Shown: positions 1-64,000 of the stretch, piece after piece | How the letters are laid out: each line of letters opens with the position of its first letter | Position numbering within the stretch: position 1 is the stretch's first letter | From: an uncultured Candidatus Saccharibacteria bacterium | Lineage (GTDB): Bacteria > Patescibacteriota > Minisyncoccia > Phycocordibacterales > UBA9973 | DNA: 64,000 bases | Assembly (NCBI GenBank): GCA_964573395.1 | Contig: CAZNJI010000001.1 | Location: 34,996 to 98,995 of the forward strand | Reading direction: 5' to 3' | Translations under genes and position numbers: made by a program | The notes under the pieces: model-generated | What the model saw: the letters and a program-made list of their open reading frames with translations, nothing else | Databases searched by the model: none | What the model was told of the DNA's origin: nothing

Positions 1-717
1 AAACGAATTTATCGACTTGGACCAATTATGTCAATGCACCGACAGGGAATAAGATGGAAATTGGTTGACTACACCGTTGCGCTTTTGGCAAACATTTTAG
101 CTGACATGGTTATATTTCAATCAACATGGTCGTACCAGCAATCAAGAAAATTCGGATTCATGAGAAAGAAAAATGTCTTTGTTATCTTAAACGCAGTTGA
201 TGAATCCATTTTCTATGCGAAAAGTAAAACTCTGGATTCTCATCCTGAAAAAATAAGACTCATATATACCAGCTGGTCAAAAAGTGAAAACAAAGGATTT
301 ACCTACCTTCGCTTCCTAGAGAATCATCTTGATTGGCGCCGCTATGAAATGAAGTTTATCGGCAATTCTCCTGTACGGTTTAACCATATCGAGATGCTGG
401 ATCCTCTTTCAAGCGGTGCATTAGCTGACGAACTGCGCCAGGCAGATATTTTTGTGTCTCCTACAAAAGATGATGCATGCTCAAATGCCATATTGGAAGC
501 ACTTTCTTGCGGATTGCCGGTAGTGGCACTTCAGAGCGGCGGTAATGCTGAGCTTATTGGCGAGGGTGGGATGCTTTTTTCAAATGAAACAGAAATGCTC
601 GATGCAATTGAGAAGGTTGCAGGCTACCTTTCTTTTTATCAAAAGAAAATTATCACAAAACACATTGCAGTAATTGCCCAGGAATATATCGATGCGATAT
701 ATGCTAGTATCAAGTAG
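1..717 (+). CDS. Glycosyltransferase family 4 (GT1 fold), C-terminal part; 5'-truncated by the window edge
   Basis: The reading frame is open from nt 1. The C-terminal GT4 motif EALSCGLPVVALQSGGNAELIGEGG (an EX7E-like region) is present, and the ORF at 28..717 continues upstream. Confidence 0.8.
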   Translation, partial: KRIYRLGPIMSMHRQGIRWKLVDYTVALLANILADMVIFQSTWSYQQSRKFGFMRKKNVFVILNAVDESIFYAKSKTLDSHPEKIRLIYTSWSKSENKGFTYLRFLENHLDWRRYEMKFIGNSPVRFNHIEMLDPLSSGALADELRQADIFVSPTKDDACSNAILEALSCGLPVVALQSGGNAELIGEGGMLFSNETEMLDAIEKVAGYLSFYQKKIITKHIAVIAQEYIDAIYASIK

Positions 718-719
718 CT

Positions 720-1346
720 ATGGCAAGCTTGCTGAGCCACATCCGAAAATCGCCTCACCGGAACCGTTTAGAGCGTCTGATTACTACGACACTGCCTCTA
801 TTGGAAGGGCCCATGCTTGATATCGGATCAAAAAACCGTCGGTACGATTTCCTTTTAAAAGAGGTACCGACGGCAATCGATATTGTTGAAGATAAAAACA
901 AAAATGTGCAGTATGGCGACGTGAATAATCTTTTGTTTCCGAAAGAGGCGTTTTCTTCAGTTATATGCCTTGAGGTCCTTGAGTACGTATCAACGCCAGA
1001 ACGAGCAATTGGAGAGATACACAGAGTACTTCGAGATGGAGGTATAGTGGTATTTTCAACGCCATTTCTGTTTAAGGTACATGAGGATAAAATGCGCTAT
1101 ACCGCTCCCTATCTTCGAGAACTCTTTTCTCGCTTTCATATAAAAGAATTCCACACCGTGGGGGGCAGCTATACGGCTTTTTTAACCATAGTGTGGGGAA
1201 AGATAAAAAGTATTCGCTTTCTGCCACTTAGATATTTCTGCACAGCATTACTTCTGCCACTTTTGTCGTTTTTACGCAGACCTACCGCCCTGAGTGAAAA
1301 GTATGCTTCGGGATATTTTATTGTTGCGCAAAAAAGATATGAGTAA
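720..1346 (+). CDS. Class I SAM-dependent methyltransferase
   Basis: A glycine-rich SAM-binding motif LDIGSKN is present, along with an acidic loop and the motif VLRDGGIVVFSTPF that is typical of the Methyltransf_11 family. The gene is 1 nt away from the flanking glycosyltransferase genes. Confidence 0.8.
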   Translation: MASLLSHIRKSPHRNRLERLITTTLPLLEGPMLDIGSKNRRYDFLLKEVPTAIDIVEDKNKNVQYGDVNNLLFPKEAFSSVICLEVLEYVSTPERAIGEIHRVLRDGGIVVFSTPFLFKVHEDKMRYTAPYLRELFSRFHIKEFHTVGGSYTAFLTIVWGKIKSIRFLPLRYFCTALLLPLLSFLRRPTALSEKYASGYFIVAQKRYE

Positions 1347-2097
1347 GATTGTTTTTCGCATTGACGATATTGGGGCGTCTACTAAACATTTCAACCAGCA
1401 TGGTAGAAAGCATGTGAAGCTGTTTGGAAAAATCCCACTGTTTTTTCCGTTCGCTAACATAGGGTTCTTTAAAAGAATGGAACCGTTTCGCGGCTGGGCA
1501 AAATACGATGAGGTAACGACGGATGAATGGAAGAAATTTCTGGTAATTTTTTCAGAGCAGAGGATTGTTCCAATTATTGCCATAACGGCGTGCTGGGTTG
1601 AGCGCGACGGAACACTGACGCCGTTCCCCAAGAAGTTTCCGGCGGAAGCAAACTTCTTAAAAAAAGCTTGGCAGGATGGAAAGATTGTTGTCGCAAATCA
1701 TGGGCTAACCCACTGCATCGTTGGAAAGCATCTGCCGAAATTATGGCGATCAAACCGGAAATTCCATCGAGAATTTTTTCCGGAACTTGGTCAGTCTTGG
1801 CATACCGAGCATATCATTAGGTCGCAGGAAATTTTAGAATCTTTCTTCGGAAAACCAGTAGAAATTTTTGTTCCGCCGGGGAATCTGTGGAGTATTAAAA
1901 CATACCAGGCGCTTAAGGGAACAAACATAAAAAAGGTACTGTGCGCGCGAGGACCTTCTGACGGTTCGGTACCTGATGGAGAAATAGAATTTATTGCCGA
2001 TAAAGGGAATAGTATTGCTTTTCATGATCGGGAGTTAAAGCTATATGGAGCTTCCTGGCTCCGGAAGTTGATACAAGGCATCTATGAGCAACAATGA
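1339..2097 (+). CDS. Polysaccharide deacetylase-like protein (DUF2334-like)
   Basis: The N-terminal motif FRIDDIG and the His-containing block ANHGLTHC match the DUF2334/NodB-like fold. The internal Met at 1339 is preferred as the start because the ORF beginning at 1294 overlaps the upstream gene. Confidence 0.55.
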   Translation: MSKIVFRIDDIGASTKHFNQHGRKHVKLFGKIPLFFPFANIGFFKRMEPFRGWAKYDEVTTDEWKKFLVIFSEQRIVPIIAITACWVERDGTLTPFPKKFPAEANFLKKAWQDGKIVVANHGLTHCIVGKHLPKLWRSNRKFHREFFPELGQSWHTEHIIRSQEILESFFGKPVEIFVPPGNLWSIKTYQALKGTNIKKVLCARGPSDGSVPDGEIEFIADKGNSIAFHDRELKLYGASWLRKLIQGIYEQQ

Positions 2098-2932
2098 CCC
2101 TAATATAACTATTTGCGTAGTTTCTCATAATAGTACTGATTTTATCGATGTAATGCTCGCTTCTTTTCGAATACTTACCTGTAATCCTTATAAAGTATTA
2201 ATTCGAGATAATAATTCTACAGAGAAAGAACGTGCAAAGTTGCACAATCTCGCACGGCAACACCATAACGTTTTTGTGTATGACGTACAAACAGAGTTCC
2301 GGGGGAGTCTTGATCATGGCACTGGGCTTAATGATCTTGTTGACCGTATTGATACGCCCTACGGAGTTATCATAGATGCTGATGCAATGTTTCTTGTAAA
2401 AGATTGGGATAAAATGTTACTCGATTGCCTTACTGATGAAATGCCTATTTATGGTACTCAAGCAGATGTGGGAAGCGGAAAACCAGAGGATTTTCCGCTT
2501 ATATTTGCACTAGTGTTTCGTACTGCCACTCTTAAATCTCTACAGATTGATTTTCGCCCCAAAGTTATTCATAACTATCAAGATACAGGATGGGAACTTC
2601 GCGAGAAATACCTTGCAGCAGGATATCAAGGAGGGTTGTTGTATAGTTTCAACACTCGAAATTTTAAAAAAGGACCCTTTGCTTCGGTGGTTTGCACAGA
2701 GTATTACAATACTCCAGATGCAAGTGGCCCTATTATTGCTTCGCATTTTGGCCGAGGAAGCGCACCGCATGCAAAACGGTTAATTAGATTTGGGTCAGGA
2801 CAGAACCTGTTTTACCGCAGTATCAATAAAATTCTCAGATATGCTAATCTTATAAAATGGCGGCGTGACAAGTTGAGATATTTAGCTATTTGCCGGTCTC
2901 TTATTGAGGCGTCCTATGAAAGAAAAGACTGA
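2084..2932 (+). CDS. Glycosyltransferase family 2-like
   Basis: The N-terminal block ITICVVSHNSTDFIDV is followed by DxD-like acidic motifs (IIDADAMF). The gene sits inside a glycosyltransferase operon. Confidence 0.65.
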   Translation: MSNNDPNITICVVSHNSTDFIDVMLASFRILTCNPYKVLIRDNNSTEKERAKLHNLARQHHNVFVYDVQTEFRGSLDHGTGLNDLVDRIDTPYGVIIDADAMFLVKDWDKMLLDCLTDEMPIYGTQADVGSGKPEDFPLIFALVFRTATLKSLQIDFRPKVIHNYQDTGWELREKYLAAGYQGGLLYSFNTRNFKKGPFASVVCTEYYNTPDASGPIIASHFGRGSAPHAKRLIRFGSGQNLFYRSINKILRYANLIKWRRDKLRYLAICRSLIEASYERKD

Positions 2933-3926
2933 ACAACTTAATAAGTGTTTATATTGTCATTCAGAAAACTTCATGCAGCTGTTTGATGCACCTGATCGGT
3001 TTGGACCAAAATCAGAGGAGCGCTTCTGTGTTTGCCAATGTAATAATTGCGGGCTCGTATTTCAAAATCCTCGTGTTCGAGAAGAACATATCGGCCAATA
3101 CTACGGAGATGATATACATTATTTTAACGCTACACCTTTGCAGAAGGTATCAGTTCTTGGGAAGTTAAAATTAGCGATTGAAAAGCAAGTATTGATTGAG
3201 TTTTTCAATTATACTCATCTCGGTCCGAGTTGCGTACTCTTACGGCCATTTCTTTTTATATTTAAGCGTTGGCAGCGCGTACAGATGGTTCCGCGCTTTG
3301 TCCCGGGAGGTAAGTTGCTCGATATTGGATGCTCGCACGGTGCGTACCTTATGCGAATGCGAACACTCGGATGGGAGGTTGTGGGACAAGAGTTACATCA
3401 AAAAAGTGCTGCCTACGCGCAAAGCTTAGGCATTCCTGTCACCGTGAGCAGGATTGAGGATACTGCATTTCCACCAGGGTCATTCGATGTGATTACCATG
3501 GGAATGGTGTTGGAGCATATTTACGATCCATTTTCAGTACTGCGACAGATTACTGGATGGCTCAAACCAGGAGGAACAGTTATTTTTGCCATTCCGTATT
3601 TTAAGGGATTTGAATTTAAGTTCTTTAAGGAGTATGCGTATGGTTTACAGTTACCGTATCATATTACGTTTCTTGATAAAAAAATTATTAAGGAATATTT
3701 ATCCAGCCTAGGGTATCAGACTATTCAAACCTTCTTTCACTTCTTCGACAGGGATATAGCTGCCTCAGCACAGATTAAATATGAGGAACGTGGAGGGATG
3801 TTGTATCGTGCCGTGGGGCATAGCAAGGTAGTAAGAGTGCTGGTTATAAAACCACTGGTGTGGTTTCTCAGTGCTGTAGGCCTTACGAGTCGTATTACGG
3901 TATATGCGCACCATTCAATATTATGA
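2916..3926 (+). CDS. SAM-dependent methyltransferase with N-terminal Cys4 zinc ribbon
   Basis: The pair CLYCHS...CNNCGLVF forms a zinc ribbon. It is followed by the SAM-binding motif LLDIGCSHGAYL and the motif VITMGMVLEHIYDP. Confidence 0.8.
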   Translation: MKEKTEQLNKCLYCHSENFMQLFDAPDRFGPKSEERFCVCQCNNCGLVFQNPRVREEHIGQYYGDDIHYFNATPLQKVSVLGKLKLAIEKQVLIEFFNYTHLGPSCVLLRPFLFIFKRWQRVQMVPRFVPGGKLLDIGCSHGAYLMRMRTLGWEVVGQELHQKSAAYAQSLGIPVTVSRIEDTAFPPGSFDVITMGMVLEHIYDPFSVLRQITGWLKPGGTVIFAIPYFKGFEFKFFKEYAYGLQLPYHITFLDKKIIKEYLSSLGYQTIQTFFHFFDRDIAASAQIKYEERGGMLYRAVGHSKVVRVLVIKPLVWFLSAVGLTSRITVYAHHSIL

Positions 3927-4723
3927 AACCAAAAATCTCAGTTATTATGTCTGTTTATAATGGCGTTCGACACGTGAAAGAGGCAATAAATAGCGTGTTG
4001 CAGCAAACTTTCACAGATTTTGAGTTCCTTATTATTGATGACGCTTCACGTGATGATACTGCATCTCTTTTAGAAGAATATAAAAATCGTGACGGTAGAA
4101 TTAAAATAATTACGAATCAACATAACATCGGGCTTACGAAAAGTTTGAATAAGGGAATTAAAGAATCTCGCGGTGCGTATATTGCTCGATTGGATGCGGA
4201 TGATATTTGTTTGCCAGAACGGTTTGCTAAACAAGTTTCTTTTATGGAAAATCATCCGGTATGTGGCATGACAAGCGTATGGGCAGAGATAATTGATGAT
4301 TCTGGGAATTATAAAAGAACCATTAAGTATCCTACGGAAAATAATAAACTCAAAAAAGCACTAATTCATTACAATCCTTTTTTTCATTCAGGATTACTGG
4401 TTAGAAAAAGCGTATTTGATACCGTAGGATTGTATGATGAGGATTGGAAATTTGCTCAGGACTATGAACTCTATTTTAGAATTTCAAAAAAATTCGATAT
4501 TGCCAACATACCAGAGGTGTTACTGAAGTATCGAGAGAGCGCTCGCTCAGTTACCGGCAGTAAAAATCGAAAACAGATTTCTTTTGTTTTAAGAGCAAAA
4601 CGGAAGGCAATAAGGGATGGGCAGTACGCAAAAATTCATTATTTTTCACTATTTCGGAATTATCTCGCATGGATCTTACCAGTTGCAATGAAGAGATTTT
4701 TGAAGAATCTTTTTAAAATATAA
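3923..4723 (+). CDS. Glycosyltransferase family 2
   Basis: The sequence KISVIMSVYNGVRHVKEAINSVLQQTFTDFEFLIIDDASRDDT is a canonical GT2 N-terminus with the DxD motif ARLDADD. Its start overlaps the upstream stop as ATGA. Confidence 0.85.
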   Translation: MKPKISVIMSVYNGVRHVKEAINSVLQQTFTDFEFLIIDDASRDDTASLLEEYKNRDGRIKIITNQHNIGLTKSLNKGIKESRGAYIARLDADDICLPERFAKQVSFMENHPVCGMTSVWAEIIDDSGNYKRTIKYPTENNKLKKALIHYNPFFHSGLLVRKSVFDTVGLYDEDWKFAQDYELYFRISKKFDIANIPEVLLKYRESARSVTGSKNRKQISFVLRAKRKAIRDGQYAKIHYFSLFRNYLAWILPVAMKRFLKNLFKI

Positions 4724-5838
4724 TGAAAATTTTATACTTTATTACCAAATCAGAGCTTGGAGGGGCGCAGACACATGTGTCCCAGTTGATGGAATACATG
4801 CACAGTCAAGGCCATACGGTGGGGGTGAGTGCGCATCCTGGAGGTCCTCTTGAGCAGCGAGCCCATGAGCTGGGAATAAAATTTTATCCTAATCGTTTCT
4901 TTAGGAATACCTTTAATCCATTAAGTATAGTAAACGCTTTTCGCACCGTTAAAAAAGCCACAAGAGATTTTCAGCCTGAACTCGTCCATGTGCATAGTTC
5001 GATGGCTGGTTTTATTGCTCGGATAGCGATTCGGGGTAAGATCGCTACTATTTTTACAGCACACAGTTGGGCATTTACTGATGGTGTGTCCGTGATGCGA
5101 AAATACATTGCAATCATTGCTGAAAAATGTGCTTCTTATTTTACGAAAAAAATTATTTGCGTATCTGAATTTGATAAACAACTTGCGCTCCGATATCGTG
5201 TTGCACCGTCCGATAAACTTGTCACTATTTATAATGGAGTACAGAGCGTTCAAGAGATTGAGAAGTTGGCTCATACCCCTCTTAGGGCAATTACTGTTGG
5301 GAGATTTGCACACCAAAAAAGGTTTGATTTACTCATTACTGCTATTGCGGCACTTCCAGATTTTTTTAAAAAAAATATTCACCTGAACATTGTTGGTGAT
5401 GGAGAACAAAAACAGATGCTCCTTGATCTGGTTGTAGAAAAAAAACTGACAAAACAAGTTTCTTTTCTCAGTGCTGTTGAAAATACGGAGGTGTTTCAGT
5501 TACTGAATTCTTCTGATATGTTTATTCTTATTTCGAGATATGAAGGATTTCCGATGACCATACTTGAAGCAATGGCTGCAGGAGTGCCAGTCATTGCGTC
5601 TTCTGTTGGAGGTATTCCTGAGGCAATCGATGATACCTGTGGGATTCTTGTTGAAAATACTATCGAAAGTATTGCAACGGCACTTATGAAAATGATTACC
5701 GATAGCGAGCAACGAATTATAATGGGTATTTCCGCAAAGGAACGGTTTGAAAAATTGTTTTCACTAAAACAATGTTTAAAAAATACTGAAGCTGTGTATG
5801 ATGAAGTGCGTTTAGATAGTACGAGCCGACTTCCGTAA
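4723..5838 (+). CDS. Glycosyltransferase family 4 (GT1 fold)
   Basis: The N-terminus MKILYFITKSELGGAQTHV and the C-terminal motif EGFPMTILEAMAAGVPVIASSVGGIPE are both typical of GT4. Confidence 0.85.
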   Translation: MKILYFITKSELGGAQTHVSQLMEYMHSQGHTVGVSAHPGGPLEQRAHELGIKFYPNRFFRNTFNPLSIVNAFRTVKKATRDFQPELVHVHSSMAGFIARIAIRGKIATIFTAHSWAFTDGVSVMRKYIAIIAEKCASYFTKKIICVSEFDKQLALRYRVAPSDKLVTIYNGVQSVQEIEKLAHTPLRAITVGRFAHQKRFDLLITAIAALPDFFKKNIHLNIVGDGEQKQMLLDLVVEKKLTKQVSFLSAVENTEVFQLLNSSDMFILISRYEGFPMTILEAMAAGVPVIASSVGGIPEAIDDTCGILVENTIESIATALMKMITDSEQRIIMGISAKERFEKLFSLKQCLKNTEAVYDEVRLDSTSRLP

Positions 5839-7263
5839 TTCAAGAATGGTGTAGTCTCTGAGTACAAAAAGAATACCAATGTAAAGCAGTCCTGAGAGGG
5901 GAATAATGAGAAGGAGCGGGGCAGATAGTGTGGTCATTGCATAAGTGAATACAGCCATTCCGATTACTGCGAGCAGGCTTCTGTAGAACTTTTTTGCAAT
6001 AGGTACTTTTTGAGTCTTTCTCATTTCAACATAGAACACCGTATTGACTGCCATTTGTGCAATAACGGTCGCGATCGCCGACCCGACGATACCGTATAGA
6101 GGAATAAGGACAAAATTAAGGCCAACGTTTAATAACGCGCCTATTATCCCTGTGGTAATAAATATTCGTTGTTTATTTTCTACTAGCAATACTTCTGCAT
6201 AAATGGTTCCAGGGAATGTAAAGAATATGGTAAGAAGAAGTACTTGAAAGGTGGAAACAGCACCGGCATATTCAGCGCCAAAAACAACACTGATCAATGG
6301 TCCAGCAACAATAATACCGCCGATGACAAAAGGGAGCGCAACGGTAAGTGATGCTGAAGAAGCAATGCCGATCATCGGAGCGAGAGATTTCCCTTCTTTG
6401 GCGAATCGGCTCAATATGGGAAGTAATGATGCACTAAGGAAATTTGGAAGAATGTACAGAATATTAAGCGGGCGCTGTGCTGCGCCATAGAGTCCGAGCA
6501 TGTGTTCGTTGCCGAATATGCCAATAATGACTGAATCAATGTTGGTCATAAAGATGCCGAATATGCCAAGAATGGCAAAGGGAAGCGTCATTTTTGCAAG
6601 CGGCATGAGGAGTGACCAATTAATGTGTTGTGCTATGCCGAATATGTAGCGGCGTATTGAAAAGAGCGCAATAATAAGTCCCACGCCGTTTCCAATCATA
6701 AATGACAGTGCAAGGGAGTACGGGGAAGGGTTTTGCAGAAAAAACCCCACAATGAGGATGGTGCAGAGAAATTCATTGACGATGCTGATACCTGCTTCTG
6801 CTTCCATTTTGCTCTGCGCTCGAGGAATCGAATAAAAGAATCCTCGAAGGCTTTCAAAAATAACTGATAGACTGATAATCAGCATGATTGATGTCGCTGC
6901 TTCAAAGTGAGAAACAAATGGCGCAAGTCCAACCACTAGGAGAAGCATCGCGCACAAGAGAATAAGTTTGATCACAAGTGCAGTTGAGAAATATTCCTTC
7001 ATTCGCTCGGTATGTTTTGATAACTCTCTGATAAGGATACTCGAGATACCCATGTCGGAAACCACAGCGAATATCGCAACAACGCTCATGGCATAGGTAA
7101 AAATACCGTAGGATTCAGTACCGAGGAGGCGGGCAGCGTAAATAATAATGACCGCTCGCACTATTTTAATAAGTGTCGTACTTGCTCCCATCCAGAACGT
7201 GTTTTTCAAAATGGTTTGCCGAGTGGTGGTATTTTTGAAGAGAAATTTCCTAAGGCGATTCAT
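5812..7263 (-). CDS. Wzx-like polysaccharide/oligosaccharide flippase (MOP superfamily)
   Basis: This is a 483-aa polytopic membrane protein with about 12-14 hydrophobic segments. It sits in a glycan cluster next to a priming sugar transferase. Its 3' end overlaps the convergent GT4 gene by 27 nt. Confidence 0.8.
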   Translation of the reverse strand: MNRLRKFLFKNTTTRQTILKNTFWMGASTTLIKIVRAVIIIYAARLLGTESYGIFTYAMSVVAIFAVVSDMGISSILIRELSKHTERMKEYFSTALVIKLILLCAMLLLVVGLAPFVSHFEAATSIMLIISLSVIFESLRGFFYSIPRAQSKMEAEAGISIVNEFLCTILIVGFFLQNPSPYSLALSFMIGNGVGLIIALFSIRRYIFGIAQHINWSLLMPLAKMTLPFAILGIFGIFMTNIDSVIIGIFGNEHMLGLYGAAQRPLNILYILPNFLSASLLPILSRFAKEGKSLAPMIGIASSASLTVALPFVIGGIIVAGPLISVVFGAEYAGAVSTFQVLLLTIFFTFPGTIYAEVLLVENKQRIFITTGIIGALLNVGLNFVLIPLYGIVGSAIATVIAQMAVNTVFYVEMRKTQKVPIAKKFYRSLLAVIGMAVFTYAMTTLSAPLLLIIPLSGLLYIGILFVLRDYTILELRKSARTI

Positions 7264-7270
7264 AAAGCAA

Positions 7271-8572
7271 TTAGTGAGTAAAAATTATTTGGATTGTTTT
7301 TAGAAAAATACCAACATCGAGCAGTGGGGTACGGTTGAGAAGGTAGTAAAGGTCATACTCAAATTTTTCCCGAGAATCATCGACGGTTCTTGCGTATCTG
7401 AATTTAATTTGCGCCCAGCCAGTAAAGCCCGGCCGAATCGTATGTCGCAAAAAATAATACGGAATTTCTTTTTCAAGATTGGTAACAATTTCTGGCCGTT
7501 CAGGGCGGGGTCCTACCAGAGCGATATCTCCTTTTATGATGTTAATCATCTGCGGAATCTCATCGATGTGCAGCTTGCGAATAATCCGGCCGACTCGCGT
7601 CACTCGAGGATCCTTCTTTTCTGCCCATTGAATACCGTCCTTCTCGGCATTGTGAACCATCGATCGGAGTTTGTAGAGCGCAAAATGCTTCCCAACTCTT
7701 CCGATGCGGACTTGACGGTACAGTATTGGTTGGCCATCTTCAAGCATGATAGCAATCATAGAGAGCAGTAAAACCGGAGAAGCGATGATTAGTACAAAAA
7801 GTGCAACACCTATTTCAATTATCCGGGTAATAAGCGTAACTCCAGCATTGACACGATGCGTAACGACGTGAATTGCTTTTTCGTCGGTCATTAAGCTGAC
7901 GGGGATTTTTCCGAAGAGGGTTTCGTAGGCTTCGCCGAGCGAAAACGGTTCAGTGCTTAGTTCTTTTGAAAGACGTAAAAGCGTTTCGGCCGGGAGCTTC
8001 TCTGCAATAAGAATATCAACTGATGGCTGTTCGGTAATTGTTTCGATGGTATCGGACGGTATGTGAAACATAATTTTTCCAAAATGCGGATGAGTTTTTA
8101 ACTCAGTAATCAAATGATCGATAAGCGGATTTTGGCCGATGACCCCAATTGTTTGGTGTAAAGTAGAAGTGAACATGCTGTAAAAAAGTCGACGCCATGC
8201 AACCAGCAGCAAAAATGCAAAGCCACTTAAAATAGCAAGGTTTGTTTTCGGCGTAATGCCGTTCTGAGGAAAAAAATAAAAGAGAGCTACTGCAAGTCCG
8301 CCGTTTACCACTAGTGCTGCAAGGAGGAGTCCGATATTCCGAGGGTTTGGATTTACCCTGCGCAGGTTATAGAGATCGAAAATAAAAAATATTCCAATCC
8401 AGACAGTAAAAATAACGGCAAAGATGCCTGCCTGGAGTTTGATGTAGGGCAACTCAGATCCGTAATCAAACCGAATCAATGTCATTATGAAAAAAGCACC
8501 TGCCAGTACGAGGATATCACCTAGCAAAAGCAGTGTCTGCCGGTTTTTTACCATAAAAACATTATATAACAT
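7271..8572 (-). CDS. Polyprenyl-phosphate sugar phosphotransferase (bacterial sugar transferase, WbaP/EpsL family)
   Basis: The C-terminal catalytic domain carries [46 protein letters not shown] and FTGWAQI. The N-terminus has several transmembrane helices. Confidence 0.9.
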
Positions 8573-8636
8573 TTTTTATTTTTGTAAAATATTTGTTTCC
8601 TTGCGAAAGAAGCAGAGATGGATAGAATAGGGGAAT

Positions 8637-9125
8637 ATGGAACAGAATAATGGAAAAGAGAATGGGGCAGTATCCTCTGTTATGAATAACAAGAATCTTT
8701 GGATATCGGCTCTGGCGGTTATTTTGGTTATTTTAGTCATTGCGCTGCCGAAAGGGCAAAAGGGAAGCGAAGTATCGGAATTAACAGAAGGAGATACCTC
8801 CACTTCTTTGGTTGAAGAAGTAGAAACTACTGCACAGCTTCCGGTTGCGCCTGGCACCCAGACGCGCGCGGAAGCACGAGTTGCCTACGAAGGAAAGAAG
8901 ATTACGGTAACCGGCGCATGCGACATTGCTCCGGAAACTCAAACCCTGCCGCTTCGCACCATTATTATGGTTGATAACGACAGCGACGCGGCTCATACGG
9001 TTACCGTAGGAGCGAAGAGCTATCCGATTAAGTCAAAGTACTACCGCCTGTCATTGATTGATACTCCAGGAGAAATTGTTGTTACCTGCGATGGCGTAGA
9101 GAAAGCAACGATTACCGTTCAGTAA
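8637..9125 (+). CDS. Hypothetical secreted or membrane-anchored protein
   Basis: The N-terminus has a hydrophobic segment LWISALAVILVILVIAL. No recognisable catalytic motif is present. Confidence 0.55.
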   Translation: MEQNNGKENGAVSSVMNNKNLWISALAVILVILVIALPKGQKGSEVSELTEGDTSTSLVEEVETTAQLPVAPGTQTRAEARVAYEGKKITVTGACDIAPETQTLPLRTIIMVDNDSDAAHTVTVGAKSYPIKSKYYRLSLIDTPGEIVVTCDGVEKATITVQ

Positions 9126-9200
9126 TAGGGTGTAACATTGAAAAAACATCTCCACCACTGGGGATGTTTTTCTTTTGGGAACGGAGTACACTTTCTATAT

Positions 9201-9617
9201 ATGATCGATATAGTATTAGTGCTTATCATTGCGATTATTTTTAACGTGCTTGGGTTCGTGTGGTACGGTCCGCTCTTTGGCAAAAAGTGGGGCAACATTA
9301 TTGGCATGCCGCCGGCAAGCCAGATGACGCCTGAGGCAAACAAAGAATTCCAGAAACGAATGATACCGGTCTATATCTTAAACTTTGTGCTTTCAGTGGT
9401 AACCGCGGTTGTCATGGTTCGCTTTACGGGCGCCGGACACAGTGGCGTGTTTATTGTGCTGTTCATGATTTGGCTCGGGTTTATTATGCCGCTTGAAGCG
9501 GGAGCTGCCATGTGGAGCGGGAAGCCGCGCGCCGTTGCCTGGGAAATGTTTTGGCTCAGTGCGGGTTTTCAGTTCGTTGTTTTTGCGCTTGCTGGAGTGG
9601 TGCTGAGCATCTGGTAG
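9201..9617 (+). CDS. DUF1761-like small membrane protein
   Basis: The motif VLGFVWYGPLFGKKWGNIIGMPP matches the DUF1761 pattern. There are 3-4 transmembrane helices. The start codon is uncertain; the ORF opens at 9138. Confidence 0.55.
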   Translation: MIDIVLVLIIAIIFNVLGFVWYGPLFGKKWGNIIGMPPASQMTPEANKEFQKRMIPVYILNFVLSVVTAVVMVRFTGAGHSGVFIVLFMIWLGFIMPLEAGAAMWSGKPRAVAWEMFWLSAGFQFVVFALAGVVLSIW

Positions 9618-9632
9618 TTTCATACCAGAAAC

Positions 9633-9657
9633 CTCCGCCAGAAAGGCGGGGTTTTGC
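9633..9657 (+). terminator. Rho-independent terminator
   Basis: The stem CCGCC-agaaa-GGCGG is followed by GGTTTTG. Confidence 0.6.
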
Positions 9658-9859
9658 GCTTAAAGGAAACGTGTGGTAGAGTAATTCTCGTGTAGATCAG
9701 AGACAGCAGGTATCCTTACGGGGATTTAAAAGCCCTAAACCAAAAGCCTTGCTTTTGGTCGGGCGAACGGCAAAGCCGTTCTAGCCTGCCGAGGTCAAAC
9801 TCTATTTTTCTACGCCGTTACCTAAACATAGGTAGCGTGATTTATTTAACAATTTCAAT
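9658..9859 (+). promoter_or_regulatory. Structured leader upstream of rplJ (candidate L10 autoregulatory leader)
   Basis: A 200-nt untranslated region carries several hairpins, for example accaaaagcc/ttgcttttggt and gaacggcaaagccgttc, immediately upstream of rplJ. It sits where ribosomal-protein L10 leaders are found in most bacteria. Confidence 0.3.
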
Positions 9860-10348
9860 ATGGCAATTTCAAAAGATAAGAAAAAAGATATTGTAAAAAC
9901 TTTTGAAGAGCTCGTCGGCGGAGCAGAGTCAATTGCATTCGTGCAGTTCTCTCGCCTTGCCGTTCTAGATGCAAACAAGCTTCGTCGCTCGCTCCAGGCA
10001 GCGGGTGTCGGGTACAAAGTAGGGAAGAAAACACTTCTCAAGCGGGTACTCGAAGCACGGGGATATACCGGAACACTTCCGGAACTCCCGGGGGAGATTG
10101 CAATTGCATACGGAACCGATCCGCTTGCTCCTGCACGAGAAGTGCATGCGTTCTCTGAAGCGCATAAGGGCATCGTATCGATTGTGGGTGGCGTCTTTGA
10201 AGGTGGTTACAAAAATCAGGAAGAAATGATGGCGATTGCAACCATCCCAAGCATGCAAGTGCTTCGCGGTATGTTTGTCAATATTATCAATTCTCCAATA
10301 CAGCGTTTTGCAATTGCGCTGAATCAAATTGCAGAAAAGAAAGCTTAA
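9860..10348 (+). CDS. rplJ: 50S ribosomal protein L10
   Basis: The N-terminus MAISKDKKKDIVKTFEELVGGAESIAFVQFSRLAVLDANKLRRSLQAAGVGYKVGKKTLLKR is characteristic of L10, and the gene is followed by L7/L12. Confidence 0.95.
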   Translation: MAISKDKKKDIVKTFEELVGGAESIAFVQFSRLAVLDANKLRRSLQAAGVGYKVGKKTLLKRVLEARGYTGTLPELPGEIAIAYGTDPLAPAREVHAFSEAHKGIVSIVGGVFEGGYKNQEEMMAIATIPSMQVLRGMFVNIINSPIQRFAIALNQIAEKKA

Positions 10349-10361
10349 TTAACATAATGGT

Positions 10362-10757
10362 ATGGATGAAAATAAAACAGTAGAAGTTCCTGCAAAATTC
10401 AAAGACATCGTTGAGAAAATTGAAGGTCTTAGTGTGCTTGAATTGCATGAGCTCGTAAAAGTATTTGAAGAAAAATTCGGCGTTTCAGCTGCTGCAGTTG
10501 CGGCAGCTCCGGCGGCCGGCGGTGCAGCTGGTGCAGCAGAAGAGAAAGACAGCTTTACCGTAGTCCTTGCCTCTGCAGGCGACGCAAAAATCGGCGTCAT
10601 GAAGGTGGTGAAGGAAGCGCTTGGTCTTGGCTTGAAAGAAGCAAAAGATCTTGTTGATGGCGCTCCGGCAACGCTTAAAGAAGGCATGAAGAAAGAAGAA
10701 GCAGAAGCGCTCAAAAAAGCTGTTGAAGAAGCAGGTGGTAAGATTGAACTGAAATAA
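10362..10757 (+). CDS. rplL: 50S ribosomal protein L7/L12
   Basis: An Ala-rich hinge is followed by the C-terminal motif [33 protein letters not shown]...KIELK. Confidence 0.95.
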
Positions 10758-10779
10758 ACGGAGCCTATGCTTACATAAA

Positions 10780-10808
10780 AACAACCCCAGTGTTCGGGGT
10801 TGTTTTTA
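10780..10808 (+). terminator. Rho-independent terminator after rplL
   Basis: The stem AACAACCCC-agtgttc-GGGGTTGTT is followed by TTTATT. Confidence 0.7.
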
Positions 10809-10855
10809 TTTGACAAAACTGCGCGGTCAGGTAGGTTTAACTAAAAATACCGCAT

Positions 10856-11374
10856 ATGAAGCAAGCAAACACTGTTTTTTCAAACACTCTTTTAGAAGAA
10901 AGCATACGAGCAGCCTTGGCTGCGCACAAAGATTTCGGCATTGTCCTGGAACTTTTAACAGAATCTCTCCGGGGTGATCAATCCGAACGAGTGAGAATTC
11001 TCTCGAAATACAAAACCCAGGAAGAAACCGCCTACCAGGCCACTCTTCAGATGCTTAAGGGAAGAATAGGGGTTCTCTTTTTTTCCACGGTCCGTTCAGA
11101 ACTTGAACCGTTGCTGGGAAGCAAGCATCTGATGCTCTTAGATCCAATGGTTCACTACGGCAAAAGCCGGACACTGCGGGAACATCTGGTAGATGCTCTC
11201 GGCAGGGTTCTCTCCGGAGAGTTGCCTGAAAAATGCTTCAGATTAAAACCTGAAGCTGCACGCCTTGAAACTGGCATCTACGGCCTCACACAAAAATTGG
11301 AAGCAGTTGGAATAGATTTTTCTTTTTCCGTAAGCGAAGAATGTGTTAGCATTGAAATCAAACCACTAAAATAG
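10856..11374 (+). CDS. Hypothetical protein
   Basis: This is a 172-aa ORF with no motif I recognise. Its coding-like composition is similar to its neighbours. Confidence 0.55.
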   Translation: MKQANTVFSNTLLEESIRAALAAHKDFGIVLELLTESLRGDQSERVRILSKYKTQEETAYQATLQMLKGRIGVLFFSTVRSELEPLLGSKHLMLLDPMVHYGKSRTLREHLVDALGRVLSGELPEKCFRLKPEAARLETGIYGLTQKLEAVGIDFSFSVSEECVSIEIKPLK

Positions 11375-11618
11375 CACCGCGTATGTTTAAAATTCCGTTC
11401 TTCAGAATTGCAGCCGTACACATGCTGACTGCAGTACCGCCCAAAGGATTACAGAATCCTTACTTGAAAAAAGTATTTTTTCTTTCATCATCACGGAAAA
11501 AATTCCGCCCCCAAATAGGTGATCGAAGATAAACCGTTTTACCGCCCAGGCTTTCCATAAAGCCTGGGTATTTTTTTTGACACCGGTTCCATCTCGGGAT
11601 AGAGTGAGAAAAAAATCT

Positions 11619-11756
11619 ATGAAAATCAAATCTTCGAGGAATCTTCTGAACATTGTCGGGTTCATTCTGGTAGTTGTCGTGCTATTGTCCGTCTGTAAAA
11701 AACCAGTTCCAAAACAACCACAAAAAGCGGAAACACAAAAAAGCGCCTCAAGGTAA
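11619..11756 (+). CDS. Small ORF (45 aa) with signal/lipoprotein-like N-terminus
   Basis: The translation is MKIKSSRNLLNIVGFILVVVVLLSVCKKPVPKQPQKAETQKSASR. The ORF is flanked by a hairpin plus T-run upstream (11545-11578) and downstream (11771-11798). It is below the cutoff of the ORF track. Confidence 0.3.
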   Translation: MKIKSSRNLLNIVGFILVVVVLLSVCKKPVPKQPQKAETQKSASR

Positions 11757-11854
11757 GTTTTTACCGAAAGCCGTGTCTAAAACGACACGGTTTTTTTCTT
11801 GGCGCAAGTGCCCTTAAATGATTTATAATCAAAGCATTAAGGAAGAGAGAACTG

Positions 11855-12493
11855 ATGGAAATTCTGGGGAAACTACTAGGCGGAATATCGAGAGTAAAGG
11901 TAATGCGGCTTTTTCTGCTCAACCCGAATCAAGGGTTTGAAATCGGCGACATCGTCGAGCGATCGCGCCTGCAGCCCTCAACGGCCCGCCGATCGATTAC
12001 CCAGCTTGCCGGAATGGATTTCGTCAGAAGAAGGTCATTCATTAAAGAAACGATTGATGGTAGAAACGGGGCAGCCAAGCGCAAGCGCACGCAAGGATGG
12101 TTTTTAAATCAGGAATTTCCGTATCTCACGGAATTGAAGACGCTCCTCGTTGAAGGAGAATTCTTCAAGCGCGAAGACTTGGTGAAGCGTTTCAAGCCCG
12201 CCGGAAAAATCCATCTGCTGATTGTTTCGGGTATCTTCATCCAGAACAGCGAAAGCAGGCTTGATGTCATGATTGTTGGCGATAATTTAAGGCGTGCGTA
12301 TATCCAAAAGGCGATTTCTATGCTCGAAAGCGAGCTCGGGAAAGAGGTTGCCTATGCCGTGTTCGATACGGCCGACTTCAAGTACCGCATTTCGATGTAT
12401 GACAAGCTGATTCGGGACGTTCTTGACTACCCGCATGAGCAACTGTTGGTGGCAAAGGATTTTTCCACACTACTCCTCCCGAACGAGCGCTAA
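11855..12493 (+). CDS. Hypothetical protein (possible N-terminal winged-helix)
   Basis: This is a 212-aa ORF. The N-terminal segment ISRVKVMRLFLLNPNQGFEIGDIVERSRLQPSTARRSITQLAGMDFV looks like a winged helix-turn-helix. Confidence 0.6.
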   Translation: MEILGKLLGGISRVKVMRLFLLNPNQGFEIGDIVERSRLQPSTARRSITQLAGMDFVRRRSFIKETIDGRNGAAKRKRTQGWFLNQEFPYLTELKTLLVEGEFFKREDLVKRFKPAGKIHLLIVSGIFIQNSESRLDVMIVGDNLRRAYIQKAISMLESELGKEVAYAVFDTADFKYRISMYDKLIRDVLDYPHEQLLVAKDFSTLLLPNER

Positions 12494-12608
12494 AATGATA
12501 TAATAAAAACAATACTTTAAAGGCCACACGTTAAAGTAGGCTCTATTACTGGCTAGAGGTGTGTGCGATACGCTACAGTGGGGAAACCCACTTACGCGTA
12601 CAGTTTTT

Positions 12609-13298
12609 ATGCTTATACAAACATGGGGCGATGTCTTTGCGACATCACTGCAGGGATTGTGGTACGGCTTCATTACAACCGTTCCAACAATTCTCGTTGC
12701 AGTCATTATATTCATTATTGGTTGGCTAGTAGGCTCAACGCTCTCAAAAGCGATTGCGCACTTAATTGATGCGCTGAAACTCGACCGCCTCTTCAAGAGT
12801 GCAGGCGCAGATGAAGTGTTTGCTCGCGCTGGATGGAAGTTCAACGTGGGGAGGTTTTTGGGTGAGATCGTAAAGTGGTTCGTGGTTATCGTATTCCTTA
12901 CCGCTTCACTTGATCTGTTGGGATTGAACCAAGTAAATGTATTCCTTCGCGAAGTAGTGCTCGGATATCTGCCACAGGTATTCATCGCAGCGCTCATGCT
13001 CGTGATCGGAACTGTCGTTGCTTCGATCGTTCGCCGATTGGTGATGGGTTCAGCGGCAATGGCAAATGTTCGCTCAGCGCGCATGCTCGGTTCAGTTGCA
13101 TACTACGCAATCTGGATTTTCACTATCTTGATTGCGCTCAATGAACTGGGCATTGCGCCTCAGTTCATGCAGATTCTCTTCGGTGGTATCGTCGCACTCT
13201 TGGCTATTGCCGGCGGTATTGCATTTGGGCTCGGTGGCAAGGAAGCAGCAGGCCGTTTTGTGAATCGCATCTCTGATGACATGTCGTCACGAAGCTAA
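12609..13298 (+). CDS. Membrane protein with repeated conserved TM-helix motifs (MscS-associated type)
   Basis: There are several hydrophobic helices with the repeated pattern ...LDLLGLNQVNVFLREVVLGYLPQVFIAALMLVIG.../...LNELGIAPQFMQILFGGIVALLAIAG.... The start is uncertain; the ORF opens at 12561. Confidence 0.55.
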   Translation: MLIQTWGDVFATSLQGLWYGFITTVPTILVAVIIFIIGWLVGSTLSKAIAHLIDALKLDRLFKSAGADEVFARAGWKFNVGRFLGEIVKWFVVIVFLTASLDLLGLNQVNVFLREVVLGYLPQVFIAALMLVIGTVVASIVRRLVMGSAAMANVRSARMLGSVAYYAIWIFTILIALNELGIAPQFMQILFGGIVALLAIAGGIAFGLGGKEAAGRFVNRISDDMSSRS

Positions 13299-13317
13299 CC
13301 GCTTCTTGGTTTTTTCA

Positions 13318-13346
13318 AAAACACCCTTTATTTAAGGGTGTTTTTG
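13318..13346 (+). terminator. Rho-independent terminator
   Basis: The stem AAAACACCCTT-tattta-AGGGTGTTTT is followed by a T-run. Confidence 0.65.
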
Positions 13347-13385
13347 GTTCTTCCTTCCATAAAAGGACGACTTAGGGAGCAATGC

Positions 13386-13414
13386 TTGACAGACGATTTA
13401 TTTTCGTATAAACT
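13386..13414 (+). promoter_or_regulatory. Candidate sigma70-type promoter for the 23S-5S rRNA unit
   Basis: A TTGACA hexamer at 13386-13391 is followed, after a 15-17-nt spacer, by TATAAACT at 13407-13414. The promoter lies about 250 nt upstream of the 23S processing stem. Confidence 0.5.
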
Positions 13415-14172
13415 CGTTCCACTTATATGTTTACTCGAGAAACCACTATAAAAAATAGGCCGTAAGACCATTTTTTTGTGGGTGCGGCCGCCGAAAGGCG
13501 GCCTTTCTCGTGGAAAGCAGATAAGGTGCGTGATCGTTGAAAACAGAACCCTATCCTTCGGAGTGTGCATGAGTAATGCAGACAGCAGGCTGAAGAGATA
13601 GCGTGAGGGTCGGATTCCGAGCGGTCGGATGAAGGCCCGAAATGATTTCTAGATTTCCTAATAGGAAATTTAAGAGCATACGGTGGATGCCTTGGTTCAA
13701 AATGGCGATGAAAGACGCGGCTTAGCGGCGATACGCTTCGGGGAGGTGCTATGCAACCTACGATCCGGAGATCTCTGAATGAGGAAACTCATATCGATAG
13801 ACTCGATATACCTGAACTCGTAAGTAGTACAGGAGCAAACCTGGGGAAGTGAAACATCTCAGTACCCAGAGGAAAAGAAAACAATGAGCGCGGATGCGTT
13901 CGAATTCCCTCAGTAGCGGCGAGCGAAAAGGGAACAGCCCAAACCGTTTTGTGCTTGCACGAAGCGGGGTTGTAAGGTAATGGCGTCGTTTTACGAAAAG
14001 AGTTAACAAATGTGTGTATAGAAGAAGTTGTTGGAAACCAACACCACAGCGGGTGATAGTCCCGTATTCGAAATGCACTACATCTCTTCTGTCATTATTC
14101 TTGAGTACTCCAGGACACGGATAGCCTGGAGGAATCCACCAGTACTAACTGGTAAGGCTAAATACATTTTGA

Positions 14173-14214
<42 letters not shown>

Positions 14215-14792
14215 GTCCGAAAGGACAGTGAAATAGACCTGAAACCGTATGTTTACAAGGAGTCGGCGCGGAGATTTATCTCCGCCACGGCGTGCCTATT
14301 GAAGAATGAGCCAACGAGTTTATGTGTGCGGCTCGGCTAAGTCGTAAAGCGATGGAGCCAGAGCGAAAGCAAGTGTGAATAGCGCGTAATTGGTCGTACA
14401 CATAAGACCCGAAGCCAGGTGAGCTACCCATGAGCAGGGTGAAGGCGCAAGAAATTGCGCTGGAGGCCCGAACCGGTTTGTCGTACAACGCATTCGGATG
14501 ACTTGTGGGTTGGAGTGAAAAGCTAATCGAACCTGGTAATAGCTGGTTCTCTCCGAAATAGCTTTTGGGCTAGCGTCATGTGTTCCTCTTGGGGGTAGAG
14601 CACTGGAAGGTTTCGACAGGGAGCAATCTCGCGAAACCTATCAAACTCCGAATACCAATGACTAAAAACGTGGCAGTTAGACTACGGGGGCGAAGCTCCG
14701 TCAGTCAAAAGGGAAACAGCCCATGATCGCCGATTAAGGTCCCTAAATCAATACTAAGTGCACTCAAGGAGGTGGAATTTCTCAGACAATGA

Positions 14793-14824
<32 letters not shown>

Positions 14825-14903
14825 GAAAGCGTAACAGCTCACTCATCAAGAGATCTTGCGCCGTAGATAATCGGGGCTTAAGTGTATTACCGAAATTGAG
14901 GGT

Positions 14904-15236
14904 TTGTAGATTTCATAAAGGAAGTGGAAACTTCCAAAAATTCTTGCACTGTCTTGCCAGTGCAATACGTATCATAGCGATGAGCAGTTAGTTGGGTTTT
15001 GGGATATATGCAAAATGCAGCTGGTGCTTTGTGAGGATAAGAAGTAAGACACCTTATTGCTCTAAAGCAAAAAAACATCATCCGATAACGTATTGCCTGG
15101 CCCGAATTACGTGAATTTGGAAATTGTGTAAGATTGGTTCTTTCTGGTAGCGATTTCGCTATCAGATATTACAGGGGAAGATAAAAATCGATTGTTTGGT
15201 TTCGAACATCTTCCCCTCCTTTATGAAGTCTACAAG
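14904..15236 (+). other. Stem-closed intervening sequence (IVS or expansion) replacing 23S helix 45 (E. coli about 1164-1185)
   Basis: The flanks align to E. coli CACCGAAGCUGCGG and GGUAGGGGAGCGUUCUG. The insert is bounded by the complementary arms TTGTAGATTTCATAAAGGAAG (14904-14924) and CCTCCTTTATGAAGTCTACAAG (15216-15236). It is about 333 nt long and has no convincing ORF. Confidence 0.65.
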
Positions 15237-15981
15237 CGGTAGGAGAGTATTCTGCTCTCGCTGTGAAGGTTAAGGGGTGACCCGTACTGGAGCGTGCAGA
15301 AGTAAGAATGTTGGCACAAGTAACCGCAAGCAGGGTGAGATCCCCTGCCGCCGAAACACTAAGGTTTCCTGGGCAATGGTGATCATCCCAGGGTTAGTCG
15401 GGTCCTAAGGTAATGACGAAAGTCGCAGCCGATGGACATATGGTTAATATTCCATAACTTCTTTGTTATTCGATGAAGGGACGGAGCGTAGTACATGCAG
15501 CGGATTATTGGATTTCCGTGCACGTGTCGCACATGCTGGGTAGGAAAATCCGCCCGGCTCACTTGAATGTGGAATGCCAGATACGGGCCGTGCCGAGGTA
15601 CGCCAAAGCGAAGTGCATGGAGCAGGCTCCCAAGAAAAGCTTCTAAGATTAGTAACAAAGAACCCGTACCGTAAACCGACACAGGTAGTGAGGTCGAGTA
15701 GACCAAGGCGAACGAGTGAGAGATCCCCAAGGAACTCGGCAAAAAAGCAGCCGTAACTTCGGGATAAGGCTTGCCCTTCTCTACGCAAGTAGAGCGGGGC
15801 CGCAGCGAAAGTATTCCTGGCAACTGTTTATCAAAAACACAGCTCCCTGCGAACTCGTAAGAGTATGTATAGGGGGTGACACCTGACCAATGCCAGAAGG
15901 TTAACTATCGGCGGTATTCAGCACCGAGTCCGGAAAGAAATTTCCTGACCCCGTGCTGAATGCAGATTGATACAAGCCCTG

Positions 15982-16046
<65 letters not shown>

Positions 16047-16679
16047 GCGCACGAATGGTGTAATGACTGGGAAACTGTCTCGGGGATTTGCTCGGTGAAA
16101 ATACAATACCGGTGAAGATGCCGGTTACCTGCAGTTAGACGAAAAGACCCCGGAAGCTTTACTACAGCTTGGGATTGGGTATGTTTGTTTATTGCGTAGC
16201 ATAGGAGGGAGACGTTGAAGCACCGCTTTCGGGTCGTGCAGAGTCGCCAGTGAAATACCTCTCTGTAAATGGGCATATTCTAACCCGTACGGCAAAAACG
16301 TGCGGGAACAGTTCCTGGCGGGTAGTTTTACTGGGGCGGTATCCTCCAAAAGAGTAACGGAGGAGTTTATAAAGGTTAGCTAGGCGCGAATGGAAACCGT
16401 GCCGATAGTGCAATGGCATAAGCTGGCTTGACTGTAAGGGGGACATCCCGAGCAGGTGCGAAAGCAGAACATAGTGAACCGACGGTCCGCATTAGATGCG
16501 GCCGAAGATTAACGGATAGAAGCTACTCCGGGGATAACAGGCTAGTTCCGCCTAAGAGTTCATATCGACGGCGGAGTTCGGCACCTCGATGTCGGCTCAC
16601 CTTATCCTGGGGCCGGAGAAGGTCCCAAAGGTTTGGCTGTTCGCCAATTAAAAAGGTACGCGAGCTGGGTTCAGACCGT

Positions 16680-17114
16680 CCTGAGGCTTAATATTGTTTA
16701 CAATATTGGCCGAAAGACCGTCTGAATCCCGAGGCATCACGACAAAAAAGAATTTTAAGAATTCACGGAATAATTTAGAAAAGATATGTTTTAGTCTTTT
16801 CGTCTATGAAAAAGATAATATAAAAAGAGACCATCTTATTACGGCGGTCGCCATTGGCAACAATGGATGACATGCTCAACTGATATCGGGAAAGCCCAGC
16901 TGTAGTTTCATTAAAAACTACGGCTGGGTAATTCCGAGGGAAGGTGAATCAGTTAGTAGTAAGTCGTTAGTAGTTAGTAGAAAAAGCAATTGCAATTTCC
17001 TACTTACTACTTTCTACTACCTACTTGCTCGTTCCCGCCCGTAGAGACTAATTGTTGAGGCACTCTCTGAGTGCAAGTTATAGTCCAATCCACTTAGTAA
17101 TAAGTGAAAAGATG
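16680..17114 (+). ncRNA. Group I intron in 23S rRNA at the site equivalent to E. coli U2593 (the I-CreI/Cr.LSU site); no ORF
   Basis: The exon flanks gggttcagaccgt | cgtaagacaggttggtc align to E. coli GGGUUUAGAACGU|CGUGAGACAGUUCGG, so the 5' exon ends in U and the intron ends in G. An R element GTAGAGACTAA lies at 17041-17051 and an S element AAGTTATAGTCC at 17075-17086; these form P7. A P/Q pair ATCGGGAAAGCCCAGC / GGCTGGGTAA forms P4. GGCGGTC at about 16847 can act as an internal guide sequence pairing with exon GACCGU through a U-G wobble. The boundary is precise to within 2 nt. Confidence 0.8.
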
Positions 17115-17470
17115 CGTAAGACAGGTTGGTCTCCTATCTACTGCAGGCGTTGATACTTGAGGAGATTCGTTTCTAGTACGAGAGGACCGAAATGAACGAA
17201 CCTCTGGTGTATGGGCTCTTTCGCCAGAAGGACCGCCCAGTAGCTATGTTCGGAATGGATAACCACTGAAAGCATCTAAGTGGGAAGCCAGCTCCAAGAT
17301 TAGGTATCGTTGAGGGCCCTAGGAGATGACTAGGTTGATAGGCATTACGTGGAAGCGCAGCAATGCGTTGAGCGGAGATGTACTAATTGCCCGACTCCTA
17401 TTAGGAAATCTGGAAATCACATGAACACGCAAAACGTTATAGCAATATGACACAGAGTACCTTGAGTGCT

Positions 17471-17585
17471 CTGTGTTGGTGATTCGTCGCAGGGGTCACA
17501 CCTCTTCCCATTTCGAACAGAGAAGTTAAGCCCTGTAGAGCCGATGGTACTTTTTTTAAGGGAGAGTAGGCAGTCGCCAGCACAG
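17471..17585 (+). rRNA. rrf: 5S rRNA
   Basis: Helix I pairs CTGTGTTGGTG with CGCCAGCACAG. The conserved internal blocks CCCATTTCGAACAGAGAAGTTAAGCC and GAGAGTAGG are present. The gene lies 60 nt downstream of the 23S end. Confidence 0.85.
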
Positions 17586-17603
17586 AGCATTCAAAAACAA
17601 AAA

Positions 17604-17627
17604 AACGCCCGAAAGGGCGGTTTTTTG
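17604..17627 (+). terminator. Rho-independent terminator after the 5S rRNA
   Basis: The stem CGCCC-gaaa-GGGCG is followed by TTTTTTG. Confidence 0.7.
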
Positions 17628-17680
17628 TTATAATGGGTTTTATTACTACTAACTACTACCTAGTTATTACTTACTAATTT

Positions 17681-18463
17681 ATGGATTGGGCTGCTCGCCG
17701 GAAATTATTGTATGCCATTGTCGTTTTAGGCATCATCGTTATTGCGCTAGTTATTTTCTTTCAAAAAACGTTTACGGCAGAGCCGAGCTGTTTTGACCGA
17801 CGCAAGAACGGCGATGAAACCGGGCGCGACTGTGGCGGATCATGCGCGCTCTATTGTCGAAATGCATTTCCAGATCCGAAGGTTCGATGGAAGCGGAGTT
17901 TTGTCATTACGCCGAACTTTGCACATGCAATTGCCTACGTTGAGCATAATAGCCAGAATGCCGGACTTCGCTCGCTCCGCTACCGTTTCAACTTGCTTGA
18001 CGAAAGCGGGGAATTGATAGCTTCAAAGGAAGGTACTACGTTTATTGGAGGTCCGGGCGTTACGGCCATTATTGAGCCGCTCATTCCGATTGAGGGAAAA
18101 AATCCAATGATTACTGAATTTGAAATTCTCGATTCGGGGCAGTGGGAAAAAGTTCCGCCTGGTACGACGGGGGTTCTAGTAAAGACACTAAAAACCACCC
18201 TGGATGATGCTGAGCCGAATGAAACGAAGCTTTCCGCCGACTTGCAAAACCAGCTGGGCGCGGTACTGTTTGACGTGTCGGTTACCGCAATCCTCTATGA
18301 TGCCGATGGAAACGCGATTACGATTAGCAGGACTGAAGTTCCGCGGCTTGATCCGCTCGCAAAGACGACCGTGTACTTTACCTGGCCGTTTCCGGTTACC
18401 GAACGCGTAGCGCGCATTGAAGTGATTCCTCGAGTGGATCCATTCAAAAACATTGCACAGTAA
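17681..18463 (+). CDS. Hypothetical membrane-anchored protein
   Basis: The N-terminus has a transmembrane helix LLYAIVVLGIIVIALVIFF followed by a Cys-rich segment. No catalytic motif is recognised. Confidence 0.6.
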   Translation: MDWAARRKLLYAIVVLGIIVIALVIFFQKTFTAEPSCFDRRKNGDETGRDCGGSCALYCRNAFPDPKVRWKRSFVITPNFAHAIAYVEHNSQNAGLRSLRYRFNLLDESGELIASKEGTTFIGGPGVTAIIEPLIPIEGKNPMITEFEILDSGQWEKVPPGTTGVLVKTLKTTLDDAEPNETKLSADLQNQLGAVLFDVSVTAILYDADGNAITISRTEVPRLDPLAKTTVYFTWPFPVTERVARIEVIPRVDPFKNIAQ

Positions 18464-18466
18464 ATA

Positions 18467-19588
18467 ATGAGACGGTTTGTAGAAACAATTGATTGGTGGC
18501 TTTTGGCCGCAATAGTGCCTGTCATGGCTGCGGGGCTGATCACGATGACATCCTTTTCCGGGGAGACGTCTTTTTTTCTGCGCCAGCTTATTTGGGTGCT
18601 GGCTTCTTTTGCGCTCGCGCTGTTCCTCTCTCGGGTCGACATGAGGTTTTTGCGGCAATCCCGGGTTCTGATTATTTTTTTCTCCATTACGATTTTACTG
18701 CTCGGCATCGTTCTTGTTGCCGGAAAGACGGTAAAAGGATCGCAGAGCTGGCTCGACTTCGGCGGCATTTCATTCCAGCCGACCGATCTGGTGAAGCTTT
18801 TGGTAATCGCCATGCTGGCAAAATATTTTTCCCGGCGCCACGTTGAAATAAAAAATCCGAAGCACCTGTACATTTCAGTGCTCTACGCGCTCATTCCGGT
18901 TGGGTTCATTTTGCTGCAGCCCGATTTCGGATCGGCGGTCATCATTATTTCGCTGTGGATTGGTATGGCGCTCATTGCCGGCATTTCAAGAAAGCATCTT
19001 CTCTTCATTGGATTGGCAGCACTGTTAGTTTTCGTGGCCGGGTGGTTTTTCTTGTTCAAGCCGTATCAGAAAGCCCGGATTGTTTCGTTCATTAATCCGA
19101 TGAGCGACATTCGCGGCAGCGGGTACAATGCGTATCAATCGATGATCGCGGTCGGGTCGGGGCAGGTGCTCGGGAAGGGGGTTGGATACGGAACCCAGTC
19201 GCGCCTCTCATTCCTTCCCGAATACCAAACCGACTTTATCTTTGCCGCTTTTGCCGAAGAGTGGGGATTCGTCGGATCGCTCATTTTGCTTGCGTGTTTC
19301 GGGATTATTATCTGGCGGGTTATTCTCCATGCCATGCGGGGCGCGACGAATTTTGAAACGCTGTTTTGCGCCGGGTTCGCCATATTCATCATTGCGCACT
19401 TGCTAGTGAACATTGGGATGAACGTTGGACTCATGCCGGTAACGGGAATTCCGTTGCCGTTCATGAGCTACGGCGGATCGCATCTGCTGTCAGAAATGAT
19501 TGGAATTGGTATCATTCTTTCAATGGCTAAATATGAACGAGCGCTTCATCGCGATGACATGAATCGGGAGTTTGTCGGATATGAATAA
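18467..19588 (+). CDS. SEDS-family peptidoglycan glycosyltransferase (FtsW/RodA/SpoVE)
   Basis: There are 10 transmembrane segments. The conserved C-terminal block is GIPLPFMSYGGSHLLSEMIGIGIIL, and DFIFAAFAEEWGFVGS is also present. Confidence 0.9.
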   Translation: MRRFVETIDWWLLAAIVPVMAAGLITMTSFSGETSFFLRQLIWVLASFALALFLSRVDMRFLRQSRVLIIFFSITILLLGIVLVAGKTVKGSQSWLDFGGISFQPTDLVKLLVIAMLAKYFSRRHVEIKNPKHLYISVLYALIPVGFILLQPDFGSAVIIISLWIGMALIAGISRKHLLFIGLAALLVFVAGWFFLFKPYQKARIVSFINPMSDIRGSGYNAYQSMIAVGSGQVLGKGVGYGTQSRLSFLPEYQTDFIFAAFAEEWGFVGSLILLACFGIIIWRVILHAMRGATNFETLFCAGFAIFIIAHLLVNIGMNVGLMPVTGIPLPFMSYGGSHLLSEMIGIGIILSMAKYERALHRDDMNREFVGYE

Positions 19589-20147
19589 CCTGCTGCATGA
19601 GCTGGATGCCAAATTGTTTCTGTTCATCACCGGGCTTACGGCAAAAAATTCTTCCGCCGATATCTTCTTTCTTACCATTACCGCAACGGGGTTTTGTTTG
19701 GCTTTCTTTGCCGTTCTGGCTGTATATTTCTTGCGGCATAAGCATCCTGAGTCTTCTTCTGTGTGGCAAAATTTTATCTTTCGGTATAAAGAACTCTTTA
19801 CGATCGGGCTTTCGCTTGCCGTTACGTATGCAGTGGTGCAGATTCTCAAAATGCTCTATGGGCTTCCTCGACCCTTTTTAGCGCTTGATAGTTTTGAACC
19901 GCTTTTGGTGCATGGAGCATACAATTCTTTTCCATCAGCGCATGCCGCGGTCTTCATGGCGCTTGCGGTATCGGTTGGTTTTTTCCATCGCCTGCTCGGA
20001 TACTTCTTGCTTATCCCCGCGCTCTTGATAGGCTTTTCGCGTATTTACGTTGGCGTACATTTTCCAATTGATGTCATTGCCGGCTTTTGTTTCGGGTTCC
20101 TGATCCCATTCTCTATCCGATGGGTTTTCAAAAAAATCTTTCCATAG
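19572..20147 (+). CDS. PAP2-family membrane phosphatase (undecaprenyl-diphosphatase-like)
   Basis: The PAP2 motifs KxxxxxxRP (KMLYGLPRP), PSAH (SFPSAHAAV) and SRxxxxxHxxxD (SRIYVGVHFPIDV) are all present. Confidence 0.8.
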   Translation: MSDMNNLLHELDAKLFLFITGLTAKNSSADIFFLTITATGFCLAFFAVLAVYFLRHKHPESSSVWQNFIFRYKELFTIGLSLAVTYAVVQILKMLYGLPRPFLALDSFEPLLVHGAYNSFPSAHAAVFMALAVSVGFFHRLLGYFLLIPALLIGFSRIYVGVHFPIDVIAGFCFGFLIPFSIRWVFKKIFP

Positions 20148-20198
20148 TCTTGGCCGGGTTTTCCTTGCAGGAAAAGGCTAAAATGGTAGAATCTCGGA

Positions 20199-21527
20199 AT
20201 GCTTAAACGAAGAATACTGGCCCTGATCGTCCTTCTTATCGGCACGGGAATCGGCTATTTTGTCTATACGTCAAACCTGAGTACTCTGGAAGAGCCGACA
20301 CGGCACCCCTTCCATCTCGGGCTCGATCTTTCCGGCGGAACTCGCCTTATCTATAAAGCCGACGTAAGCCAGGTTACCGGATCGGTGAATGATTCCATGG
20401 ATGCACTCCGCGACATCATTGAGCGCCGCGTCAATCTATTTGGTGTTTCCGAGCCTGTCGTCCAAGTACAGCGGGGAAGCGTAACGAACGGCGGCGAAGA
20501 ACGTTTGACTGTTGAACTTCCAGGGGTAACAGACGTGAAAGAAGCAATTGCTATGATTGGACAAACGCCGTTTCTTGAATTTCGGGTGCAAAGAGAATTT
20601 TCAGCAAGCGATATTTCTGCTGACGGAACGCTGGTGATTGACCCGAATGAATCTTTTATTGCCACAGAGCTTACCGGAAAATATTTAAAGAATGCGCTCT
20701 TGCAGTTCGATCCGAATACCGGAGAGCCGATTGTATCGCTTCAGTTCGACGGTGAAGGATCGGATATTTTTGAAAAAATTACCGGAGAAAATATTGGAAA
20801 GATTGTCGCCATTTACCTTGATGGAGAACCTATTTCAATGCCGGTGGTGCAGCAGGCAATTTCTGGAGGGCAGGCGATTATTTCGGGAGACTTTAGCCCA
20901 GAGGAGGCCAAGCAGTTAGTTGGCCGATTGAATTCCGGCGCGCTCCCGGTACCAATCTCGCTCATTTCAACACAAACTATCGGCGCATCACTCGGAGAGG
21001 AGGCAGTGGCAGCCGGCGTGCAAGCAGGGCTCATCGGTTTCATTGCCATCGCCGTGTTCCTGATTTTGTGGTACCGAGCACCGGGAGTAGTTGCAGTTAT
21101 TGCACTTGCATTCTATGTCGTCCTGACGCTTGCGCTCTATAAGCTCATTCCGGTAACGCTCACCGCGGCAGGAGTTGCCGGCTTTATTATCTCTATCGGC
21201 ATGGCGGTTGATGCGAATATTTTAATCTTTGAACGGTTTAAAGAAGAGTTGCGCCGAACGGGTTCAGTGAAAGAGGCGATTGCAAACGGATTCGATCGGG
21301 CATGGCTTTCAATCCGCGATGCGAACACTTCTACCTTTATTACCTCAGCCATCCTCTTCTGGTTCGGTACATCACTCATTAAAGGGTTTGCACTTACCTT
21401 GGGGCTTGGGGTACTGGTTGGCCTCTTTTCGGCAATCGTGGTCTCGCGCGCTCTCTTGCGAGCACTGCCACAGACAAGCGATAGTCGAGTGCTTAAATTC
21501 TTATTCAGTAGCGGAATCAGTAAATAA
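20199..21527 (+). CDS. secD: Protein translocase subunit SecD
   Basis: The N-terminus has a transmembrane helix followed by a periplasmic domain. The C-terminal 6-TM bundle carries ISIGMAVDANILIFERFKEE. The gene is followed by secF. Confidence 0.9.
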   Translation: MLKRRILALIVLLIGTGIGYFVYTSNLSTLEEPTRHPFHLGLDLSGGTRLIYKADVSQVTGSVNDSMDALRDIIERRVNLFGVSEPVVQVQRGSVTNGGEERLTVELPGVTDVKEAIAMIGQTPFLEFRVQREFSASDISADGTLVIDPNESFIATELTGKYLKNALLQFDPNTGEPIVSLQFDGEGSDIFEKITGENIGKIVAIYLDGEPISMPVVQQAISGGQAIISGDFSPEEAKQLVGRLNSGALPVPISLISTQTIGASLGEEAVAAGVQAGLIGFIAIAVFLILWYRAPGVVAVIALAFYVVLTLALYKLIPVTLTAAGVAGFIISIGMAVDANILIFERFKEELRRTGSVKEAIANGFDRAWLSIRDANTSTFITSAILFWFGTSLIKGFALTLGLGVLVGLFSAIVVSRALLRALPQTSDSRVLKFLFSSGISK

Positions 21528-21539
21528 ACTATACGGCTT

Positions 21540-22433
21540 ATGTTTTTCATGAAATACAAAAAAATCTTCGTTTTTATCTCAAGCATCTTGGTGTTTGGTT
21601 CTATCGTACTGATGTTCACGCTTGGTTTGCGTTTAGGAATCGACTTCAAAGGCGGAGCACAGCTTGAGCTTACCTATCCAGATGGCCGCCCTGAGGTGCA
21701 GCCACTTGTTCTAGCCGCAAAGAATGCTGGTTTTGGCGACGTGCTGATTCAGCCATCAGGAGAAAGCGATTTTCTTATTAAGACGCGCGATCTCTCTGAA
21801 GAAGAGCGTGCGCAGTTTTTAGAAATTGCATCATTTGACGGCAGTTATCAATTGGAACAAAAAAGTTTTAATTCAATTGGCCCATCGGTTGGTGCCGAAC
21901 TGACCCGAAAGGCAATTACAGCGCTCATTCTCGTTTCGCTCGCCATTGTCTTTTTCATCGCCTATGCGTTCCGCAAAGTGTCAGAGCCGGTTTCATCGTG
22001 GAAGTACGGCCTTATTGCCATTATTACGCTTTTGCATGACGTCATTATCTCAATTGGGGTTTTCACCATTCTGTCGCATTTTAACGGAACCGAGATCGAC
22101 ACTTTGTTCGTTGTGGCACTCTTAACGATTCTTGGTCTCTCTGTATCAGACACGATTGTCATTTTCGATCGCATTCGCGAAAATCTTCGAGAAAAAACCA
22201 ACGAATCATTTGAGTCGCTGGTGGGAAGGAGTTTAGATCAGACACTGACGCGCTCATTTAATACTTCGTTCACCGTCATTTTAGCGCTGGTAGCATTGGT
22301 TATTTTTGGCCCGGCATCAACCAGAACGTTTGCCATCATGCTTACTGCTGGGATGTTCTTCGGAGCCTACTCATCAATCTTCCTTGCATCTCCGCTGTTA
22401 GTGTACGCCTTGCAGTGGGGGAAGAAAAAATAA
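21540..22433 (+). CDS. secF: Protein translocase subunit SecF
   Basis: The motifs GIDFKGG...LTILGLSVSDTIVIFDRIREN are typical of SecF, and the gene sits immediately downstream of secD. Confidence 0.9.
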   Translation: MFFMKYKKIFVFISSILVFGSIVLMFTLGLRLGIDFKGGAQLELTYPDGRPEVQPLVLAAKNAGFGDVLIQPSGESDFLIKTRDLSEEERAQFLEIASFDGSYQLEQKSFNSIGPSVGAELTRKAITALILVSLAIVFFIAYAFRKVSEPVSSWKYGLIAIITLLHDVIISIGVFTILSHFNGTEIDTLFVVALLTILGLSVSDTIVIFDRIRENLREKTNESFESLVGRSLDQTLTRSFNTSFTVILALVALVIFGPASTRTFAIMLTAGMFFGAYSSIFLASPLLVYALQWGKKK

Positions 22434-22488
22434 GATTCGTTTATCTCCAAAAAAATAGTATTTCTGCGATCGCTAAGAAAGAAAAAAA

Positions 22489-23529
22489 TTATGTCAGTGT
22501 TGGGAAGAGTGCGGTAGAACCGATGTACGAAAGAGCACTAATGATGACAATGAGGAGCATGCCATAAGCCATGTGCTTTTTGTGGTGCTGCTCGTATTCC
22601 CGCAGTACAATGCCGATCATCGCCAGTAGTATTACTGCAACGATAAGAATATAGAGCGGAATGACGAATCCTCGCGGATTGGCAACTATCCGCTGCCAGA
22701 GAGAAGACTTTGCCTCGCCGTTATCCGGTACGGCAATAACCGGAACAATGTTCGTAGATTCGTTCACTGCTTCAATATACTGCGGATCTTCTTTTGTTAC
22801 TGCTATGGTTGGAGTCGTTTTTGCTCGAACCGCAGGTTCTGTTTTCTGCTCTTCTTCAATACCTGCAATGGTGCCGGCTTCATTTGGAGTTGGGATGGAA
22901 ATGTTCTGTGCCGGAGGAGCACTAATCGCCGGAACAGGCTCTTCAGCTGCAATTGCCGGCATGCCGAAGAGTTCGACGACGAATGTCGTTTCTCGTCCTT
23001 TATACATGCCGCGGGCCGTTGCAATACCAATTTCGGTGAATTTCGTACTCATAATGTTTGCGCGGTGGGTTGGGGAATTAAGCCAGGCATCCTGCACCGG
23101 AAGGGAGTCTTCAAAATTTACCGCCAGATTCTCTCCGGCATAAATGAAATTGTAGCCCGCTGCCTGGAACCAGTGCCACGGCGTTACTCCTTCAGGGCTC
23201 GTATGAGAAAAGTAGCTCTTCGCCGCCATGTCGTTTGCTTTCAGTTGGGCAGCTGCTTCAAGTGTGTTGCTTATCGCAAGCGTTGGCAAGGCTGCCTCTC
23301 TTCTGTCTTTATTCGTCAGGTCGACGAGTACGGAAGGGTAAACTTCTGCCGTAAAAGATCCGTTTCGAATGACTCTCGTGCCAACGGTTGAGAATGCAAA
23401 TATTCCCATCACGATTGCAATAAGCGCCCAAACCGCCCCTTCTTTGAGTACGTGCGGCAGGTGGCCGTTGTCAGGATGGGGGAAGACGCCCAGCTTTGCA
23501 TGGTGCGCTGCACGTTTGAGTAATTTCAT
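22489..23529 (-). CDS. Membrane-anchored CAP/SCP (PR-1-like) domain protein
   Basis: The CAP-domain blocks YFSHTSPEG...GENLA...HRANIMSTKFTEIGIA are present, with a C-terminal transmembrane helix. The internal Met (MKLLKRAAHH) is preferred as the start; the ORF opens at 23634. Confidence 0.7.
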   Translation of the reverse strand: MKLLKRAAHHAKLGVFPHPDNGHLPHVLKEGAVWALIAIVMGIFAFSTVGTRVIRNGSFTAEVYPSVLVDLTNKDRREAALPTLAISNTLEAAAQLKANDMAAKSYFSHTSPEGVTPWHWFQAAGYNFIYAGENLAVNFEDSLPVQDAWLNSPTHRANIMSTKFTEIGIATARGMYKGRETTFVVELFGMPAIAAEEPVPAISAPPAQNISIPTPNEAGTIAGIEEEQKTEPAVRAKTTPTIAVTKEDPQYIEAVNESTNIVPVIAVPDNGEAKSSLWQRIVANPRGFVIPLYILIVAVILLAMIGIVLREYEQHHKKHMAYGMLLIVIISALSYIGSTALFPTLT

Positions 23530-23622
23530 TTCAAAATAATACCATGACAGCTTGCTGAAGAGTATTTTATCCACTGCGAATATGTTGACATTTTTAGCAA
23601 CCCTTGTATGATTGCATGGTCT

Positions 23623-25047
23623 ATGAAAAGCCATTCTCCCACAAGAGAAGAAGATTTTTTAGTCCTTCCTGAGCGGCTTTCGGCTAAAACTATTTTTACC
23701 AAGCGTACGAACTACGTGATTCTGGCGACGGCTATCGTTGCAGTTTCTGCGCTGACGCTCCTTGGCACTATTTTCAATATCCCATTTCCTATCGTCCTTT
23801 CAGCTACTGCTGGAGCGTTTTATCTGACCCTTTATGTATTTAAGCTCTGGGTCGTAAAGCAGTCTTTTAAAGATGAAAAGCGGCTGATTCAGTACAGCGA
23901 GAACGATATTGTGGCAATGGACGAAAGTGCGCTCAAAACTTATACCGTGCTCATTCCGCTCTATAAAGAAGCGCCGGTCGTTCCGCAGATTTTAAGGGCA
24001 ATGGGTGCAATCGATTACCCTACAGAAAAAATTGAATTTCTGGTAACGCTTGAAGCGTATGATCACGAAACGCGTGAGGCGTTTGAGCGGGTGGAACTGC
24101 CAAGAAACTGGCGCATTATCACCCTTCCTGACGTACAACCAAAAACGAAGCCGAAGGCATTGAATGTCGCGCTTCGCGAAGCGAAGGGGGAATACTTGGT
24201 CATTTATGATGCCGAAGTTGTGCCTGAGCCGTTACAGCTCAAGCGCGCAGCGTTAGCATTTAAAGAATACCCAGGAGTTGCGGCGCTCCAATGCCGGCTC
24301 GATCACTATAACGCGAATCAAAACATATTGAGCCGTCTGTTTAATGCGGAATTTGTTTTTTATTACGATTTATTTCTTCCGGGCCTTGAAGTGCTTAATC
24401 TGCCGATCCCCCTTTCAGGGCACAGCACCCATTTTCGGAGGAATGCACTGCTTGCCATCGGATCATGGGATCCGTACAACGTTACCGAAGACGTTGACGT
24501 TGCAATTCGTCTCTACCGAGCCGGATACCGGGCACGAGTGCTTGATTCGGTAAGCGAAGAAGAGGCAACTGTAACGCTTGGCTCATGGCTTCGCCAGCGA
24601 ACCCGCTGGATCAAAGGATTCCTCGGAACGGCAATCGTGCATTACCGCTATCCGCTCACGCTTGCCGAAAATATCGGCGGATGGAGAAGTTTCGTGTTGT
24701 TCTGCATTTTGCTTCCCCTTTCTAATTTCATTCACGTACTGAATCTTTTATACTTCGCGCTGACGACGGTTTGGCTTTTGTTCCGCCCGGAATTCGTGCA
24801 GCTATTCTTTAATTTGCCGGTGCTCTACATCAGCTATACCGTTTCGGTGCTCGGCATTGCGACATCTTCATATTTAAATTTGATTGCGCTGTATCGCCGA
24901 AAGCGGTTCTCGCTCGTAAAATATGCGCTTCTTTCTCCGGCATACTGGGTATTGCTTGCCTATGCGGGAGTGCGAGCCATGTACCAGCTATTCCGCGCTC
25001 CAACGGTATGGGAAAAGACGACGCACGGCACGCATCTTTTGAAGTAA
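23623..25047 (+). CDS. Processive family-2 glycosyltransferase (integral membrane, QxxRW-type)
   Basis: The motifs YDAE, QCRLDHYN, HFRRN and QRTRWIKGF (QxxRW) are flanked by transmembrane helices. The protein is a paralogue of residues about 350-730 of the 1554-aa fusion protein at 40318-44982. Confidence 0.8.
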   Translation: MKSHSPTREEDFLVLPERLSAKTIFTKRTNYVILATAIVAVSALTLLGTIFNIPFPIVLSATAGAFYLTLYVFKLWVVKQSFKDEKRLIQYSENDIVAMDESALKTYTVLIPLYKEAPVVPQILRAMGAIDYPTEKIEFLVTLEAYDHETREAFERVELPRNWRIITLPDVQPKTKPKALNVALREAKGEYLVIYDAEVVPEPLQLKRAALAFKEYPGVAALQCRLDHYNANQNILSRLFNAEFVFYYDLFLPGLEVLNLPIPLSGHSTHFRRNALLAIGSWDPYNVTEDVDVAIRLYRAGYRARVLDSVSEEEATVTLGSWLRQRTRWIKGFLGTAIVHYRYPLTLAENIGGWRSFVLFCILLPLSNFIHVLNLLYFALTTVWLLFRPEFVQLFFNLPVLYISYTVSVLGIATSSYLNLIALYRRKRFSLVKYALLSPAYWVLLAYAGVRAMYQLFRAPTVWEKTTHGTHLLK

Positions 25048-25048
25048 C

Positions 25049-26842
25049 ATGATTGCAGTAATGAAAAAAATCAACCTTTCGCTTTTTTCGTGGATGATGC
25101 TCGGTATCGCAATCATCGGCATAGCCGCAACAGCACTAGTGTACCAAGAAGGGCTCACGCTCGCGCTCGTTGATGCGCAGTCCCATTTGAATTTCGGGAA
25201 GCTTTTTTTTGACAGCAGTACTCCGGGTATCAGCCAGATAGGGTTTTGGCCGCCGCTTCTGCACGCGCTCTTAGTGGTGCCTACCCAAATTCCTTTTTTG
25301 TATGAAACCGGCCTTGCGGCGGCAATCGTGCTTATTCCAGTACTCGGGATTGGCGCATACTATCTGTATAAGCTCATTTTCTTGCTCACCGCGAGTACGC
25401 GTTTCAGTATTGCAGGGGTAGTTATTTTCGCGCTTAATCCGTTCGTGCTTTATTACGCCAGCGTGCCGATGATGGAAACGCTCTTCCTCTCCATGATGAC
25501 CCCTTTGTTGTTTTATTTCGTGAAATGGCAGGAAACAGGCAAGATCGCATTCTTGCTCTATTCTGCATTTTTTGTTTCTCTTGCCTGTCTGGCTCGATTT
25601 GACGGATTCGCTTTTATTCCAGTTTTTGTTATTGCCGCCGGAGGTTTCCTTCTGTCCCGGAAAGTTTCAAAAGCTGAACTTGAGGCAACGCTCGTGCTTG
25701 CTGCTCCGCTCTTTTTAATCGGCGTCATTATCATCCTTTCATACAGCAGCATTTACGGAGATAGCCCGTTTGAATTCTTGAGCGGAAAATGGTCTGCATT
25801 TTCCCAGCAGAAATTTTTGTCACTTCCATCTCGATTTTCCCTCTCAGGATCCGTTACCTACTTGAGCCTAGCGGCATTTTCAATGCTCGGCAAAGGGCTT
25901 TCTTTTGCCGGCATTATCGGGCTCATTATTCTTACCTGTATTCGTCGAGCATTTGGACTTCTGTTGATTGTGCTTGCAAGCATGGCGCCTGCGGCGCTTG
26001 TCGTGTTCACGCTTTTTACTGGAAGCACGGTAATTTATCTGCCGACACTTCCTCCATTTACCGAATTCTTCAATGAACGCTACGGGCTGACACTCTTTTT
26101 ACCTGCCGTACTTGCAACGATATTCGGCTCATACGCACTTACCCTGCTTCGTCCAAGCCGCCGGTTTCTACGGCAGGGGCTATTCGTTCTTTCGTGGGCG
26201 CTTTTATCTTTCGGCATGCTCAGCACTTTTGCATTTAGCTTGAATACTTTTTTCGGAAACAAATTCTCTCTCTTAAAAGAAGCAACGGTGAACATTGTGC
26301 CACGAACCGAAGAGCAAAAAGTAATTGGCCAATATTTCTGCGACCATCCGCCGACAGGATACGTACTCATGACGCGCGCTCTTTTGAACGCTGTTCCCAT
26401 CCACTCCTGTACTCCGCTGAAGCAGTTCATCATTGAATCGAACTTCCCGTTCTTTGAGCAGACGATCGAGCGGCCATGGCTGTATGCGGAATATGTCGTC
26501 CTGCATAATGAAAATACCGCAAGCGATTACGAGCTTTCCTCTGATGAGCCGACAAGAATTTGGTCCAAGAGCCGGGAACTTTTCGATCGATTCTATGCGC
26601 CAGTGCAAAAAACGGCCCACTATACGCTCTACCGGCTCGATCAGGGAAGAGTGCGGGGGTATGCAGAATTCATCGGACTTCCGGAAGAGAAAATTTATAC
26701 CCTACAGGAAGTAAGGTCGAAGCTCTCCAGTCGTTATTATGAAGAGCTTGGCGTTGCCTCAGCGAAGGTGCTTGTCGATCAAGACGATGAATATCTCAAG
26801 AAAACGAAGCAGTTCGAAGGGTACGGCAGAGCTACTCGATAG
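25049..26842 (+). CDS. Polytopic membrane protein, GT-C-like glycosyltransferase candidate
   Basis: The protein has about 12 transmembrane helices and an extracytoplasmic DxD-like motif near the N-terminus (VDAQSHLNFG). It is a paralogue of 49676-51301; the shared blocks are D(A/Q)(Q/E)SHLN, LNP(F/N)VLY and (V/T)PM(M/T)E. Confidence 0.7.
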   Translation: MIAVMKKINLSLFSWMMLGIAIIGIAATALVYQEGLTLALVDAQSHLNFGKLFFDSSTPGISQIGFWPPLLHALLVVPTQIPFLYETGLAAAIVLIPVLGIGAYYLYKLIFLLTASTRFSIAGVVIFALNPFVLYYASVPMMETLFLSMMTPLLFYFVKWQETGKIAFLLYSAFFVSLACLARFDGFAFIPVFVIAAGGFLLSRKVSKAELEATLVLAAPLFLIGVIIILSYSSIYGDSPFEFLSGKWSAFSQQKFLSLPSRFSLSGSVTYLSLAAFSMLGKGLSFAGIIGLIILTCIRRAFGLLLIVLASMAPAALVVFTLFTGSTVIYLPTLPPFTEFFNERYGLTLFLPAVLATIFGSYALTLLRPSRRFLRQGLFVLSWALLSFGMLSTFAFSLNTFFGNKFSLLKEATVNIVPRTEEQKVIGQYFCDHPPTGYVLMTRALLNAVPIHSCTPLKQFIIESNFPFFEQTIERPWLYAEYVVLHNENTASDYELSSDEPTRIWSKSRELFDRFYAPVQKTAHYTLYRLDQGRVRGYAEFIGLPEEKIYTLQEVRSKLSSRYYEELGVASAKVLVDQDDEYLKKTKQFEGYGRATR

Positions 26843-26888
26843 TCTTGACATAGTTGTGTTTTTATAATATAAGAAGCGAATTACTAGC

Positions 26889-29800
26889 ATGACAACTCAC
26901 TACCGTTTCCACATGAAAAAACTTGTCCAGGGACTCTTGATTCTCATGCTCTTTTTCAGCGTTGTGCCGAAACCGGCAGAAGCTGCTCTTCCTGATGGTT
27001 TTGAAATCAAAACAATCGTTTCCGGCCTGAATCTTCCCACTGCGTTTGCGTTCGCTCCGGGAAATAAAATCTTCGTCGCGCAAAAAGGCGGCACTATTCG
27101 GCTCATTGAAAACGGCGTACTCAACCCAACGCCGGTCATTGCCATTCCAAACGTAAATCAGGCGGGCGATCGAGGCGTGCTCGGTATTGCCACGGATCCG
27201 AATTTTCAAACGAATGGCTATATCTACGTATTTCACACGCACGAAACGAACTCAGCGAATCCAAATGGCCCGAAAACGGGAATCCTTCGCCGGTTAACCG
27301 TGGTAAACAATGTCGCTTCAATGGATTCATCAGTTATCCTTCTTGGAACAACATTCGGAAGCGCGCTGCAGCCATCGTGCACGAATTTTCCGGTAACCGC
27401 AGATTGCGTTCCGTCGGATTCGCTCGCGCATTCAACCGGGGGAATCTACTTCGGCCCTGACGGCAAGCTCTGGATTGCAACCGGAGACGGTTCTGGATTC
27501 AACGGAAACGACCCGCTCGCGCTTCGCAGCCAGAGCCTCGATGCGCTTTCCGGAAAAATTCTTCGCATCAATCCGGATGGCACCGCACCGGCCGACAATC
27601 CGTTCTATAACGGAGACCCGAATGCGAATCGCTCAAAGGTGTGGGCGCTCGGCTTTCGCAATCCGTTCCGCCTTACATTCCGCCCTGCAACTGGAAAGCC
27701 GTATCTGGCGGATGTCGGCTGGTACAGCTATGAAGAAATAAATTTTGGAACGAAGGGTGCTAACTATGGATGGCCATGCCGAGAAGGAGACATTGCAACA
27801 ACGTATAACTGCACTCCTTCGTCTGCGACTACTGAACCATTTTATAAGTACGGTAGAACCGATCTTGGGGCATCTATTACTGGAGGAGCGTTTTCGGGAA
27901 ATGCGTATCCAGCCGAATACCGCGATCAGTATTTCTTTGCGGACTTTTCAAACGATTGGATGAAGCGAATGACGATTGATCCGTCAGACAGTTCGATTGT
28001 CAGCATCGATAACGTCATCGACAGCGGCGCTGGCGGCATCGTGGATATTAAAGCTGGCCCTGACGGATCGATTTATTACATTTCGATTTACACCGGTTCG
28101 ATCAATAAGATCGAATATGATTCAAACCGCCAACCAACCGCGGTTATTGCTGCAACCCCAACAAACGGTACCGCACCGCTCTCTGTGCAGTTCAATTCAG
28201 CGGGAACCAATGATCCCGATGGAAATCTGGCCGGCATTGAATGGAATTTCGGCGATGGAAGCCCGGTTTCAACCGAGGCGGCTCCGACGCATACCTATGC
28301 GCTCGGAACCTACACCGCAACCCTTACGGCTCGCGATACACTGGGCCGCACCGGCGTCCAAACGGTAACCATTTACTCTGGCACCGAGCCAACAGGAGGC
28401 CAGGGAAATACGAAGCCGCACCTAACTGCAGTAACAACTGATCCAAATCCAACTGTTATTGGAAGAGACGTGAAAGTGAGCGCGACGGTTACTAATGCCG
28501 GCGGAACCGATCCGTTTGTCGTCGACATTGAAATCTATAATGCCGCAGGAAATCTCGTCGGCTCTCGAGCGTGGGAAAACATCAGTCTTGAAAACGGCGC
28601 AACCGAAACCTTTTCATTCGATTGGCTGCCGCCGCTTATCGGCACCTACCGCGTTTCGGTCGGCTTGTTCTATGACGGATGGACCGGCTTGCATGAATGG
28701 AACAATTTTTTCTACGAATTCGAAGTAGGAGAGCGCATTCCGGTAACCGAGAATCTCATCGCGAATCCATCTCTTGAAACCGAAGGATCAGCTGCAGGCG
28801 TTCCTGCTTCCTGGGAAAAAGGAGGATATGGAACCAATACTCGCACCTTCACCTATCCGGTAACGGGCAGCGGCAGTGCACGAGCGGCTCGCATTGATAT
28901 GTCCAATTTCTCATCGGGGGATGCGAAATGGATGAATGATCCTGTTCCGGTTGTTCCGGGCACTCAGTATCTGGTATCAAGCCGGTATCGCTCTGACGTG
29001 ACGACAACCGTTACCGCGCGCATCATAAAAACGGATGGCACATCTGTATATAAGTGGGTAAACGATACTCTTCCGACCGAAGGGTGGGCGCAGTTCGAAG
29101 GCACGTTCACTGCTCCGGCAAATGCTGCCAGCGTTGTCATTTTCCATTTGATTCGCACCAATGGGTATCTTGAAACGGATGATTACTCGCTCTCGGCAGT
29201 TGCTTCAGCCTATCAAGGAGACACTGTCCGGCCGACACTCAACATTACCGCGCCGACATTTGAACAAACGATTTCCGGCACATTTTCTTTTGCAGTAACG
29301 GCAAATGACGACAAGAAGGTAAAGCGAGTCCAGCTTATCCTTGACGGCAAACTCGTAGGCGGGAGCGATCTAACTGCGCCATTTAATTTTTCATATGACA
29401 CCAGCACGCTAGTCAACGGTACCCATGTGGTACAGGCGCAAGTATGGGATGCGGCAGGAAACACTCGCACCACGCTCCCGCTTTCATTTACCGTCCAGAA
29501 CGGGGGCAGTGCGCTTACGCCATCCGGAACCGGATCGCTTGATTTCGACGGGGTTGATGATTACGTGAATTTTGAGCGATGGAATATTGAAGAGACGAAC
29601 GGATTCACCGTTGAAGCGCTGTATACGCCGAAGATTGTTACTGCCGACGGGGTCATTCTTTCAAAGAGCGATGTCGGGTCGGTTGACTGGGAATTGGGAT
29701 ACAAGGCGCTTTCCGGCGGATCGGTTCGTCCGTACTTTACGGTAAAAACGCAAGAAGGAGCGGTTGCAACCGCCGAGGGCGGCGCTATTTCCGGCGGCGA

Positions 29801-30980
29801 ACTAGCGCACATTTCAGGAGTATTTGATGGAATGAAAATCCGTCTCTATAAAAATGGAAGCCTTGCCGCTGAAACAGCACTCGCAGGAACAGTAGCAACG
29901 AGCCAGAAGCTCGTATACATGGGAGCGCGGCCAGACATGAGCCAACCGCTGAAGGGAGAACTTGATTCGGTCCGCGTCTGGACGGTGCCAAAGACCATTA
30001 CTGAGATTCAGTCGATGGTAAATACTGAAGAGATCGGCACCGGAAACGGCCTCATCAAGCACTGGAAGCTCAATGAAGGATTCGGCCAAGACGTGATCGA
30101 CAGTTCAAATTCTGGCCACCATGGCGTGCTCGGAAACTCTGACGGAAATGATGAAAACGATCCGCGATGGATCGGCGGCTTGGGAAACGGCTCAACTGGA
30201 ACATTCTCCGTCGCGTATGTTGCAACAACTATTTCCGATAATCGGCTTGCTCCAGGAGAAGAGGTGACTATTACGTCATCAGTAAAAAATACTGGCGATA
30301 GCGCTGGGTTTGCAATTCTGTATTACGACATTTTTGATGAAACCGGGACCCGCGTGTATAACCGCTACTTTGACGGCGAGTCGCTCCTGGTAGGAGAACA
30401 GCGCGATTTCTCCATCAACTGGAGCACGAATACTCCTGGCCGGTACCGCGTTGCGTTTGCCGCAATCAAGCTCAATTGGAGCGGGCTCTATCATTGGGAG
30501 AACAGCGCGGCAACGTTTATCGTTGAAACGAACGAGCACCAGGTGTACGATGATGCGCTCAAGCCTGGCTGGGCGAACTGGTCATGGGAAACGACAACCG
30601 ATTTCAGTAATGCCGATTCTGCGCATGAAGGAACGCAGGCACTCTCGGTAACACCAACGACTCCATGGAGCGGGTTATATCTGCACACTGAGCCACTTGC
30701 AACGGATAACCGCACGATGCTCAACTTCGCCATTAAGGGAAAAACAGCCGGTGGTCAGGTACTGCAGCTTCGCCTCTACGATGAAAATCGCCAAGGGCTT
30801 CCGCGCGTGCCGCTCGCGCACTATCTTCCGGATGGAGTGAAAAGCGATGCGTGGTCGACCGTAATCATTCCGCTTGCTGATCTTGGCGCAGGCGGAGCTC
30901 CGATTACCGGATTCGTAATCCAGGGCATGAGCGGGGCAGTTGAACCGGTATACCTTCTCGACGCAATCAAGTTCCAATAA
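26889..30980 (+). CDS. Giant secreted multidomain protein: soluble aldose/sorbosone dehydrogenase-like beta-propeller, PKD, CARDB-like, CBM4/9-like, Ig-like, LamG/ConA-like domains
   Basis: A signal peptide is present (LLILMLFFSVVPKPAEA). The glucose/sorbosone-dehydrogenase propeller blocks are LNLPTAFAFAPGNKIFVAQKGG, IATGDGSG and LSGKILRINPDGTAPADNPF. The PKD motif is PLSVQFNSAGTNDPDGNLAGIEWNFGDGS. The CBM-like block is NLIANPSLETEG. The LamG-like block is LDFDGVDDYVNFE...GELDSVRVW. Confidence 0.85.
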   Translation: MTTHYRFHMKKLVQGLLILMLFFSVVPKPAEAALPDGFEIKTIVSGLNLPTAFAFAPGNKIFVAQKGGTIRLIENGVLNPTPVIAIPNVNQAGDRGVLGIATDPNFQTNGYIYVFHTHETNSANPNGPKTGILRRLTVVNNVASMDSSVILLGTTFGSALQPSCTNFPVTADCVPSDSLAHSTGGIYFGPDGKLWIATGDGSGFNGNDPLALRSQSLDALSGKILRINPDGTAPADNPFYNGDPNANRSKVWALGFRNPFRLTFRPATGKPYLADVGWYSYEEINFGTKGANYGWPCREGDIATTYNCTPSSATTEPFYKYGRTDLGASITGGAFSGNAYPAEYRDQYFFADFSNDWMKRMTIDPSDSSIVSIDNVIDSGAGGIVDIKAGPDGSIYYISIYTGSINKIEYDSNRQPTAVIAATPTNGTAPLSVQFNSAGTNDPDGNLAGIEWNFGDGSPVSTEAAPTHTYALGTYTATLTARDTLGRTGVQTVTIYSGTEPTGGQGNTKPHLTAVTTDPNPTVIGRDVKVSATVTNAGGTDPFVVDIEIYNAAGNLVGSRAWENISLENGATETFSFDWLPPLIGTYRVSVGLFYDGWTGLHEWNNFFYEFEVGERIPVTENLIANPSLETEGSAAGVPASWEKGGYGTNTRTFTYPVTGSGSARAARIDMSNFSSGDAKWMNDPVPVVPGTQYLVSSRYRSDVTTTVTARIIKTDGTSVYKWVNDTLPTEGWAQFEGTFTAPANAASVVIFHLIRTNGYLETDDYSLSAVASAYQGDTVRPTLNITAPTFEQTISGTFSFAVTANDDKKVKRVQLILDGKLVGGSDLTAPFNFSYDTSTLVNGTHVVQAQVWDAAGNTRTTLPLSFTVQNGGSALTPSGTGSLDFDGVDDYVNFERWNIEETNGFTVEALYTPKIVTADGVILSKSDVGSVDWELGYKALSGGSVRPYFTVKTQEGAVATAEGGAISGGELAHISGVFDGMKIRLYKNGSLAAETALAGTVATSQKLVYMGARPDMSQPLKGELDSVRVWTVPKTITEIQSMVNTEEIGTGNGLIKHWKLNEGFGQDVIDSSNSGHHGVLGNSDGNDENDPRWIGGLGNGSTGTFSVAYVATTISDNRLAPGEEVTITSSVKNTGDSAGFAILYYDIFDETGTRVYNRYFDGESLLVGEQRDFSINWSTNTPGRYRVAFAAIKLNWSGLYHWENSAATFIVETNEHQVYDDALKPGWANWSWETTTDFSNADSAHEGTQALSVTPTTPWSGLYLHTEPLATDNRTMLNFAIKGKTAGGQVLQLRLYDENRQGLPRVPLAHYLPDGVKSDAWSTVIIPLADLGAGGAPITGFVIQGMSGAVEPVYLLDAIKFQ

Positions 30981-30992
30981 TTATTTTTTGCT

Positions 30993-32312
30993 ATGAGCCA
31001 GGAATCAAGAACAATTGAAGATTCTGTATTTCGGTCGCCAAACCGGATTGCGGTAAACATTGCGCTCTTAGTGGCGTCCGTGCTTCTTTTGATCATTCTC
31101 ATTGTTTTCAAGTCGACTCGCGCCGGATTCGGACACTGGTTTCTGTTCAGCTACACAGTGCTCGTTACGGTGTTTCAGTTGTTCCGGCTTTCCGCTTCGC
31201 TCATTTTTCCGAAATTCCTCTCTCAGATAGTTTACCCGGTCAAGGCCGAGAATTACGAGCCAATGGTAACGATCGTCGTGCCGTGCAAAAACGAGGAAGC
31301 GGCAATTAAGCATACGCTCGAAGCGTGTTTTGAGGCTGAATATCCGAAGGAAAAGCTTGAGGTCATCGTGATCAATGACGGATCAACCGACGGCACGATT
31401 CACCAGATTGGCCTGGTGAAGAAAAATCACCCCGAACTCATCGTCATCGATTGGAAAGAGAACAGGGGAAAGCGCGAGGGAATGGCGGCAGGCTTCCGGC
31501 AGGCACGGGGAGAAATCGTCGTTCAGCTCGATAGCGACAGCTACATTGAGCCGAAGACGTTCAAAGAACTGATTCAGCCATTCGCAAACCCGGCTATCGG
31601 AGCGGTATGCGCGCACGGCGACGTGGCGAATGCGGACAAAAATATCATTACGAAAATGCAGTCGGGGTACTATTATGTTTCATTTCGGCTTCTCAAGGCT
31701 GCGGAATCAATCTTCTTCTCAGTGCTTTGCTGCAGTGGCTGTTCATCGGCATATAGAAAAGACATCGTGCTTCCGGTGCTTGATAGCTGGCTCAAGGAAT
31801 CCTTTTTGGGAGTTACCGTAAAGCACGGAGACGACCGGTCGCTGACGGGATGGGTATTAAAGCGCGGATTCCGCACCGTGTATACCGATCGCGCTCGAGC
31901 ATATACCATTGCTCCGGAAAACATTCGTCAGCTGATGAAGCAGCAGGTTCGCTGGAAAAAGTCGTGGGTATCGAACGCCTATTTTACCTTTAAATACATT
32001 TTTAAAACTGACCCACTTTTCGGAGCGCTTTATTACGTTCCGCTCATTCTTATCTCGTTCGTCACGCCGCTGGTTGCACTCTTGAATCTGTATCTGCTTC
32101 CAACCATCAGCGGAGAAAGCCCGGTCATTTATCTTCTCGGCGGAATCATCACCAGCTTGCTCTTCGTGATGTGCGCGCTCTATTACGCGCGCGGAGAACG
32201 CCGTTACATCGGCTATTTTTTGCTGTGGCAGATACTTTCAGCAGCCGTGCTGAGCTTCATCCTTTATTACTCGTTCGCTCGTTTCCGAGACCAGCGCTGG
32301 GGAACTCGCTAA
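30993..32312 (+). CDS. HAS/NodC/chitin-synthase-like processive GT2 (beta-GlcNAc-polymer synthase candidate)
   Basis: The motifs VVPCKNEE, NDGSTDGT, QLDSDSY, HGDDRSLTGW and QQVRWKKSW (QxxRW) are present, with N- and C-terminal transmembrane helices. The GDDRxLT motif is the one seen in hyaluronan and NodC-type synthases. Confidence 0.85.
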   Translation: MSQESRTIEDSVFRSPNRIAVNIALLVASVLLLIILIVFKSTRAGFGHWFLFSYTVLVTVFQLFRLSASLIFPKFLSQIVYPVKAENYEPMVTIVVPCKNEEAAIKHTLEACFEAEYPKEKLEVIVINDGSTDGTIHQIGLVKKNHPELIVIDWKENRGKREGMAAGFRQARGEIVVQLDSDSYIEPKTFKELIQPFANPAIGAVCAHGDVANADKNIITKMQSGYYYVSFRLLKAAESIFFSVLCCSGCSSAYRKDIVLPVLDSWLKESFLGVTVKHGDDRSLTGWVLKRGFRTVYTDRARAYTIAPENIRQLMKQQVRWKKSWVSNAYFTFKYIFKTDPLFGALYYVPLILISFVTPLVALLNLYLLPTISGESPVIYLLGGIITSLLFVMCALYYARGERRYIGYFLLWQILSAAVLSFILYYSFARFRDQRWGTR

Positions 32313-32316
32313 CAAC

Positions 32317-35052
32317 ATGCATTCCGTACATACCCACAAAAGAATCCGAATCGGAATCGTGGCAGCGGTTATTTTTTTGACTGCCGCAGTCGTTCTGGCG
32401 ATTCACATCATTAATGGAAGCGCTTTGCCGAATCGAATCCTGCACGATATCCGTCGCCTCTCTTCTCACGCCAGAGAAATGATCGTTCCATACAACATCA
32501 AGACGCCTGAGCTGTCTGCCGAAGCTGCACAGACCGTGCCAGTGCTGGTGTACCACGGCATCGGTTCGGATGATTCTCGCTATTCAATGAAGATAGCGCA
32601 GTTTCGAAACCACATGATCGCCCTAAAAGAAGCTGGTTTTCAAACTGCCTCGGCGGAAGATTTTTTCGCATTTCTTGAAGGAAAGAAAACCCTTCCGGCA
32701 AAATCATTCGTGCTGACGTTTGACGACGGACGGAAAGATAGTTACTACAACGCCGATCCGATTCTCGCGCGCCTCGGCTTTTCGGCGGTGATGTTCGTTG
32801 CTCCCGGCCAGTCGCTGGTAGAGTCAACGGAGAAATATTCTCGCTACTATTTAAATCCGATAGAGCTTTCCCGCCTCATGAAAACAGGGCGTTGGGAGAT
32901 TGGTTCGCACGGCGTTCAGGAAAACGGGGGATACATAGCGATTGACGCGGAAGGTACTACGGGGCAGTTTTTGAGCAATAAAAAGTGGCTTCCAGATGTT
33001 CTGCACATTGAAACTGATGAAGAATACAACGCGCGCGTTTCGTATGAATTATCTCAATCAAAGCAATCGCTCGAACTTTTTACCGGAAAACCGGTTATCA
33101 TGTTTTCATATCCATTCAGCGATTATGGGCAAGAAAGCCTCAACGCTTCTCGCGTTGCCAGTACGGCTATTAATGCGGCTGTCACAGATAACTACCGCTA
33201 TGCCTTTCGCCAGCAGTGGGGATACGACAGCGGATATATCGGAAATCGCCCAGGAGATAATCCGCTGTTCTTGAAGCGCATCGAGCCGGCATCCGACTGG
33301 ACCAATGAGCGACTTCTTTTGTTCTTGGAAGGCGGAGTCGACGTGTCTCTTGAAGAAGCAGCTCATCTGACGCTCGCTGAAAGCGCGCTTCGGTTTCGGG
33401 TTGCCTGGGGAGGAAAATCCGCCTTTGAATCGGAAAAAATTACCGTACAACCGGACGGAAACATTGCAAGCGTTGCCGCCATTCTTGACGGTACGCATAC
33501 TTGGAAGAATTATCAGGTAACGATGGATGCATCGCTTGATACCGCTTCTTCAGTTGCACTCTATCTTAGATCGCAGGAGCCGGGAGAAGGGGTCCGCTGC
33601 CGCTTTTCCTCTGACGCTGTGTACATAGAAACAGTGAAAAATGATGTAGCAACGTATCGAAAGCAGTATTCGCTCCAGGAAGAAGTAGGGAAGAATCGCC
33701 GTCTGAGTGCAAGTATTTTTGGAAATACGGTCGGTTGTTTTGAGGAAGGCGTGCTAGTTGCAGCAGGGAACATTCCAAACGTACTGCCTATTGGCGGAAC
33801 TGGTATTGAGTACTGGGCATACAACAACCGCGCACCGCTTGAAATCAGCTCTCTTTCCATTGTCCCAAGCGCGGCAATGAATGATTCACTGGTGAGCCAG
33901 TTTGAATCCCTTTCGGATAAATCGCTGGTTCGCGTGGTGCCAACGGCAGAACTGAAAGATGCATTGATAGCGGAATCGCCAAGAACTTTTCGGTATGCAG
34001 GGGAAAATCTCATAAACATGGAAACGTTCGTCCGTGGCGGTTCTGCAACGTATGGCGAAATCAGCGGTACGACTGCAAACATTATTCTTGCAAGGCAGGC
34101 AGCGGCCGGAGGGTTCTGGTTCTGGTCACCGCTTTCAGTTGCGCCACATCAAGAATATGCAATCGAGGCTTCCTATGAATCAACCATTGAAAGCGAGCTA
34201 ATGGTGCGATACGGCACACAGAGCGGCACAGTATGGAAATCAATCCGCATGCTGCCGGCAGGATCATTTTCATACCAAGAGGTTATTGAAATTCCGGAAG
34301 GCGCTCAAACAATGGAGGTTCTTCAGGTGATTCGCGATTCCGGAAGTTTGGCCGTTATTCATCCAAGCATCCGACTCTTGCAGTCTGGAAAATTCGCGCG
34401 CGGGATGGTAACGCTTTCATTTGATGACGGATATAAATCATTTATGACCAATGCTCTGCCGGTACTTTCTGAATTTAAGATGCCAAGCACGGTTTCAATT
34501 ATTACCAGCCATGTCGGCTATAGCCGGTATCTTTCCGCTCAAGACATAAACAGCATCAGCCGAAAAGGGCATGAGATTGCTGCCCATACTAGAACACATA
34601 CGCATCTTTCGGAAAATCAGGAAGAAAGTTTGATTACCGAGATTGTCGGCTCTTGGTATGATCTTTCAAAGGCCGGATACAAGATAACGTCATTCGTTTA
34701 TCCGTACGGAAACTTCTCGCTCGATGCGAAGAATATTGCCGCAAGAAAGTTTTCTGGTGCGCGAACGGTCAGCCGGGGTTTTAATACGAAAAATACCGAC
34801 CCGTACCTTCTGAAAGACCAGCTAGTAACCCGGGATATTTCTGTTGTGGCTGTTCAAGAGTATCTTGCCACTGCAAACGCGAATCAATCATGGCTTATTC
34901 TTGAACTGCATGAAGTTTTGAAAGAAGACAGTCAAAATGATTCAGAGTCAATTACGATTGCAAAATTACGTGAAATTTTAAAGGCTGTTCAGGATTCCGG
35001 GGTCGAAGTGGTAACGCTTGAAGAAGGCATAAGACAATTAAAAGAGCGCTAA
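32317..35052 (+). CDS. Membrane-anchored protein with two NodB-type polysaccharide deacetylase domains (PgaB/chitin-deacetylase-like)
   Basis: The first NodB domain reads VPVLVYHGI...FVLTFDDGRKDSYYNADPILARLGFSAVMFVAPG. The second reads MVTLSFDDGYKSF...HEIAAHTRTHTHL. The gene lies 4 nt downstream of the synthase gene. Confidence 0.85.
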   Translation: MHSVHTHKRIRIGIVAAVIFLTAAVVLAIHIINGSALPNRILHDIRRLSSHAREMIVPYNIKTPELSAEAAQTVPVLVYHGIGSDDSRYSMKIAQFRNHMIALKEAGFQTASAEDFFAFLEGKKTLPAKSFVLTFDDGRKDSYYNADPILARLGFSAVMFVAPGQSLVESTEKYSRYYLNPIELSRLMKTGRWEIGSHGVQENGGYIAIDAEGTTGQFLSNKKWLPDVLHIETDEEYNARVSYELSQSKQSLELFTGKPVIMFSYPFSDYGQESLNASRVASTAINAAVTDNYRYAFRQQWGYDSGYIGNRPGDNPLFLKRIEPASDWTNERLLLFLEGGVDVSLEEAAHLTLAESALRFRVAWGGKSAFESEKITVQPDGNIASVAAILDGTHTWKNYQVTMDASLDTASSVALYLRSQEPGEGVRCRFSSDAVYIETVKNDVATYRKQYSLQEEVGKNRRLSASIFGNTVGCFEEGVLVAAGNIPNVLPIGGTGIEYWAYNNRAPLEISSLSIVPSAAMNDSLVSQFESLSDKSLVRVVPTAELKDALIAESPRTFRYAGENLINMETFVRGGSATYGEISGTTANIILARQAAAGGFWFWSPLSVAPHQEYAIEASYESTIESELMVRYGTQSGTVWKSIRMLPAGSFSYQEVIEIPEGAQTMEVLQVIRDSGSLAVIHPSIRLLQSGKFARGMVTLSFDDGYKSFMTNALPVLSEFKMPSTVSIITSHVGYSRYLSAQDINSISRKGHEIAAHTRTHTHLSENQEESLITEIVGSWYDLSKAGYKITSFVYPYGNFSLDAKNIAARKFSGARTVSRGFNTKNTDPYLLKDQLVTRDISVVAVQEYLATANANQSWLILELHEVLKEDSQNDSESITIAKLREILKAVQDSGVEVVTLEEGIRQLKER

Positions 35053-35076
35053 ATGTTATACTTTTAATCTAAATCC

Positions 35077-38055
35077 ATGACTACTACCACTACGAAGATC
35101 GTTCGCACCATTATTTTGGGACTCTGCGCTTTTTCTGCAGTAATTTTAGTACGTTATTTTTCCGTTGATCATCCGCGTACCGTGCATGTGTTTACTCCGG
35201 CTCCATCGTTTCGCGCTGCTGCGATTGATCCATTCGAGCAGGAATTTGCTGTTGAAGAGGTGGGAGCAATGTCTGAATCTTCACATAGCACGTTTTGGCT
35301 TAATTCCGGAGGCAGAATGACCGTACAGAACGGCATTGCAAAGACCATACAAGGCGATTTACCGGCAAGTGATCGATGGTATCAGGAATACGCCCGCACC
35401 AATGCGCTTGATACCGACGGAGGCTTGCATCCGCAGAATTTGTTCCGTCTCGTTACCCGATCACAGTGGCAAGATGTCCGCCAGGAGGTATTTTTTAAAA
35501 TAGAAAAAACGAATATGAGCGACAGTCCGAACCAAAACGCGTCGAATGGTGTTTTGTTCTTTAATCGTTACAGAGATGCAGATAATCTCTATTATGTCGG
35601 TGTTCGCGTTGATGGAAATGCTGTTGTCAAAAAGAAAATTAATGGTGTGTATTACACCTTGGGGTTGAATAAAATTGTCGATGGCGTGTATAATGAAGCG
35701 TCACATCCAAATCTCCTTCCAACCGATAAGTGGATTGGAATGAAAACGGAAGTAAAAAACGAAACTGATGGCACAGTAACCATCATTCTTTTTACCGACA
35801 TTGGCCAAACTGGCACTTGGACGGAAGCACTCCGGGTCACTGATGATGGAAATCAATACGGTGGTCCTGTTTTCTCTGAAAGTGGTTTTGCGGGGATTCG
35901 ATCTGACTTTATGGATTTATCATTTAGCTCATACACAGTCAGTGACATAGTTGCGAATGCTCCTACTGTCCAAGTAGATCAAGTACCGCCAACCCTCACG
36001 CTTCTCGGAAATGAAAAGGAGGTTGTTCTGGTGGGTGCACCGTACAACGACGCAGGGGTAACCGTCACTGACAACATAGATAAGAAGCCAACACTCGTTA
36101 CGGCAGGGCTTCCGGTAAATACCCAAACGCCGGGAAAGAAGCAGGTTACGTACACCGCAACGGATGCCGCTGGGAACACCCAGTTTAAAAGCCGAACGGT
36201 AGAAGTAATTGCAAAAAGTGCGCCGCTCAGTGTTACTAACAAAACGCTTACCTGCGCGCAGCTGCTTGCTGCTTCAAGCTTCTACCGCGATAAGCACATG
36301 CAGGCGCTCCGTGAATATAACGCTCGCGTTGCCGCCAAAGATACCGCTACTGCTGAGACGCTTGAAACCATTGCCTGTACACCGCAGGCAATCTGGATTT
36401 CTAACTACACCGCCAGTACGGCAAATATTGAGTCTCATGTAAAAAGCAGGATCGCCGATGCGGAAAAAGAAGGAAAACTTCCAGTGTTTGTTATCTACAA
36501 CAGCCCGCATACCGGAACGTATAAATGGGGAAGCGGATTAACGCCGGGGCAAGGCCATCTTGATTGGATTTCAGCGGTAGTTCGCGGTATTGGAAGTTCC
36601 AACGCGTGGGTGGTTGTCGAACCTGATTTAATTGGCCTTTCATTTGAATACAACAGTGCTGAGCGTCTTGCCGCTCGAACGGATATTAAAAATGCAGTCG
36701 AGAAACTGCAAAGTGCGCCGAATATTCGCGTGTATCTTGATGCCGGACATAGCAATTGGCGGGGAATTCAGGATGTTGCCAAAGCACTCAATGAATCCGG
36801 CATTGCTGCCGCTGATGGCTTCGCAACAAACATTTCAAACTTTCGTTTTACCAACAACGAAATTGATTACGGCAACCAACTCTCTGCTCTAGTTGGCGGA
36901 AAGTCGTTTATTATTGATACAAGCCGAAATGGAAATGGCCATTCTCAAACAAACGAATGGTGTAATCCGAGCGGCAGAAGTATTGGTCCGGCGCCAACAC
37001 AGAATACGGGCTACGATAAAGTAGATGCTTTTGTCTGGATTAAGAATCCAGGAGAATCCGATGGAACTTGTAGTGGCGGTCCGACGCCAGGGCAATTCTG
37101 GCAGAGCTACGCGCTTGGATTGGTAGATACAGCGAAGAAACTTTCAGGAAATCTTGCACAGCAAGGGATTGTAACGGTAAGTAAAAACGTTAGTGCAAAC
37201 CCCACGCCAACTCCTGCACCAACCCCAACGCCAACACCCCCGCCGGCTCCTGCGCCAAAACCAGGGCCGGTAATTATTTCAGACGGAACAGATTCACGTC
37301 CAAACATTCCTGCAACGCCTACACCTACCCCTGCACCAACCCCAACGCCAACACCCCCGAAACCTACCACGCCAACCCCTGCACCTACTCCTGCTCCCGT
37401 TGCGCCAAAGCCGGCTCCGGCAACTCCAAAACCTACTCCAGCTCCAACGCCGAAACCAACTCCTGCACCATCTGCTCCTGTAGCCAGTAGCGGTGGAGGC
37501 GGAGGGGGAGGCGGCGGAGGTCGATCATCATCTGTATCTCAAACTCCTAAAGTCATTTCTTTAAACGATACAGCAACAGTGAATCGATTGAGAACGTCTG
37601 AACAATTGAAAAATTTAAATTCAGTGGCAGTTAAAGATTTTACAGCAGAAGGTATTGTTCCACCTCCACCTGAAGTAATAGCAATGCTTCAAGTGCCAGT
37701 AACTGCAATTGGCCCAGGAGTTACAGAAGAAAAAATTGAAATTGCCCGTGAACGAATTACTAATAGTCCGACTGGTGCAGGAATCATTGGAAAATCCATT
37801 GGTAATAATTTATCCTTCGGCGCACGCGGAACCGAAGTAGCTGAACTCCAAGTTTTTCTTGCTAAATTCCCAGAACTATATCCGGCTGGTCTAGTAACAG
37901 GGTACTACGGAAAACTGACCCGTGAAGCAGTGCAACGATTCCAGGTTTCGAACGGTATTTTTATTACCCCGCCAGCAGTGGGTACGGCAGGATACGGCTC
38001 GGCTGGCCCGCGCACTCGAACGCTTATCAATCAGATTCTCTTGGGGGCAAATTAA
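35077..38055 (+). CDS. Secreted glycoside hydrolase family 6-like enzyme with Ig-like N-domain, Pro/Thr linker and C-terminal peptidoglycan-binding domain
   Basis: The GH6 blocks are VFVIYNSPH...[29 protein letters not shown] and [14 protein letters not shown]. The linker is [14 protein letters not shown] and is followed by a Gly run. The C-terminal PG_binding_1-like block is [17 protein letters not shown]...[15 protein letters not shown]. Confidence 0.8.
37212..37359 (+). repeat. Identical 30-nt direct repeat within the Pro/Thr linker coding region
   Basis: The sequence CCTGCACCAACCCCAACGCCAACACCCCCG occurs at 37212-37241 and again at 37330-37359. A GGN run lies at 37490-37520. Confidence 0.6.
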
Positions 38056-38056
38056 A

Positions 38057-38086
38057 AAACCGCCCTGTATGCAAGGCGGTTTTTCT
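38057..38086. terminator. Bidirectional terminator between convergent genes
   Basis: The stem ACCGCC-ctgtatgcaa-GGCGGT has an A-run upstream and a T-run downstream. Confidence 0.6.
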
Positions 38087-38096
38087 GTTCCTTTAC

Positions 38097-39704
38097 TTAT
38101 CGTCTAAATGGTTCTTTCTGAGAGAAGGGCGCACCGGGTGCCGGATGAACGAGTTCAGAAGGAGGGAATTCGGGAATATTCAATTCAGGGCACTTAATCA
38201 TGTTAATCCATCGCTTCGTTGTTTTATACACGAATCCAGTACCGGTTTCATCAATCGGGCCAACCTGTTTCCATGGATTCAATACATTCGTTGCTTCTCT
38301 TACCTGGAACTGCTTCACTGCCTGGTAGCTTCCTGGTCCGTATACGCCATCAACCACCAAGTTTGCATTCATGTATTCATTCAAGAAAGTCTGAAGCCGC
38401 ACGACATTTGCGGTATCGTTCGGGGACCCCCAGCGAATGTAGCTGGTAATATATTCGCCACACGCTTCTTCACCAAGAATTTCTCCTGGCGGATTAGGGC
38501 GTGAACCACTTCTTCGGCTACTGCCACTGCTTCCCCCGCTGCCGCCGTTTCCATTGTCATCATCGTCAGACTCATCATCATCGTTCGGATCGTAGGTGTC
38601 ATCATCGTCTGCGTTACCGTCGGTATGGCATCCTGGGTCGGCTTCGTCTATGAGCTCATCGCCGTCGTTGTCCGCTTCGTCGCTGCACTCCGGGTCGGTA
38701 TCTCCGCCTCCGCCGCCGTTTCCATCTTCATTAGTCTCATCATCGTCGGTTGGCACATATGAATCTGGGTTATCTGCATCGCCATCAGAGTGGCATCCCG
38801 GATCCGCCGCATCAATCAATTCATCATCGTCATTGTCTGCCTCATCGCTGCATTCCGGATCGCCTCCTCCCGTTCCGCCTCCGTCAGGGCAATCAAAAGC
38901 AATCTCTACGACCAGATCATTAAAATCATAGTCGCCATTGCTTACCATGTCTTCAAACGCCAAAATGTAATTATCTGGGCGCGGATTATAGGTAACAACC
39001 TGGTCTTTATTATTCGCATTAAGGGAATTTTGGGCTGCAATTGGAATAGGGGCAGCGCCTTCATCTGAAGTTTGGATTGCGAAGCCAATGCTTGTTATCG
39101 AGTCGTCCGGAATGACGAATTCGTATGAGTCTCCGCTTGCCGCTTCCTCAGTTTCGTCAAATCCTGGAACTTCCCCTTTTCGAAAGAGCGGGGTAAACGT
39201 GCTAAGGTCGCCGTTCGTATAGTAGCCGAACACGTTTCCATTCTGCGCCGCCTCATCGATGAATGCCGCCGTCACGGTGATTTCTTCTCCTTCGGTCACG
39301 CTCCAGAGCTGGTATTGGGTTTGGTCCACTGTTACGTCTATCTGGTCATCGGGGAATTTTTCATCGAGTACCTCTTGCAGCGTTTTTTCGGTTCCGATGC
39401 TCGGTCCGAATTCCTCTGCCGCATCGTCATCCAAAGAGTCGGGCGTGGTGCATGAATTCTCCGCAACAAGCAGGATGCTTGGCGATTCTTCTTGAACAAT
39501 CGCCTCGGATTTAGTTTGCTCCGTTTCCTCTGGGTCTGGTTCAGGAGTTTCTACCGGAACATCTTCAAGAGGGGAAGTAACTTCTTCCGTTTGAGGTTCT
39601 GCTGGCGACACTTCTTGTCCGAAGGCAAAAAATGAATCTGTATTGAAAGTAAGAAAACTTAGTGCGAGAAACAATCCAATTCCGTAATGTAAAAATTTTT
39701 TCAT
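38097..39704 (-). CDS. Secreted acidic repeat protein with C-terminal peptidoglycan-binding-like domain
   Basis: A signal peptide is present (MKKFLHYGIGLFLALSFLTF). There are two tandem repeats of about 55-72 aa each, of the form DPECSDEADND(D/G)DELID(A/E)ADPGCH(S/T)DG. The C-terminal block NVVRLQTFLNEYMNANLVVDGVYGPGSYQAVKQFQ looks like a peptidoglycan-binding domain. Confidence 0.75.
   Translation of the reverse strand: MKKFLHYGIGLFLALSFLTFNTDSFFAFGQEVSPAEPQTEEVTSPLEDVPVETPEPDPEETEQTKSEAIVQEESPSILLVAENSCTTPDSLDDDAAEEFGPSIGTEKTLQEVLDEKFPDDQIDVTVDQTQYQLWSVTEGEEITVTAAFIDEAAQNGNVFGYYTNGDLSTFTPLFRKGEVPGFDETEEAASGDSYEFVIPDDSITSIGFAIQTSDEGAAPIPIAAQNSLNANNKDQVVTYNPRPDNYILAFEDMVSNGDYDFNDLVVEIAFDCPDGGGTGGGDPECSDEADNDDDELIDAADPGCHSDGDADNPDSYVPTDDDETNEDGNGGGGGDTDPECSDEADNDGDELIDEADPGCHTDGNADDDDTYDPNDDDESDDDDNGNGGSGGSSGSSRRSGSRPNPPGEILGEEACGEYITSYIRWGSPNDTANVVRLQTFLNEYMNANLVVDGVYGPGSYQAVKQFQVREATNVLNPWKQVGPIDETGTGFVYKTTKRWINMIKCPELNIPEFPPSELVHPAPGAPFSQKEPFRR
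38481..38861 (-). repeat. Tandem coding repeats (2 copies, Asp/Cys-rich) in the acidic protein gene
   Basis: Seen in the translation of 38097..39704; the two copies are adjacent and about 70% identical. Confidence 0.7.
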
Positions 39705-39853
39705 AGGCTAACTCCAACGTTACATGCCATCAGTTTCCTGACAGTTTCTGCTAATACTTAGAAATCGTACGCTCTGCCTGTGGAAAGTGTCAATAGCCAT
39801 TTTTTTAATAGTGGTTATACTAAAGGCAGTGTAGTGTTTTTGGTTAATGTCTT

Positions 39854-39881
39854 TTGACATCTTTTTTGTTTGTGTTAAAGT
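39854..39881 (+). promoter_or_regulatory. Candidate promoter for the gtrA-to-hydrolase operon
   Basis: TTGACA at 39854-39859 is followed, after a 16-nt spacer, by TAAAGT at 39876-39881. The site is about 20 nt upstream of the RBS region of the 39902 CDS, in a divergent intergenic region. Confidence 0.4.
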
Positions 39882-39901
39882 GCAAGGCTCGGAAATAATC
39901 T

Positions 39902-40321
39902 ATGAAAAAGCTTTTCGGAGAATTGGGACGGTTTGGACTCGTCGGGGGAATCAATACCCTGGTGGATCTCGGAGTGTTCAATTTGCTTATTTTTTTCTCC
40001 GGCCAAAACATTGAAAGACACTACACTCTCTTTAAGGCACTATCGTTTACTGTTGCTGTCGTTAATAGCTTCATCCTGAATAAGTTTTTCGTCTTCAGAA
40101 GCAAGGAAACAGCGGCTAGTAAGATTTTCCCCTTCCTCATCGTCAGTCTAGGGGGGCTTGCTTTAAATAGCCTATTTGCATCGTTCATTTTCCACCAACT
40201 TAATGCCGCGTACGGACAAGCCGACGTGAAATTTCACGCCAACGTAGCGGCAATTATTAGTACCGGGGTCGTAATGGTCTGGAATTTTCTTGGTTACAAG
40301 AAAATTGTATTTAAACTATGA
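39902..40321 (+). CDS. GtrA-family membrane protein (polyprenol-sugar translocation)
   Basis: The N-terminus FGLVGGINTLVDLGVFNLL is followed by four transmembrane helices, and the protein is about 139 aa, all typical of GtrA. The gene overlaps the downstream giant gene by 4 nt. Confidence 0.8.
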   Translation: MKKLFGELGRFGLVGGINTLVDLGVFNLLIFFSGQNIERHYTLFKALSFTVAVVNSFILNKFFVFRSKETAASKIFPFLIVSLGGLALNSLFASFIFHQLNAAYGQADVKFHANVAAIISTGVVMVWNFLGYKKIVFKL

Positions 40322-43300
40322 AACCAGTCTTCTTATCGATAATTATACCGGCGTATAACGAAGCGAAGCGCATCGGCTCCACCCTCAGAAGTATCGACGA
40401 GTATTTACGAGATAAGGAGTATACGTACGAAATTATTGTAGTGAGCGATGGTTCTTCTGATGACACCGAAACGGTTGTTTCAGGCCTCGCGTCGGAGGTA
40501 CGGAACCTCGTGCTTCTCTGCAATAGGGTTAATAGCGGAAAAGGGTATGCAGTGAAGTGCGGCATGCTCAAAGCAACGGGAGAATACCGGTTATTTCTTG
40601 ATGCTGACCACTCAACGCATATCAGTAATCTAGAAAGTTTCCTTCCGGAAATTCAGGGTTCTGATGCAAGTGTTATTGTTGGGTCAATCGCGCTCCAAAC
40701 GTCAAAAAGTATCGACCGTGCCGGATGGTACCGGAAAATTCTTCGGCCGATTTCGAAAAAAATCATCCATTCATTTTTACGCGTCGGGGTCAAGGATACC
40801 CAGCGCGGTTTCAAGCTCTTTACAAAACGGGCCGCGGAAATTATTTTTCCAAAAAGTGATAGTAAGGGGTTTCTGTTTGATGTTGAACTCTTAGTTATCG
40901 CCACCCATAACAACATGGTGGTAAAGGAATTGCCTGTTGATTGGGATAATCCGGCTGGGTCGAAAATCAAGCTCTCTTCGTACATAAAAGCGTTTGTTGA
41001 TTTCTTGAAAATCGTCGGAAAAAAAATAAGCGGTAAATACCGCTCTGCGTCGCATTTCCTCATTCAGCATTTCGATGAAGAAACTGAGAGTATAAAAGGA
41101 AAAGGGTTTTTCTATAAGAACAAAGAATTCGTCCACCATAGCAATCTGCACCACACCCAGACGGCGCTCTATAACCTGCTGAGTTCGCAGAAGATTTTTA
41201 TCGTGCTCCTGGTTGGCATTTTGGCAATCGGGTTCATTATCGATTGGCATGCAACGCTGGTTGCCATCATTGCAACCCTTACCATCGTGTACTTCCTCGA
41301 TCTTCTGTTCAATGCATTTTTAATTTACCGAAGCTTCGCCAAGAATCCGGAGATTGCGGTAAGTGGACAGGAGCTATCAGCACTCTCAGATGCAGCACTG
41401 CCAACCTATACTATTTTCTGTCCGCTCTACAAAGAGTGGCAAGTGGTGCCGCAGTTCGTCTCTGCAATGCAAGCACTCGACTACCCCGTCGAAAAACTTC
41501 AGGTGATGTTCCTGTTGGAAGAAAATGATGTCGAGACGATTGAAAAAATCCGCGAGTACGATTTGCCGGAACATTTCGAAATTGTCGTGGTGCCGCACTC
41601 AAAGCCAAAAACGAAGCCGAAAGCAATGAACTATGGCCTCAAGCATGCGCGAGGGGAATACTTGGTAATTTACGATGCTGAAGATGTCCCCGAGCCCGAT
41701 CAGCTCAAGAAGGCCGTTCGCGCTTTTGAGAAAGTAAAAGAAAACGTTGTCTGCATCCAGGCAAAGCTGAATTTTTACAATCCGCACCAAAATGTATTAA
41801 CCCGCGCTTTTACGGCTGAATACTCGCTGTGGTTTGACCTGGTGCTTCCGGGATTGCAGTCGCTCAATGCGCCGATTCCGCTTGGCGGCACGTCGAATCA
41901 TTTCAAGGTTTCGGCGCTTCGGGAGCTTTCCGGTTGGGACGCGTTTAACGTAACTGAAGATGCCGATCTGGGTATGCGGCTTGCAAAGCGCGGCTACCGA
42001 ACGGCAATTCTTGATTCAACCACGCATGAAGAGGCAAATTCCGGCCTCTGGAACTGGTTCAATCAGCGCAGCCGCTGGATCAAGGGCTACATTCAAACCT
42101 ATTTCGTGCACACGCGCGATCATGAAAAATTCCTTGAGAAAGGGAAACTGAAAGACGCGATTATCTTCCATTTGAATATCGGCGGAAAGATTCTTTCAAT
42201 GTTTATCAACCCATTCATGTGGCTTCTCACCGCTTCCTACTTCCTGTTCCGGGAAACCGCCGGGCCGTTCATTGAAACGCTCTTCCCGACAACAGTGCTC
42301 TATCTTGGCGTATTCTCGCTCGTGTTCGGAAATTTCCTCTACATGTACTATTACATGATCGGCTGCATGAAGCGCGGTTACACCGGGCTCGTAAAGTATG
42401 CGTTCGTCATTCCATTCTATTGGCTCGGCATGAGCGCCGCTGCCTGGCGGGCGCTCTACGAAGTAGTGGTGAATCCGCACTACTGGTCCAAGACGGTGCA
42501 CGGGCTGCACCTGCAGAAAGAAAAAGGAGAGCCGGAAATTCTTGAAGATATCGAAACAAACGCCGAACAGATTCCGCAGTACTTCTGGACAAGAGTGCGG
42601 CAATCCATTTTTTCAGGCGCCGGCGTGCTGGTGGTGGCAACCATTATCGCAAACGTCTTCAATCTGCTTTTCAACATTTATCTTGGCAATCGGCTCTCGC
42701 TTGAAGAATTCGGCGTTATTACGGCGCTTAATACGCTCGTGTATTTAATTAGCATCGTGGTGAGCGCGTACGGAACGACCATCGTCCACCAAGTGGCGCA
42801 CCTGGTCGGGCGAATGAGCCAGTTTGCCGGGTTTTCATACTTTAAAAAGATTAGAGCCTACGGCTTCCTGATCGCCATTGCTGCTGCGGCGCTCTGGCTG
42901 TTCCTCACGCCAGCAATCGCGAATTACCTGCACATTTCAAACAGCCTCCTCGTTGCGTCATTCGCGCCGGCGATTATCGCGGTCTTGCTTGCTTCAGTGA
43001 ATCGCGGTTATCTCCATGGCAGCCTGTTCTTCAAAAGCATTGCCATTATCGTTTTAGTCGAAGTGATAGCAAAGCTTGGGTTGGCGATTTGGTTCGTTGA
43101 ATCCAAGATTCAATGGTTTGCGGCATTATCATTGCCGATTTCAATGATTATTGCCTACCTCATATCGCTTTTCATGGTGAAGCGCCCGGAGAAAGTGCCG
43201 CTTGATCGTTCAACCCAGAAAGATTTCTCATTCTCATTTTTCGGTGCAGCACTCGTTACTGGATTCTCGACTATGGCGTTCTTGAGCCTCGATGTTTTCT

Positions 43301-44982
43301 TTGCTAAGCACTACTTGAGCCCGAGCGAAGCCGGCGTTTACAGCCTCCTTTCGCTTGTCGGGAAAATGATTTTCTTCTTCGGATCGCTCTTAAATGCATT
43401 CATCGTCCCGATGACGAGCCGGCTTGAAGGGAAAGGCGAAGACGCAAAACCGCTCTTCTATAAAATATTCCTGGGCGCATTCTTCTGTTCGCTTGTTTCG
43501 AGCGCCGGGCTCGTGCTTACTGGGCCATACGTGCTTCCGCTCATGTTCGGCGCAAAGGCCGCAACCATTTTCGCGTACATTCCGCTCTATGCGCTCGCAA
43601 TGTTCCTCTTGGCGGTTACGAATACGGTCGTCCTTTTCCATTTGGCACGAAAGCAGTATCTGTTTGCTGCCATCTCCATTTTCTCGGCGCTTCTGATGGT
43701 GTTCGGCATCTCACGGGCGAACGATTCGGTTGAAAAAATCGTCGGCGTCTTCCTGTTCTCAAACGCGATTTACGCGATTCTTATCTTCTCAAGCCATCTC
43801 TTTTACGGAAAAATCGTTTCGTTCTATAAGAACGTTTTAGATGCGCTCCGGGTATTTCTGCCAATTCCGGCGGCGCTGCCAGCGAAGCCGGGCAAGAAGC
43901 GGATTCTCATTTTCAACTGGCGCTGCCTGAACCACACTTTTGCCGGTGGCGCCGAAGTCTACATTCAAACCTTCGCGAAGCAGTGGGTTAAAGAAGGGCA
44001 CTCGGTCACGATCTTTTGCGGCAATGATCGCCAGTCGCTTTCAAACGAATTCGTTGACGGCATCCGGGTCATTCGCCGCGGCGGATTCTATTCGGTGTAC
44101 ATAAACGCGTTTCTCTACTACATGGCAAAATTCCGCGGCAAATTCGACGTCATCATCGACTGCGAAAACGGCATTCCATTCTTTACGCCGCTCTACGCCA
44201 AAGAATCAGTGTATATTCTGGTGCACCACGTGCACCAAGAGGTGTTCAGAAAAACGCTAGTTGCGCCGCTTGCCGCTTTTGCGGCGTTCATGGAGCGTAA
44301 AGTTATGCCGGCCGTGTATCGCAATACGCCGTTCATCACCGTGTCTGAATCGTCAAAAGCCGATCTTGAAGCGCTGGGCGTAACCAGCAGGAACATTGAG
44401 GTCATTCATCCCGGAGCCGACATTGCATTCCTGCGTCCGGCGCCGAAAAACGACGTGCCAACCATTTCATATGTTGGCCGTTTGAAGGATTACAAATCGA
44501 TTGACGTACTCATTAAGGCATTTGCAAAGGTAGTGCGGAAAGTGCCGCGTGCCCAGCTGGTAATTGCCGGAACGGGAGAGATGCGCGGAACGCTTGAATC
44601 GGTTGCGAAAGAGCTCGGGATTGAAGGATCGGTAAATTTCGTTGGTCGGGTAAGCGAAGAGGTAAAGCGCGAAATCTACCAGCAGTCGTGGGTAACGGTG
44701 AATCCGTCGATGATGGAAGGGTGGGGCATTACGACCATCGAGGCGAATGCCTGTGGTACGCCAGTCGTTGCGGCAGACGTTCCCGGGCTTCGTGATTCGG
44801 TGCGTGACGGCATTACCGGGTTCCTGTTTCCGCATGGCGACGATGAGGTGCTGGCAGAGAAGCTCGTAAAAATCATCAAGAGTAAAGTGCTTCAGAGAAA
44901 GCTTGCGATGAACGCGATTGAGTGGTCGCAGGATTTCGCCTGGGAGAAGGGAGCTGACAAGTTCTTGAGGATAATTGTATGA
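40318..44982 (+). CDS. 1554-aa four-module fusion: GT2 (polyprenyl-phosphate glycosyltransferase-like) + processive QxxRW GT2 + Wzx/MOP-like flippase + GT4
   Basis: This is a single uninterrupted ORF. Module 1 carries IIIPAYNEAKRI...VVSDGSSDDT and DADHST. Module 2 carries YDAED, QAKLNFYNP and QRSRWIKGY with flanking transmembrane helices. Module 3 is a 12-TM block of about 420 aa. Module 4 carries KRILIFNWRCLNHTFAGGAEVY...EGWGITTIEANACGTPVVAADVPGLRDSV. Confidence 0.85.
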   Translation: MKPVFLSIIIPAYNEAKRIGSTLRSIDEYLRDKEYTYEIIVVSDGSSDDTETVVSGLASEVRNLVLLCNRVNSGKGYAVKCGMLKATGEYRLFLDADHSTHISNLESFLPEIQGSDASVIVGSIALQTSKSIDRAGWYRKILRPISKKIIHSFLRVGVKDTQRGFKLFTKRAAEIIFPKSDSKGFLFDVELLVIATHNNMVVKELPVDWDNPAGSKIKLSSYIKAFVDFLKIVGKKISGKYRSASHFLIQHFDEETESIKGKGFFYKNKEFVHHSNLHHTQTALYNLLSSQKIFIVLLVGILAIGFIIDWHATLVAIIATLTIVYFLDLLFNAFLIYRSFAKNPEIAVSGQELSALSDAALPTYTIFCPLYKEWQVVPQFVSAMQALDYPVEKLQVMFLLEENDVETIEKIREYDLPEHFEIVVVPHSKPKTKPKAMNYGLKHARGEYLVIYDAEDVPEPDQLKKAVRAFEKVKENVVCIQAKLNFYNPHQNVLTRAFTAEYSLWFDLVLPGLQSLNAPIPLGGTSNHFKVSALRELSGWDAFNVTEDADLGMRLAKRGYRTAILDSTTHEEANSGLWNWFNQRSRWIKGYIQTYFVHTRDHEKFLEKGKLKDAIIFHLNIGGKILSMFINPFMWLLTASYFLFRETAGPFIETLFPTTVLYLGVFSLVFGNFLYMYYYMIGCMKRGYTGLVKYAFVIPFYWLGMSAAAWRALYEVVVNPHYWSKTVHGLHLQKEKGEPEILEDIETNAEQIPQYFWTRVRQSIFSGAGVLVVATIIANVFNLLFNIYLGNRLSLEEFGVITALNTLVYLISIVVSAYGTTIVHQVAHLVGRMSQFAGFSYFKKIRAYGFLIAIAAAALWLFLTPAIANYLHISNSLLVASFAPAIIAVLLASVNRGYLHGSLFFKSIAIIVLVEVIAKLGLAIWFVESKIQWFAALSLPISMIIAYLISLFMVKRPEKVPLDRSTQKDFSFSFFGAALVTGFSTMAFLSLDVFFAKHYLSPSEAGVYSLLSLVGKMIFFFGSLLNAFIVPMTSRLEGKGEDAKPLFYKIFLGAFFCSLVSSAGLVLTGPYVLPLMFGAKAATIFAYIPLYALAMFLLAVTNTVVLFHLARKQYLFAAISIFSALLMVFGISRANDSVEKIVGVFLFSNAIYAILIFSSHLFYGKIVSFYKNVLDALRVFLPIPAALPAKPGKKRILIFNWRCLNHTFAGGAEVYIQTFAKQWVKEGHSVTIFCGNDRQSLSNEFVDGIRVIRRGGFYSVYINAFLYYMAKFRGKFDVIIDCENGIPFFTPLYAKESVYILVHHVHQEVFRKTLVAPLAAFAAFMERKVMPAVYRNTPFITVSESSKADLEALGVTSRNIEVIHPGADIAFLRPAPKNDVPTISYVGRLKDYKSIDVLIKAFAKVVRKVPRAQLVIAGTGEMRGTLESVAKELGIEGSVNFVGRVSEEVKREIYQQSWVTVNPSMMEGWGITTIEANACGTPVVAADVPGLRDSVRDGITGFLFPHGDDEVLAEKLVKIIKSKVLQRKLAMNAIEWSQDFAWEKGADKFLRIIV

Positions 44983-46235
44983 AGAAAATATTCATAACCC
45001 ACTTTTTCACGAAAAATAATAAAGGCGATGCTGCCATTCTTTTTTCCATGATTGATCAGATAAAAAAGAATATTGAAAACGTCTCAATTTCCGTGGCAAC
45101 TACTGAGCCGATTTCAGGTACTGAGCCTTATAAAGTAGTGCATTCTTTTTTCTATCATGCTATTTATTCCACCGAAAACCCTATAGTAAAGGTTTTGAAA
45201 TCAGTTTGGATTATCTCTGCAAGTATGGTTTGGGCGTTTTTTTATAGATATTTAAGAATAAAATTAGATTTCCTTTTAAGGAAAGAAATCATCGGTTTAC
45301 TGGAGGAATATAATTCTTCGGATATGGTCGTTCCGGTAGGGGGTGGGTATATAACAGGGAGCAATTCTCTTAGAGGAAATATGACAATTGTTTTGCATTT
45401 ACATGCAATTGTAATTGCCCTTTTGCTAAAAAAACCTGTCATACTTTTTTCTCAATCAATCGGCCCTTTTGCAAATGATTTTCAAAGATACATAACAAGA
45501 TTTGTGTTGAATAAGGTCACTTATATTTTTGCAAGAGAAAATTATTCCGTAGAAACTTTAAATTCTATTGGTGTTAATAAAAGTAAGGTAGTAAAAACTG
45601 TTGATGCTGCCTTCCTTTTTGAAAGTAATTTGAAAAGCGAGATGAACATAGAAATGCAGTCTTTTGGCATTACTTTTGATAAGCCAATAGTCGGTATAAC
45701 GCTTAAAAAATGGTTAGGAAAAGATGAGCAAGATAAATATGAACGCGAATTAGCGCAATTCTGTAATTATGCAATTGATGAGAAGAAAATGGATGTGGTA
45801 ATTATTCCCCAGGTTACTTCGCTCATGCATAACGACGATGACCGCTTGGTTGGGGATAGGATTAAGGAAATTGTAGGTAAAAAAGAAGGTCTCTTTGTCT
45901 TAAATAAAGAATATAGCGCATATGAGATAAAAGGAATTTATGAAAATATCAACTATCTTGTTGGTACACGGATGCATTCATGTATTCTTTCGCTTATTTC
46001 GGGCATTCCGGTTATTGCTATTCAGTACGAATATAAAACAGGAGGCATGATGAAGGATTTGGGATTGCATGATTGGGTGGTTAAATTTGAGGATGTTACG
46101 TTTGATTTATTGAAAAACAAATTTGATCAGCTGCTAAATGAAAAAGAAAAATATCTTTTGGCGCTAAGCAGTACTATTCCGGCTTACCAGAAAGAAGCAC
46201 AAAAAGCGTTCTTAGTTTTAAAAGAGCAAATGTAG
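44979..46235 (+). CDS. Polysaccharide pyruvyl transferase-like protein (WcaK/CsaB family)
   Basis: The N-terminal block THFFTKNNKGDAAI is followed by GGGYITG and by a C-terminal block LVGTRMHSCILSLISGIPVIAIQYEYK. Both blocks are typical of PS_pyruv_trans. Confidence 0.65.
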   Translation: MKKIFITHFFTKNNKGDAAILFSMIDQIKKNIENVSISVATTEPISGTEPYKVVHSFFYHAIYSTENPIVKVLKSVWIISASMVWAFFYRYLRIKLDFLLRKEIIGLLEEYNSSDMVVPVGGGYITGSNSLRGNMTIVLHLHAIVIALLLKKPVILFSQSIGPFANDFQRYITRFVLNKVTYIFARENYSVETLNSIGVNKSKVVKTVDAAFLFESNLKSEMNIEMQSFGITFDKPIVGITLKKWLGKDEQDKYERELAQFCNYAIDEKKMDVVIIPQVTSLMHNDDDRLVGDRIKEIVGKKEGLFVLNKEYSAYEIKGIYENINYLVGTRMHSCILSLISGIPVIAIQYEYKTGGMMKDLGLHDWVVKFEDVTFDLLKNKFDQLLNEKEKYLLALSSTIPAYQKEAQKAFLVLKEQM

Positions 46236-46238
46236 CCT

Positions 46239-47348
46239 ATGAATATTCCTAGCCAAAAACCAAGCATAATCTTCTCAAATTATGATGATCGTAAAAATCC
46301 GTACTATGGCGGCGGTGGAGCTGTTGCAGTGCATGAAGTCGCCAAACGCTTAGTAGATGCTTCCAGTATTACGGTTGTAACTGGAAAATATCCAGGAAGC
46401 AAAGATGAAATGATCGATGGTGTTTTCTATAAACGCATTGGAACATCGAAAATAAAACCTCCGCTTGCCCTCATGGTATATCAGCTTCTTTTACCTTTTT
46501 ACGCGATGAAAATGAAGTATGAAGTATGGGTTGAATCTTTCACGGCTCCGTATTCAACCGCTTTTCTACCTATTTTTACTCGAAAGCCGGTAATAGGTTT
46601 AACGCATCTCCTTGCAGGAAGGCCAATGTATCGGAAGTATAAAATTCCTTTTCACTGGATAGAGAAAATCGGATTGAAATTTTATAAGTACGTTATTGCG
46701 CTCAATGATGAATTAAAGAATCAGATATTATCTGCAAACAAAAAAGCGCAAGTGGCCATTATCCCAAACGGCGTTCCGGAAAGTTTAATTTCCGCTGAGT
46801 TTGAAAAACAAGGTAATCATATCCTTTATCTAGGAAGAATTGATTATAAACAAAAAGGGCTTGACATGCTTCTTGAAGTCTATAAAAAAATAGCAAACAA
46901 TACCAATTTAAATCTAATCATTGCCGGAGGAGGAGAGCAAAAGGAAATCGATAAATTAATGGAAAACATAAAAAACTTAGAACTTGCTACGCGAGTTCAC
47001 TATGTAGGGAAAGCAGAGGGTGAGACAAAAGAGAAGCTTTTTAAGGAAGCAAAAGTGTTTGTTATGACTTCAAGGTTTGAAGCTTTTCCGCTAACGCTTA
47101 TTGAGGCATGGTGCTACAAATGTCCTGTCGTGCTTTTTAATATAGATGTTTTAAGGTGGATTCCTGAATCATTTACAAAAAAGATTGAGCCTTTTAGTGT
47201 GGAAAAATTTTCACAGGAACTGCTTAACTTATCAAATAGTCAAGAGGAATGGAAGATAATGGGAGAAAAAGCTAAGGAGTTTTCCCAGAAATTTAGCTGG
47301 AATAATGCATCAAGAATGTATGAAGAATTCATTAGGAATGTTAAATAA
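46239..47348 (+). CDS. Glycosyltransferase family 4
   Basis: The central block ILYLGRIDYKQKGLDMLLE and the C-terminal block SRFEAFPLTLIEAWCYKCPVV are typical of GT4. Confidence 0.85.
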   Translation: MNIPSQKPSIIFSNYDDRKNPYYGGGGAVAVHEVAKRLVDASSITVVTGKYPGSKDEMIDGVFYKRIGTSKIKPPLALMVYQLLLPFYAMKMKYEVWVESFTAPYSTAFLPIFTRKPVIGLTHLLAGRPMYRKYKIPFHWIEKIGLKFYKYVIALNDELKNQILSANKKAQVAIIPNGVPESLISAEFEKQGNHILYLGRIDYKQKGLDMLLEVYKKIANNTNLNLIIAGGGEQKEIDKLMENIKNLELATRVHYVGKAEGETKEKLFKEAKVFVMTSRFEAFPLTLIEAWCYKCPVVLFNIDVLRWIPESFTKKIEPFSVEKFSQELLNLSNSQEEWKIMGEKAKEFSQKFSWNNASRMYEEFIRNVK

Positions 47349-47349
47349 T

Positions 47350-48144
47350 ATGACGAACTTATTAATTAAAATTAAATATCTTGCCTTTATGGTAATTTTC
47401 TTCACTCTTAATCCGGGGAAATTTTTCAGACTTGTGAAAAATCACCTAAAGGCGAAAAAAATTGTTATTGGAAAGAGAAATGGTAATTTTTATGTTTCAG
47501 TAATCATTGTTACCCATAATGCTCTTGATTATGTAAAGAAATGCTTACATTCATTGAATAAATTTAAATCTGAAAATGTGGAAATAATTGTTGTTGACAA
47601 TGCAAGCAATGAAGAAACGGTGAATTTTTTAAATTCTCAAAAAGAATTAGGAAAGATTGATAAATTACATCTTTCAAAAGAAAACACTTATTTTGCTGGG
47701 GGCAACAACATTGGCGCAAAATTGGCAAGTGATCGATCTACTCATTTTTTGTTATTAAACAGTGATACTGAAATTAAAAATGCCCAGTGGCTTGATGCAA
47801 TGCTTTCAAATGTGCCAGATAGGGGAATTATCTCTTTTGGTAAAACAAGTATTCCGGTAGTTAGGCCAGATGGATGGTGTTTTCTTATAGACAAGAAAAC
47901 ATATGAAGAATTTGGTGGTATTAACGAATACTATAAAATGAATTGGGGAATTACAGAACTTGCAGGAAAGGTCGGCAACAAAGGATATGGGGTAAAAAGT
48001 ATCCTTAATCCTGAAAAGTATGTTGTTCACTATGGCCAAAAAAGTTATATGTCTGCAAGTAGCACGGCTAAATTTAACAGGATGTCTAATAATGAGGTTG
48101 TAAAGCTGTTTAAGAATGTAAAAGTTAATTTATATAAAATTTGA
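47350..48144 (+). CDS. Glycosyltransferase family 2
   Basis: The motifs YVSVIIVTHNALDYVKKCLHSL, VVDNASNEET and LLLNSDTE are present. The internal Met (MTNLL) is chosen as the start so that the gene abuts the upstream stop. Confidence 0.75.
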   Translation: MTNLLIKIKYLAFMVIFFTLNPGKFFRLVKNHLKAKKIVIGKRNGNFYVSVIIVTHNALDYVKKCLHSLNKFKSENVEIIVVDNASNEETVNFLNSQKELGKIDKLHLSKENTYFAGGNNIGAKLASDRSTHFLLLNSDTEIKNAQWLDAMLSNVPDRGIISFGKTSIPVVRPDGWCFLIDKKTYEEFGGINEYYKMNWGITELAGKVGNKGYGVKSILNPEKYVVHYGQKSYMSASSTAKFNRMSNNEVVKLFKNVKVNLYKI

Positions 48145-48147
48145 TTT

Positions 48148-49692
48148 ATGAAAAATTCTTCAGCAATTATTTTCTTAGTCCTATTTGGAATCCTTATTTT
48201 TGGGCTAGTTTTTCGAGGAACATGGGGCAATCCCTCTGCAGAAGAATTAGCGCAAAGTACTAATAATCCTATTAGAATTTATGGAACCACTACTGATAGA
48301 GGAAGGTTTGTATTAACAAGAAATCTAGTAGAGGAACATTCTTTTAAGCTTGATCGAATGGAAGCGGATGCTTCTTCTCCTGATGCCGGGTATTACAAGG
48401 GTAATTGGTATCTCTTGTATGCCCCAGGAACATCAATTTTAGCCACTCCATTTTATAAGCTTGGCTCATACTTTAATTTAGAACTTGTTGGGTCATTTGC
48501 TTTATCAACGGTAACTACTCTGGGTAGTTTGATTTTTATTTTCTTAATTTCGAGAAGAATCTTAAAATTGCCAATCTGGCTTTCGCTGTTTTCTAGTTTT
48601 GTTTTCGGATTCGGCTCCATTGCAATTGGATATACTTCAGGTTTATTTCAGCACCACACAACAACTTTCTTTATTATTTCTAGCCTTTATGCCGTTTTTC
48701 AATATAAAAATAGTAAAAAGAGTATTTTATGGGCTTTATATGTATGGCTTGCTTATGGAATCGCAATTTCGCTTGATTACCCGAATATTTTCTTAATGCT
48801 TCCGGTAATGATCTATTTCTTGGTAGCTTCTTTTGAAACGAGAGAGGAAGATAAAAAATATAAAATTAGAATCAACCCGATTTTTTTAATGACATCTGTA
48901 GTGTTTATTTCTCTTAGTTTAGTACATGGCTACTACAACTATAAACACTTTGGGGGATGGAATAAATTAAGTAGTAATCTACCTGACTATAGACAAAATA
49001 TTCATCGATATCTAGATGAGGGAAACATGGAGCAAGCTATTGAAGAGGTAACAATAAATAAAGGGGAAAGAAGTCCTGTTTCTGTATTTACAGAAAACAA
49101 AATAACAAATGGTTTATATGAATTGCTTGTTGCTAAAGATAAAGGATTGTTTTTCTTTAATCCGATCTTTATCTTTGGGCTTTTTGGAATCATTCTTGCT
49201 TTTAAGAAAATGACCTTAGAAAAAGGGATCTTAATAGCTTTAATAGGAGCAAATCTATTTTTGTATTCAAGCTGGGCTGATCCATGGGGCGGATGGGTCT
49301 ATGGCCCTCGATACTTAATTCCCTCAATGGCGACACTTTCGATTTTTGTTGCTTACGCTATGCACCCTTTGCGTTATAAATTTTTCCCTAAAATAGTTGC
49401 TTTTATCCTATTTGCTGGATCAGCCGCGATTTCATTAATTGGCGCTCTGACAACTAATTCTGTTCCTCCAAAAGTCGAAGCTATATTTTTGAATATAAAA
49501 TACGGTATTCCTTATGCATATGACTTTCTAATTGCAGGGCAAAGTAACAGTTTTACCTATAACCAATTTTTTTCAAGCTTAATTTCTTTGAAAAATTATT
49601 ACCTTGCAATCTTAAGCTTAATTATTCTAATGGTTTTTATAGTTCTCTTTATCATGCCTAAATTCGAGAAAAAATATGAACCTGTCGATTAG
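48148..49692 (+). CDS. Polytopic membrane protein, GT-C-like (PMT/ArnT-like glycosyltransferase candidate)
   Basis: This is a 514-aa protein with about 12 transmembrane helices. It lies within the glycan operon and overlaps the next gene. Confidence 0.65.
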   Translation: MKNSSAIIFLVLFGILIFGLVFRGTWGNPSAEELAQSTNNPIRIYGTTTDRGRFVLTRNLVEEHSFKLDRMEADASSPDAGYYKGNWYLLYAPGTSILATPFYKLGSYFNLELVGSFALSTVTTLGSLIFIFLISRRILKLPIWLSLFSSFVFGFGSIAIGYTSGLFQHHTTTFFIISSLYAVFQYKNSKKSILWALYVWLAYGIAISLDYPNIFLMLPVMIYFLVASFETREEDKKYKIRINPIFLMTSVVFISLSLVHGYYNYKHFGGWNKLSSNLPDYRQNIHRYLDEGNMEQAIEEVTINKGERSPVSVFTENKITNGLYELLVAKDKGLFFFNPIFIFGLFGIILAFKKMTLEKGILIALIGANLFLYSSWADPWGGWVYGPRYLIPSMATLSIFVAYAMHPLRYKFFPKIVAFILFAGSAAISLIGALTTNSVPPKVEAIFLNIKYGIPYAYDFLIAGQSNSFTYNQFFSSLISLKNYYLAILSLIILMVFIVLFIMPKFEKKYEPVD

Positions 49693-51301
49693 TAAACAAG
49701 CTGTAGAAAGAGTTGCTCGATTTTTCGAGAAAGCTGCACGGCCGAAAGGGGTGTTTATTTTAGCTACGATTTTAAGCATTGTTTCTATTATTTTCTGCTA
49801 TATCAAAGGCTACATTGTTATTTATGGCGACGCGGAATCGCATCTAAACATCGCAAAGCGCGTGATTCATAGCATTACACCGGGCTTTGCGCAGTTAGGT
49901 GGTATTTGGCTGCCATTGCCGCATGTACTTATGCTTCCGTTTATTTGGTCTGATGTTTTGTGGAAAACTGGCCTTGCAGGTTCAATCGTTTCAGGCCTCT
50001 CGTTTGTTGTCTCGGCCGTATTCATTTATAAAACTGCTTTCTTCTTGTTTAAAAACCGAATTGCATCATTCGCGGCAGCGCTTGTTTTTATGCTGAACCC
50101 TAATGTGCTGTATTTGCAGGCAACGCCGATGACAGAATTAGTGCTTATTTGTTTCTTCGTGCTTTCTTCGTATTTCTTTATAAAGTTTTTGTTTAACGAA
50201 AAGCAAACACTTTCGCTTATCCAGGCAGCCTTCTTTGGTTTTTGTGCGGTGCTTACCCGCTACGACGGTTGGTTCTTGGTTGCCGTTGAGGCCGGAATTA
50301 TCGCGCTCTACTTTCTGCCATGGCAGAAACTGCGCGAAGGGGTAAGGGTATTTTGGAAGGGGATTGAATGGAAGAAGATTGAAGGGAACGTTGTTTTGTT
50401 TGCAACGCTGGCGTTTCTGGGAATAGTGCTGTGGCTCGGATGGGACTGGCTTATTTTAGGCGATCCGCTTTACTTTACCACCAGCCAATTCTCGGCCGCG
50501 TCCCAACAGCAGGAGTGGCTTTCTCGGGGTATGTTGCCGGCATACCACAATGCGTGGATGTCGTTTCTGTATTACTTCGTTACGGCGATGAGTAATGCAG
50601 GTGTGGTGTTGTATTTTGCTGCGCTTATCGGCATATTCCATTATCTTGGTAACAAACATTTCAAGCATCGATTCTTCGTAATCCTGCTTCTTTTGAGCCC
50701 GTTCATTTTCAACGTTGTTACGCTCTTTTTGGGACAGTCGGTCATTTTTATTCCGCACCTGACGCCGCTTGATTGGGATCATAGTATTTTTAACGTCCGC
50801 TACGGGGTTATGGCCGTGCCGCTTGTCGCTCTCTTATTCGGGTATCTTTTCTTTGTCAGCAAGGCTGGCGGCAAACTGCTTTTGGGCGGATTATTCTTAT
50901 TCCAATTTGCGCTCTATGGCGTCGGCTATTCTCAGGTTATTTCATTCGAAGATGGCTGGCGCGGGCTTTCATCCCAGCAGGCAACGCTCCCTGATGCGCA
51001 GTACTGGTTTGCGCGAAACTACGATTACGGCCTGGTGCTGATGGATGACTTCGCGAAAACAATTAGTATTACGAGAACGCCGGTAAAAATGCAAAACATG
51101 ATTTACATCGGAAACAAGCCGTACTGGGAAGAATCGCTCGTTGAACCGCAGAAGTATGCTCGCTGGATTATTATGCAAAAAGACGATACTGTATGGAGCA
51201 ACGTCTTGGGACGGCCGGAAGTGGAAGACCGCCTCTATGCCTATTTCAACAAGGTGTACACCTCAGACGAGATTCTTATTTTTAGACGAATCGATAACTA
51301 A
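49676..51301 (+). CDS. Polytopic membrane protein, GT-C-like; paralogue of 25049-26842
   Basis: The conserved blocks GDAESHLNIAKR, LNPNVLY and TPMTE are shared with the protein at 25049-26842. The hydropathy pattern is also similar. Confidence 0.7.
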   Translation: MNLSISKQAVERVARFFEKAARPKGVFILATILSIVSIIFCYIKGYIVIYGDAESHLNIAKRVIHSITPGFAQLGGIWLPLPHVLMLPFIWSDVLWKTGLAGSIVSGLSFVVSAVFIYKTAFFLFKNRIASFAAALVFMLNPNVLYLQATPMTELVLICFFVLSSYFFIKFLFNEKQTLSLIQAAFFGFCAVLTRYDGWFLVAVEAGIIALYFLPWQKLREGVRVFWKGIEWKKIEGNVVLFATLAFLGIVLWLGWDWLILGDPLYFTTSQFSAASQQQEWLSRGMLPAYHNAWMSFLYYFVTAMSNAGVVLYFAALIGIFHYLGNKHFKHRFFVILLLLSPFIFNVVTLFLGQSVIFIPHLTPLDWDHSIFNVRYGVMAVPLVALLFGYLFFVSKAGGKLLLGGLFLFQFALYGVGYSQVISFEDGWRGLSSQQATLPDAQYWFARNYDYGLVLMDDFAKTISITRTPVKMQNMIYIGNKPYWEESLVEPQKYARWIIMQKDDTVWSNVLGRPEVEDRLYAYFNKVYTSDEILIFRRIDN

Positions 51302-51303
51302 TT

Positions 51304-52302
51304 ATGAAGCCTTTTTCAATAGCCTTGCTGATAGCGGAAGTTGCAATTCTTGCGCTGGTCATTTCATTCGTTCAAGAGAACAAGAAAAAGCCGGAAGCGG
51401 TTGCGCCTGAAGTAATTCCGTTTACCGTAAAATCGATTGATACGATGAAATACTCGCGCGATCTGGCGCGAGAAAAATCAAACGATTCGTCGTTCGACAC
51501 AGAGATTGCCGCGCAGATGAAATTGATAAAAGGCGCAGGGGCAACCCATGCGGCAATTAGCACTCCGTATGACAAAGAGTTCGTTCCGATGCTTACACGC
51601 TGGGTGAATGCGGCGCGCGCTGAAGGGCTTTCTGTTTGGTTCCGCGGAAATTTCTCGGGATGGGAAGGGTGGTTTAACTACAGCCGGATTAGTGCCGATA
51701 CGCACAAAAAACTGCTGGCAGAATTTATTGCAAATAACCCAACGCTTTTTGCTGATGGTGATATTTTCAGCGCTTGCCCTGAGTGCGAGAATGGCGGCCC
51801 GGGCGATCCGCGCCGAACGGGAAAGAAGAATGAATTCAATCACTTTCTCGTTTCTGAATACGATATTGCCCGCGATGCATTCCGAAAAATCGGCAAAGAC
51901 ATAACGCTCTACACCAGTATGAATCTCGACATTGCCCGCGAGGTTATTAATCCGGTAACGGCGCAGAAGTTGGGAGGCACAATTTTGGCAGACCACTACG
52001 TAAGTTCGGTAGAGAAATTTGGAAATGACATCAAACAAACTTCGCAGCGCCTGGGCGCGCATGTGGGGCTCGGAGAGTTTGGTGCGCCAATTCCGGACAT
52101 TAATGGCAAGATGACCCTAGAGCAGCAGGCGCAGTTCGTGGCAGGGCTTGCAAAGGCCATGGGCGAGCAGAACATTCTTGTGATGAACTATTGGACGCTG
52201 AAAGGGGGAACAACGGCGCTGGTGAATTCAAAAAATGAGCCATTGCCGGCATACAATGTTTTAAAGCAGTTTTACACTTCAATAAAAAATCCTCCTCGCT
52301 AA
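51304..52302 (+). CDS. Secreted protein, possible TIM-barrel glycoside hydrolase
   Basis: An N-terminal signal-anchor is present, and the alternating beta/alpha pattern suggests a TIM barrel. The call is weak and not motif-based. Confidence 0.45.
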   Translation: MKPFSIALLIAEVAILALVISFVQENKKKPEAVAPEVIPFTVKSIDTMKYSRDLAREKSNDSSFDTEIAAQMKLIKGAGATHAAISTPYDKEFVPMLTRWVNAARAEGLSVWFRGNFSGWEGWFNYSRISADTHKKLLAEFIANNPTLFADGDIFSACPECENGGPGDPRRTGKKNEFNHFLVSEYDIARDAFRKIGKDITLYTSMNLDIAREVINPVTAQKLGGTILADHYVSSVEKFGNDIKQTSQRLGAHVGLGEFGAPIPDINGKMTLEQQAQFVAGLAKAMGEQNILVMNYWTLKGGTTALVNSKNEPLPAYNVLKQFYTSIKNPPR

Positions 52303-52340
52303 CTACTTGCCGCTTGATTGTTTAATGGTATAAATAAGAT

Positions 52341-52898
52341 ATGACCCCATTGATTATCGTGCTCATTATTATTGGCGTTTTGGTTTTGTGGTTTATTGTT
52401 GCCTACAACAGCTTCGTCACGCTAAAGAATCGCGTTGAAGAAGCGTGGGCGGACATCGAGGTGCAGTTGAAGCGCCGCTACGATCTGATTCCGAACCTGG
52501 TTAATACCGTAAAAGGTTATGCCAGCCACGAAAGCGCTGCATTTGAAAACGTTACGAAAGCACGCGCCCAAGCAATGCAAGCGGGAACTGCTGCAGAACA
52601 TGCGCAGGCTGAAAACATGCTTACCGGAGCGCTCAAGAGCCTCTTTGCGGTTGCTGAGGCTTACCCAGACTTGAAGGCAAACACGAATTTCCTTGAACTG
52701 CAGCGTGAGCTTGCCGATACTGAAAACAAGATTCAGGCGGCGCGCCGCTTCTACAACGGTAACGTTCGCGATTACAACACCAAGCGCGAAACATTCCCTT
52801 CAAATATTGTTGCCGGAATATTCAACTTTAAAGATCAGGCATTCTTCGACATTCCGGATGATGGCGTTGAAAGCCAGCCGGTTGAAGTGAAATTTTAA
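52341..52898 (+). CDS. lemA: LemA family protein
   Basis: The N-terminal transmembrane helix is followed by [32 protein letters not shown]...[23 protein letters not shown], which is typical of LemA. Confidence 0.85.
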
Positions 52899-52916
52899 TC
52901 TTCATTAAAAACTACT

Positions 52917-53303
52917 ATGAAAAAAACAATCTTAACCATCGTTTTCCTCTCAATCCTGGTGCTGATTGTCGGGTTCCTTGCAAAGCCGTCTCCGGTTCAA
53001 TATTGGCAAGATAATGAAGTAGGAGCTCCGACCGACGGCCGCGACATGTTTCCAGCTTCCGTTCAGGCAGCAGTTGCCGCAGATCCGTACACGCAGGTGA
53101 AGCGGTGCGACTTAAACGGGCAAGCATACTTTGTAACCGATGCGGTGATGATTGCCGATGAAGGAAACGACGTATACGACTCGAACGGCGTAAAGGTGGA
53201 CAGTTGTTTTGGGTTCACCACGCCGGAGATGATTTCTCCATTCTGTAATGCGCTTGGCGGCGCACCGTGTGTAGTGCTCTATACGCCAGACTTGAGTCGG
53301 TAG
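52917..53303 (+). CDS. Small secreted hypothetical protein
   Basis: A signal peptide is present (MKKTILTIVFLSILVLIVGFLA), and the protein has 4 Cys residues. Confidence 0.55.
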   Translation: MKKTILTIVFLSILVLIVGFLAKPSPVQYWQDNEVGAPTDGRDMFPASVQAAVAADPYTQVKRCDLNGQAYFVTDAVMIADEGNDVYDSNGVKVDSCFGFTTPEMISPFCNALGGAPCVVLYTPDLSR

Positions 53304-53348
53304 TATACTGAAAGCATTACCTTAGTAATATAAAAGAGAACATATTCA

Positions 53349-53780
53349 ATGGAACCAAATCAAATGAACCCAGAGCCAATTGCTCCGGTACAACCGCAGG
53401 CGCCCATGGCCGCACCTTCAGGTAAATTGCCAACCGGCGTGAAGATTATCGGCGTACTGTATTACATTGGAGCCGCAGTGGGCGTACTTGCGGCAATCGC
53501 ATTCTTTGTGGGGATAAGCTTCCTGTTCCCAGGGTTCGGTCTCGGCGCAATCGGCGGCATTATCATCCTTGTGTTTGCCATACTTGCATTCTTTGTGGCG
53601 CGAGGAATCTTTCGTAGGAAAAATTGGGCTCGCATCGTTGTTATCGTCAGCAGTATTCTCGGGGTCATTGGCGGCCTTACCAATCTTGACGATGGTGGCA
53701 TCGTCCAACTTATCATCAATGGATTGATCCTTTGGTACCTCACCATGAATGCAAACGCAAAAGCGGCATTTAAGAAATAA
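53349..53780 (+). CDS. Hypothetical membrane protein
   Basis: The protein has 3-4 hydrophobic helices and a Pro/Ala-rich N-terminus. Confidence 0.55.
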   Translation: MEPNQMNPEPIAPVQPQAPMAAPSGKLPTGVKIIGVLYYIGAAVGVLAAIAFFVGISFLFPGFGLGAIGGIIILVFAILAFFVARGIFRRKNWARIVVIVSSILGVIGGLTNLDDGGIVQLIINGLILWYLTMNANAKAAFKK

Positions 53781-53818
53781 TCCTGGGTTATTTCCCTGGA
53801 ATGTTATAATCCGTTTTA

Positions 53819-54715
53819 GTGGCAACTCTCTATACCCATCAATCAAAAAATATTACCAAAACATGGCTCTTGGTAGCCGTGTTTTTGGCCGTTGTGCTTG
53901 GGCTTGGCTACTTTCTGGCAAGCTACTACCAAAACCCCGGAATCCTTACTTTTGCGCTTATTTTCAGCATTGTGATGAATATTGCCGGTTTCTGGTATTC
54001 AGACAAAATTGCCCTGGCGGCATCCCACGCAAAACCGGCTGATGAAGTGCAATTTCGTGAATTGCATCGCATTGTCGATAATCTGGCAATCACTGCCGGA
54101 CTTCCGAAGCCGAAAGTCTATATCATCAACGACCCGGCGCCGAACGCATTCGCAACTGGCAGAAACAAGCACCACGCAGCAGTGGCAGTAACCACGGGGC
54201 TTTTGCAAATACTCGATCGCGCAGAGCTTGAGGGCGTGATTGCGCATGAACTTGCGCACATTGGAAATAAAGACATTCTGCTTCAGAGCTTAGTAGTTGT
54301 ACTTGTTGGTTTCGTATCGCTTGCCTCGGACTTTTTCCTGCGAAGCATGTGGTGGGGAGGCGGCAGCCGCGATAACGATAACAGGGGAAGCAATGTGCTT
54401 GCGATTGTCGGCATCATCTTCATTATTCTTTCGCCGATTATTGCAACGCTTATCCAACTAGCGATTTCGCGAAAGCGCGAATACTTGGCTGATGCGACCG
54501 GTGCGCTCATTACCCGCTATCCTGACGGCCTTGCAAGCGCGCTCCGAAAAATTAGCTCGTACAATCGCCCGATGCAGCACGCGCATAACGCAACCGCGCA
54601 TCTGTTCATTGCAAACCCGTTCGGCGCCCGCGCACTTCGCGGCTTGAGTTCACTGTTTATGACCCACCCACCCGTTGAACGTCGAATTAAAGCATTACTT
54701 GGAAAATCTGAATAA
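53819..54715 (+). CDS. htpX: M48 zinc metalloprotease HtpX
   Basis: The HExxH motif is present (HELAHIGNKD), along with transmembrane helices and the C-terminal motif MTHPPVERRIKALLG. Confidence 0.9.
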   Translation: MATLYTHQSKNITKTWLLVAVFLAVVLGLGYFLASYYQNPGILTFALIFSIVMNIAGFWYSDKIALAASHAKPADEVQFRELHRIVDNLAITAGLPKPKVYIINDPAPNAFATGRNKHHAAVAVTTGLLQILDRAELEGVIAHELAHIGNKDILLQSLVVVLVGFVSLASDFFLRSMWWGGGSRDNDNRGSNVLAIVGIIFIILSPIIATLIQLAISRKREYLADATGALITRYPDGLASALRKISSYNRPMQHAHNATAHLFIANPFGARALRGLSSLFMTHPPVERRIKALLGKSE

Positions 54716-54847
54716 AAGTTAGGAAACTGCGTCCCGTCCCGTAATCAAAAGTTTGTGCACTCGACGAACTTTTGTATTATCGGGATGACCCATCCGCCGG
54801 TAGAACGCCGAATCGAGGCACTCCTCGGAACCAAAGTTGAGTAAATT
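54716..54847 (+). pseudogene. Diverged duplicate of the htpX 3' end (last about 20 codons), in frame immediately after the htpX stop
   Basis: The segment 54788-54847 encodes MTHPPVERRIEALLGTKVE*, compared with the native MTHPPVERRIKALLGKSE*. There are many synonymous nucleotide differences. The reading frame is continuous with htpX across its TAA stop. Confidence 0.5.
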
Positions 54848-55051
54848 TCGCCAGTACGCTAGACTGTGTCGAACCAAAAAATTATACGCATGGTGTACCA
54901 TTGGATAACCTCTGGATCTGCAACGCAACCAACGATTTCTCGGCCGCCGACTCCACCGCCTGTCACTGAAGAAGATGAAATTGTACTAGTTCAGTCTGAA
55001 AACTAGGTAAAATGAATTACAGGCCGCCTTCTTCAAGGTGGCCTTTCACAA

Positions 55052-55138
55052 GGAGGAGTGCCAGAGCGGTTGAATGGGCAGTCCTGGAAAGACTGTGTAT
55101 CAGAAATGGTACCGCGAGTTCGAATCTCGCCTCCTCCG
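55052..55138 (+). tRNA. tRNA-Ser (anticodon GGA)
   Basis: The acceptor stem pairs GGAGGAG with CTCCTCC. The anticodon stem pairs CAGTC with GACTG, and the loop CTGGAAA gives anticodon GGA. A long variable arm forms the stem GTATC-agaaat-GGTAC. The T arm pairs GCGAG with CTCGC around the loop TTCGAAT. The discriminator base is G, and CCA is not encoded. Confidence 0.85.
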
Positions 55139-55162
55139 CAAAAATTTATTACAATTTAGTTT

Positions 55163-56128
55163 GTGATAAAAACCAAGCGATTCTTTTTTCTCTGCGTCAG
55201 TACTCTTTTTTCGATCCCTGTTTTTGTTTCGGCTCATGTGAAGTGGTTTACCGAACCGACAGTCGAAACAGTTCGCCCGTACAACATTTCTGACGGAACT
55301 GTGCTTCTGTGGATTGGCATAGCAATTGTTTTCGTACTCCTTGGTTCCTTTCTTGAAAAAAAATTATCTGCGCCGGCATGGCTCTTACGCCGGATTGGAA
55401 CGCTCGGACCTGCAGTGCTTTCGCTTGCGACAGTCGGATTAGGAGTCGCTTTGGTTATTTTTTCAATCAACGGATTTATTTTTGCACCGAATCTTCCCGT
55501 TGGAAGCAGCGGAACGCCGCTTCTTATTTTGCAGGCGGTTACAGGCGTTATGTTCATATTCGGAGCATACGTACGATATGCCGGAATAGTGCTTGCTGTA
55601 TTATTTTTCCTTGCAGGAAAATATTTCGGAGCAATGGAAGTAATAGATGCCATTGAAATGATTGGATTCGCACTCTTTGCATTCATTGTGGGCAGGCCAC
55701 AGTGGCAGTGGAAAGAAGGGAAATGGTTCCAGAGGATTGCAGCTCGGCTGCAGCAGTACGGCGTTCCGCTCTTGCGCGTTGGTACCGGGCTTAATTTGGT
55801 TTTGCTTGGATTTACCGAAAAAATTCTTGCGCCTTCGCTTACCCAGAATTTTCTGATGCATTACGACTGGAATTTTTTGCAGCATTTCGGCGTAACGGAT
55901 TACTGGTTCGCGTTTTCTGCCGGAGCGGCCGAGGCGCTTATCGGTATTTTTCTTATGTTGGGCCTTGTTACTCGAATTACGACGCTGGTACTGGCCGGAT
56001 TCCTTGTTACGACGCTTCTATTACTTGGCCCGGTAGAGCTCATTGGGCATTTGCCGCACTTTTCAATTGCCATCGTGCTTTTGCTCTTCGGAGCAGGGAA
56101 TCGTTTAAAGCTGGTAAAAGGGAAGTAA
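55163..56128 (+). CDS. Hypothetical polytopic membrane protein
   Basis: This is a 321-aa ORF with about 8 transmembrane helices. Confidence 0.65.
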   Translation: MIKTKRFFFLCVSTLFSIPVFVSAHVKWFTEPTVETVRPYNISDGTVLLWIGIAIVFVLLGSFLEKKLSAPAWLLRRIGTLGPAVLSLATVGLGVALVIFSINGFIFAPNLPVGSSGTPLLILQAVTGVMFIFGAYVRYAGIVLAVLFFLAGKYFGAMEVIDAIEMIGFALFAFIVGRPQWQWKEGKWFQRIAARLQQYGVPLLRVGTGLNLVLLGFTEKILAPSLTQNFLMHYDWNFLQHFGVTDYWFAFSAGAAEALIGIFLMLGLVTRITTLVLAGFLVTTLLLLGPVELIGHLPHFSIAIVLLLFGAGNRLKLVKGK

Positions 56129-56165
56129 AACCTGAAATAAGCCTTATTTTGCTTACTTAATGCAT

Positions 56166-56194
56166 AAAACAGCCTATTGACAAATAGGCTGTTT
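56166..56194 (+). terminator. Rho-independent terminator
   Basis: The stem AAAACAGCCTATT-gacaa-ATAGGCTGTTTT is followed by ATGCT. Confidence 0.55.
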
Positions 56195-56247
56195 TATGCT
56201 AATGTCCCAAAAAACAAAATTTCATCACCTCTTTAAAAATAAAATCA

Positions 56248-58257
56248 ATGATAGACGCACTCAAAACACCTAAACCGAACTTTCTTCAAAGATTGCTTCG
56301 AGGCAAAAAGAAGCCGCCTAAAAAAGAACGACCTGCTTCTGAGCCAATTATGGATGCAGCAACAGTTGAAGAACTGATAATGGAAAGTAAAAAAAGCGTG
56401 TATGGCAATGATAATGTCGTACTGAATAATCAGGACACTATCAGAGCACAAAACGGTAAGAACTATGAAAATAGCGATGAAGGATTACGGTCTTTCGTTG
56501 GCTCCACACCTAATGCCACTGGGTCATCGCAAAATGGACACAATGTTACTTCAGAGATCGCCAATCCTCATCAACCATCATCACACAGTGATGATGAAGG
56601 TGAAGAAGGGTTCATTACCTCTTCCGGCCCTACTCCACCCACGCAGTCAGCTGGCGGTGGAAATGGAAACGGAAACGGCGGGAAGGTTAACTACGAAGAT
56701 CCGGAAGGAAAAAAAATTCCAACCATTATATGGATCCTTGTAGGAGTTTTCCTGTTTGGGATTTTATTCGGTGCATGGAAAATGAACTGGCCACAGAAAT
56801 ACTGGCTTTGGACAACCAAGCATCCGTCTCTTTCTCTTTTAATTCTTTCTTCAATCCTTTTTGGATCCTGGTATCTTTTGAAAAATAGACGTGAAAACGC
56901 CGAAAGAAAAGATCCGGGAAAAGCGGAAGTTAAGAGATTGAAACGACTCAATGCTCAGAAAACTGCATGGGGAACGTTTAAGTCTCAATTCAGCAGCTTA
57001 GACAGATCTATCTTTGTTTTTGCGGTAGTGTGTGCTGCAGCTTCAGTTACATTCTTTCTGTACTATCTTGCAGAGGAAGCGATTAAAACTCCGTTGAAAG
57101 CCGGAAGCATACTGGCAATAGTTGGTATCTGCTTTTGGTTTATCGGAAGCAGAAAGTACATACAGCGAAATCATCCGGTTGTCGAAAAATTCGGGAGACG
57201 GATTACCTGGTTTGCGGCGCTCGTAATGGCGGGTACTTATTTTTGGTTCATGCCAAAACAACCTGCTGTTATTGCAGTACCGGTTACTCAAAGCATGGCT
57301 GCCGAAGAAAGAAAGCAGCTACAGGAAGCAAACGCTATTCTTCTCGAACAAAAAGATTCCTTGCATCGAAGAAAGATACAAGAAATAGAGAATGAAAAAC
57401 TCAGCAATAATGCAGAAATGCAACAGTACATGCAGCAGAAGATTGCCAGGGCAGAACATATACGAGACAGTATCGTAGAACACGCCAGAGACTCCGCAAA
57501 GAAGGCAGTTGGTTTTTTCCAGAATGAAAACAAAGCGCTCAAGGATGAGAAAGCAAGTCTAGAGTTGAACCTTTCGAAAGTCGAAAGAGAAAACGAACGG
57601 TTGCGCTCGGATCGGACAAACGTCTTAAGTGGAGATTTGAAATTATTTCTCTTTTCTTCGCACGGATTGTTAATTCTGGTAATTATTATTCTCGCTTTGT
57701 ACCTGAGGAAATCAAAACCGAAGGTAGCTTATCCGGCACTGGTTGCCACTTTTGCATTAGCAATTATTGCTTTGTGGTTTTACCGGGGCGGACTTCTTCC
57801 TCTTCAACCTTCAGACAAGGATGATGTGGTAAGCACTAATCCGCCAAGGGTTGTTACAGACAGTGCTGCAATTAAAAAGCTGCAGGAAGAAGTAAAACGG
57901 CTCCAGGACGATGTCATTAAAAAAGACTCTGCCTTGGCCGCCATACCTTCCGTTGGCGACAGCACGAAAACTGATTCGCTTCAGATGGCCGACAACGACC
58001 GTCCGGCAGCAGATTCAGCAGCGGTGGTAAAGACTCCAAAACCCATGCCGGATACGACTGCAAAGAAGCCTGATGTGGCTAAAGGCGGAAAAGGAAGAAA
58101 ATCGAAGGTGAATTCGTACAAACCTGATCCGAAATCTCCCCTGGTGGTAAAACACCAGGCAAGAGAGTACAAGCCGGATCCGCTCGGTACCAGAGTTATG
58201 GCTACCGGAGCGAGGCAATACAAGCCGGACAATCGGCTGCCATTACGGACGTATTAG
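56248..58257 (+). CDS. Hypothetical membrane protein with Gly/Asn-rich segment, coiled coil and C-terminal YKPD repeats
   Basis: This is a 669-aa ORF. It contains GGGNGNGNGG, about 6 transmembrane segments, a coiled-coil stretch ENEKLSNNAEMQQYMQQKIARAEH, and three (E/Q)YKPD repeats at the C-terminus. Confidence 0.7.
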   Translation: MIDALKTPKPNFLQRLLRGKKKPPKKERPASEPIMDAATVEELIMESKKSVYGNDNVVLNNQDTIRAQNGKNYENSDEGLRSFVGSTPNATGSSQNGHNVTSEIANPHQPSSHSDDEGEEGFITSSGPTPPTQSAGGGNGNGNGGKVNYEDPEGKKIPTIIWILVGVFLFGILFGAWKMNWPQKYWLWTTKHPSLSLLILSSILFGSWYLLKNRRENAERKDPGKAEVKRLKRLNAQKTAWGTFKSQFSSLDRSIFVFAVVCAAASVTFFLYYLAEEAIKTPLKAGSILAIVGICFWFIGSRKYIQRNHPVVEKFGRRITWFAALVMAGTYFWFMPKQPAVIAVPVTQSMAAEERKQLQEANAILLEQKDSLHRRKIQEIENEKLSNNAEMQQYMQQKIARAEHIRDSIVEHARDSAKKAVGFFQNENKALKDEKASLELNLSKVERENERLRSDRTNVLSGDLKLFLFSSHGLLILVIIILALYLRKSKPKVAYPALVATFALAIIALWFYRGGLLPLQPSDKDDVVSTNPPRVVTDSAAIKKLQEEVKRLQDDVIKKDSALAAIPSVGDSTKTDSLQMADNDRPAADSAAVVKTPKPMPDTTAKKPDVAKGGKGRKSKVNSYKPDPKSPLVVKHQAREYKPDPLGTRVMATGARQYKPDNRLPLRTY

Positions 58258-58283
58258 AGTGATGAAATGTTCTTTAAGTGCTA

Positions 58284-58315
58284 AAGCGCAGGAATGAATC
58301 CTGCGCTTTTTTTAT
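58284..58315. terminator. Bidirectional terminator between convergent genes
   Basis: The stem AGCGCAGGA-atgaat-CCTGCGCT is followed by TTTTTTTA. Confidence 0.65.
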
Positions 58316-59412
58316 TTGATATGAAGCACTACTACTTCTGGCGGATTGAAAAGGCGAAGCGGCGGGCCGAAAGTTCCCACGCCGCTCGTGGTTACAGTAT
58401 GCATTTCGCCGACGATATGATGGCCGTAGAAGAATTTTCCGTATATTCCCCGAACTATGTAACCGATTGGCCAGAATTGGCCGCGATGCGAATGGCCGGA
58501 CACTACCAAGTCGAATCCGTACTTGTTGAATATGTCGTAGAAGGTTGGCGGATGGTTGATGGCAACCATGCCTTCAAACGACGGAATACCGAAGCTTTGG
58601 ATGATAGCTTCGATTGATGCCGCCTCGGCCTGCGGCCGATACATGAATCCGGCAATGTGTACGCCTTCAAACATTGTTACTTCATCTTGAAGCGTCGTTA
58701 TTCCGAACGATCTGATGGTGTCCATGAAAAGCCCGTAGTTCCCGTACCCTTCATGATTCCCTGGCGCATAAAAAACAGGGTAGTCTTTCGTTAGAGATTT
58801 CCATGCCGGGGCAATTGCTTCGAAATCAAACGTTGCTCCGTCAAAATAATCTCCGGCAATTAGAACAACATCCGGATCGGCTTTCTGAATTACTTTTATA
58901 GTGCGCTGTGCAAGACGGGTTTGATTGACCAGCCCGAAGTGGGTATCGGCAATGACGGCTATCCGCTTTCCGCTCCAGGCGCCAAGCGCCGGAGCTGAAA
59001 TTTCATACGAAACGGTGCGCACGGTCAGCGTCTGCAGCATGCCAGCTATTCCCGCAAGAGATGCAAGCACTACAAGCGCTCGTGCGACGATGAGCGCACT
59101 CCATTCAAAGTGAAAGATTGCGCTTCCGAGATAGAGGATCCCAAGAATGCCGGCTGCAATCAGAAAGTATACGGCACAGCCAGCGAGCGCCATAACGGCC
59201 GCGTATATTGCTCTGGCAAGCGCGCTTTGGGAAATGTTTGAAAGAGAGAATGTGCCGATCAGAAGAAAGGGAAGGATTACTGAAACAGCGAGTGCGATTT
59301 TCGATCCGGCAGGCGAAAGCCGAAGCGCAACGGTAAAGAGTTTTGCCGAAGCGATGGAAAGAACGAGCGTAAGGGACAAGAAAACCAAGAGGAAAATGAT
59401 TCTTGATGACAT
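58312..59412 (-). CDS. Membrane-anchored metallophosphoesterase (calcineurin-like)
   Basis: The N-terminus has transmembrane helices. The catalytic motifs are IAVIADTHFG, GDYFDG, GNHE and GHSHRG. Confidence 0.85.
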   Translation of the reverse strand: MSSRIIFLLVFLSLTLVLSIASAKLFTVALRLSPAGSKIALAVSVILPFLLIGTFSLSNISQSALARAIYAAVMALAGCAVYFLIAAGILGILYLGSAIFHFEWSALIVARALVVLASLAGIAGMLQTLTVRTVSYEISAPALGAWSGKRIAVIADTHFGLVNQTRLAQRTIKVIQKADPDVVLIAGDYFDGATFDFEAIAPAWKSLTKDYPVFYAPGNHEGYGNYGLFMDTIRSFGITTLQDEVTMFEGVHIAGFMYRPQAEAASIEAIIQSFGIPSFEGMVAINHPPTFYDIFNKYGFDLVVSGHSHRGQFWPIGYIVRGIYGKFFYGHHIVGEMHTVTTSGVGTFGPPLRLFNPPEVVVLHIK

Positions 59413-59459
59413 GATGGCAAAAAGTATAGCATTCCCGAATCTTCATTTATACTGGTGGC

Positions 59460-62453
59460 ATGACATCTCCAGCTTTTGCCGAACTCTATGAAAAGCTCAA
59501 TCAGGGCCAGAAAAAGGCGGTAGATACGATTGAGGGGCCGGTAATGGTGATTGCCGGGCCGGGAACCGGCAAAACCCAAGTATTAACGCTGCGCATCGCG
59601 AACATCCTTTTAAAGACCGATACGGCTCCAGAGCAAATTCTGGCGCTCACCTTTACGGAGAGCGGCGTAGCGGCAATGCGAAAGCGCTTGGCGGCAATTA
59701 TTGGCGCGCCGGCCTACCGGGTAACCATTACCACCTTCCATAGCTTCTGCGATGGCATCATTAAGATGTACCCAGAATATTTTCCGCGGATTATCGGTTC
59801 GCGGCCGATCACGGAAGTGACCCAGGTGGGCATCATCGAAAAAATCGTTGATGCGGGCGATTTGAAACTGCTTCGGCCGTGGGGCGACCCGCACCTGTAT
59901 GTTCGATCGATTCTCTCTGCCATTAGCGACCTCAAGCGTGAAGGGGTTGTGCCGCGACGGTTTGAAACACTGGTGGCAGAGGCGCATGAGAGCGTTATGC
60001 ACTCGCCGGATCTCTATCATGAAAAAGGAGCGCACAAAGGAAAAATGAAGAGTGTGTACGTTGATGAGCTTCGCCGTATCGAAAAAAATAAGGAACTTGC
60101 TCTGGTGTACGGTGCGTACGAAAAAGCGCTGGCCGAAAACCGGCAGTACGATTTCAACGACATGATCGTTGAAGTATTGCTCGCACTTGTTGAGCACGAG
60201 CCGCTTTTGCGGATACTCCAGGAAAATTACCAGTATTTTTTAATCGACGAACACCAAGATACCAACAACGCGCAGAATAAAATCATCGAGCTTCTGGTAA
60301 GTTTTCACGATCAACCGAATTTGTTCGTGGTCGGAGACGAGAAGCAGGCGATCTTCCGGTTTCAGGGCGCATCGCTTGAAAATTTTTATTACTTCCGCGA
60401 TCGCTTCCCCGGCGCGATTGAAATTCCGCTCGTAGAAAATTACCGCTCAACCGGAAGCATTCTCTCGGTAGCGGACAGTTTGCTCGTTGGCCCCGAAAAG
60501 CTTCGATCGCAAACGGCAGCAGGCGCGCCGCTGAAGCTCTACGGGTTCAGTTCGTTCGATGCAGAGCATTTTTTCCTGGCACAAGACGTTAAAGAGCGGA
60601 TTGCTGCTGGAACTCTACCGGAAGAAATCGCCGTGCTGTATCGAAGCAATCGCGAAGCATTTGCCGTTGCTGAGGCGCTCAAGAAAAACGGCGTGCCGGT
60701 CTCCATTGAATCCGATGGAGATTTACTGAGCGATCGAGACGTTGCCACGCTCCTGTCGCTGCTGCGAACGGTTGCGTTTTTCGGTAATGACACGCACTTG
60801 GTGCCAGTGCTTCATAATCCGCTCTTCGGAATCGATCCGCTTGATGCCTACCGGCTCATTCGTGTTGCAAGCCAAAAGAGAATCTACAACATGTTCGACA
60901 TGCTCTACCGGCCGGAACTCTTGGAAGAAGTAAAGGCAGTGAAGCCCGATTCGATTACCGCGCTTGCCGACCTACTTTCAATGCTGCGCGACCTCTCGGC
61001 CAAAGAAACACTCCCGGTAACGTTTGAGCGCGCATTTGAAGCAAGCGGCCTGTTGAAAACAATGCTTGCGTCTCCTGCCGTATCAAACCGGCTCGAGGCG
61101 ATCGGAGAGCTCTTTCAAGAGGTGCGGCTTTTTGCCGAAGAAAACCCGAAAGGCACTTTGGCCGATTTCTTCAGCTATCTTGAGACGGTAGAGGCGCACG
61201 GGCTATTTATCAAGAAAACCGCTCCGTCGCGGAAGGCGGGAATGGTGCGGCTCATGACGGCGCACCGATCGAAAGGGCTCGAATTCGATATCGTCTACAT
61301 TATCCATGCGACGGCCGGCATTTGGGGAGACCGGAAAGATCGGGAATTGTTGCCGCTCATTCCGGAAGTGTATAAGCTTCGAGAAGGAGAAGATTCGTTT
61401 GATACTGATGCCCAAAACGACGAACGACGGCTGTTCTACGTAGCGCTTACCCGCGCCCGAAAAGAAATTATTCTTACCTATTCGGCGACAACGGCGCAGG
61501 GACGAGAAGCGATTCTTTCTCCATTTGTGCACGAAATCGAGCCGTCCTTAATTGAAACGGTTGCAACTGAGGCGATCGAAGCTCGGTTTAAAAAAGAGTG
61601 GCCAAGCACGCTCTCGAACAAAAAAAACAGTGTTCCGGAAAAAGATATTAGCAACGGCTATGTGAAGGAACTCTTTGATTCGCAGGGGTTTTCCGTTTCT
61701 GCGTTGAATAATTTTTTGGAGTGCCCGTGGAAATACTTTTACCAGAACCTGCTTCGGATTCCGGTAACGCCGAGCATGCAGCAGTACTACGGGCAAGCAA
61801 TGCATGCGGCAGTGGATGCATTCTTCAAGCGGCGGGTGGCAGAAGAAACTGATGCGGAATTTTTAGTAAATAGATTTAAGTCCGCGGTGCTCAATCTGCC
61901 GATCACTGAGCGCGATACGAATGAATTGCTTCTCAAAGGCGAGCGTGCGCTTCGCGGTTGGTACGAAGAATCGTTTAGCGACATTTCAGTTGCATATCCA
62001 GTTAAAACCGAATTTCGCATTAACGGCGTACTGCTTGATGACGTGAAGCTCACCGGCGTGCTCGACCGAATCGACTTTATCGGAGGAAACGACGTGCACG
62101 TGATCGACTACAAAACAGGAAAGCCGAAGTCGAGAAACGACATTGAGGGGAAAACCAAAACAAGCAATGGCAATTACTACCGCCAGCTCGTGTTCTATAA
62201 ACTCCTCTTGAGTCTCTATGATAACGGCAAGTACGAATTCAAATCGGGAGAACTCAATTTCTTGGAACCGGACGAAAAGGGGAAGTACAAAAAAGAGGTG
62301 TTCGAGGTGCCTGATGAAGACGTGGAAGATCTGAAGGTAACCATCAAAGAGTCGGCTGAAAAAATCAGAAACTTCGCATTTGCTCATGACCGTTGTGATA
62401 CTCCTGAGTGCGGCTTCTGCTCGCTTCGCAACCTTATGTCTTTAGAGGAATAA
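59460..62453 (+). CDS. UvrD/PcrA-like SF1 helicase fused to C-terminal PD-(D/E)xK nuclease with cysteine cluster
   Basis: The Walker A motif is AGPGTGKT. The helicase motifs FLIDEHQDTN, VVGDEKQAIFRFQGA and LMTAHRSKGLEFD are present. The C-terminal nuclease domain carries LDRIDFIGGNDVHVIDYKTG...YYRQLVFY, and the cysteines sit at C...CDTPECGFC. Confidence 0.85.
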   Translation: MTSPAFAELYEKLNQGQKKAVDTIEGPVMVIAGPGTGKTQVLTLRIANILLKTDTAPEQILALTFTESGVAAMRKRLAAIIGAPAYRVTITTFHSFCDGIIKMYPEYFPRIIGSRPITEVTQVGIIEKIVDAGDLKLLRPWGDPHLYVRSILSAISDLKREGVVPRRFETLVAEAHESVMHSPDLYHEKGAHKGKMKSVYVDELRRIEKNKELALVYGAYEKALAENRQYDFNDMIVEVLLALVEHEPLLRILQENYQYFLIDEHQDTNNAQNKIIELLVSFHDQPNLFVVGDEKQAIFRFQGASLENFYYFRDRFPGAIEIPLVENYRSTGSILSVADSLLVGPEKLRSQTAAGAPLKLYGFSSFDAEHFFLAQDVKERIAAGTLPEEIAVLYRSNREAFAVAEALKKNGVPVSIESDGDLLSDRDVATLLSLLRTVAFFGNDTHLVPVLHNPLFGIDPLDAYRLIRVASQKRIYNMFDMLYRPELLEEVKAVKPDSITALADLLSMLRDLSAKETLPVTFERAFEASGLLKTMLASPAVSNRLEAIGELFQEVRLFAEENPKGTLADFFSYLETVEAHGLFIKKTAPSRKAGMVRLMTAHRSKGLEFDIVYIIHATAGIWGDRKDRELLPLIPEVYKLREGEDSFDTDAQNDERRLFYVALTRARKEIILTYSATTAQGREAILSPFVHEIEPSLIETVATEAIEARFKKEWPSTLSNKKNSVPEKDISNGYVKELFDSQGFSVSALNNFLECPWKYFYQNLLRIPVTPSMQQYYGQAMHAAVDAFFKRRVAEETDAEFLVNRFKSAVLNLPITERDTNELLLKGERALRGWYEESFSDISVAYPVKTEFRINGVLLDDVKLTGVLDRIDFIGGNDVHVIDYKTGKPKSRNDIEGKTKTSNGNYYRQLVFYKLLLSLYDNGKYEFKSGELNFLEPDEKGKYKKEVFEVPDEDVEDLKVTIKESAEKIRNFAFAHDRCDTPECGFCSLRNLMSLEE

Positions 62454-62477
62454 GCTTTTTATTGAGTAATTTGCCAC

Positions 62478-62506
62478 TTGGAAAAACTGAAAAAACTTGC
62501 TATACT
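62478..62506 (+). promoter_or_regulatory. Candidate sigma70-type promoter upstream of gyrB
   Basis: TTGGAA at 62478-62483 is followed, after a 17-nt spacer, by TATACT at 62501-62506. An AAGCTT-attttct-AAGCTT palindrome follows at 62520-62538. Confidence 0.45.
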
Positions 62507-62554
62507 GAATCATCAATTTAAGCTTATTTTCTAAGCTTTTTATTTAAAACAGCA

Positions 62555-64000
62555 GTGGCAAAAGAGACCTCAAAAAAAGCATACGGTGCAGAGCAAATTT
62601 CGGTCCTTGAAGGGCTTGAGCCGGTGCGCCGCCGCCCGGGCATGTACATCGGCTCTACGGGAGCCGACGGCCTCCATCATCTGGTATGGGAAATCTTCGA
62701 CAACTCGCGCGATGAAGCGATGGGCGGCTACGCAAGCCACATTGAAGTAACGCTCCTTCCGAACGACACGGTACGCATCGTTGATAACGGCCGCGGCATT
62801 CCGGTAGATATTCATCCAAAAACAAAAGTTTCGGCGCTTGAAACGGTAATGACCACGCTCCACGCCGGAGGAAAATTCGGTGGCGAAGGATCGGGGTATA
62901 AAGTCTCCGGAGGCTTGCACGGCGTCGGTGCATCGGTGGTGAATGCGCTTTCAAACTATACTCGGGCTGAAGTGCACAAAGACGGCGCAGTGTGGGTGCA
63001 GGAATACGCGCGTGGAGAAAAGAAGGCGAATGTCAAAAAGGTTGGCACAACCAAGGAAAACGGAACCATCATCACCTTCCAGCCTGACGAAACTATTTTT
63101 AAAGAAGGGGTTCGGTTCGATTGGAAAACGATTGTCGACCGCATGCGCCAGCAGGCGTACTTGGTAAAGCGGCTCCGCATTACGGTCATTGATGCGCGCG
63201 AGGCAAAGGAAAAGATTGATCCGACCAAAATATTCTGGCTGAAAGAGCTCGGCCTTGAAGTGCCCAGCCAAACTTACTACTTCGAAGGCGGGCTTGTTTC
63301 CTTGGTAACGCACTACAATAGCCACCAGAAGCCGATTCACGAAACCATTTTTTATTGCGAGAAAGAAATCGATAATGTTGGCGTAGAAATCGCACTGCAG
63401 TACGTTGACGATATTACGCCTCGCATCGTTCCATTTGCGAACAACATTTACAACCCTGAAGCGGGAACGCACGTGACCGGTTTTAAAACAGCCCTTACTC
63501 GCCTTTTGAATACCTACGGAAAGAAAAACAATCTGATTAAGGAATCAGACGGTGGGTTTACCGGCGACGACGTTTTGGAAGGATTAACGGCGGTGGTTTC
63601 CGTAAAGCTTGCTGAAATTCAGTTCGAAGGGCAGACGAAAGCGAAGCTCGGCTCAACGGAAGCACAAGGTGCAACCGCAACCGCGTTTGGCGATGCATTT
63701 GCAACATTTTTGGAAGAACATCCAGACGAAGCAAAAGCGATTATCATGAAATCGCTGTTGGCACTTCGCGCCCGCAAAGCAGCTAAGGCAGCGAAAGATT
63801 CTATTTTGCGAAAAGGAGCGCTTGAGGGCATGACTTTGCCAGGAAAGCTTGCCGACTGCCAGACGAAAGATGCAGAAGATGCAGAACTGTTTATTGTTGA
63901 GGGAGATTCCGCTGGAGGCTCGGCAAAGCAGGGTCGTGATCGTACCATTCAGGCTGTGCTTCCCCTTCGCGGAAAAATTTTGAACGTTGAACGAGCGCGA
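62555..64000 (+). CDS. gyrB: DNA gyrase subunit B, N-terminal 482 codons (3'-truncated by the window edge)
   Basis: A GTG start gives the translation AKETSKKAYGAEQISVLEGLEPVRRRPGMYIGSTGADGLHHLVWEIFDNSRDEA...LHAGGKFGG. The reading frame is open to nt 64000. The ORF track shows only spurious antisense ORFs here. Confidence 0.9.
   Translation, partial: MAKETSKKAYGAEQISVLEGLEPVRRRPGMYIGSTGADGLHHLVWEIFDNSRDEAMGGYASHIEVTLLPNDTVRIVDNGRGIPVDIHPKTKVSALETVMTTLHAGGKFGGEGSGYKVSGGLHGVGASVVNALSNYTRAEVHKDGAVWVQEYARGEKKANVKKVGTTKENGTIITFQPDETIFKEGVRFDWKTIVDRMRQQAYLVKRLRITVIDAREAKEKIDPTKIFWLKELGLEVPSQTYYFEGGLVSLVTHYNSHQKPIHETIFYCEKEIDNVGVEIALQYVDDITPRIVPFANNIYNPEAGTHVTGFKTALTRLLNTYGKKNNLIKESDGGFTGDDVLEGLTAVVSVKLAEIQFEGQTKAKLGSTEAQGATATAFGDAFATFLEEHPDEAKAIIMKSLLALRARKAAKAAKDSILRKGALEGMTLPGKLADCQTKDAEDAELFIVEGDSAGGSAKQGRDRTIQAVLPLRGKILNVERAR

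Follow-up and report, generated by a model that had tools for sequence, protein, structure and literature searches.

A probable intervening sequence at helix 45 of a Paceibacteria 23S rRNA gene, closed by a 21-bp helix common to a wide family of inserts

The 23S rRNA gene and its two insertions

The window, that is, the whole 64,000-nt stretch of DNA that we analysed, carries on its forward strand a 23S rRNA gene at positions 13658–17406, which Rfam assigns to the bacterial LSU rRNA and finds to be complete (RF02541, 2355 bits, model positions 1–2925). A 5S rRNA lies downstream of it (17475–17582, Rfam), followed 3′ of the 5S by a gene encoding a RodA/FtsW-like protein (18467–19588); no 16S rRNA was detected by Rfam within the window. 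Using the RodA-like neighbour as a query, we recovered 80 loci in GTDB genomes, all from Paceibacteria/Parcubacteria (CPR), with a best identity of 74%. The matching genomes are those of Paceibacteria/Nomurabacteria and conserve the order 23S–5S–RodA, so that many of the RodA loci hold a homologous 23S gene. The exact RodA-like protein was present only on short Logan contigs that end before the rRNA. The organism is present in the read sets SRR15237804, SRR15237806 and SRR15237817. The host is a CPR bacterium of the class Paceibacteria.

The 23S gene measures 3749 nt, as against ~2906 nt in E. coli. It is intact, and its extra length is made up of an intervening sequence (IVS) at helix 45 and a group I intron. 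In a blastn comparison with the E. coli 23S rRNA (locus L001), Ec422–1146 corresponds to 14154–14881 and Ec1188–1434 to 15238–15486, which places the first insertion between Ec1146 and Ec1188. This is helix 45, which together with helices 9 and 25 forms the set of recurrent IVS sites at which the tip of a native hairpin is replaced. By MAFFT alignment the extra bases span 14902–15237, ~336 nt in all. The first-pass annotation had placed an insertion at this helix, at 14904–15236; the Rfam, blastn and MAFFT comparisons all find it to be real, and its boundaries differ from ours by only 1–2 nt.

The two ends of the insert pair with one another. The 5′ arm at 14902–14922 of the forward strand (GTTTGTAGATTTCATAAAGGA) forms, with the 3′ arm at 15217–15237 of the same strand (TCCTTTATGAAGTCTACAAGC), a closing helix of 21 contiguous base pairs, two of which are G-U pairs (U14903–G15236 and U14911–G15228). 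The helix is present in the minimum free energy (MFE) fold and in the homologous arms of other inserts, where covariation is seen among 84 distinct arm pairs, and the initial ~5 nt of the 5′ arm are equivalent to the basal part of native helix 45. A terminal helix had been recognised previously, as a 20-bp inverted repeat with one G-U pair; the helix stands, while its length and the number of G-U pairs needed correction. The 3′ arm quoted at that time, CTTCCTTTATGAAGTCTACAA, does not occur literally in the window. The sequence there is CCTCCTTTATGAAGTCTACAA, one base off (CCTCC..., not CTTCC...), and the 20th pair of the repeat as first drawn would thus be an A·C mismatch.

Folding of the whole element, a check that the first-pass annotation had proposed, yielded −131.6 kcal/mol versus −81.1 ± 5.3 kcal/mol in shuffled sequences (z = −9.6), with the 21-bp helix closing the structure. 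The interior on its own also folds strongly (−100 kcal/mol), z being −6.9 for the sense and −4.9 for the antisense sequence. Sense-biased interior folding of this strength would equally suit a structural segment retained in the rRNA.

The interior comprises 294 nt (14923–15216, forward strand) and contains no family-matched ORF, tRNA or Rfam family. Its predicted structure begins just inside the 5′ arm with a small hairpin (14925–14936, forward strand, MFE structure), and continues with a large multi-branched domain of ~190 nt (14942–15133, forward strand) that is closed by an 8-bp helix, includes a long-range helix of 5+12 bp and is predicted alike by the MFE and centroid structures. The domain has no covariation support because no homologue of it was found. 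Downstream of it, also on the forward strand, lies a boxA-like word, GTTCTTT (15137–15143), most of which is predicted to be single-stranded, with only the first two bases engaged in a weak 2-bp helix. The word stands just 5′ of a 9-bp hairpin, CTGGTAGCG-ATTT-CGCTATCAG (15144–15165, forward strand; sequence and MFE structure). A second hairpin with a 9-bp stem (GGGGAAGAT/ATCTTCCCC; 15174–15216, forward strand) directly adjoins the 3′ arm, and we refer to it as the junction hairpin.

The longest ORFs of the insert encode 31–40 aa in the sense and 64 aa in the antisense orientation, and none has a Pfam match at E ≤ 1, in agreement with the earlier statement that the insert lacks an ORF. In particular, there is no ORF or remnant of S23p (PF05635), the protein of Leptospira/Coxiella-type IVSs. 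ARAGORN and Rfam found no tRNA in the window's insert, that is, none of the sense-strand tRNA genes expected of a unit resembling an rrn spacer. The comparison with Rfam families that had been suggested at the outset returned no family match within the insert beyond noise: over 14890–15250 at E ≤ 10 the hits were CsrB (7.4 bits) and CssrB (10.9 bits), and Rfam lends no support within the insert to a ribozyme, riboswitch, RNase P, SRP, 6S or tmRNA.

A spliced intron, removed by self-splicing or with the help of proteins and leaving the 23S halves ligated, has a certain plausibility in this host, where group I introns abound in 23S genes (PMC11270868) and where one occupies the same gene at 16680–17114. 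We nevertheless regard splicing of the helix-45 insert as very unlikely. At E ≤ 10, neither RF00028 nor any other family of group I introns, group II introns or ribozymes matched the insert, and no homing endonuclease ORF or remnant was found in it (ORF list and Pfam). Moreover, end-to-end pairing over 21 bp is the architecture of an IVS and not the P1/P10 guide arrangement, and the insertion site is the tip of a variable hairpin rather than a conserved homing target.

The group I intron at 16680–17114, which is 435 nt long and therefore the larger of the two insertions, had escaped the first-pass annotation. It lies at E. coli position ~2593, which is listed among the group I intron sites of CPR (PMC11270868), and most relatives likewise carry insertions there. 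Intron-less relatives set its junction between ...GACCGT and CGTGAGACAG..., and the insertion obeys the U/G rule, a U preceding it and a G ending it. Its match to RF00028 is sub-threshold but specific (23.3 bits, E = 7.5e-4). The annotation question posed by the window's 23S gene is thereby settled, and both a helix-45 IVS and a group I intron are expected in CPR. Insertions of this kind explain why assemblies break at such genes and why standard primers and models miss them.

A family of helix-45 inserts with a common closing helix

Comparison with related genomes, another of the checks proposed at the outset, was carried out on 22 related 23S genes between the conserved flanks ...CCGAAnnTGAGG and GGTAGGAGAG.... 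In 14 of the 22, helix 45 is a native hairpin of 21–31 nt that starts with GCTT... and ends with ...GAGC; the remaining eight syntenic relatives carry an insert, with lengths of 63, 114, 146, ~150, 157, 166, 248 and 736 nt. Sporadic presence of this kind is typical of IVSs. The window and six of the eight insert-bearing relatives have a closing stem in common, GYTTGnnnnnTTCAnnnAGGA / TCCTnnnTGAAnnnnnCAAGC, with UUCA/UGAA and AGGA/UCCU as its conserved boxes, while the interiors of these six differ, and a blastn search with the window's insert against the relatives' loci gave zero matches. A conserved expansion segment would be present and alignable across the lineage; the scattered occurrence of the insert, together with interiors that have turned over completely and cannot be aligned, argues against one.

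To find the stem beyond these relatives we scanned metagenome contigs with a pattern composed of the 5′ rRNA flank and the conserved parts of the 5′ arm. The scan identified 111 further metagenomic 23S loci with the closing stem, representing 84 distinct arm pairs, and brought the family to 112 inserts, 86 of them unique, with lengths of 60–802 nt and a median of 282 nt. At 336 nt, the window's insert is a typical member. Enterobacterial IVSs are shorter, and by that standard the earlier description of the insert as 'unusually long' holds; it does not hold against the Coxiella IVS (428–444 nt) or against the family, whose median lies close by. Nor is the element unusual in the way that the first-pass annotation implied, as it is ordinary for its lineage and CPR are known for such insertions (PMC11270868).

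Conservation of the 5′ arm sequence is in part due to ascertainment, since the pattern prescribed some of that arm; this does not apply to the 3′ arm or to six free positions. The 3′ arm lay outside the search pattern, and its pairing across the family is therefore an independent test of the helix. Standard pairs make up 99.7% of the cells in the 84 distinct arm pairs, as compared to only 36–45% when the arms are slid out of register. Double compensatory changes occur in 10 of the 21 base pairs (237 cells), and the covariation score of 0.454 exceeds the 0.237 of shuffled arms and was reached by none of 500 shuffles. The helix is exactly 21 bp long in 53 of 85 unique inserts, with pairing ending sharply at position 22. 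Over stem positions 1–21 we counted 130 G-U pairs and three A-C mismatches, and an asymmetry of this size indicates selection on the rRNA-sense transcript and not on DNA inverted repeats. Taken together, the arm alignments show a 21-bp closing helix whose pairing in the RNA is preserved through compensatory changes.

The same counts bear on whether the insert is a non-autonomous mobile DNA element, with the 21-bp inverted repeats acting as terminal repeats for a transposase instead of forming an RNA helix. Terminal inverted repeats and a patchy distribution would fit such an element, and horizontal spread of IVSs is generally assumed (PMC11270868). We consider it extremely unlikely, since the ratio of 130 G-U to three A-C speaks for selection on the transcript of one strand and not on duplex DNA ends. 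Furthermore, all 112 copies are located at one and the same rRNA site, and neither the arms nor the interior of the window's insert has a further copy in the rest of the window or in any of the 195 loci. The interior also has no match in GenBank phages; an exact 19-mer match in IMG/VR (L196) fell in an unrelated coding region and was dismissed as due to chance.

boxA-like word, junction hairpin and tRNA genes in the interiors

While the closing helix is shared, the interiors are not. Clustering of 80 interiors resulted in 60 sequence clusters, with the window as a singleton, and neither blastn nor nhmmer found a homologue of the window's interior among the 111 others. Folding is uniformly strong across the family (median z ~−5 to −6), and the strong fold of the window's interior is thus a family trait. 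A motif search of the family interiors for the conserved regions of RNase P was negative.

Certain short elements do recur. The commonest 7-mer of the interiors is GTTCTTT, which is present in 48 of 86 (51 when GTTC[TC]TT is allowed) versus 3.2 expected from shuffles, a 15-fold enrichment, with the consensus wTTGTTCTTTw. It is one base off the E. coli rrn spacer word TTGCTCTTTAA, located upstream of the 23S in L001, and identical to the Mycoplasma 16S–23S spacer primer word GTTCTTTGAAAAC (PMC3019172). By resemblance to these words, GTTCTTT may be a boxA; we put this forward as a hypothesis. The two spacer words themselves we take to be rrn boxA antitermination elements. The proposal that GTTCTTT also serves as the boxA of the 23S leader was rejected, as it occurs in just 2 of 55 leaders, which mostly carry GTTCGTT..TTGAAAA-like words instead. 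A second recurrent element is the junction hairpin: a hairpin with six or more base pairs abuts the 3′ arm in 67 of 79 interiors, in comparison to 25% at control positions.

The next commonest words of the interiors after GTTCTTT derive from the D-loop and T-loop of tRNA, with the T-loop word found in 46 of 86. ARAGORN identified 41 tRNAs in 32 of the 86 unique inserts, every one of them on the rRNA-sense strand. Rfam scoring, which covered the loci L118 and L079, gave 59.7–67.2 bits for the three tRNAs of L118 and 45.9–50.8 bits for the two of L079, the gathering score being 29. The window's copy contains GTTCTTT and the junction hairpin and is devoid of tRNA. In place of tRNAs it has the predicted domain at 14942–15133, a putative lineage-specific 'cargo'. 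On this sequence evidence, the interior appears to behave like an internal transcribed spacer across the family.

These features allow the two fates offered in the first-pass annotation, an excised IVS and an expansion segment, to be weighed against each other. In the latter case the 336 nt would remain part of the mature 23S and form a folded extension of helix 45 at the surface, comparable to those of eukaryotes and Asgard. The better-than-shuffled folding of the interior, stronger in the sense than in the antisense orientation, is consistent with retention, as is the good folding of every family interior, and helix 45 is a surface helix tolerant of change (PMC4990558). Retention is nonetheless quite improbable in our estimate. 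The insert is missing from 14 of 22 close relatives, and interiors that are unrelated in sequence, with lengths anywhere between 60 and 802 nt, are unlike those expected of a structural role; the tRNA genes embedded in 32 of 86 members could not function; and a helix fixed at 21 bp is more in keeping with a nuclease substrate than with a variable extension. In addition, CPR rRNA insertions are reported to be missing from transcripts (Brown et al. 2015, cited in PMC11270868). The comparative evidence, comprising patchiness, turnover of the interiors, compensation in the stem and tRNA cargo, favours the excised IVS.

The tRNAs also raise the possibility that the excised interior is a functional small RNA and that the helix-45 site is an expression slot fed by rRNA transcription, a reading that would add to the IVS model and not replace it. 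Bona fide tRNAs, always in sense orientation, occupy the slot in relatives, a boxA-like word is found there as it is in rrn spacers, and the window's domain at 14942–15133 folds strongly and in a sense-specific manner. We hold this to be rather unlikely for the window's copy: no homologue of its interior was found among the other interiors, the loci and the phages searched, so that neither conservation nor covariation backs a function, the tRNA-less interiors all differ from one another, as neutral turnover would have it, and the Coxiella IVS RNA is quickly degraded once excised (PMC4990558).

Proposed processing of the insert and comparison with known systems

Collectively, the comparative data make it likely that the insert, which belongs to a large family with a conserved 21-bp helix, is a helix-45 IVS of the type excised by RNase III. 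Sense-strand tRNAs work only if they are cut out, which indicates that a third or more of the family have a 23S that is broken at helix 45. Given that the helix is shared and strongly constrained, the same processing is the most economical assumption for the tRNA-less members, including the window's. As the window's copy has no tRNA, this strongest argument for excision extends to it by homology of the stem only. The insert is thus most likely cut out after transcription, with the 23S working as two pieces.

The following course of events can be envisaged. The insert would be transcribed within the pre-23S rRNA, and its ends would pair, giving a double helix of two turns that stacks on what is left of helix 45. 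Nucleases specific for double strands, such as RNase III, require a perfect helix of this length. An endonuclease with this specificity would cut inside the helix; RNase III provides the precedent, and a Mini-III-like enzyme is also possible. The ~300-nt interior would be freed and probably degraded, leaving the 23S as two non-ligated pieces of ~1.25 kb and ~1.75 kb. These are predicted to run from 13658 to ~14912 and from ~15227 to 17406, the latter minus the downstream group I intron, and would be held together by the remaining helix-45 base pairs and by the tertiary structure of the ribosome. A search of the window and of 1.7 Mb of related loci for an RNase III signature was negative; since this sample consists of rRNA neighbourhoods, the absence is uninformative.

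The closest parallel is the helix-45 IVS of Coxiella burnetii, which is 428–444 nt long, has a 28-bp stem and a stability of −143 kcal/mol, and is cut by RNase III in mid-stem to yield fragments of ~1.2 and ~1.7 kb (PMC4990558). Both this IVS, together with those of Leptospira, Salmonella, Yersinia and Campylobacter, and the window's insert occupy the same site and convert the tip of helix 45 into an extended stem-loop. Both are closed by a long, near-perfect end helix (28 bp in Coxiella versus 21 bp here), their stabilities are alike (−143 versus −132 kcal/mol), and the Coxiella fragments are very close to the pieces of ~1.25 and ~1.75 kb predicted for the window. The setting is also similar in that the Coxiella host has a reduced genome, a single rRNA copy and one or more group I introns in the same gene (PMC4990558). 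Several differences are nevertheless apparent. RNase III cleavage has been demonstrated in Coxiella, whereas here we infer it. Unlike Coxiella-type IVSs, the window's insert has neither an S23p (PF05635) ORF nor a remnant of one. In contrast to classical IVSs in general, the closing helix of the present family is fixed in length and conserved in sequence over very wide lineages, while the interiors turn over fully. The interiors moreover carry a boxA-like word and often tRNA genes, for which we found no report in classical IVSs.

Within CPR, 82% of 23S genes have at least one insertion, and 45% of the 23S insertions are classed as group I introns (Tsurumaki et al. 2024, PMC11270868). The absence of CPR insertions from transcripts is credited there to Brown et al. 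2015. The window's insert resembles the non-intron insertions considered in these two studies in that it stems from the same host group, matches no intron model and has no ORF. Of the CPR sites, 23IS2 and 23IS4 correspond to the classical IVS sites, 23IS4 being putatively helix 45, and the window's gene also carries a group I intron at the listed 2593 site (PMC11270868). The non-intron insertions of Tsurumaki et al. are mostly short (< 200 bp) and their structure is not described, whereas the present insert measures 336 nt. IVSs of the helix-45 kind and CPR rRNA insertions in general are already known, and what is new is the window's copy. The fixed conserved stem, the boxA-like word, the junction hairpin and the tRNA cargo were not reported in the literature that we searched, the coverage of which is incomplete.

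More than 100 otherwise unrelated inserts share one helix, and many of them contain tRNA genes and the boxA-like word, so that in this clade helix 45 is probably a point at which every 23S precursor is broken, with the site working like a spacer. The literature searched contained no account of this. A further-reaching reading is possible but doubtful. According to it, the helix-45 insert of Paceibacteria is not a selfish IVS but a domesticated internal transcribed spacer within a two-piece 23S, the 21-bp helix and the boxA-like word would constitute a slot from which tRNAs and small RNAs are expressed at rRNA-level transcription, cargo would be exchanged between lineages in the manner of cassettes, and the cargo of the window would be a structured RNA of ~190 nt not described before. 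If confirmed, the processing outlined above would offer a concrete substrate for studies of rRNA processing in uncultured bacteria with reduced genomes. It would also change tRNA gene counts in CPR, as tRNAs inside rRNA genes may be masked.

Separate LSU rRNA pieces with a tRNA gene in the intervening spacer are found in the mitochondrion of Tetrahymena and are comparable to the tRNA-bearing relatives of the window's insert, although site and domain of life are different. The 16S–23S internal transcribed spacer is similar to the insert in three respects. Complementary sequences that flank it form a processing stem; it contains a boxA-type word (TTGCTCTTTAA in E. coli and GTTCTTTGAAAAC in Mycoplasma, PMC3019172), for which the insert has a candidate; and its sense-strand tRNA genes are released by processing, a feature seen in the relatives of the insert only. 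It differs in that the insert lies inside the 23S gene and splits a single rRNA, and in that the window's copy has no tRNA. We also considered whether the IVS stem is a copy of the terminal processing stem of the 23S. As a general rule this idea was dropped (mean z 1.3); a resemblance between the two stems is seen in a single subclade, the one formed by the window together with L011, L012, L112, L123 and L176.

tRNA genes and a boxA-like word inside the helix-45 inserts

The tRNA gene finder ARAGORN was run on the 86 unique helix-45 inserts of the family that shares the window's closing stem. This yielded 41 calls, with tRNA genes on the sense strand inside the 23S helix-45 insert of 32 of the 86; examples are the inserts at 708-1128 of L118 and 2236-2974 of L079 (L-numbers designate the loci fetched for comparison), and others were found in L090, L123, L154, L190, L195 and further relatives. 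Two inserts were tested with the Rfam tRNA model and scored 46-67 bits. In the literature searched, we found no description of tRNA genes lying within a 23S intervening sequence of bacteria. Some of the ARAGORN calls, in L118, L139, L161 and several other inserts, are odd: their anticodons are CTA ('Pyl'), TTA ('Stop') or ones with A34 (AAC, ACT, ACA, AAA and AGG, for example), and in six calls the anticodon loop is not 7 nt. Such units might be suppressor-like, might be degenerate and only resemble tRNAs, or might have been called wrongly.

The most frequent 7-mer of the family interiors is GTTCTTT, which is present in 48 of 86 as against approximately 3 expected, within the consensus wTTGTTCTTTw; in the window's own insert it lies at 15137-15143. 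This word is similar to boxA words in E. coli and Mycoplasma rrn spacers. In the genomes that carry the inserts, the 23S leaders mostly lack GTTCTTT and contain GTTCGTT..TTGAAAA-like words instead, in the window at 13531-13546 (GATCGTTGAAAACAGA).

Closing stems at the helix-45 site

The 5′ arm of the window's helix-45 insert (14905-14924, GTAGATTTCATAAAGGAAG) is close in sequence to the 23S terminal processing stem (cTAGATTTCCTAATAGGAAAt, 13650-13668 / 17396-17412). The likeness is not family-wide, being limited to the window's subclade (the window, L011, L012, L112, L123 and L176); a nuclease site common to both stems, gene conversion and chance are possible causes. In two relatives, L014 (4663-4822) and L083 (4477-4625), the helix-45 insert (157 and 146 nt, respectively) is closed by a stem unrelated to that of the main family, indicating that the site has been occupied more than once.

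A group I intron and other 23S length variation

The second insertion in the window's 23S gene, at 16680-17114, is a group I intron that lacks an ORF and occupies the ~2593 site of E. coli numbering (the I-CreI-type target), matched by the Rfam group I intron model RF00028 at 23.3 bits (E = 7.5e-4), which is under the gathering score. Its exact junction was set by comparison with the intron-less relatives L074, L062 and L017; U stands just before the intron and G is its last base. In most relatives the site holds 330-900 nt. The intron is the larger of the window gene's two insertions, the other being the helix-45 insert. In its peripheral region, (TAGT)-like repeats build a long hairpin (16946-17035, GTTAGTAGTAAGT...ACTTACTACTTTCTAC); similar repeat arms were seen at 4700-4726 of L014, within a helix-45 insert that is unrelated, and elsewhere in the 23S of L112, L158 and L122.

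Smaller length differences relative to E. coli 23S comprise +14 (13885-13898), +52 (13948-13999), +14 (15601-15614), +35 (15932-15966) and +11 nt (16853-16863), as well as -12 nt near 15783; the +52 nt, near E. coli position 276, form a sizeable helix extension. Extra insertions occur in relatives at the equivalents of window ~16586 (L033 and L037) and ~17178 (L032, L037, L060, L072 and L083). Both sites are empty in the window, an illustration of how much the insertion load varies between close lineages.

Layout of the rRNA locus

The 23S-5S pair (13658-17582) has no linked 16S within the 64-kb window. Across Paceibacteria genomes (loci L007-L083) the gene order is kept as 23S-5S-hypothetical protein-RodA-PAP2-SecD-SecF, and many assemblies break inside the 23S gene. 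The window's 5S is only 108 nt long; a short 5S has also been reported in Parcubacteria (PMC9297842), with which this length agrees.

Follow-up and report, generated by a model that had tools for sequence, protein, structure and literature searches.

An ORF-less group I intron at U2593 of a CPR 23S rRNA gene carries a conserved P1-loop domain that pairs with the 5' exon

In CPR bacteria, position 2593 of the 23S rRNA is known as insertion site 23IS12 (Tsurumaki et al. 2024, J Bacteriol, PMC11270868). In the sections of that survey available, LAGLIDADG_1 genes are found mainly at 2593 and five other 23S sites, shorter ORF-less copies occur at these sites and are scattered over the host phylogeny, and detection is based on Rfam, by which only 45% of the 23S insertions are assigned to group I (PMC11270868). 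Its introduction cites an earlier groundwater metagenome study according to which CPR rRNA insertions are removed from transcripts. Cyanobacterial introns at U2593 have a P7.1/P7.2 extension of ~65 nt and always contain an endonuclease gene (Haugen et al. 2007, PMC1995217). Here, we describe an intron from a stretch of 64,000 nucleotides (hereafter the window) which, judging from the available text of PMC11270868, is one ORF-less copy of the CPR 2593 kind, known since 2024 both with and without ORFs. As an annotation alone it would be routine, adding another ORF-less group I intron to a CPR hotspot already known; what merits further work is an exon-pairing domain within its P1 loop.

The interrupted 23S gene occupies positions 13658-17406 (Rfam LSU_rRNA_bacteria, 2355 bits, covariance-model scan). 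Alignment to E. coli 23S delimited a 435-nt insert with the same boundaries as in a preliminary description of this DNA, while the Rfam alignment of the gene puts it between model positions 2622 and 2623, at 437 nt by its own count. When the insert is removed, the flanks align cleanly to E. coli (GGGTTTAGAACGT and CGTGAGACAG on the two sides of the break vs GGGTTCAGACCGT and CGTAAGACAG). The break falls after position 2595 of the E. coli copy used as reference; two additional homopolymer bases further upstream in this copy shift its numbering, so that the site corresponds to standard position U2593, i.e., the I-CreI-type site initially proposed, which lies in helix 93 beside the peptidyl-transferase centre. 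The conserved sequence said to be restored by removing the insert indeed exists uninterrupted: the ligated-junction 37-mer was found, exact, in 37 metagenome contigs, and one intron-less contig with the same junction is 93.3% identical to the window 23S over 985 nt. A one-base ambiguity of the boundary (a C on either side) was settled by requiring U as the last base of the 5' exon and G as that of the intron, and both of these bases, already pointed out in the preliminary description, are present (U16679 and G17114). The host, described there as CPR-type, is a CPR/Patescibacteria bacterium, Paceibacterota-like, its 23S being 93% identical to that of a Ca. Paceibacterota MAG (L064). The same 23S gene contains a second, non-intron insertion in the helix 45 region (14902-15237), which fits the description of an RNase III-type intervening sequence.

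The insert is a group I intron, as first suggested, although the Rfam covariance-model scan named at the time as a check bore this out only in part. RF00028 (Intron_gpI) did match, and its model aligned the whole core, but with 23.3 bits (E 9e-4 in a 601-nt scan) the match did not reach the curated cut-off of 50 bits. Consistently, the intron was absent from a whole-window Rfam scan at the gathering threshold, and four relatives had no RF00028 match at the curated threshold. This sub-threshold score fits the 45% Rfam assignment in the survey, as far as its available text goes (PMC11270868). Since RF00028 stays below threshold, the group I call rests on the score of a family model, on covariation within the core, and on a compact relative (L061) which does exceed the RF00028 cut-off (52.3 bits, E 9e-13). 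The family model, R1, is a covariance model built from the U2593 introns of 29 other species, with the window left out; it matched 16838-17114 at full length (124.3 bits, E 8e-29), ending at 17114, and this match was the sole one in the 64-kb window. The window intron keeps 34 of 34 invariant and 23 of 26 near-invariant family positions. Across the family, 47 pairs were 94.1% paired, compared to 35-40% for slid-partner controls, 34 of the 47 showed double changes, and none of 500 shuffles scored as high as the observed values. The covarying helices are P2, P3, P5, P6, P8, and P9, with P4 and P7 invariant. The family sample (120 among the matches listed) came from one pattern scan requiring ATAGTC and a G before the 3' exon, so that conservation of the terminal G is uninformative; hosts among the family matches listed are mostly Patescibacteria and Saccharibacteria.

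Overall, the intron belongs to a large U2593 family with a compact core, running from P2 to P9 without P5abc and without P7.1/P7.2, in which P3 and P7 form a pseudoknot (Table 1). The R and S elements from which P7 had been predicted were both located: the P7 5' strand GAGACUA (17044-17050, with A bulged at 17045) pairs as G-A(bulge)-GACUA with UAGUCC, and this pairing is invariant in 29/29 sequences. The predicted P/Q pair likewise forms P4. The P7 of Tetrahymena (CAGACUA/UAGUCG) resembles that of the window intron. A covarying ribozyme core and a site in helix 93 distinguish the insert from RNase III-type intervening sequences, which consist of a long, simple closing stem lacking such a core and sit in helix 9, 25, or 45.

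Table 1. Coordinates of the intron, its exon strands, and its structural elements in the window
Feature	Position	Strand	Remarks
5' exon segment GGGUUCAGAC	16667-16676	+	E. coli 2581-2590; 10 bp with anti-exon block
5' exon strand of P1, GACCGU	16674-16679	+	ends in U2593; pairs with 16844-16849
Intron	16680-17114	+	435 nt; alignment to E. coli 23S and family-model match
HP1 hairpin	16680-16716	+	begins at intron +1; apical stem 16690-16696 with 16701-16707 (fold)
Linker ACC (family consensus ACA)	16717-16719	+	opposite exon -1 to -3; middle base faces the conserved -3 mismatch
Anti-exon block GUCUGAAUCC	16720-16729	+	complementary to exon -13 to -4
Conserved CGAGG motif after anti-exon block	16730-16734	+	family conservation
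Conserved accessory block GUUUUAGUCUUUUCGUCUAUGAAAAAG	16788-16814	+	family motif UUUUCGUYU...AAA
Pre-guide block GAGACCAUC	16827-16835	+	family consensus GACAUC / AACCAAUC
P10 part of guide, UUACG	16839-16843	+	pairs with 3' exon CGUAA 17115-17119
Internal guide sequence GCGGUC, intron strand of P1	16844-16849	+	U.G wobble at splice site
P2 hairpin, GNRA loop GCAA (16857-16860)	16851-16866	+	9/9 pairs covary in family
P3 5' strand	16875-16880	+	pairs with 17054-17059; 6/6 pairs with double changes
P4	16886-16891 with 16932-16937	+	encloses P5 hairpin 16894-16908 with 16915-16929
P6 and hairpin extension	16938-17036	+	90 nt, ORF-less, UAGUAG/CUACUA repeats; fold z -4.5
R element GTAGAGACTAA	17041-17051	+	J6/7 and P7 5' strand; invariant in 29/29 sequences
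P3 3' strand	17054-17059	+	covariation
P8 hairpin	17060-17074	+	5/5 pairs covary
S element AAGTTATAGTCC	17075-17086	+	J8/7 and P7 3' strand UAGUCC, 17081-17086
P9 hairpin, GNRA loop GUAA (17097-17100)	17091-17106	+	5/6 pairs covary
Terminal G (omega-G)	17114	+	family-model match stops exactly there
3' exon strand of P10, CGUAA	17115-17119	+	E. coli 2594-2598, A replacing G2597

The guide UUACG/GCGGUC (16839-16849) is complementary to both exons. Its location, tentatively placed at GGCGGTC in the preliminary description, is supported by this double pairing, by its uniqueness in the window, and by covariation of P10. Specifically, the 11-nt guide TTACGRCGGTC occurs once in the 64 kb vs 0.03 occurrences expected by chance, and ACGGCGG is conserved in 70 family members among the matches listed. 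P10 follows position 4 of the 3' exon, exon CGUA being met by UACG in 5/6 cases and exon CGUG mostly by CACG, and the guide carries the compensating change for the host's A2597. These features bear on whether the insert could be a dead intron or an intervening sequence, either kept in the mature 23S or excised by RNase and left unligated, which would yield fragmented rRNA. A 23S group I intron of Simkania has been reported as unspliced (a title cited in the available part of PMC11270868), and the non-intron insertion in the helix 45 region shows that this gene does harbor other kinds of inserts. However, all invariant core positions are intact, the guide fits both exons perfectly, including the compensation for A2597, and the site lies within helix 93 adjoining the peptidyl-transferase centre, and we thus regard a loss of splicing as highly improbable.

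A conserved RNA domain occupies the P1 loop and accounts for the 164 nt that separate the 5' splice site from the guide downstream. The domain opens with the HP1 hairpin, in which, across the family, the first four intron positions (+1 to +4) covary with those immediately preceding the linker; no spacer is found at +1. Beyond the linker, the anti-exon block tracks the exon: exon variants CAG, CAA, UAG, and AAA are met by intron CUG, UUG, CUA, and UUU, respectively. Among the family matches listed, complete (8/8) pairing with exon -13 to -6 was found in 48 of 68 introns, while for shuffled loops this count averaged 5 and never exceeded 10; for exon -12 to -5, the corresponding count was 58 of 68. 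When the motif was located by similarity only, columns 8/35 read GC 43 times and AU 12 times, and columns 6/37 read CG 54 times and UA twice. G.U wobbles are frequent in the anti-exon helix, which fits selection on the sense RNA. In two short forms (L084 and L090), the anti-exon block is present, but HP1 and a pairing linker are both absent. Further downstream, the accessory block is 90-93% identical to that of L071 and L028 and 86% identical to that of L094, while the pre-guide block does not track exon variants; inspection revealed no partner for GAGG or for GACAUC, two further conserved motifs.

Other resemblances were noted within the P1 loop. GACCGUC (16716-16722) was considered as a decoy exon for the guide and rejected, as it is not conserved in relatives, and the match between CAUCUU (16832-16837) and the intron 3' end AAGAUG, absent in the nearest relative L064 and others, was treated as a coincidence. 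In addition, AAUCCCGAGG (16725-16734) resembles the P4'/P6 strand AAUUCCGAGG, and the P7 5' strand has a complement in UUAGUCU (16791-16797). Both were considered as decoys or as signs of a nested second intron, but most of the family has no UUAGUCU motif, and R1 found no second intron core in the window. The conserved P1-loop block aligns ungapped at 74% to the 23S helix 92 region, in U-rich sequence, and an origin by exon duplication is not claimed.

The AT-rich stretch of 164 nt between splice site and guide had been read in the preliminary description as a possible remnant of a decayed endonuclease gene within the P1 loop. Some group I introns do carry P1-loop ORFs, GC content is 0.23-0.40 across 16690-16840, and the longest ORF of the insert (58 aa) lies in this loop. 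However, this ORF had no Pfam match, and a tblastn search with the ORFs of 39 relatives against the window intron yielded no significant match, the only one below E 0.01 being nucleotide-level core homology with L064; the statement that the insert has no intact homing-endonuclease ORF is hence upheld. Among relatives with this guide type, all those that bear an endonuclease (12/12) have an open frame which begins at the P4'/P6 strand or shortly ahead of it, contains the LAGLIDADG motif downstream of P6, and ends at J6/7, so that the gene, encoding an I-CreI/I-MsoI-like, single-motif LAGLIDADG enzyme, fills the P6 loop rather than the P1 loop. The blocks of the P1 loop are moreover conserved in dozens of species, one of them covarying with the exon. 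We thus do not retain the decayed-gene reading, which appears hardly credible. The median P1 loop is 30 nt in introns with the gene and 124.5 nt in those without (p 4e-5, a statistic that ignores kinship).

Pairing with the exon recurs at a second rRNA site. Introns at U1931 in the same genomes (other intron sites were mapped onto E. coli 23S from chained high-scoring alignment segments) carry, at the equivalent position, 11-14 nt antisense to their own exon, with compensatory changes. Related cores occur at two rRNA sites, with an antisense specific to each site. At U1931, the last four exon bases find no complement in the linker, and the anti-exon helix must therefore coexist with P1.

This recurrence helps to weigh what the pairing does at U2593, where linkers can pair with exon -1, -2, -4, and -5 and one continuous hairpin is possible. 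The hairpin formed by exon -13 to -1 and the intron start might act purely as a mask or timing switch, hiding the 5' splice site and holding splicing back until after core folding or further progress of ribosome assembly; it would have to melt, at least from -6 to -1, before P1 could form. In line with such masking, fragment 16667-16729 is predicted to fold as a single hairpin (-30.1 kcal/mol, z -6.9) with the splice site inside the helix, buried by a U-A pair. The remainder of the loop (16730-16843) shows no significant folding by itself (z -0.2). Among the family matches listed, exon -1 is paired in 52/56 rows (its partner being A or G in these 52) and -2 in 54/56, and HP1 starts exactly at +1. 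Since the continuous hairpin competes with P1, masking is equally compatible with the U2593 data alone. Yet nothing masks the splice site at U1931, where the anti-exon helix is nevertheless kept, the short forms L084 and L090 keep the anti-exon block without HP1 or a pairing linker, and position -3 is a conserved mismatch (unpaired in 49/56 rows) that weakens the mask. Given these observations, a pure mask seems unlikely, albeit the strongest contender among the alternatives.

We instead favor a role of the anti-exon helix as a second exon-binding site. The intron would be removed by the standard two-step, guanosine-initiated reaction, as its sequence suggests, with the guide aligning both exons through P1, with its U.G wobble, plus P10. 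The anti-exon helix may form early and hold the 5' exon all through splicing, and the guide would then displace the weakly paired, mismatch-bearing linker from the last 4-6 exon bases, possibly resulting in a stack of anti-exon helix, P1, and hairpin. Because the domain is well developed mainly in introns without an endonuclease gene, it may substitute for a protein helper. Taken as a whole, we hold this account, i.e., an ORF-less U2593 group I intron, a P1-loop RNA domain pairing with the 5' exon, and the splicing mechanism inferred from them, to be very probably right.

The same complementarity could also serve mobility at the RNA level, with the 10-nt anti-exon block and the 6-nt guide directing reverse splicing into intron-less U2593 sites. 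For reverse splicing, 4-6 complementary bases are normally all that is used (reviewed in PMC3984707), and an extended antisense would account for the persistence and spread of ORF-less copies that have no endonuclease. Enrichment of the domain in ORF-less introns, the variable presence of the intron among relatives at 93% 23S identity, and the related cores with site-specific antisense at two rRNA sites are all consistent with this. Forward splicing, however, accounts for the same pairing, and although a mobility function is compatible with the second exon-binding site favored here, we consider it improbable.

More broadly, the CPR introns at U2593 and U1931 could represent an undescribed group I variant, in which the P1 loop has grown into a domain with a second exon-binding sequence of 8-14 nt, two separate intron strands hold the 5' exon, and the guide comes to lie between the +1 hairpin and the anti-exon helix; for ORF-less copies, the domain would take the place of a protein helper (maturase) or promote spread without an endonuclease. 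We put this forward tentatively, as a plausible proposal that falls somewhat short of being probable; a limited and incomplete literature search returned nothing relevant on group I introns with either a P1-loop domain or a second site of exon binding. An exon-intron helix covarying at two independent rRNA sites implies that ~13-18 nt of the 5' exon are recognised, where 4-6 would be usual. Three questions are touched by this: the reliability of ribozyme splicing within an rRNA that is still folding, in cells poor in chaperones; the survival of introns that have lost their endonuclease or maturase; and the engineering of longer guides for trans-splicing ribozymes. In practice, the intron disrupts 23S primers and models and is missed by Rfam at the curated threshold, and a family model such as R1 would recover many unclassified CPR rRNA insertions.

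The closest known systems share parts of this organization. The window intron has the same site and the same bacterial radiation as the 23IS12 introns, for which the available portion of PMC11270868 does not describe a secondary structure, a displaced guide, or an exon-pairing P1-loop domain. It also shares its rRNA site with the chloroplast and cyanobacterial U2593 introns (Chlamydomonas Cr.LSU with I-CreI; Synechococcus and Thermosynechococcus), and relatives of the window intron encode, in their P6 loop, single-motif LAGLIDADG proteins comparable to the I-CreI of Cr.LSU. Unlike this Cr.LSU/cyanobacterial type (IA3-like), however, it has only 3 nt (AUU, 17051-17053) between the P7 5' strand and P3', and unlike the cyanobacterial introns it is ORF-less and has a 164-nt P1 loop. 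Its minimal core, which lacks P5abc and has a P2 hairpin as well as GNRA loops on both P2 and P9, resembles that of the compact tRNA introns of Azoarcus and Anabaena (IC3); these introns differ in their anticodon-loop site and short P1 loops.

With regard to exon pairing, group II introns offer a parallel, as two of their segments (EBS1 and EBS2) pair with adjacent 5'-exon stretches (IBS1 and IBS2), but given the different ribozyme class and chemistry this is an analogy only, without homology. Within group I, Woodson and Cech reportedly found that, in Tetrahymena pre-rRNA, P1 faces competition from an alternative hairpin of the 5' exon. The anti-exon helix is similar in that, for the last exon bases, it is a 5'-exon helix mutually exclusive with P1. 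The competitor is, however, exon sequence in Tetrahymena and a conserved intron segment in the P1 loop here, and, unlike in Tetrahymena, most of the helix in the window (-13 to -6) has no overlap with P1.

In the Rfam alignment of the 23S gene, a 437-nt unaligned insert separates model positions 2622 and 2623, within the helix 93 stem and adjoining its GNRA loop according to the Rfam structure line. When E. coli 23S rRNA was aligned to the window gene after deletion of the intron, the excised flanks joined cleanly (E. coli GGGTTTAGAACGT/CGTGAGACAG, window GGGTTCAGACCGT/CGTAAGACAG; slashes mark splice junctions); position 2595 of this E. coli copy is the standard U2593, since the copy has two extra homopolymer bases upstream. 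The exact ligated junction (37-mer) is uninterrupted in 37 metagenome contigs, including L130 (Ga0099790_1041729, 705-1687), whose 23S rRNA is 93.3% identical to that of the window over 985 nt and lacks the U2593 intron. Removing the insert thus recreates a natural gene, intron-less relatives exist, and fairly closely related 23S genes differ in whether they carry the intron. Boundaries, R and S elements, P4 and guide all lie where the preliminary description had placed them, and its view of the insert as ORF-less holds as well, the longest ORF being 58 aa; the 5′ third of the intron is AT-rich.

Features of the rRNA locus and of the U2593 intron (window coordinates)
Feature	Position	Strand	Detail
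Region without 16S (Rfam)	1-13657		13.6 kb upstream of 23S
Bacterial 23S rRNA	13658-17406	+	Rfam, 2355 bits
23S insertion vs E. coli	13948-13999		52 nt, near position 276
Second 23S insertion	14902-15237		about 330 nt, E. coli ~1163-1185, helix 45 region
23S insertion vs E. coli	15932-15966		35 nt, near position 1881
Helix 92 (A-loop) region	16632-16658
Hairpin enclosing splice site	16667-16729
Exon target	16667-16676		GGGUUCAGAC
Group I intron	16680-17114	+	435 nt, after U2593
Anti-exon block	16720-16729		GUCUGAAUCC
P4′/P6-like block	16725-16734		AAUCCCGAGG
Rfam group I alignment	16782-17107		601-nt scan
Helix 92-like block	16791-16817		UUAGUCUUUUCGUCUAUGAAAAAGAUA
R1 match	16838-17114	+	last base is the terminal G
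Guide	16839-16849		UUACG/GCGGUC
P4′/P6 strand	16930-16939		AAUUCCGAGG
Repeat hairpin	16946-17034		UAGUAG/CUACUA
5S rRNA	17475-17582		Rfam
tRNA-Ser (GGA)	55052-55139

The Rfam group I model, named as a check in the preliminary description, agreed in part: it aligned the whole core, at 23.3 bits (E 9e-4) below the cut-off of 50. Given this low score, relatives were sought in GTDB species genomes with the pattern ATAGTC N{10,40} G CGTRAGACAGNTNGGTC, i.e., demanding ATAGTC plus a G before the 3′ exon, which returned at least 120 loci; the first 120 matches listed form the family sample. These came mostly from Patescibacteria, Parcubacteria and Saccharibacteria MAGs, and also from Acidimicrobiaceae, Omnitrophota and others, and some MAG labels (Gammaproteobacteria, archaeon) may reflect binning errors. 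Among the matches listed, all 110 loci with both junctions locatable carried a same-site insert of 213-835 nt.

For 29 compact cores from other species, aligned structure-blind with MAFFT (alignment A1), RNAalifold recovered P2, P3, P4, P5, P6, P8 and P9, and pair counting added P7 as a pseudoknot. Across the resulting 47 pairs, 94.1% of cells were paired, versus 35-40% with partners slid by 1-3 columns; 34 pairs showed both-sided changes, P4 and P7 were invariant, and the covariation score reached 0.549 versus about 0.09 (none of 500 shuffles as high). R1, the covariance model built from A1 with the window excluded, had a single match in the 64 kb, over the full model length, at 124.3 bits and E 8e-29, a rough value owing to shortened calibration. 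Of the positions that are invariant or near-invariant among the 48 best family members, the window intron retains 34/34 and 23/26, respectively; one of its three deviations is a compensating change in P10. At the Rfam curated threshold, one compact member (L061) scored above the cut-off (52.3 bits, E 9e-13) and none of four others (L028, L011, L032, L004) matched; the family is therefore under-detected by Rfam, and its inserts will stay unclassified under standard annotation. The guide is complementary to GACCGU/CGUAA, the sequence formed on ligation, except for the obligatory G facing U2593, and occurs once in the 64-kb window (0.03 expected). Within the family, P10 follows the 3′ exon, with CGUA facing UACG in 5/6 cases and CGUG mostly facing CACG. 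The insert is thus securely identified as a U2593 group I intron and is predicted to splice; rRNA insertions of CPR bacteria are removed from transcripts according to the introduction of PMC11270868, which cites an earlier groundwater metagenome study.

The P1 loop, 5-250 nt long among the matches listed, follows a common plan in the about 60 family members whose 5′ regions were compared: a hairpin starting at intron base +1 (HP1), a short linker (consensus ACAGU, window ACCGU), a block CUGAAYCC, a GAGG-like motif, optional blocks UUUUCGUYU...AAA and GAUAG, a block such as (A)CAAUCAAAUC or GACAUC, and the guide ACG/GCGG. In the window, one such block is complementary to the 5′ exon. Counting from the last exon base (-1), perfect 8/8 pairing was found with exon -13 to -6 in 48/68 introns (shuffled loops: mean 5, maximum 10) and with -12 to -5 in 58/68, and the signal was lost once the target was moved closer to the splice site. 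With exon labels permuted (500 trials), the count had a mean of 36 and a maximum of 42, against the 48 observed; the complementarity is beyond chance. Exon variants are compensated in the intron: exon segments ending CAG face blocks starting CUG (41 cases), CAA faces UUG (14), UAG faces CUA (4/4) and AAA faces UUU (1/1). A fixed-register alignment (A3), with the motif placed by consensus similarity and not by complementarity, gave GC 43, AU 12 and GU 1 at -6, CG 54 and UA 2 at -8, and G.U 43 and G-C 13 at -11; the frequency of G.U pairs points to selection acting on the sense RNA. Closer to the junction, -3 is unpaired in 49/56 rows, -2 is paired in 54/56 and -1 in 52/56 (U-A 46, U.G 6), while +1 and +2 show five and six standard pair types, respectively.

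In the P1 loop, the resemblance of the conserved helix 92-like block to its counterpart (74% ungapped identity, 159 nt upstream) may be coincidental, the sequence being U-rich, or the block may be a mimic. The block AAUCCCGAGG is almost identical to the P4′/P6 strand, both motifs being family-conserved, and could pair with the P4 5′ strand UCGGGA. In the terminal loops, long hairpins assembled from short repeats are frequent, with purines prevailing in the 5′ arm and pyrimidines in the 3′ arm; they occur in the window and in HP1, L6 and L8 of L064, the nearest relative (AAGUU repeats), and of five other family loci (L019, L013, L034, L075, L094).

From exon target to anti-exon block, the window folds as one hairpin that encloses the splice site (-30.1 kcal/mol, z -6.9); the rest of its P1 loop does not fold significantly by itself (z -0.2). 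We infer a two-part recognition of the 5′ exon. Upstream of the P1 target, the anti-exon block would pair over about 8-10 nt (11-14 nt at U1931); this helix could form first, since transcription reaches the block about 40 nt past the exon, and the later-transcribed guide would pair with the last 4-6 exon bases. At U2593, the guide would displace the linker, kept weak by the conserved -3 mismatch, leaving anti-exon helix, P1 and HP1 stacked on one continuous exon-intron strand, a stack that would retain the cleaved 5′ exon until the second step. The chief rival reading takes the long hairpin for no more than a mask that delays splicing; the U2593 data by themselves cannot separate the two.

Coexistence of anti-exon helix and P1 is favored over a mask by short forms without HP1 (L084, L090) and by a second site. 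R1 matched many further introns in the fetched loci, and BLAST segments chained against E. coli 23S rRNA placed insertions near 1917-1931, 1951, 2260, 2500 and 2600. Own-exon antisense of 8-14 nt (11-14 nt in eight introns; shuffled means 7-8) occurs in 9/16 insertions at 1930-1932, about 32-44 nt into the intron. Elements follow one another there in the same order as at U2593, namely HP1 at the intron start (+1), a linker of five bases, the anti-exon block, a variable stretch and the guide GCU/ACCU, and compensation recurs (exon UAUAACGGUCCUA with intron UAGGACUGUUAUA, UAUAAUCGUCCUA with UGGGACGAUUAUA, CUAUAAUCGUUCUA with UGGAACGAUUAUGG). The linker (AGGAC, CGGAC or AUGAC) is unable to pair with AGGU, the four terminal bases of the exon, which are left free for the guide; anti-exon helix and P1 must therefore be able to exist together. 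In most U1931 introns of these CPR genomes (L096, L029, L095, L022, L014, L047), this guide places an A-U pair at the 5′ splice site, where a G.U wobble is canonical; the L063 intron has GCCU. Possibly the anti-exon domain serves reverse splicing, which is compatible with both two-part recognition and a mask.

The suggestion that the P1 loop holds a decayed endonuclease is not upheld. Among the matches listed, 12 members sharing the window's guide type have a gene for a LAGLIDADG protein, and in all 12 the frame opens at or just before the P4′/P6 strand, carries the motif after P6 and ends at J6/7; the relatives' gene thus fills the P6 loop. The window's P6 loop consists of UAGUAG/CUACUA repeats in an imperfect hairpin of 90 nt. 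One such protein (L040) matches Pfam LAGLIDADG_1 (E 2e-11) and, over its full length, the solved structures of I-CreI (E about 1e-20), I-MsoI (about 1e-16) and I-CvuI (about 1e-13), all U2593-site enzymes. Against the window intron, tblastn with 39 relatives' ORFs gave nothing significant, the sole match below E 0.01 being nucleotide-level core homology with L064, and the 58-aa ORF in the P1 loop had no Pfam match; conserved RNA blocks occupy this loop instead. The L064 intron (~369-614) has an 81-aa P6-loop ORF that is not LAGLIDADG-like and has no credible Pfam match. Among the 70 listed introns with guide ACGGCGG (L002-L121), the LAGLIDADG-bearing ones have a median P1 loop of 30 nt and full anti-exon pairing in 5/12, versus 124.5 nt and 53/58 for ORF-less ones (loop length, Mann-Whitney p 4e-5, kinship ignored), a hint that the RNA domain replaces a helper protein. 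In Thermotoga, the protein of a 23S intron is reported to act in a maturase-like way (PMC3984707).

The best 23S match is L064, a Candidatus Paceibacterota MAG (93% identity), followed by other Patescibacteria. The absence of 16S upstream of 23S-5S and the single tRNA within 64 kb suggest an unlinked rRNA arrangement. The second 23S insertion forms one closed structure (closing stem about 20 bp, MFE -133 kcal/mol, z -8.6), lacks ORFs longer than 64 aa and is not matched by R1; it resembles an intervening sequence or an expansion segment more than an intron.

A limited literature search, covering the CPR survey in part, returned no description of a displaced guide or an exon-pairing P1-loop domain, and their novelty is uncertain. 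That survey (Tsurumaki et al. 2024, PMC11270868) counts 2593 among the rRNA insertion sites dominated by LAGLIDADG_1 genes, describes shorter ORF-less copies at these intron-bearing sites, scattered over the host phylogeny, and classifies 45% of 23S insertions as group I by Rfam. Cyanobacterial U2593 introns have P7.1/P7.2 and invariably encode an endonuclease (PMC1995217), whereas the window intron has neither. The window intron as such therefore belongs to an already reported kind.

Follow-up and report, generated by a model that had tools for sequence, protein, structure and literature searches.

The known exported enzymes with a six-bladed β-propeller of the sGDH type are single-domain proteins of 350-450 aa. 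Besides sGDH of A. calcoaceticus (1C9U/1CQ1) the aldose sugar dehydrogenases E. coli Asd/YliI (2G8S) and S. coelicolor Adh (3DAS) and those of P. aerophilum (3A9G) and T. thermophilus (2ISM) were compared here. In sGDH and Asd Lys377, Arg406 and Arg408 are the ligands of the PQQ carboxylates. A preprint describes a set of propellers, 'PQQ-6β-Ln', whose CPR members have one or two Cys pairs and are without PQQ biosynthesis genes; PQQ synthesis is reported in no CPR genome (10.64898/2026.07.10.737718). Their context is one of catabolic CAZyme clusters and cytochrome partners, and synthase operons were not described (10.64898/2026.07.10.737718). In the Streptomyces cslA-glxA-cslZ cluster CslA is a GT2 synthase and CslZ a GH6 protein (PMC9040799). 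There, a GT2 cellulose synthase which is clustered with a GH6 requires an extracellular oxidase partner, GlxA.

The window, i.e., the whole stretch of 64,000 nucleotides that was analysed, stems from an ultra-small bacterium of the CPR/Patescibacteria type. On its + strand, which carries all features described below, an ORF with an ATG start (26889..30980 including stop) encodes a protein of 1363 aa; public assemblies contain an identical one (P0001). The first 32 aa (26889..26984; MTTHYRFHMKKLVQGLLILMLFFSVVPKPAEA, cleaved ahead of the next A) are a predicted signal peptide in which a hydrophobic segment, aa 9-27, is followed by a cleavage motif of the A-x-A type, here AEA. Beyond aa 9-27 no membrane segment was found anywhere in the protein. 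According to the upstream sequence Met9 is a possible true start. The protein has only four Cys, all within the propeller, where each position shows at least 95% conservation or full invariance across the family; the pairs C164/C173 and C297/C308 would fit two disulfides. It contains neither an LPXTG motif nor a PG-binding domain. Thr and Ser are abundant.

The signal peptide is followed by a GSDH-type six-bladed β-propeller (aa 33-412, 26985..28124; Pfam GSDH over aa 48-398, E 5.7e-48, 164 bits, cut-off 25) and a PKD domain (aa 413-494, 28125..28370; PKD_4 E 1e-15, PKD E 6.6e-11). Then come an Ig-like CARDB domain (aa 510-591, 28416..28661; E 3.5e-12), a CBM_4_9 carbohydrate-binding module (aa 631-751, 28779..29141; 29.4 bits in the whole protein and 32.2 bits for the segment alone, cut-off 25.9) and a Big_7 bacterial Ig domain (aa 782-850, 29232..29438; E 3.8e-13). 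The C-terminal third has a Laminin_G_3 domain of the ConA-like lectin/glucanase fold (LamG; aa 887-1041, 29547..30011; E 8.6e-19, profile positions 1-151 of 151), a second CARDB-like Ig domain (about aa 1112-1190, 30222..30458) and a CBM8-like carbohydrate-binding module (aa 1201-1363, 30489..30977). The second CARDB-like domain, at 20.4 bits below the cut-off of 22.7, has reciprocal matches to the first CARDB and to the CARDBs of homologues. For the terminal module, which has a conserved motif Y-x-D-x-L-x-x-G-W-x-N-W-S-W, a profile from 17 homologues (A2) retrieved PDB 7T7Y, a Dictyostelium family 8 CBM (E 1.3e-18). The same entry is the best Foldseek match of its AF2 model (pLDDT 93.2; TM 0.79/0.84, rmsd 2.1 Å), followed by CBM29, CBM11 and CBM30. 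The module is common to 45 of 120 homologues.

The first-pass annotation had proposed a secreted protein which joins a GSDH propeller to PKD, CARDB, CBM and LamG modules. The single N-terminal hydrophobic segment with its AEA motif and the conserved propeller Cys agree with secretion, and each of the named modules is backed by Pfam. The lectin/CBM array likewise holds, with CBM4_9 and LamG identified by Pfam and the CBM8-like module by profile and structure searches. Three modules had been missed: Big_7, the second CARDB-like domain and the CBM8-like C-terminus.

The gene had also been placed inside a glycan-synthesis operon, and this is supported by a same-strand run of genes with gaps of 1-46 nt. 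The run opens with a 479-aa multi-TM GT2 of the synthase type (23608..25047; Glyco_trans_2_3, TED and QxxRW motifs), the best NCBIfam matches of which, PgaC_IcaA and cellulose synthase, are both under their cut-offs; orthologues with 46-56% identity occupy the equivalent position in five other loci. Next is a 597-aa multi-TM protein (25049..26842) with no match of its own in Pfam or NCBIfam and with 32-43% full-length identity to the proteins at the same position in L003, L004, L089, L090 and L091. Its orthologues in the last three have weak matches to PMT_2 (PF13231), on the basis of which it is probably a GT-C-fold glycosyltransferase. The propeller gene is followed by a 439-aa NodC/chitin-synthase/HAS-like GT2 (30993..32312; Chitin_synth_2 E 5.6e-23) with the motifs GDDRxLT, QQxRWxKS and a C-terminal WGTR; NodC (159 bits over the full length) and PgaC (133 bits) both score below cut-off. 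The next product, 911 aa long and anchored in the membrane, has two CE4 polysaccharide deacetylase domains (32317..35052; Polysacc_deac_1 in two stretches; best NCBIfam matches PgaB, HfsH, IcaB and NodB) and precedes a 992-aa protein composed of an Ig-like domain, GH6 (Glyco_hydro_6 E 2.4e-53), a Pro/Thr-rich linker and PG_binding_1 (35077..38055). Further downstream, a unit at 39902..44982 consists of a gene for a GtrA-like flippase (39902-40321; GtrA_DPMS_TM) and one for a 1554-aa protein. The first ~240 aa of the latter are a GtrB-like polyprenyl-phosphate GT, 46% identical to the small GT2 of L003; its full-length matches in NCBIfam (PpgS, dolichyl-phosphate hexose transferase, AglJ) are weak.

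This organisation was compared in a small sample of six class B loci (target-like, window included), two class C loci and two loci of short forms. In all six class B loci a GT2 of ~480-518 aa with TED/QxxRW, then a GT-C-like membrane protein of 470-665 aa, are encoded 5' of the propeller gene, with identities of 32-56% among these upstream orthologues. Most class B loci have GtrA and a GtrB-like GT2 directly 5' of the propeller gene; in the window these are downstream. The GtrA/GtrB/GT-C trio could instead glycosylate the secreted proteins themselves. A GH6 gene is present in all five class B loci with downstream sequence, directly 3' in L003, L089, L090 and L091 (40-53% identity) and three genes further in the window. 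GH6 together with CBMs is a signature of cellulose degradation as well. The NodC-like GT2 and the deacetylase are shared by the window and L003. Further, several of these functions are fused to the propeller protein. P0016 and its cluster mates have a GtrB-like GT2 plus a TM helix at the N-terminus, and many class C homologues, in which CBM_4_9 is present in 3-6 copies, contain a CE4 deacetylase within the same polypeptide. Several class C homologues have an N-terminal domain with 3-4 TM; in both such loci examined a PgaC-like GT2 ends 5 nt 5' of the propeller gene.

Because polysaccharide synthases and GH6 are part of a conserved operon, the protein most likely handles the surface glycan of its own cell, and a role as a free sugar-oxidising enzyme is improbable. 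We would give about even chances to the full proposal that it is the exported glycan-handling part of a conserved Patescibacteria operon which builds and tailors a β-linked surface polysaccharide. The polymer would probably be cellulose-like, poly-GlcNAc/chitosan-like, or both.

The propeller itself is clearly of the sGDH fold, as had been claimed. Its AF2 model (pLDDT 88.6, pTM 0.86) matches sGDH, Asd and 3A9G in Foldseek with E 1e-25 to 1e-22 and TM up to 0.87, the best matches being 3A9G, sGDH, 2ISM, 7CDY, 3DAS and 2G8S. The conserved residues are H181, R257, N258, G277, W278, E282 and E283; in 105 CPR sequences H181, R257, V276, W278 and E282 are conserved to 100% and N258 to 98%. V276, W278, C297 and E299 of a GWPCREG motif and the two Cys pairs are invariants of the clade's own, and Arg95 and Arg261 were gained and conserved. 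The PQQ- and Ca-binding residues, for which a check had been suggested, give a divided result. Equivalents of the catalytic His144, Arg228 and Asn229 of sGDH and the Ca-binding Glu are retained, in most of the pan-bacterial clade, free-living phyla included, as well as here. The Lys377/Arg406/Arg408 columns are non-basic at nearly every site in the 105 CPR sequences, with one His at Lys377, and Gln231 and Gln246 are likewise replaced. The alignment also contains canonical-type sequences, and these retain the lost residues. With the carboxylate ligands missing, PQQ dependence is unproven.

These data bear directly on a catabolic role, i.e., on a PQQ-dependent extracellular sugar dehydrogenase which scavenges PQQ from the host or environment. 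Its CBMs would target external cellulose, β-glucan or chitin and its propeller would oxidise the reducing ends of GH6-released oligosaccharides, comparable to the CBM-bearing fungal AA12 pyranose dehydrogenases. Next to the structural neighbours sGDH, Asd and Adh, the retained His/Arg/Asn and Ca-binding Glu are in favour since their retention is hard to explain unless a quinone-like cofactor is bound; Arg95 and Arg261 could substitute for the missing carboxylate ligands, and GH6 plus β-glucan-type CBMs fit degradation. A preprint reports six-bladed PQQ propellers in 247 CPR genomes and proposes the host as the source of PQQ (10.64898/2026.07.10.737718), yet the same work finds PQQ synthesis missing from CPR genomes, and its metal motifs NERD..D and NGRD..D are missing from the target. 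Against this role also stand the ligand replacements and a TIGR03606 score of 99 bits, far under the curated cut-off of 434.55. No cytochrome or other electron acceptor is encoded in the operon or among the eight non-CPR clade members examined. CPR genomes usually are without respiratory chains. A purely catabolic function is also at odds with those relatives in which the propeller is fused to a GT2 or to a membrane domain encoded beside a synthase. We regard the catabolic role as unlikely.

A search with the full-length protein scored 8000 candidates, of which 2004 reached E<=1e-10. Within the top 120, 109 have the propeller; most are from Patescibacteria, where the NCBI name is "PQQ-dependent sugar dehydrogenase", and three architectures recur. 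In almost all propeller-bearing homologues a PKD match is directly 3' of the propeller. With the propeller alone as query, 22,880 cluster representatives had E<=1e-10; the domain is a member of a pan-bacterial clade. GSDH-PKD proteins which continue with PA14, LamG or FG-GAP modules are present in Actinomycetota, Acidobacteriota and Gammaproteobacteria. With so many homologues and with fusions in other phyla, the exceptional status which the first-pass annotation gave to this fusion does not hold; new beyond annotation are the ligand loss in the cofactor pocket and the conserved glycan operon. In both short forms examined (~870-1090 aa) the gene neighbourhoods are unrelated, so the propeller-PKD(-CARDB) core does not always depend on an adjoining synthase.

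Such short forms outside glycan operons would suit a second alternative, an adhesin or lectin array on the cell surface which has no catalytic function and with which an episymbiotic CPR cell attaches to host cell-wall glycans, the propeller being a further binding module as in HHIP. Ig-like spacers with three glycan-binding modules are a typical adhesin-like layout, HHIP propellers, the heparin complex included, are clear structural neighbours in Foldseek, and the canonical PQQ carboxylate ligands are gone. Yet the near-invariance of His/Arg/Asn/Glu in CPR and in most of the clade suggests chemistry beyond binding, the protein is without a cell-wall anchor of its own, unlike its GH6 neighbour, and the conserved synthase operon is left unexplained. 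An adhesin role is possible, but we consider this account quite improbable as the primary one; judged by the conserved operon, the glycan of the cell itself is the first candidate.

A third alternative, by which the protein and GH6 are substrates of PMT-type protein O-glycosylation by the GtrB-like GT2, GtrA and GT-C and not synthase partners, is very improbable: the genes immediately 5' in most class B loci (GtrA, polyprenyl-phosphate-GT-like GT2, PMT_2-like protein), the Thr/Ser-rich target and the long Pro/Thr-rich linker of GH6 agree with it, as actinobacterial PMTs glycosylate such linkers, but the ever-present extra synthase-type GT2 (TED/QxxRW), the NodC-like GT2 and deacetylase of the window and L003, and the class C deacetylase fusions and PgaC-like neighbours are unexplained. 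Both O-glycosylation and a surface polysaccharide are compatible and could be true together.

The best reading, then, is an extracellular partner which handles surface-glycan chains during synthesis. From the observed architecture, export signals, fold, residue conservation, synteny and gene fusions a sequence of steps may be sketched. After Sec export the protein would be released by signal peptidase or remain tethered by its N-terminal segment, with the propeller nearest to the membrane either way. Membrane GT2 synthases, whose genes flank that of the propeller protein, would extrude a β-glycan chain. In BcsA, chitin and hyaluronan synthases the chain leaves with its reducing end first. The His/Arg/Asn/Ca2+ centre kept in the propeller is the sGDH site which engages the anomeric C1-OH of an aldose, and we infer that the propeller takes hold of the chain's reducing end or of a site close to it. 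Provided that PQQ is scavenged, this end might be oxidised to a lactone/aldonate. CBM4_9, LamG and the CBM8-like module would retain the polymer at the surface, PKD, CARDB and Big_7 serving as spacers, and the co-encoded GH6 and CE4 enzymes would trim and deacetylate it. As the protein has only a cleavable-looking signal peptide and is without a membrane anchor, any coupling to a synthase would need to be non-covalent.

In comparison with the known systems, the target shares with sGDH and the aldose sugar dehydrogenases the exported six-bladed propeller and aligns the catalytic His, the Arg-Asn pair, the Ca-loop Gly and the Ca-binding Glu. It differs by ~950 additional aa of Ig-like and carbohydrate-binding modules, by the replaced equivalents of Lys377, Arg406, Arg408, Gln231 and Gln246, and by a gene context of glycan synthesis instead of sugar catabolism. 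With AA12 (CcPDH 6JT5/6JWF, TrAA12 6I1T) and 'PQQ-6β-Ln' it has in common an extracellular six-bladed propeller linked to carbohydrate metabolism, and CcPDH also bears a CBM, but in Foldseek AA12 structures match the model far less well (E about 1e-14, TM about 0.6). None of the 'PQQ-6β-Ln' metal motifs NERD..D, NGRD..D, HGRD..E and NQVD..G is present in the target; since these are absent and the model resembles sGDH more than AA12, the preprint probably covers another clade. HHIP has a GSDH-like six-bladed propeller which binds protein and heparin/glycosaminoglycan (7PGM) without PQQ, yet its sequence match is limited to the first blades (E about 1e-9) and does not extend across the His/Arg/Asn/Glu segment. 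The NodC-like GT2 and the deacetylase of the window match the PNAG machinery (PgaC/IcaA, PgaB/IcaB) and NodC/NodB best, a PgaC-like GT2 adjoins the propeller gene in both class C loci examined and CE4 is part of many class C proteins; however, all window scores are under the curated equivalog cut-offs, and those systems have neither a GSDH propeller nor CBM4_9/CBM8-type modules. By analogy, the closest functional precedent for the CPR operon is CslA-GlxA-CslZ. GlxA is a copper radical oxidase, membrane-anchored, without a CBM array and not a GSDH homologue, so the likeness to the target extends no further than function and gene organisation. In Streptomyces the genes for a GT2 β-glucan synthase, an oxidoreductase-type extracellular partner and a GH6 form a cluster, with those for peptidoglycan-binding proteins close by; the CPR operon has counterparts of all three roles, and its GH6 protein bears PG_binding_1.

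The gene in question extends from 26889 to 30980 on the + strand, starts with ATG and encodes a protein of 1363 aa. Two public contigs encode a protein identical to it. The first-pass annotation read this protein as a PQQ-type sugar dehydrogenase propeller joined to PKD, CARDB, CBM and LamG modules, and each of these modules is backed by Pfam: GSDH (aa 48-398, E 5.7e-48), PKD (aa 413-494), a first CARDB domain (aa 510-591), CBM_4_9 (aa 631-751) and Laminin_G_3 (aa 887-1041). CBM_4_9 is barely over the Pfam cut-off; the segment scanned alone reaches 32 bits. Three further modules were absent from that annotation, i.e., Big_7 (aa 782-850, Pfam), a second CARDB-like domain (about aa 1112-1190) and a C-terminal CBM8-like domain (aa 1201-1363), for which a profile of 17 homologues and an AF2 model were used. 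The profile matches 7T7Y, the Dictyostelium family 8 CBM and the sole solved CBM8, with an E of 1.3e-18 over 145 residues. The AF2 model has a pLDDT of 93; Foldseek places it on 7T7Y with a TM of 0.79/0.84 and an rmsd of 2.1 Å, and CBM29, CBM11 and CBM30 rank behind. In sequence and in its modelled fold the domain is akin to CBM8. The N-terminus of the protein has one hydrophobic segment followed by AEA-A; as judged from sequence, export is supported. All four cysteines are located inside the propeller at positions where conservation in the family is complete or no less than 95%, which fits two disulfides.

The propeller fold itself is robustly predicted. The GSDH family (PF07995) matches with 164.3 bits against a cut-off of 25, spanning profile positions 2-322 of 332. 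The AF2 model of the propeller has a pLDDT of 88.6 and a pTM of 0.86 and superposes on solved propellers of the GSDH family. Foldseek retrieved 3A9G, the soluble glucose dehydrogenase sGDH (1CQ1), 2ISM, 7CDY, 3DAS and 2G8S, all with E between 1e-25 and 1e-22 and with TM values, normalised to the target, of 0.65-0.87. PQQ sugar dehydrogenases are closest, HHIP is next, and AA12 enzymes follow at about 1e-14.

The cofactor pocket presents a divided picture. For residue mapping, the query and a profile built from 17 family sequences were aligned by HMMER to sGDH and to the E. coli aldose sugar dehydrogenase Asd, and conservation was scored in 105 CPR propellers. His144 of sGDH, the catalytic base, corresponds to H181 (100%), and Arg228 and Asn229, the quinone contacts, correspond to R257 (100%) and N258 (98%). 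The backbone of Gly247 and Pro248 together with Glu253, the ligands of the active-site Ca2+, maps to G277 (Gly in 104/105), W278 and E283 (92%); Asp252, in the Ca loop, maps to E282 (100%). At the Pro248 position, where the target has Trp, the ligand is a backbone carbonyl. The remaining positions are replaced. Gln76, which contacts substrate or PQQ, is R95 (Arg in 91%). Gln231 and Gln246, both PQQ contacts, are F260 (Phe or Tyr in the 105 sequences) and V276 (Val in 100%). Lys377, Arg406 and Arg408, the basic residues which bind the PQQ carboxylates, are S354 (Ala, Ser or Gly), G383 (Gly, Trp or Phe) and V385 (Val in 95%). Of the PQQ- and Ca-binding residues which the first-pass annotation wanted checked, the catalytic and Ca-ligand equivalents are present by alignment; the PQQ-carboxylate residues and the equivalents of Gln231 and Gln246 are not. 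With 99.2 bits the target stays below the cut-off of 434.55 of TIGR03606 (non_repeat_PQQ), the curated NCBIfam model of sGDH, a model so narrow that Asd-type enzymes would probably fall below it, too.

An outright loss of PQQ binding would be too strong a reading: the residues contacting the quinone end are all retained, and R95 and R261 have been gained. These two newly conserved arginines could compensate for the lost ligands. PQQ may still bind to what is predicted to be a non-canonical pocket.

This pocket is not a peculiarity of CPR bacteria. A scan of reference genomes with the propeller alignment yielded at least 80 non-CPR loci (28-40% identity). Their alignment to the profile used above serves as an internal control of the residue mapping and separates them into three signatures. 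The canonical one is RNPQG...HGPDE with K/R and R at the last positions, and canonical-type sequences in this alignment do retain K/R, R, Q and H. The target-type signature, RNx[FYW][RT]...VGxxEE with non-basic residues at the last positions, is the majority among the matches listed and was found in Acidobacteriota, Actinomycetota, Planctomycetota, Chloroflexota and Proteobacteria. The third is NGPDE. The shared signature assigns the target to a pan-bacterial, non-canonical clade. Three Actinomycetota loci (L011, L019, L026) encode members of the target's propeller clade in which GSDH and PKD are combined with five PA14 domains, in some cases along with weak matches to CBM60 or CE2_N that stay below the threshold; this architecture is uncharacterised. 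A 425-aa GSDH protein from a Saccharibacteria MAG (L070, 9746-11023) retains the canonical sGDH-type signature for the most part (Q, G, H-G-P, D-E, K), i.e., some CPR bacteria have the classical type as well.

In the literature on PQQ/GSDH-type sugar dehydrogenases in Patescibacteria/CPR we found nothing relevant beyond one preprint of July 2026, in which an AA12 model was used to collect about 22,000 PQQ propellers with six blades (10.64898/2026.07.10.737718). It reports such propellers, with one or two Cys pairs, in 247 CPR genomes, PQQ biosynthesis genes in none of the CPR genomes, and proposes PQQ uptake from hosts (10.64898/2026.07.10.737718). The metal-site motifs are NERD..D, NGRD..D and others, and catabolic gene clusters and cytochrome partners are reported (10.64898/2026.07.10.737718). 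The target differs on each of the latter counts. Its sequence has no [NH][EGQ][RVC]D motif, hence neither NERD...D nor NGRD...D, and around its gene neither a catabolic cluster nor a cytochrome partner was found. By Foldseek its structure is nearer to sGDH than to AA12. [quoted passage not shown] Because of the missing motifs and the structural proximity to sGDH the preprint probably covers an AA12-like clade other than that of the target.

The first-pass annotation considered a GSDH propeller on top of an array of lectin-type modules as exceptional. This is wrong. A full-length search, in which 8000 candidates were scored, returned 2004 proteins at E<=1e-10, and a propeller-only search 37,184, 22,880 and 5,118 cluster representatives at E<=1e-3, 1e-10 and 1e-30, respectively. 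The best-named homologues are from Patescibacteria (Nomurabacteria, Kaiserbacteria, Wildermuthbacteria, Pacebacteria, Parcubacteria, Minisyncoccia), and NCBI labels them "PQQ-dependent sugar dehydrogenase". When segments of the target were searched against its 120 best homologues, three recurring architectures emerged: class A (about 870 aa) with propeller, PKD, two CARDB and the CBM8-like domain; class B (1190-1730 aa), to which the target belongs, with an additional LamG insertion and sometimes CBM4_9-Big_7; and class C (1250-2360 aa) with propeller, PKD and repeated CBM4_9-Big_7 units, often with a CE4 deacetylase as the last domain. The family is very large and annotated, yet uncharacterised, and the target is one of its ordinary members. 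The earlier observation stands; its interpretation does so in part, without the claim to exceptionality.

In the window the gene is part of a cluster transcribed from one strand (23608-38055) with gaps of 1-46 nt. It begins with a multi-TM GT2 of 479 aa (23608-25047, +) with TED and QxxRW motifs, best matching PgaC/IcaA and cellulose synthase. A 597-aa multi-TM protein (25049-26842, +) precedes the target; it has no Pfam match, even at E<=10, and no NCBIfam match. Downstream of the target, a 439-aa GT2 (30993-32312, +) displays GDDRxLT, QQxRWxKS and a terminal WGTR, and best matches NodC over its full length with 159 bits. Next are a 911-aa protein with two CE4 deacetylase domains (32317-35052, +), best matching PgaB, HfsH, IcaB and NodB, and a 992-aa protein (35077-38055, +) with an Ig-like domain, GH6, a Pro/Thr-rich linker and PG_binding_1. 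The glycosyltransferase motifs were read off the translations, and all NCBIfam matches of the cluster genes are under the equivalog cut-offs. The cluster runs on to about 52 kb with more glycosyltransferases, a pyruvyl transferase and a second GT-C-like protein.

Several details of this region deserve mention. In the deacetylase the CE4 domains lie at aa 73-279 (PgaB-like) and aa 692-908 (HfsH/IcaB-like), separated by about 400 residues without family assignment. The GH6 protein is elaborate: about 300 unassigned N-terminal residues are followed by the Ig-like domain, GH6, a linker of about 200 aa rich in Pro/Thr/Ala, a run of 11 Gly and the PG_binding_1 domain; its orthologues at other loci have only 372-694 aa. 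A GtrA-like gene and a 1554-aa fusion of a GtrB-like GT2, a second synthase-type GT2 and a GT4 occupy 39902-44982; related loci have the GtrB-like part as a gene of its own (about 220-270 aa). Between 46001 and 50000, where a GT4, a GT2 and a DUF7657 membrane protein are encoded, the GC content is 0.347 compared with about 0.48 in the surroundings; the stretch appears to be a variable or acquired segment of the glycan cluster. A protein with a CAP (cysteine-rich secretory protein) domain adjoins the glycan cluster at three loci (window 22489-23634, - strand; class B locus L003, 20503-21540; class C locus L005, 23629-24855). Promoter and terminator scans of the region gave no more sites than shuffled sequence. 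The best promoter-like site (23585-23612; TTGACA, 16 nt, TATGAT, 11/12 matches) overlaps the 479-aa GT2 at its first ATG; this may be where the operon begins, and a Met further downstream may be the start of the GT2. The 23S rRNA gene (13658-17582) spans 3749 nt against a model of 2925 positions, i.e., about 800 nt extra as insertions or an intron, and is followed by a 5S gene; the 64-kb window has no 16S rRNA gene. An overlong 23S gene without a neighbouring 16S is typical of CPR bacteria; together with the names of the more distant homologues it suggests a CPR source for the window.

Is this context conserved? Ten family members were inspected on their own contigs, six of class B (the window contig and those of the homologues P0002, P0016, P0052, P0057 and P0060), two of class C and two short forms. 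In 6/6 class B loci a GT2 synthase and a GT-C-like protein are encoded upstream of the propeller gene, in most followed by GtrA and a GtrB-like GT2. A GH6 gene is present in all five class B loci with downstream sequence, in four directly after the propeller gene. Local BLAST confirmed orthology, with 46-56% identity to the window's GT2, 32-43% to its membrane protein and 40-53% to its GH6. Weak PF13231 (PMT_2) matches in orthologues of the 597-aa protein at three class B loci (L089, L090, L091) are the only evidence for its GT-C fold. The window differs in that GtrA (39902-40321) and the GtrB-like domain are displaced by about 9 kb downstream; the latter makes up the N-terminal 240 aa of the 1554-aa protein and shares 46% identity with the small L003 GT2. 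This small GT2 has weak full-length matches to polyprenyl-phosphate glycosyltransferases.

The association extends to gene fusions. In P0016 and two cluster mates a GtrB-like GT2 and a TM helix are fused to the N-terminus of the propeller protein. The P0016 polypeptide (L004, 10001-15178) unites a cytoplasmic GtrB-like GT2, one TM helix and the propeller-to-CBM8 part in 1725 aa; three sequences of different origin, nearly identical to one another, represent this type of fusion. Many class C proteins end with a CE4 deacetylase, and several start with a 3-4-TM domain which has no Pfam match at E<=1. In both loci of the latter kind (L005, 8957-17095; L086, 8961-16426) a 345-aa PgaC-like GT2 ends 5 nt upstream. 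The 3-4-TM domain carries a conserved motif, SAFQT[YH]xKxGG, and may be a new synthase accessory domain. A membrane GT2 synthase thus adjoins the propeller gene in 6/6 class B and 2/2 class C loci. Both short forms sit among unrelated genes.

The recurrent adjacency or fusion to membrane glycosyltransferases, the beta-glucan-type CBMs and the recurrent GH6 point to an extracellular component which handles the cell's own beta-linked surface glycan. The same data bear on other readings. A catabolic, AA12-like role beside GH6 would be in line with the conserved catalytic centre; given the gene fusions, the missing carboxylate ligands and the fact that no electron acceptor was found in the operon we consider it rather unlikely. 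That the protein is a host-attachment lectin appears doubtful to us as well, to a somewhat greater degree. Finally, it is improbable that it serves as substrate of a PMT-type O-glycosylation system encoded upstream, a reading which is compatible with the handling of the cell's own glycan.

How might such glycan handling operate? Synthases of the GT2 beta-glycan type extrude the reducing end first. GSDH chemistry takes place at the anomeric C1-OH, and in every architecture with an N-terminal propeller the propeller is the module nearest to the membrane. From this we infer the following steps: the propeller would engage the reducing end of the nascent chain, with oxidation taking place only where PQQ is at hand; the polymer would be kept in place by the CBM and LamG modules, and this polymer GH6 would trim and CE4 deacetylate. 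As a tentative proposal, Patescibacteria, and perhaps a wider range of bacteria, may have recruited a distinct GSDH-like clade without the classical PQQ-carboxylate pocket as a dedicated extracellular partner of membrane glycan synthases. Possibly, the propeller seizes the reducing end of the emerging beta-glycan and hands the chain along its built-in CBMs to deacetylase and GH6. This would constitute an undescribed machine for exopolysaccharide assembly and tailoring in monoderm ultra-small bacteria, operating either cofactor-free or on host PQQ.

Patescibacteria account for a large share of bacterial diversity, and how they build their envelopes and attach to hosts is largely unknown. The operon of propeller-CBM protein, synthase, GH6 and deacetylase, encountered at every target-like locus examined, is a testable candidate for the machinery of a surface glycan layer. 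In the literature searched we found no description of either the non-canonical cofactor pocket or the conserved synthase/GH6 operon. Thousands of entries named "PQQ-dependent sugar dehydrogenase" concern a clade without the known PQQ-holding residues, in carriers reported not to make PQQ, and metabolic reconstructions which read sugar oxidation from such genes may be in error. If the propeller is a redox enzyme on scavenged PQQ, a new form of host dependence would emerge.

A comparable arrangement exists in Streptomyces, where cslA-glxA-cslZ encodes a GT2 cellulose synthase, an extracellular oxidase and a GH6 (PMC9040799). The oxidase, GlxA, forms a complex with the cellulose synthase and raises its activity. 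The target shows no homology to GlxA or BcsB, so the likeness is one of analogy, not of family membership. In functional terms GlxA with CslA and BcsB with BcsA represent the same class, that of the synthase-associated extracellular partner.
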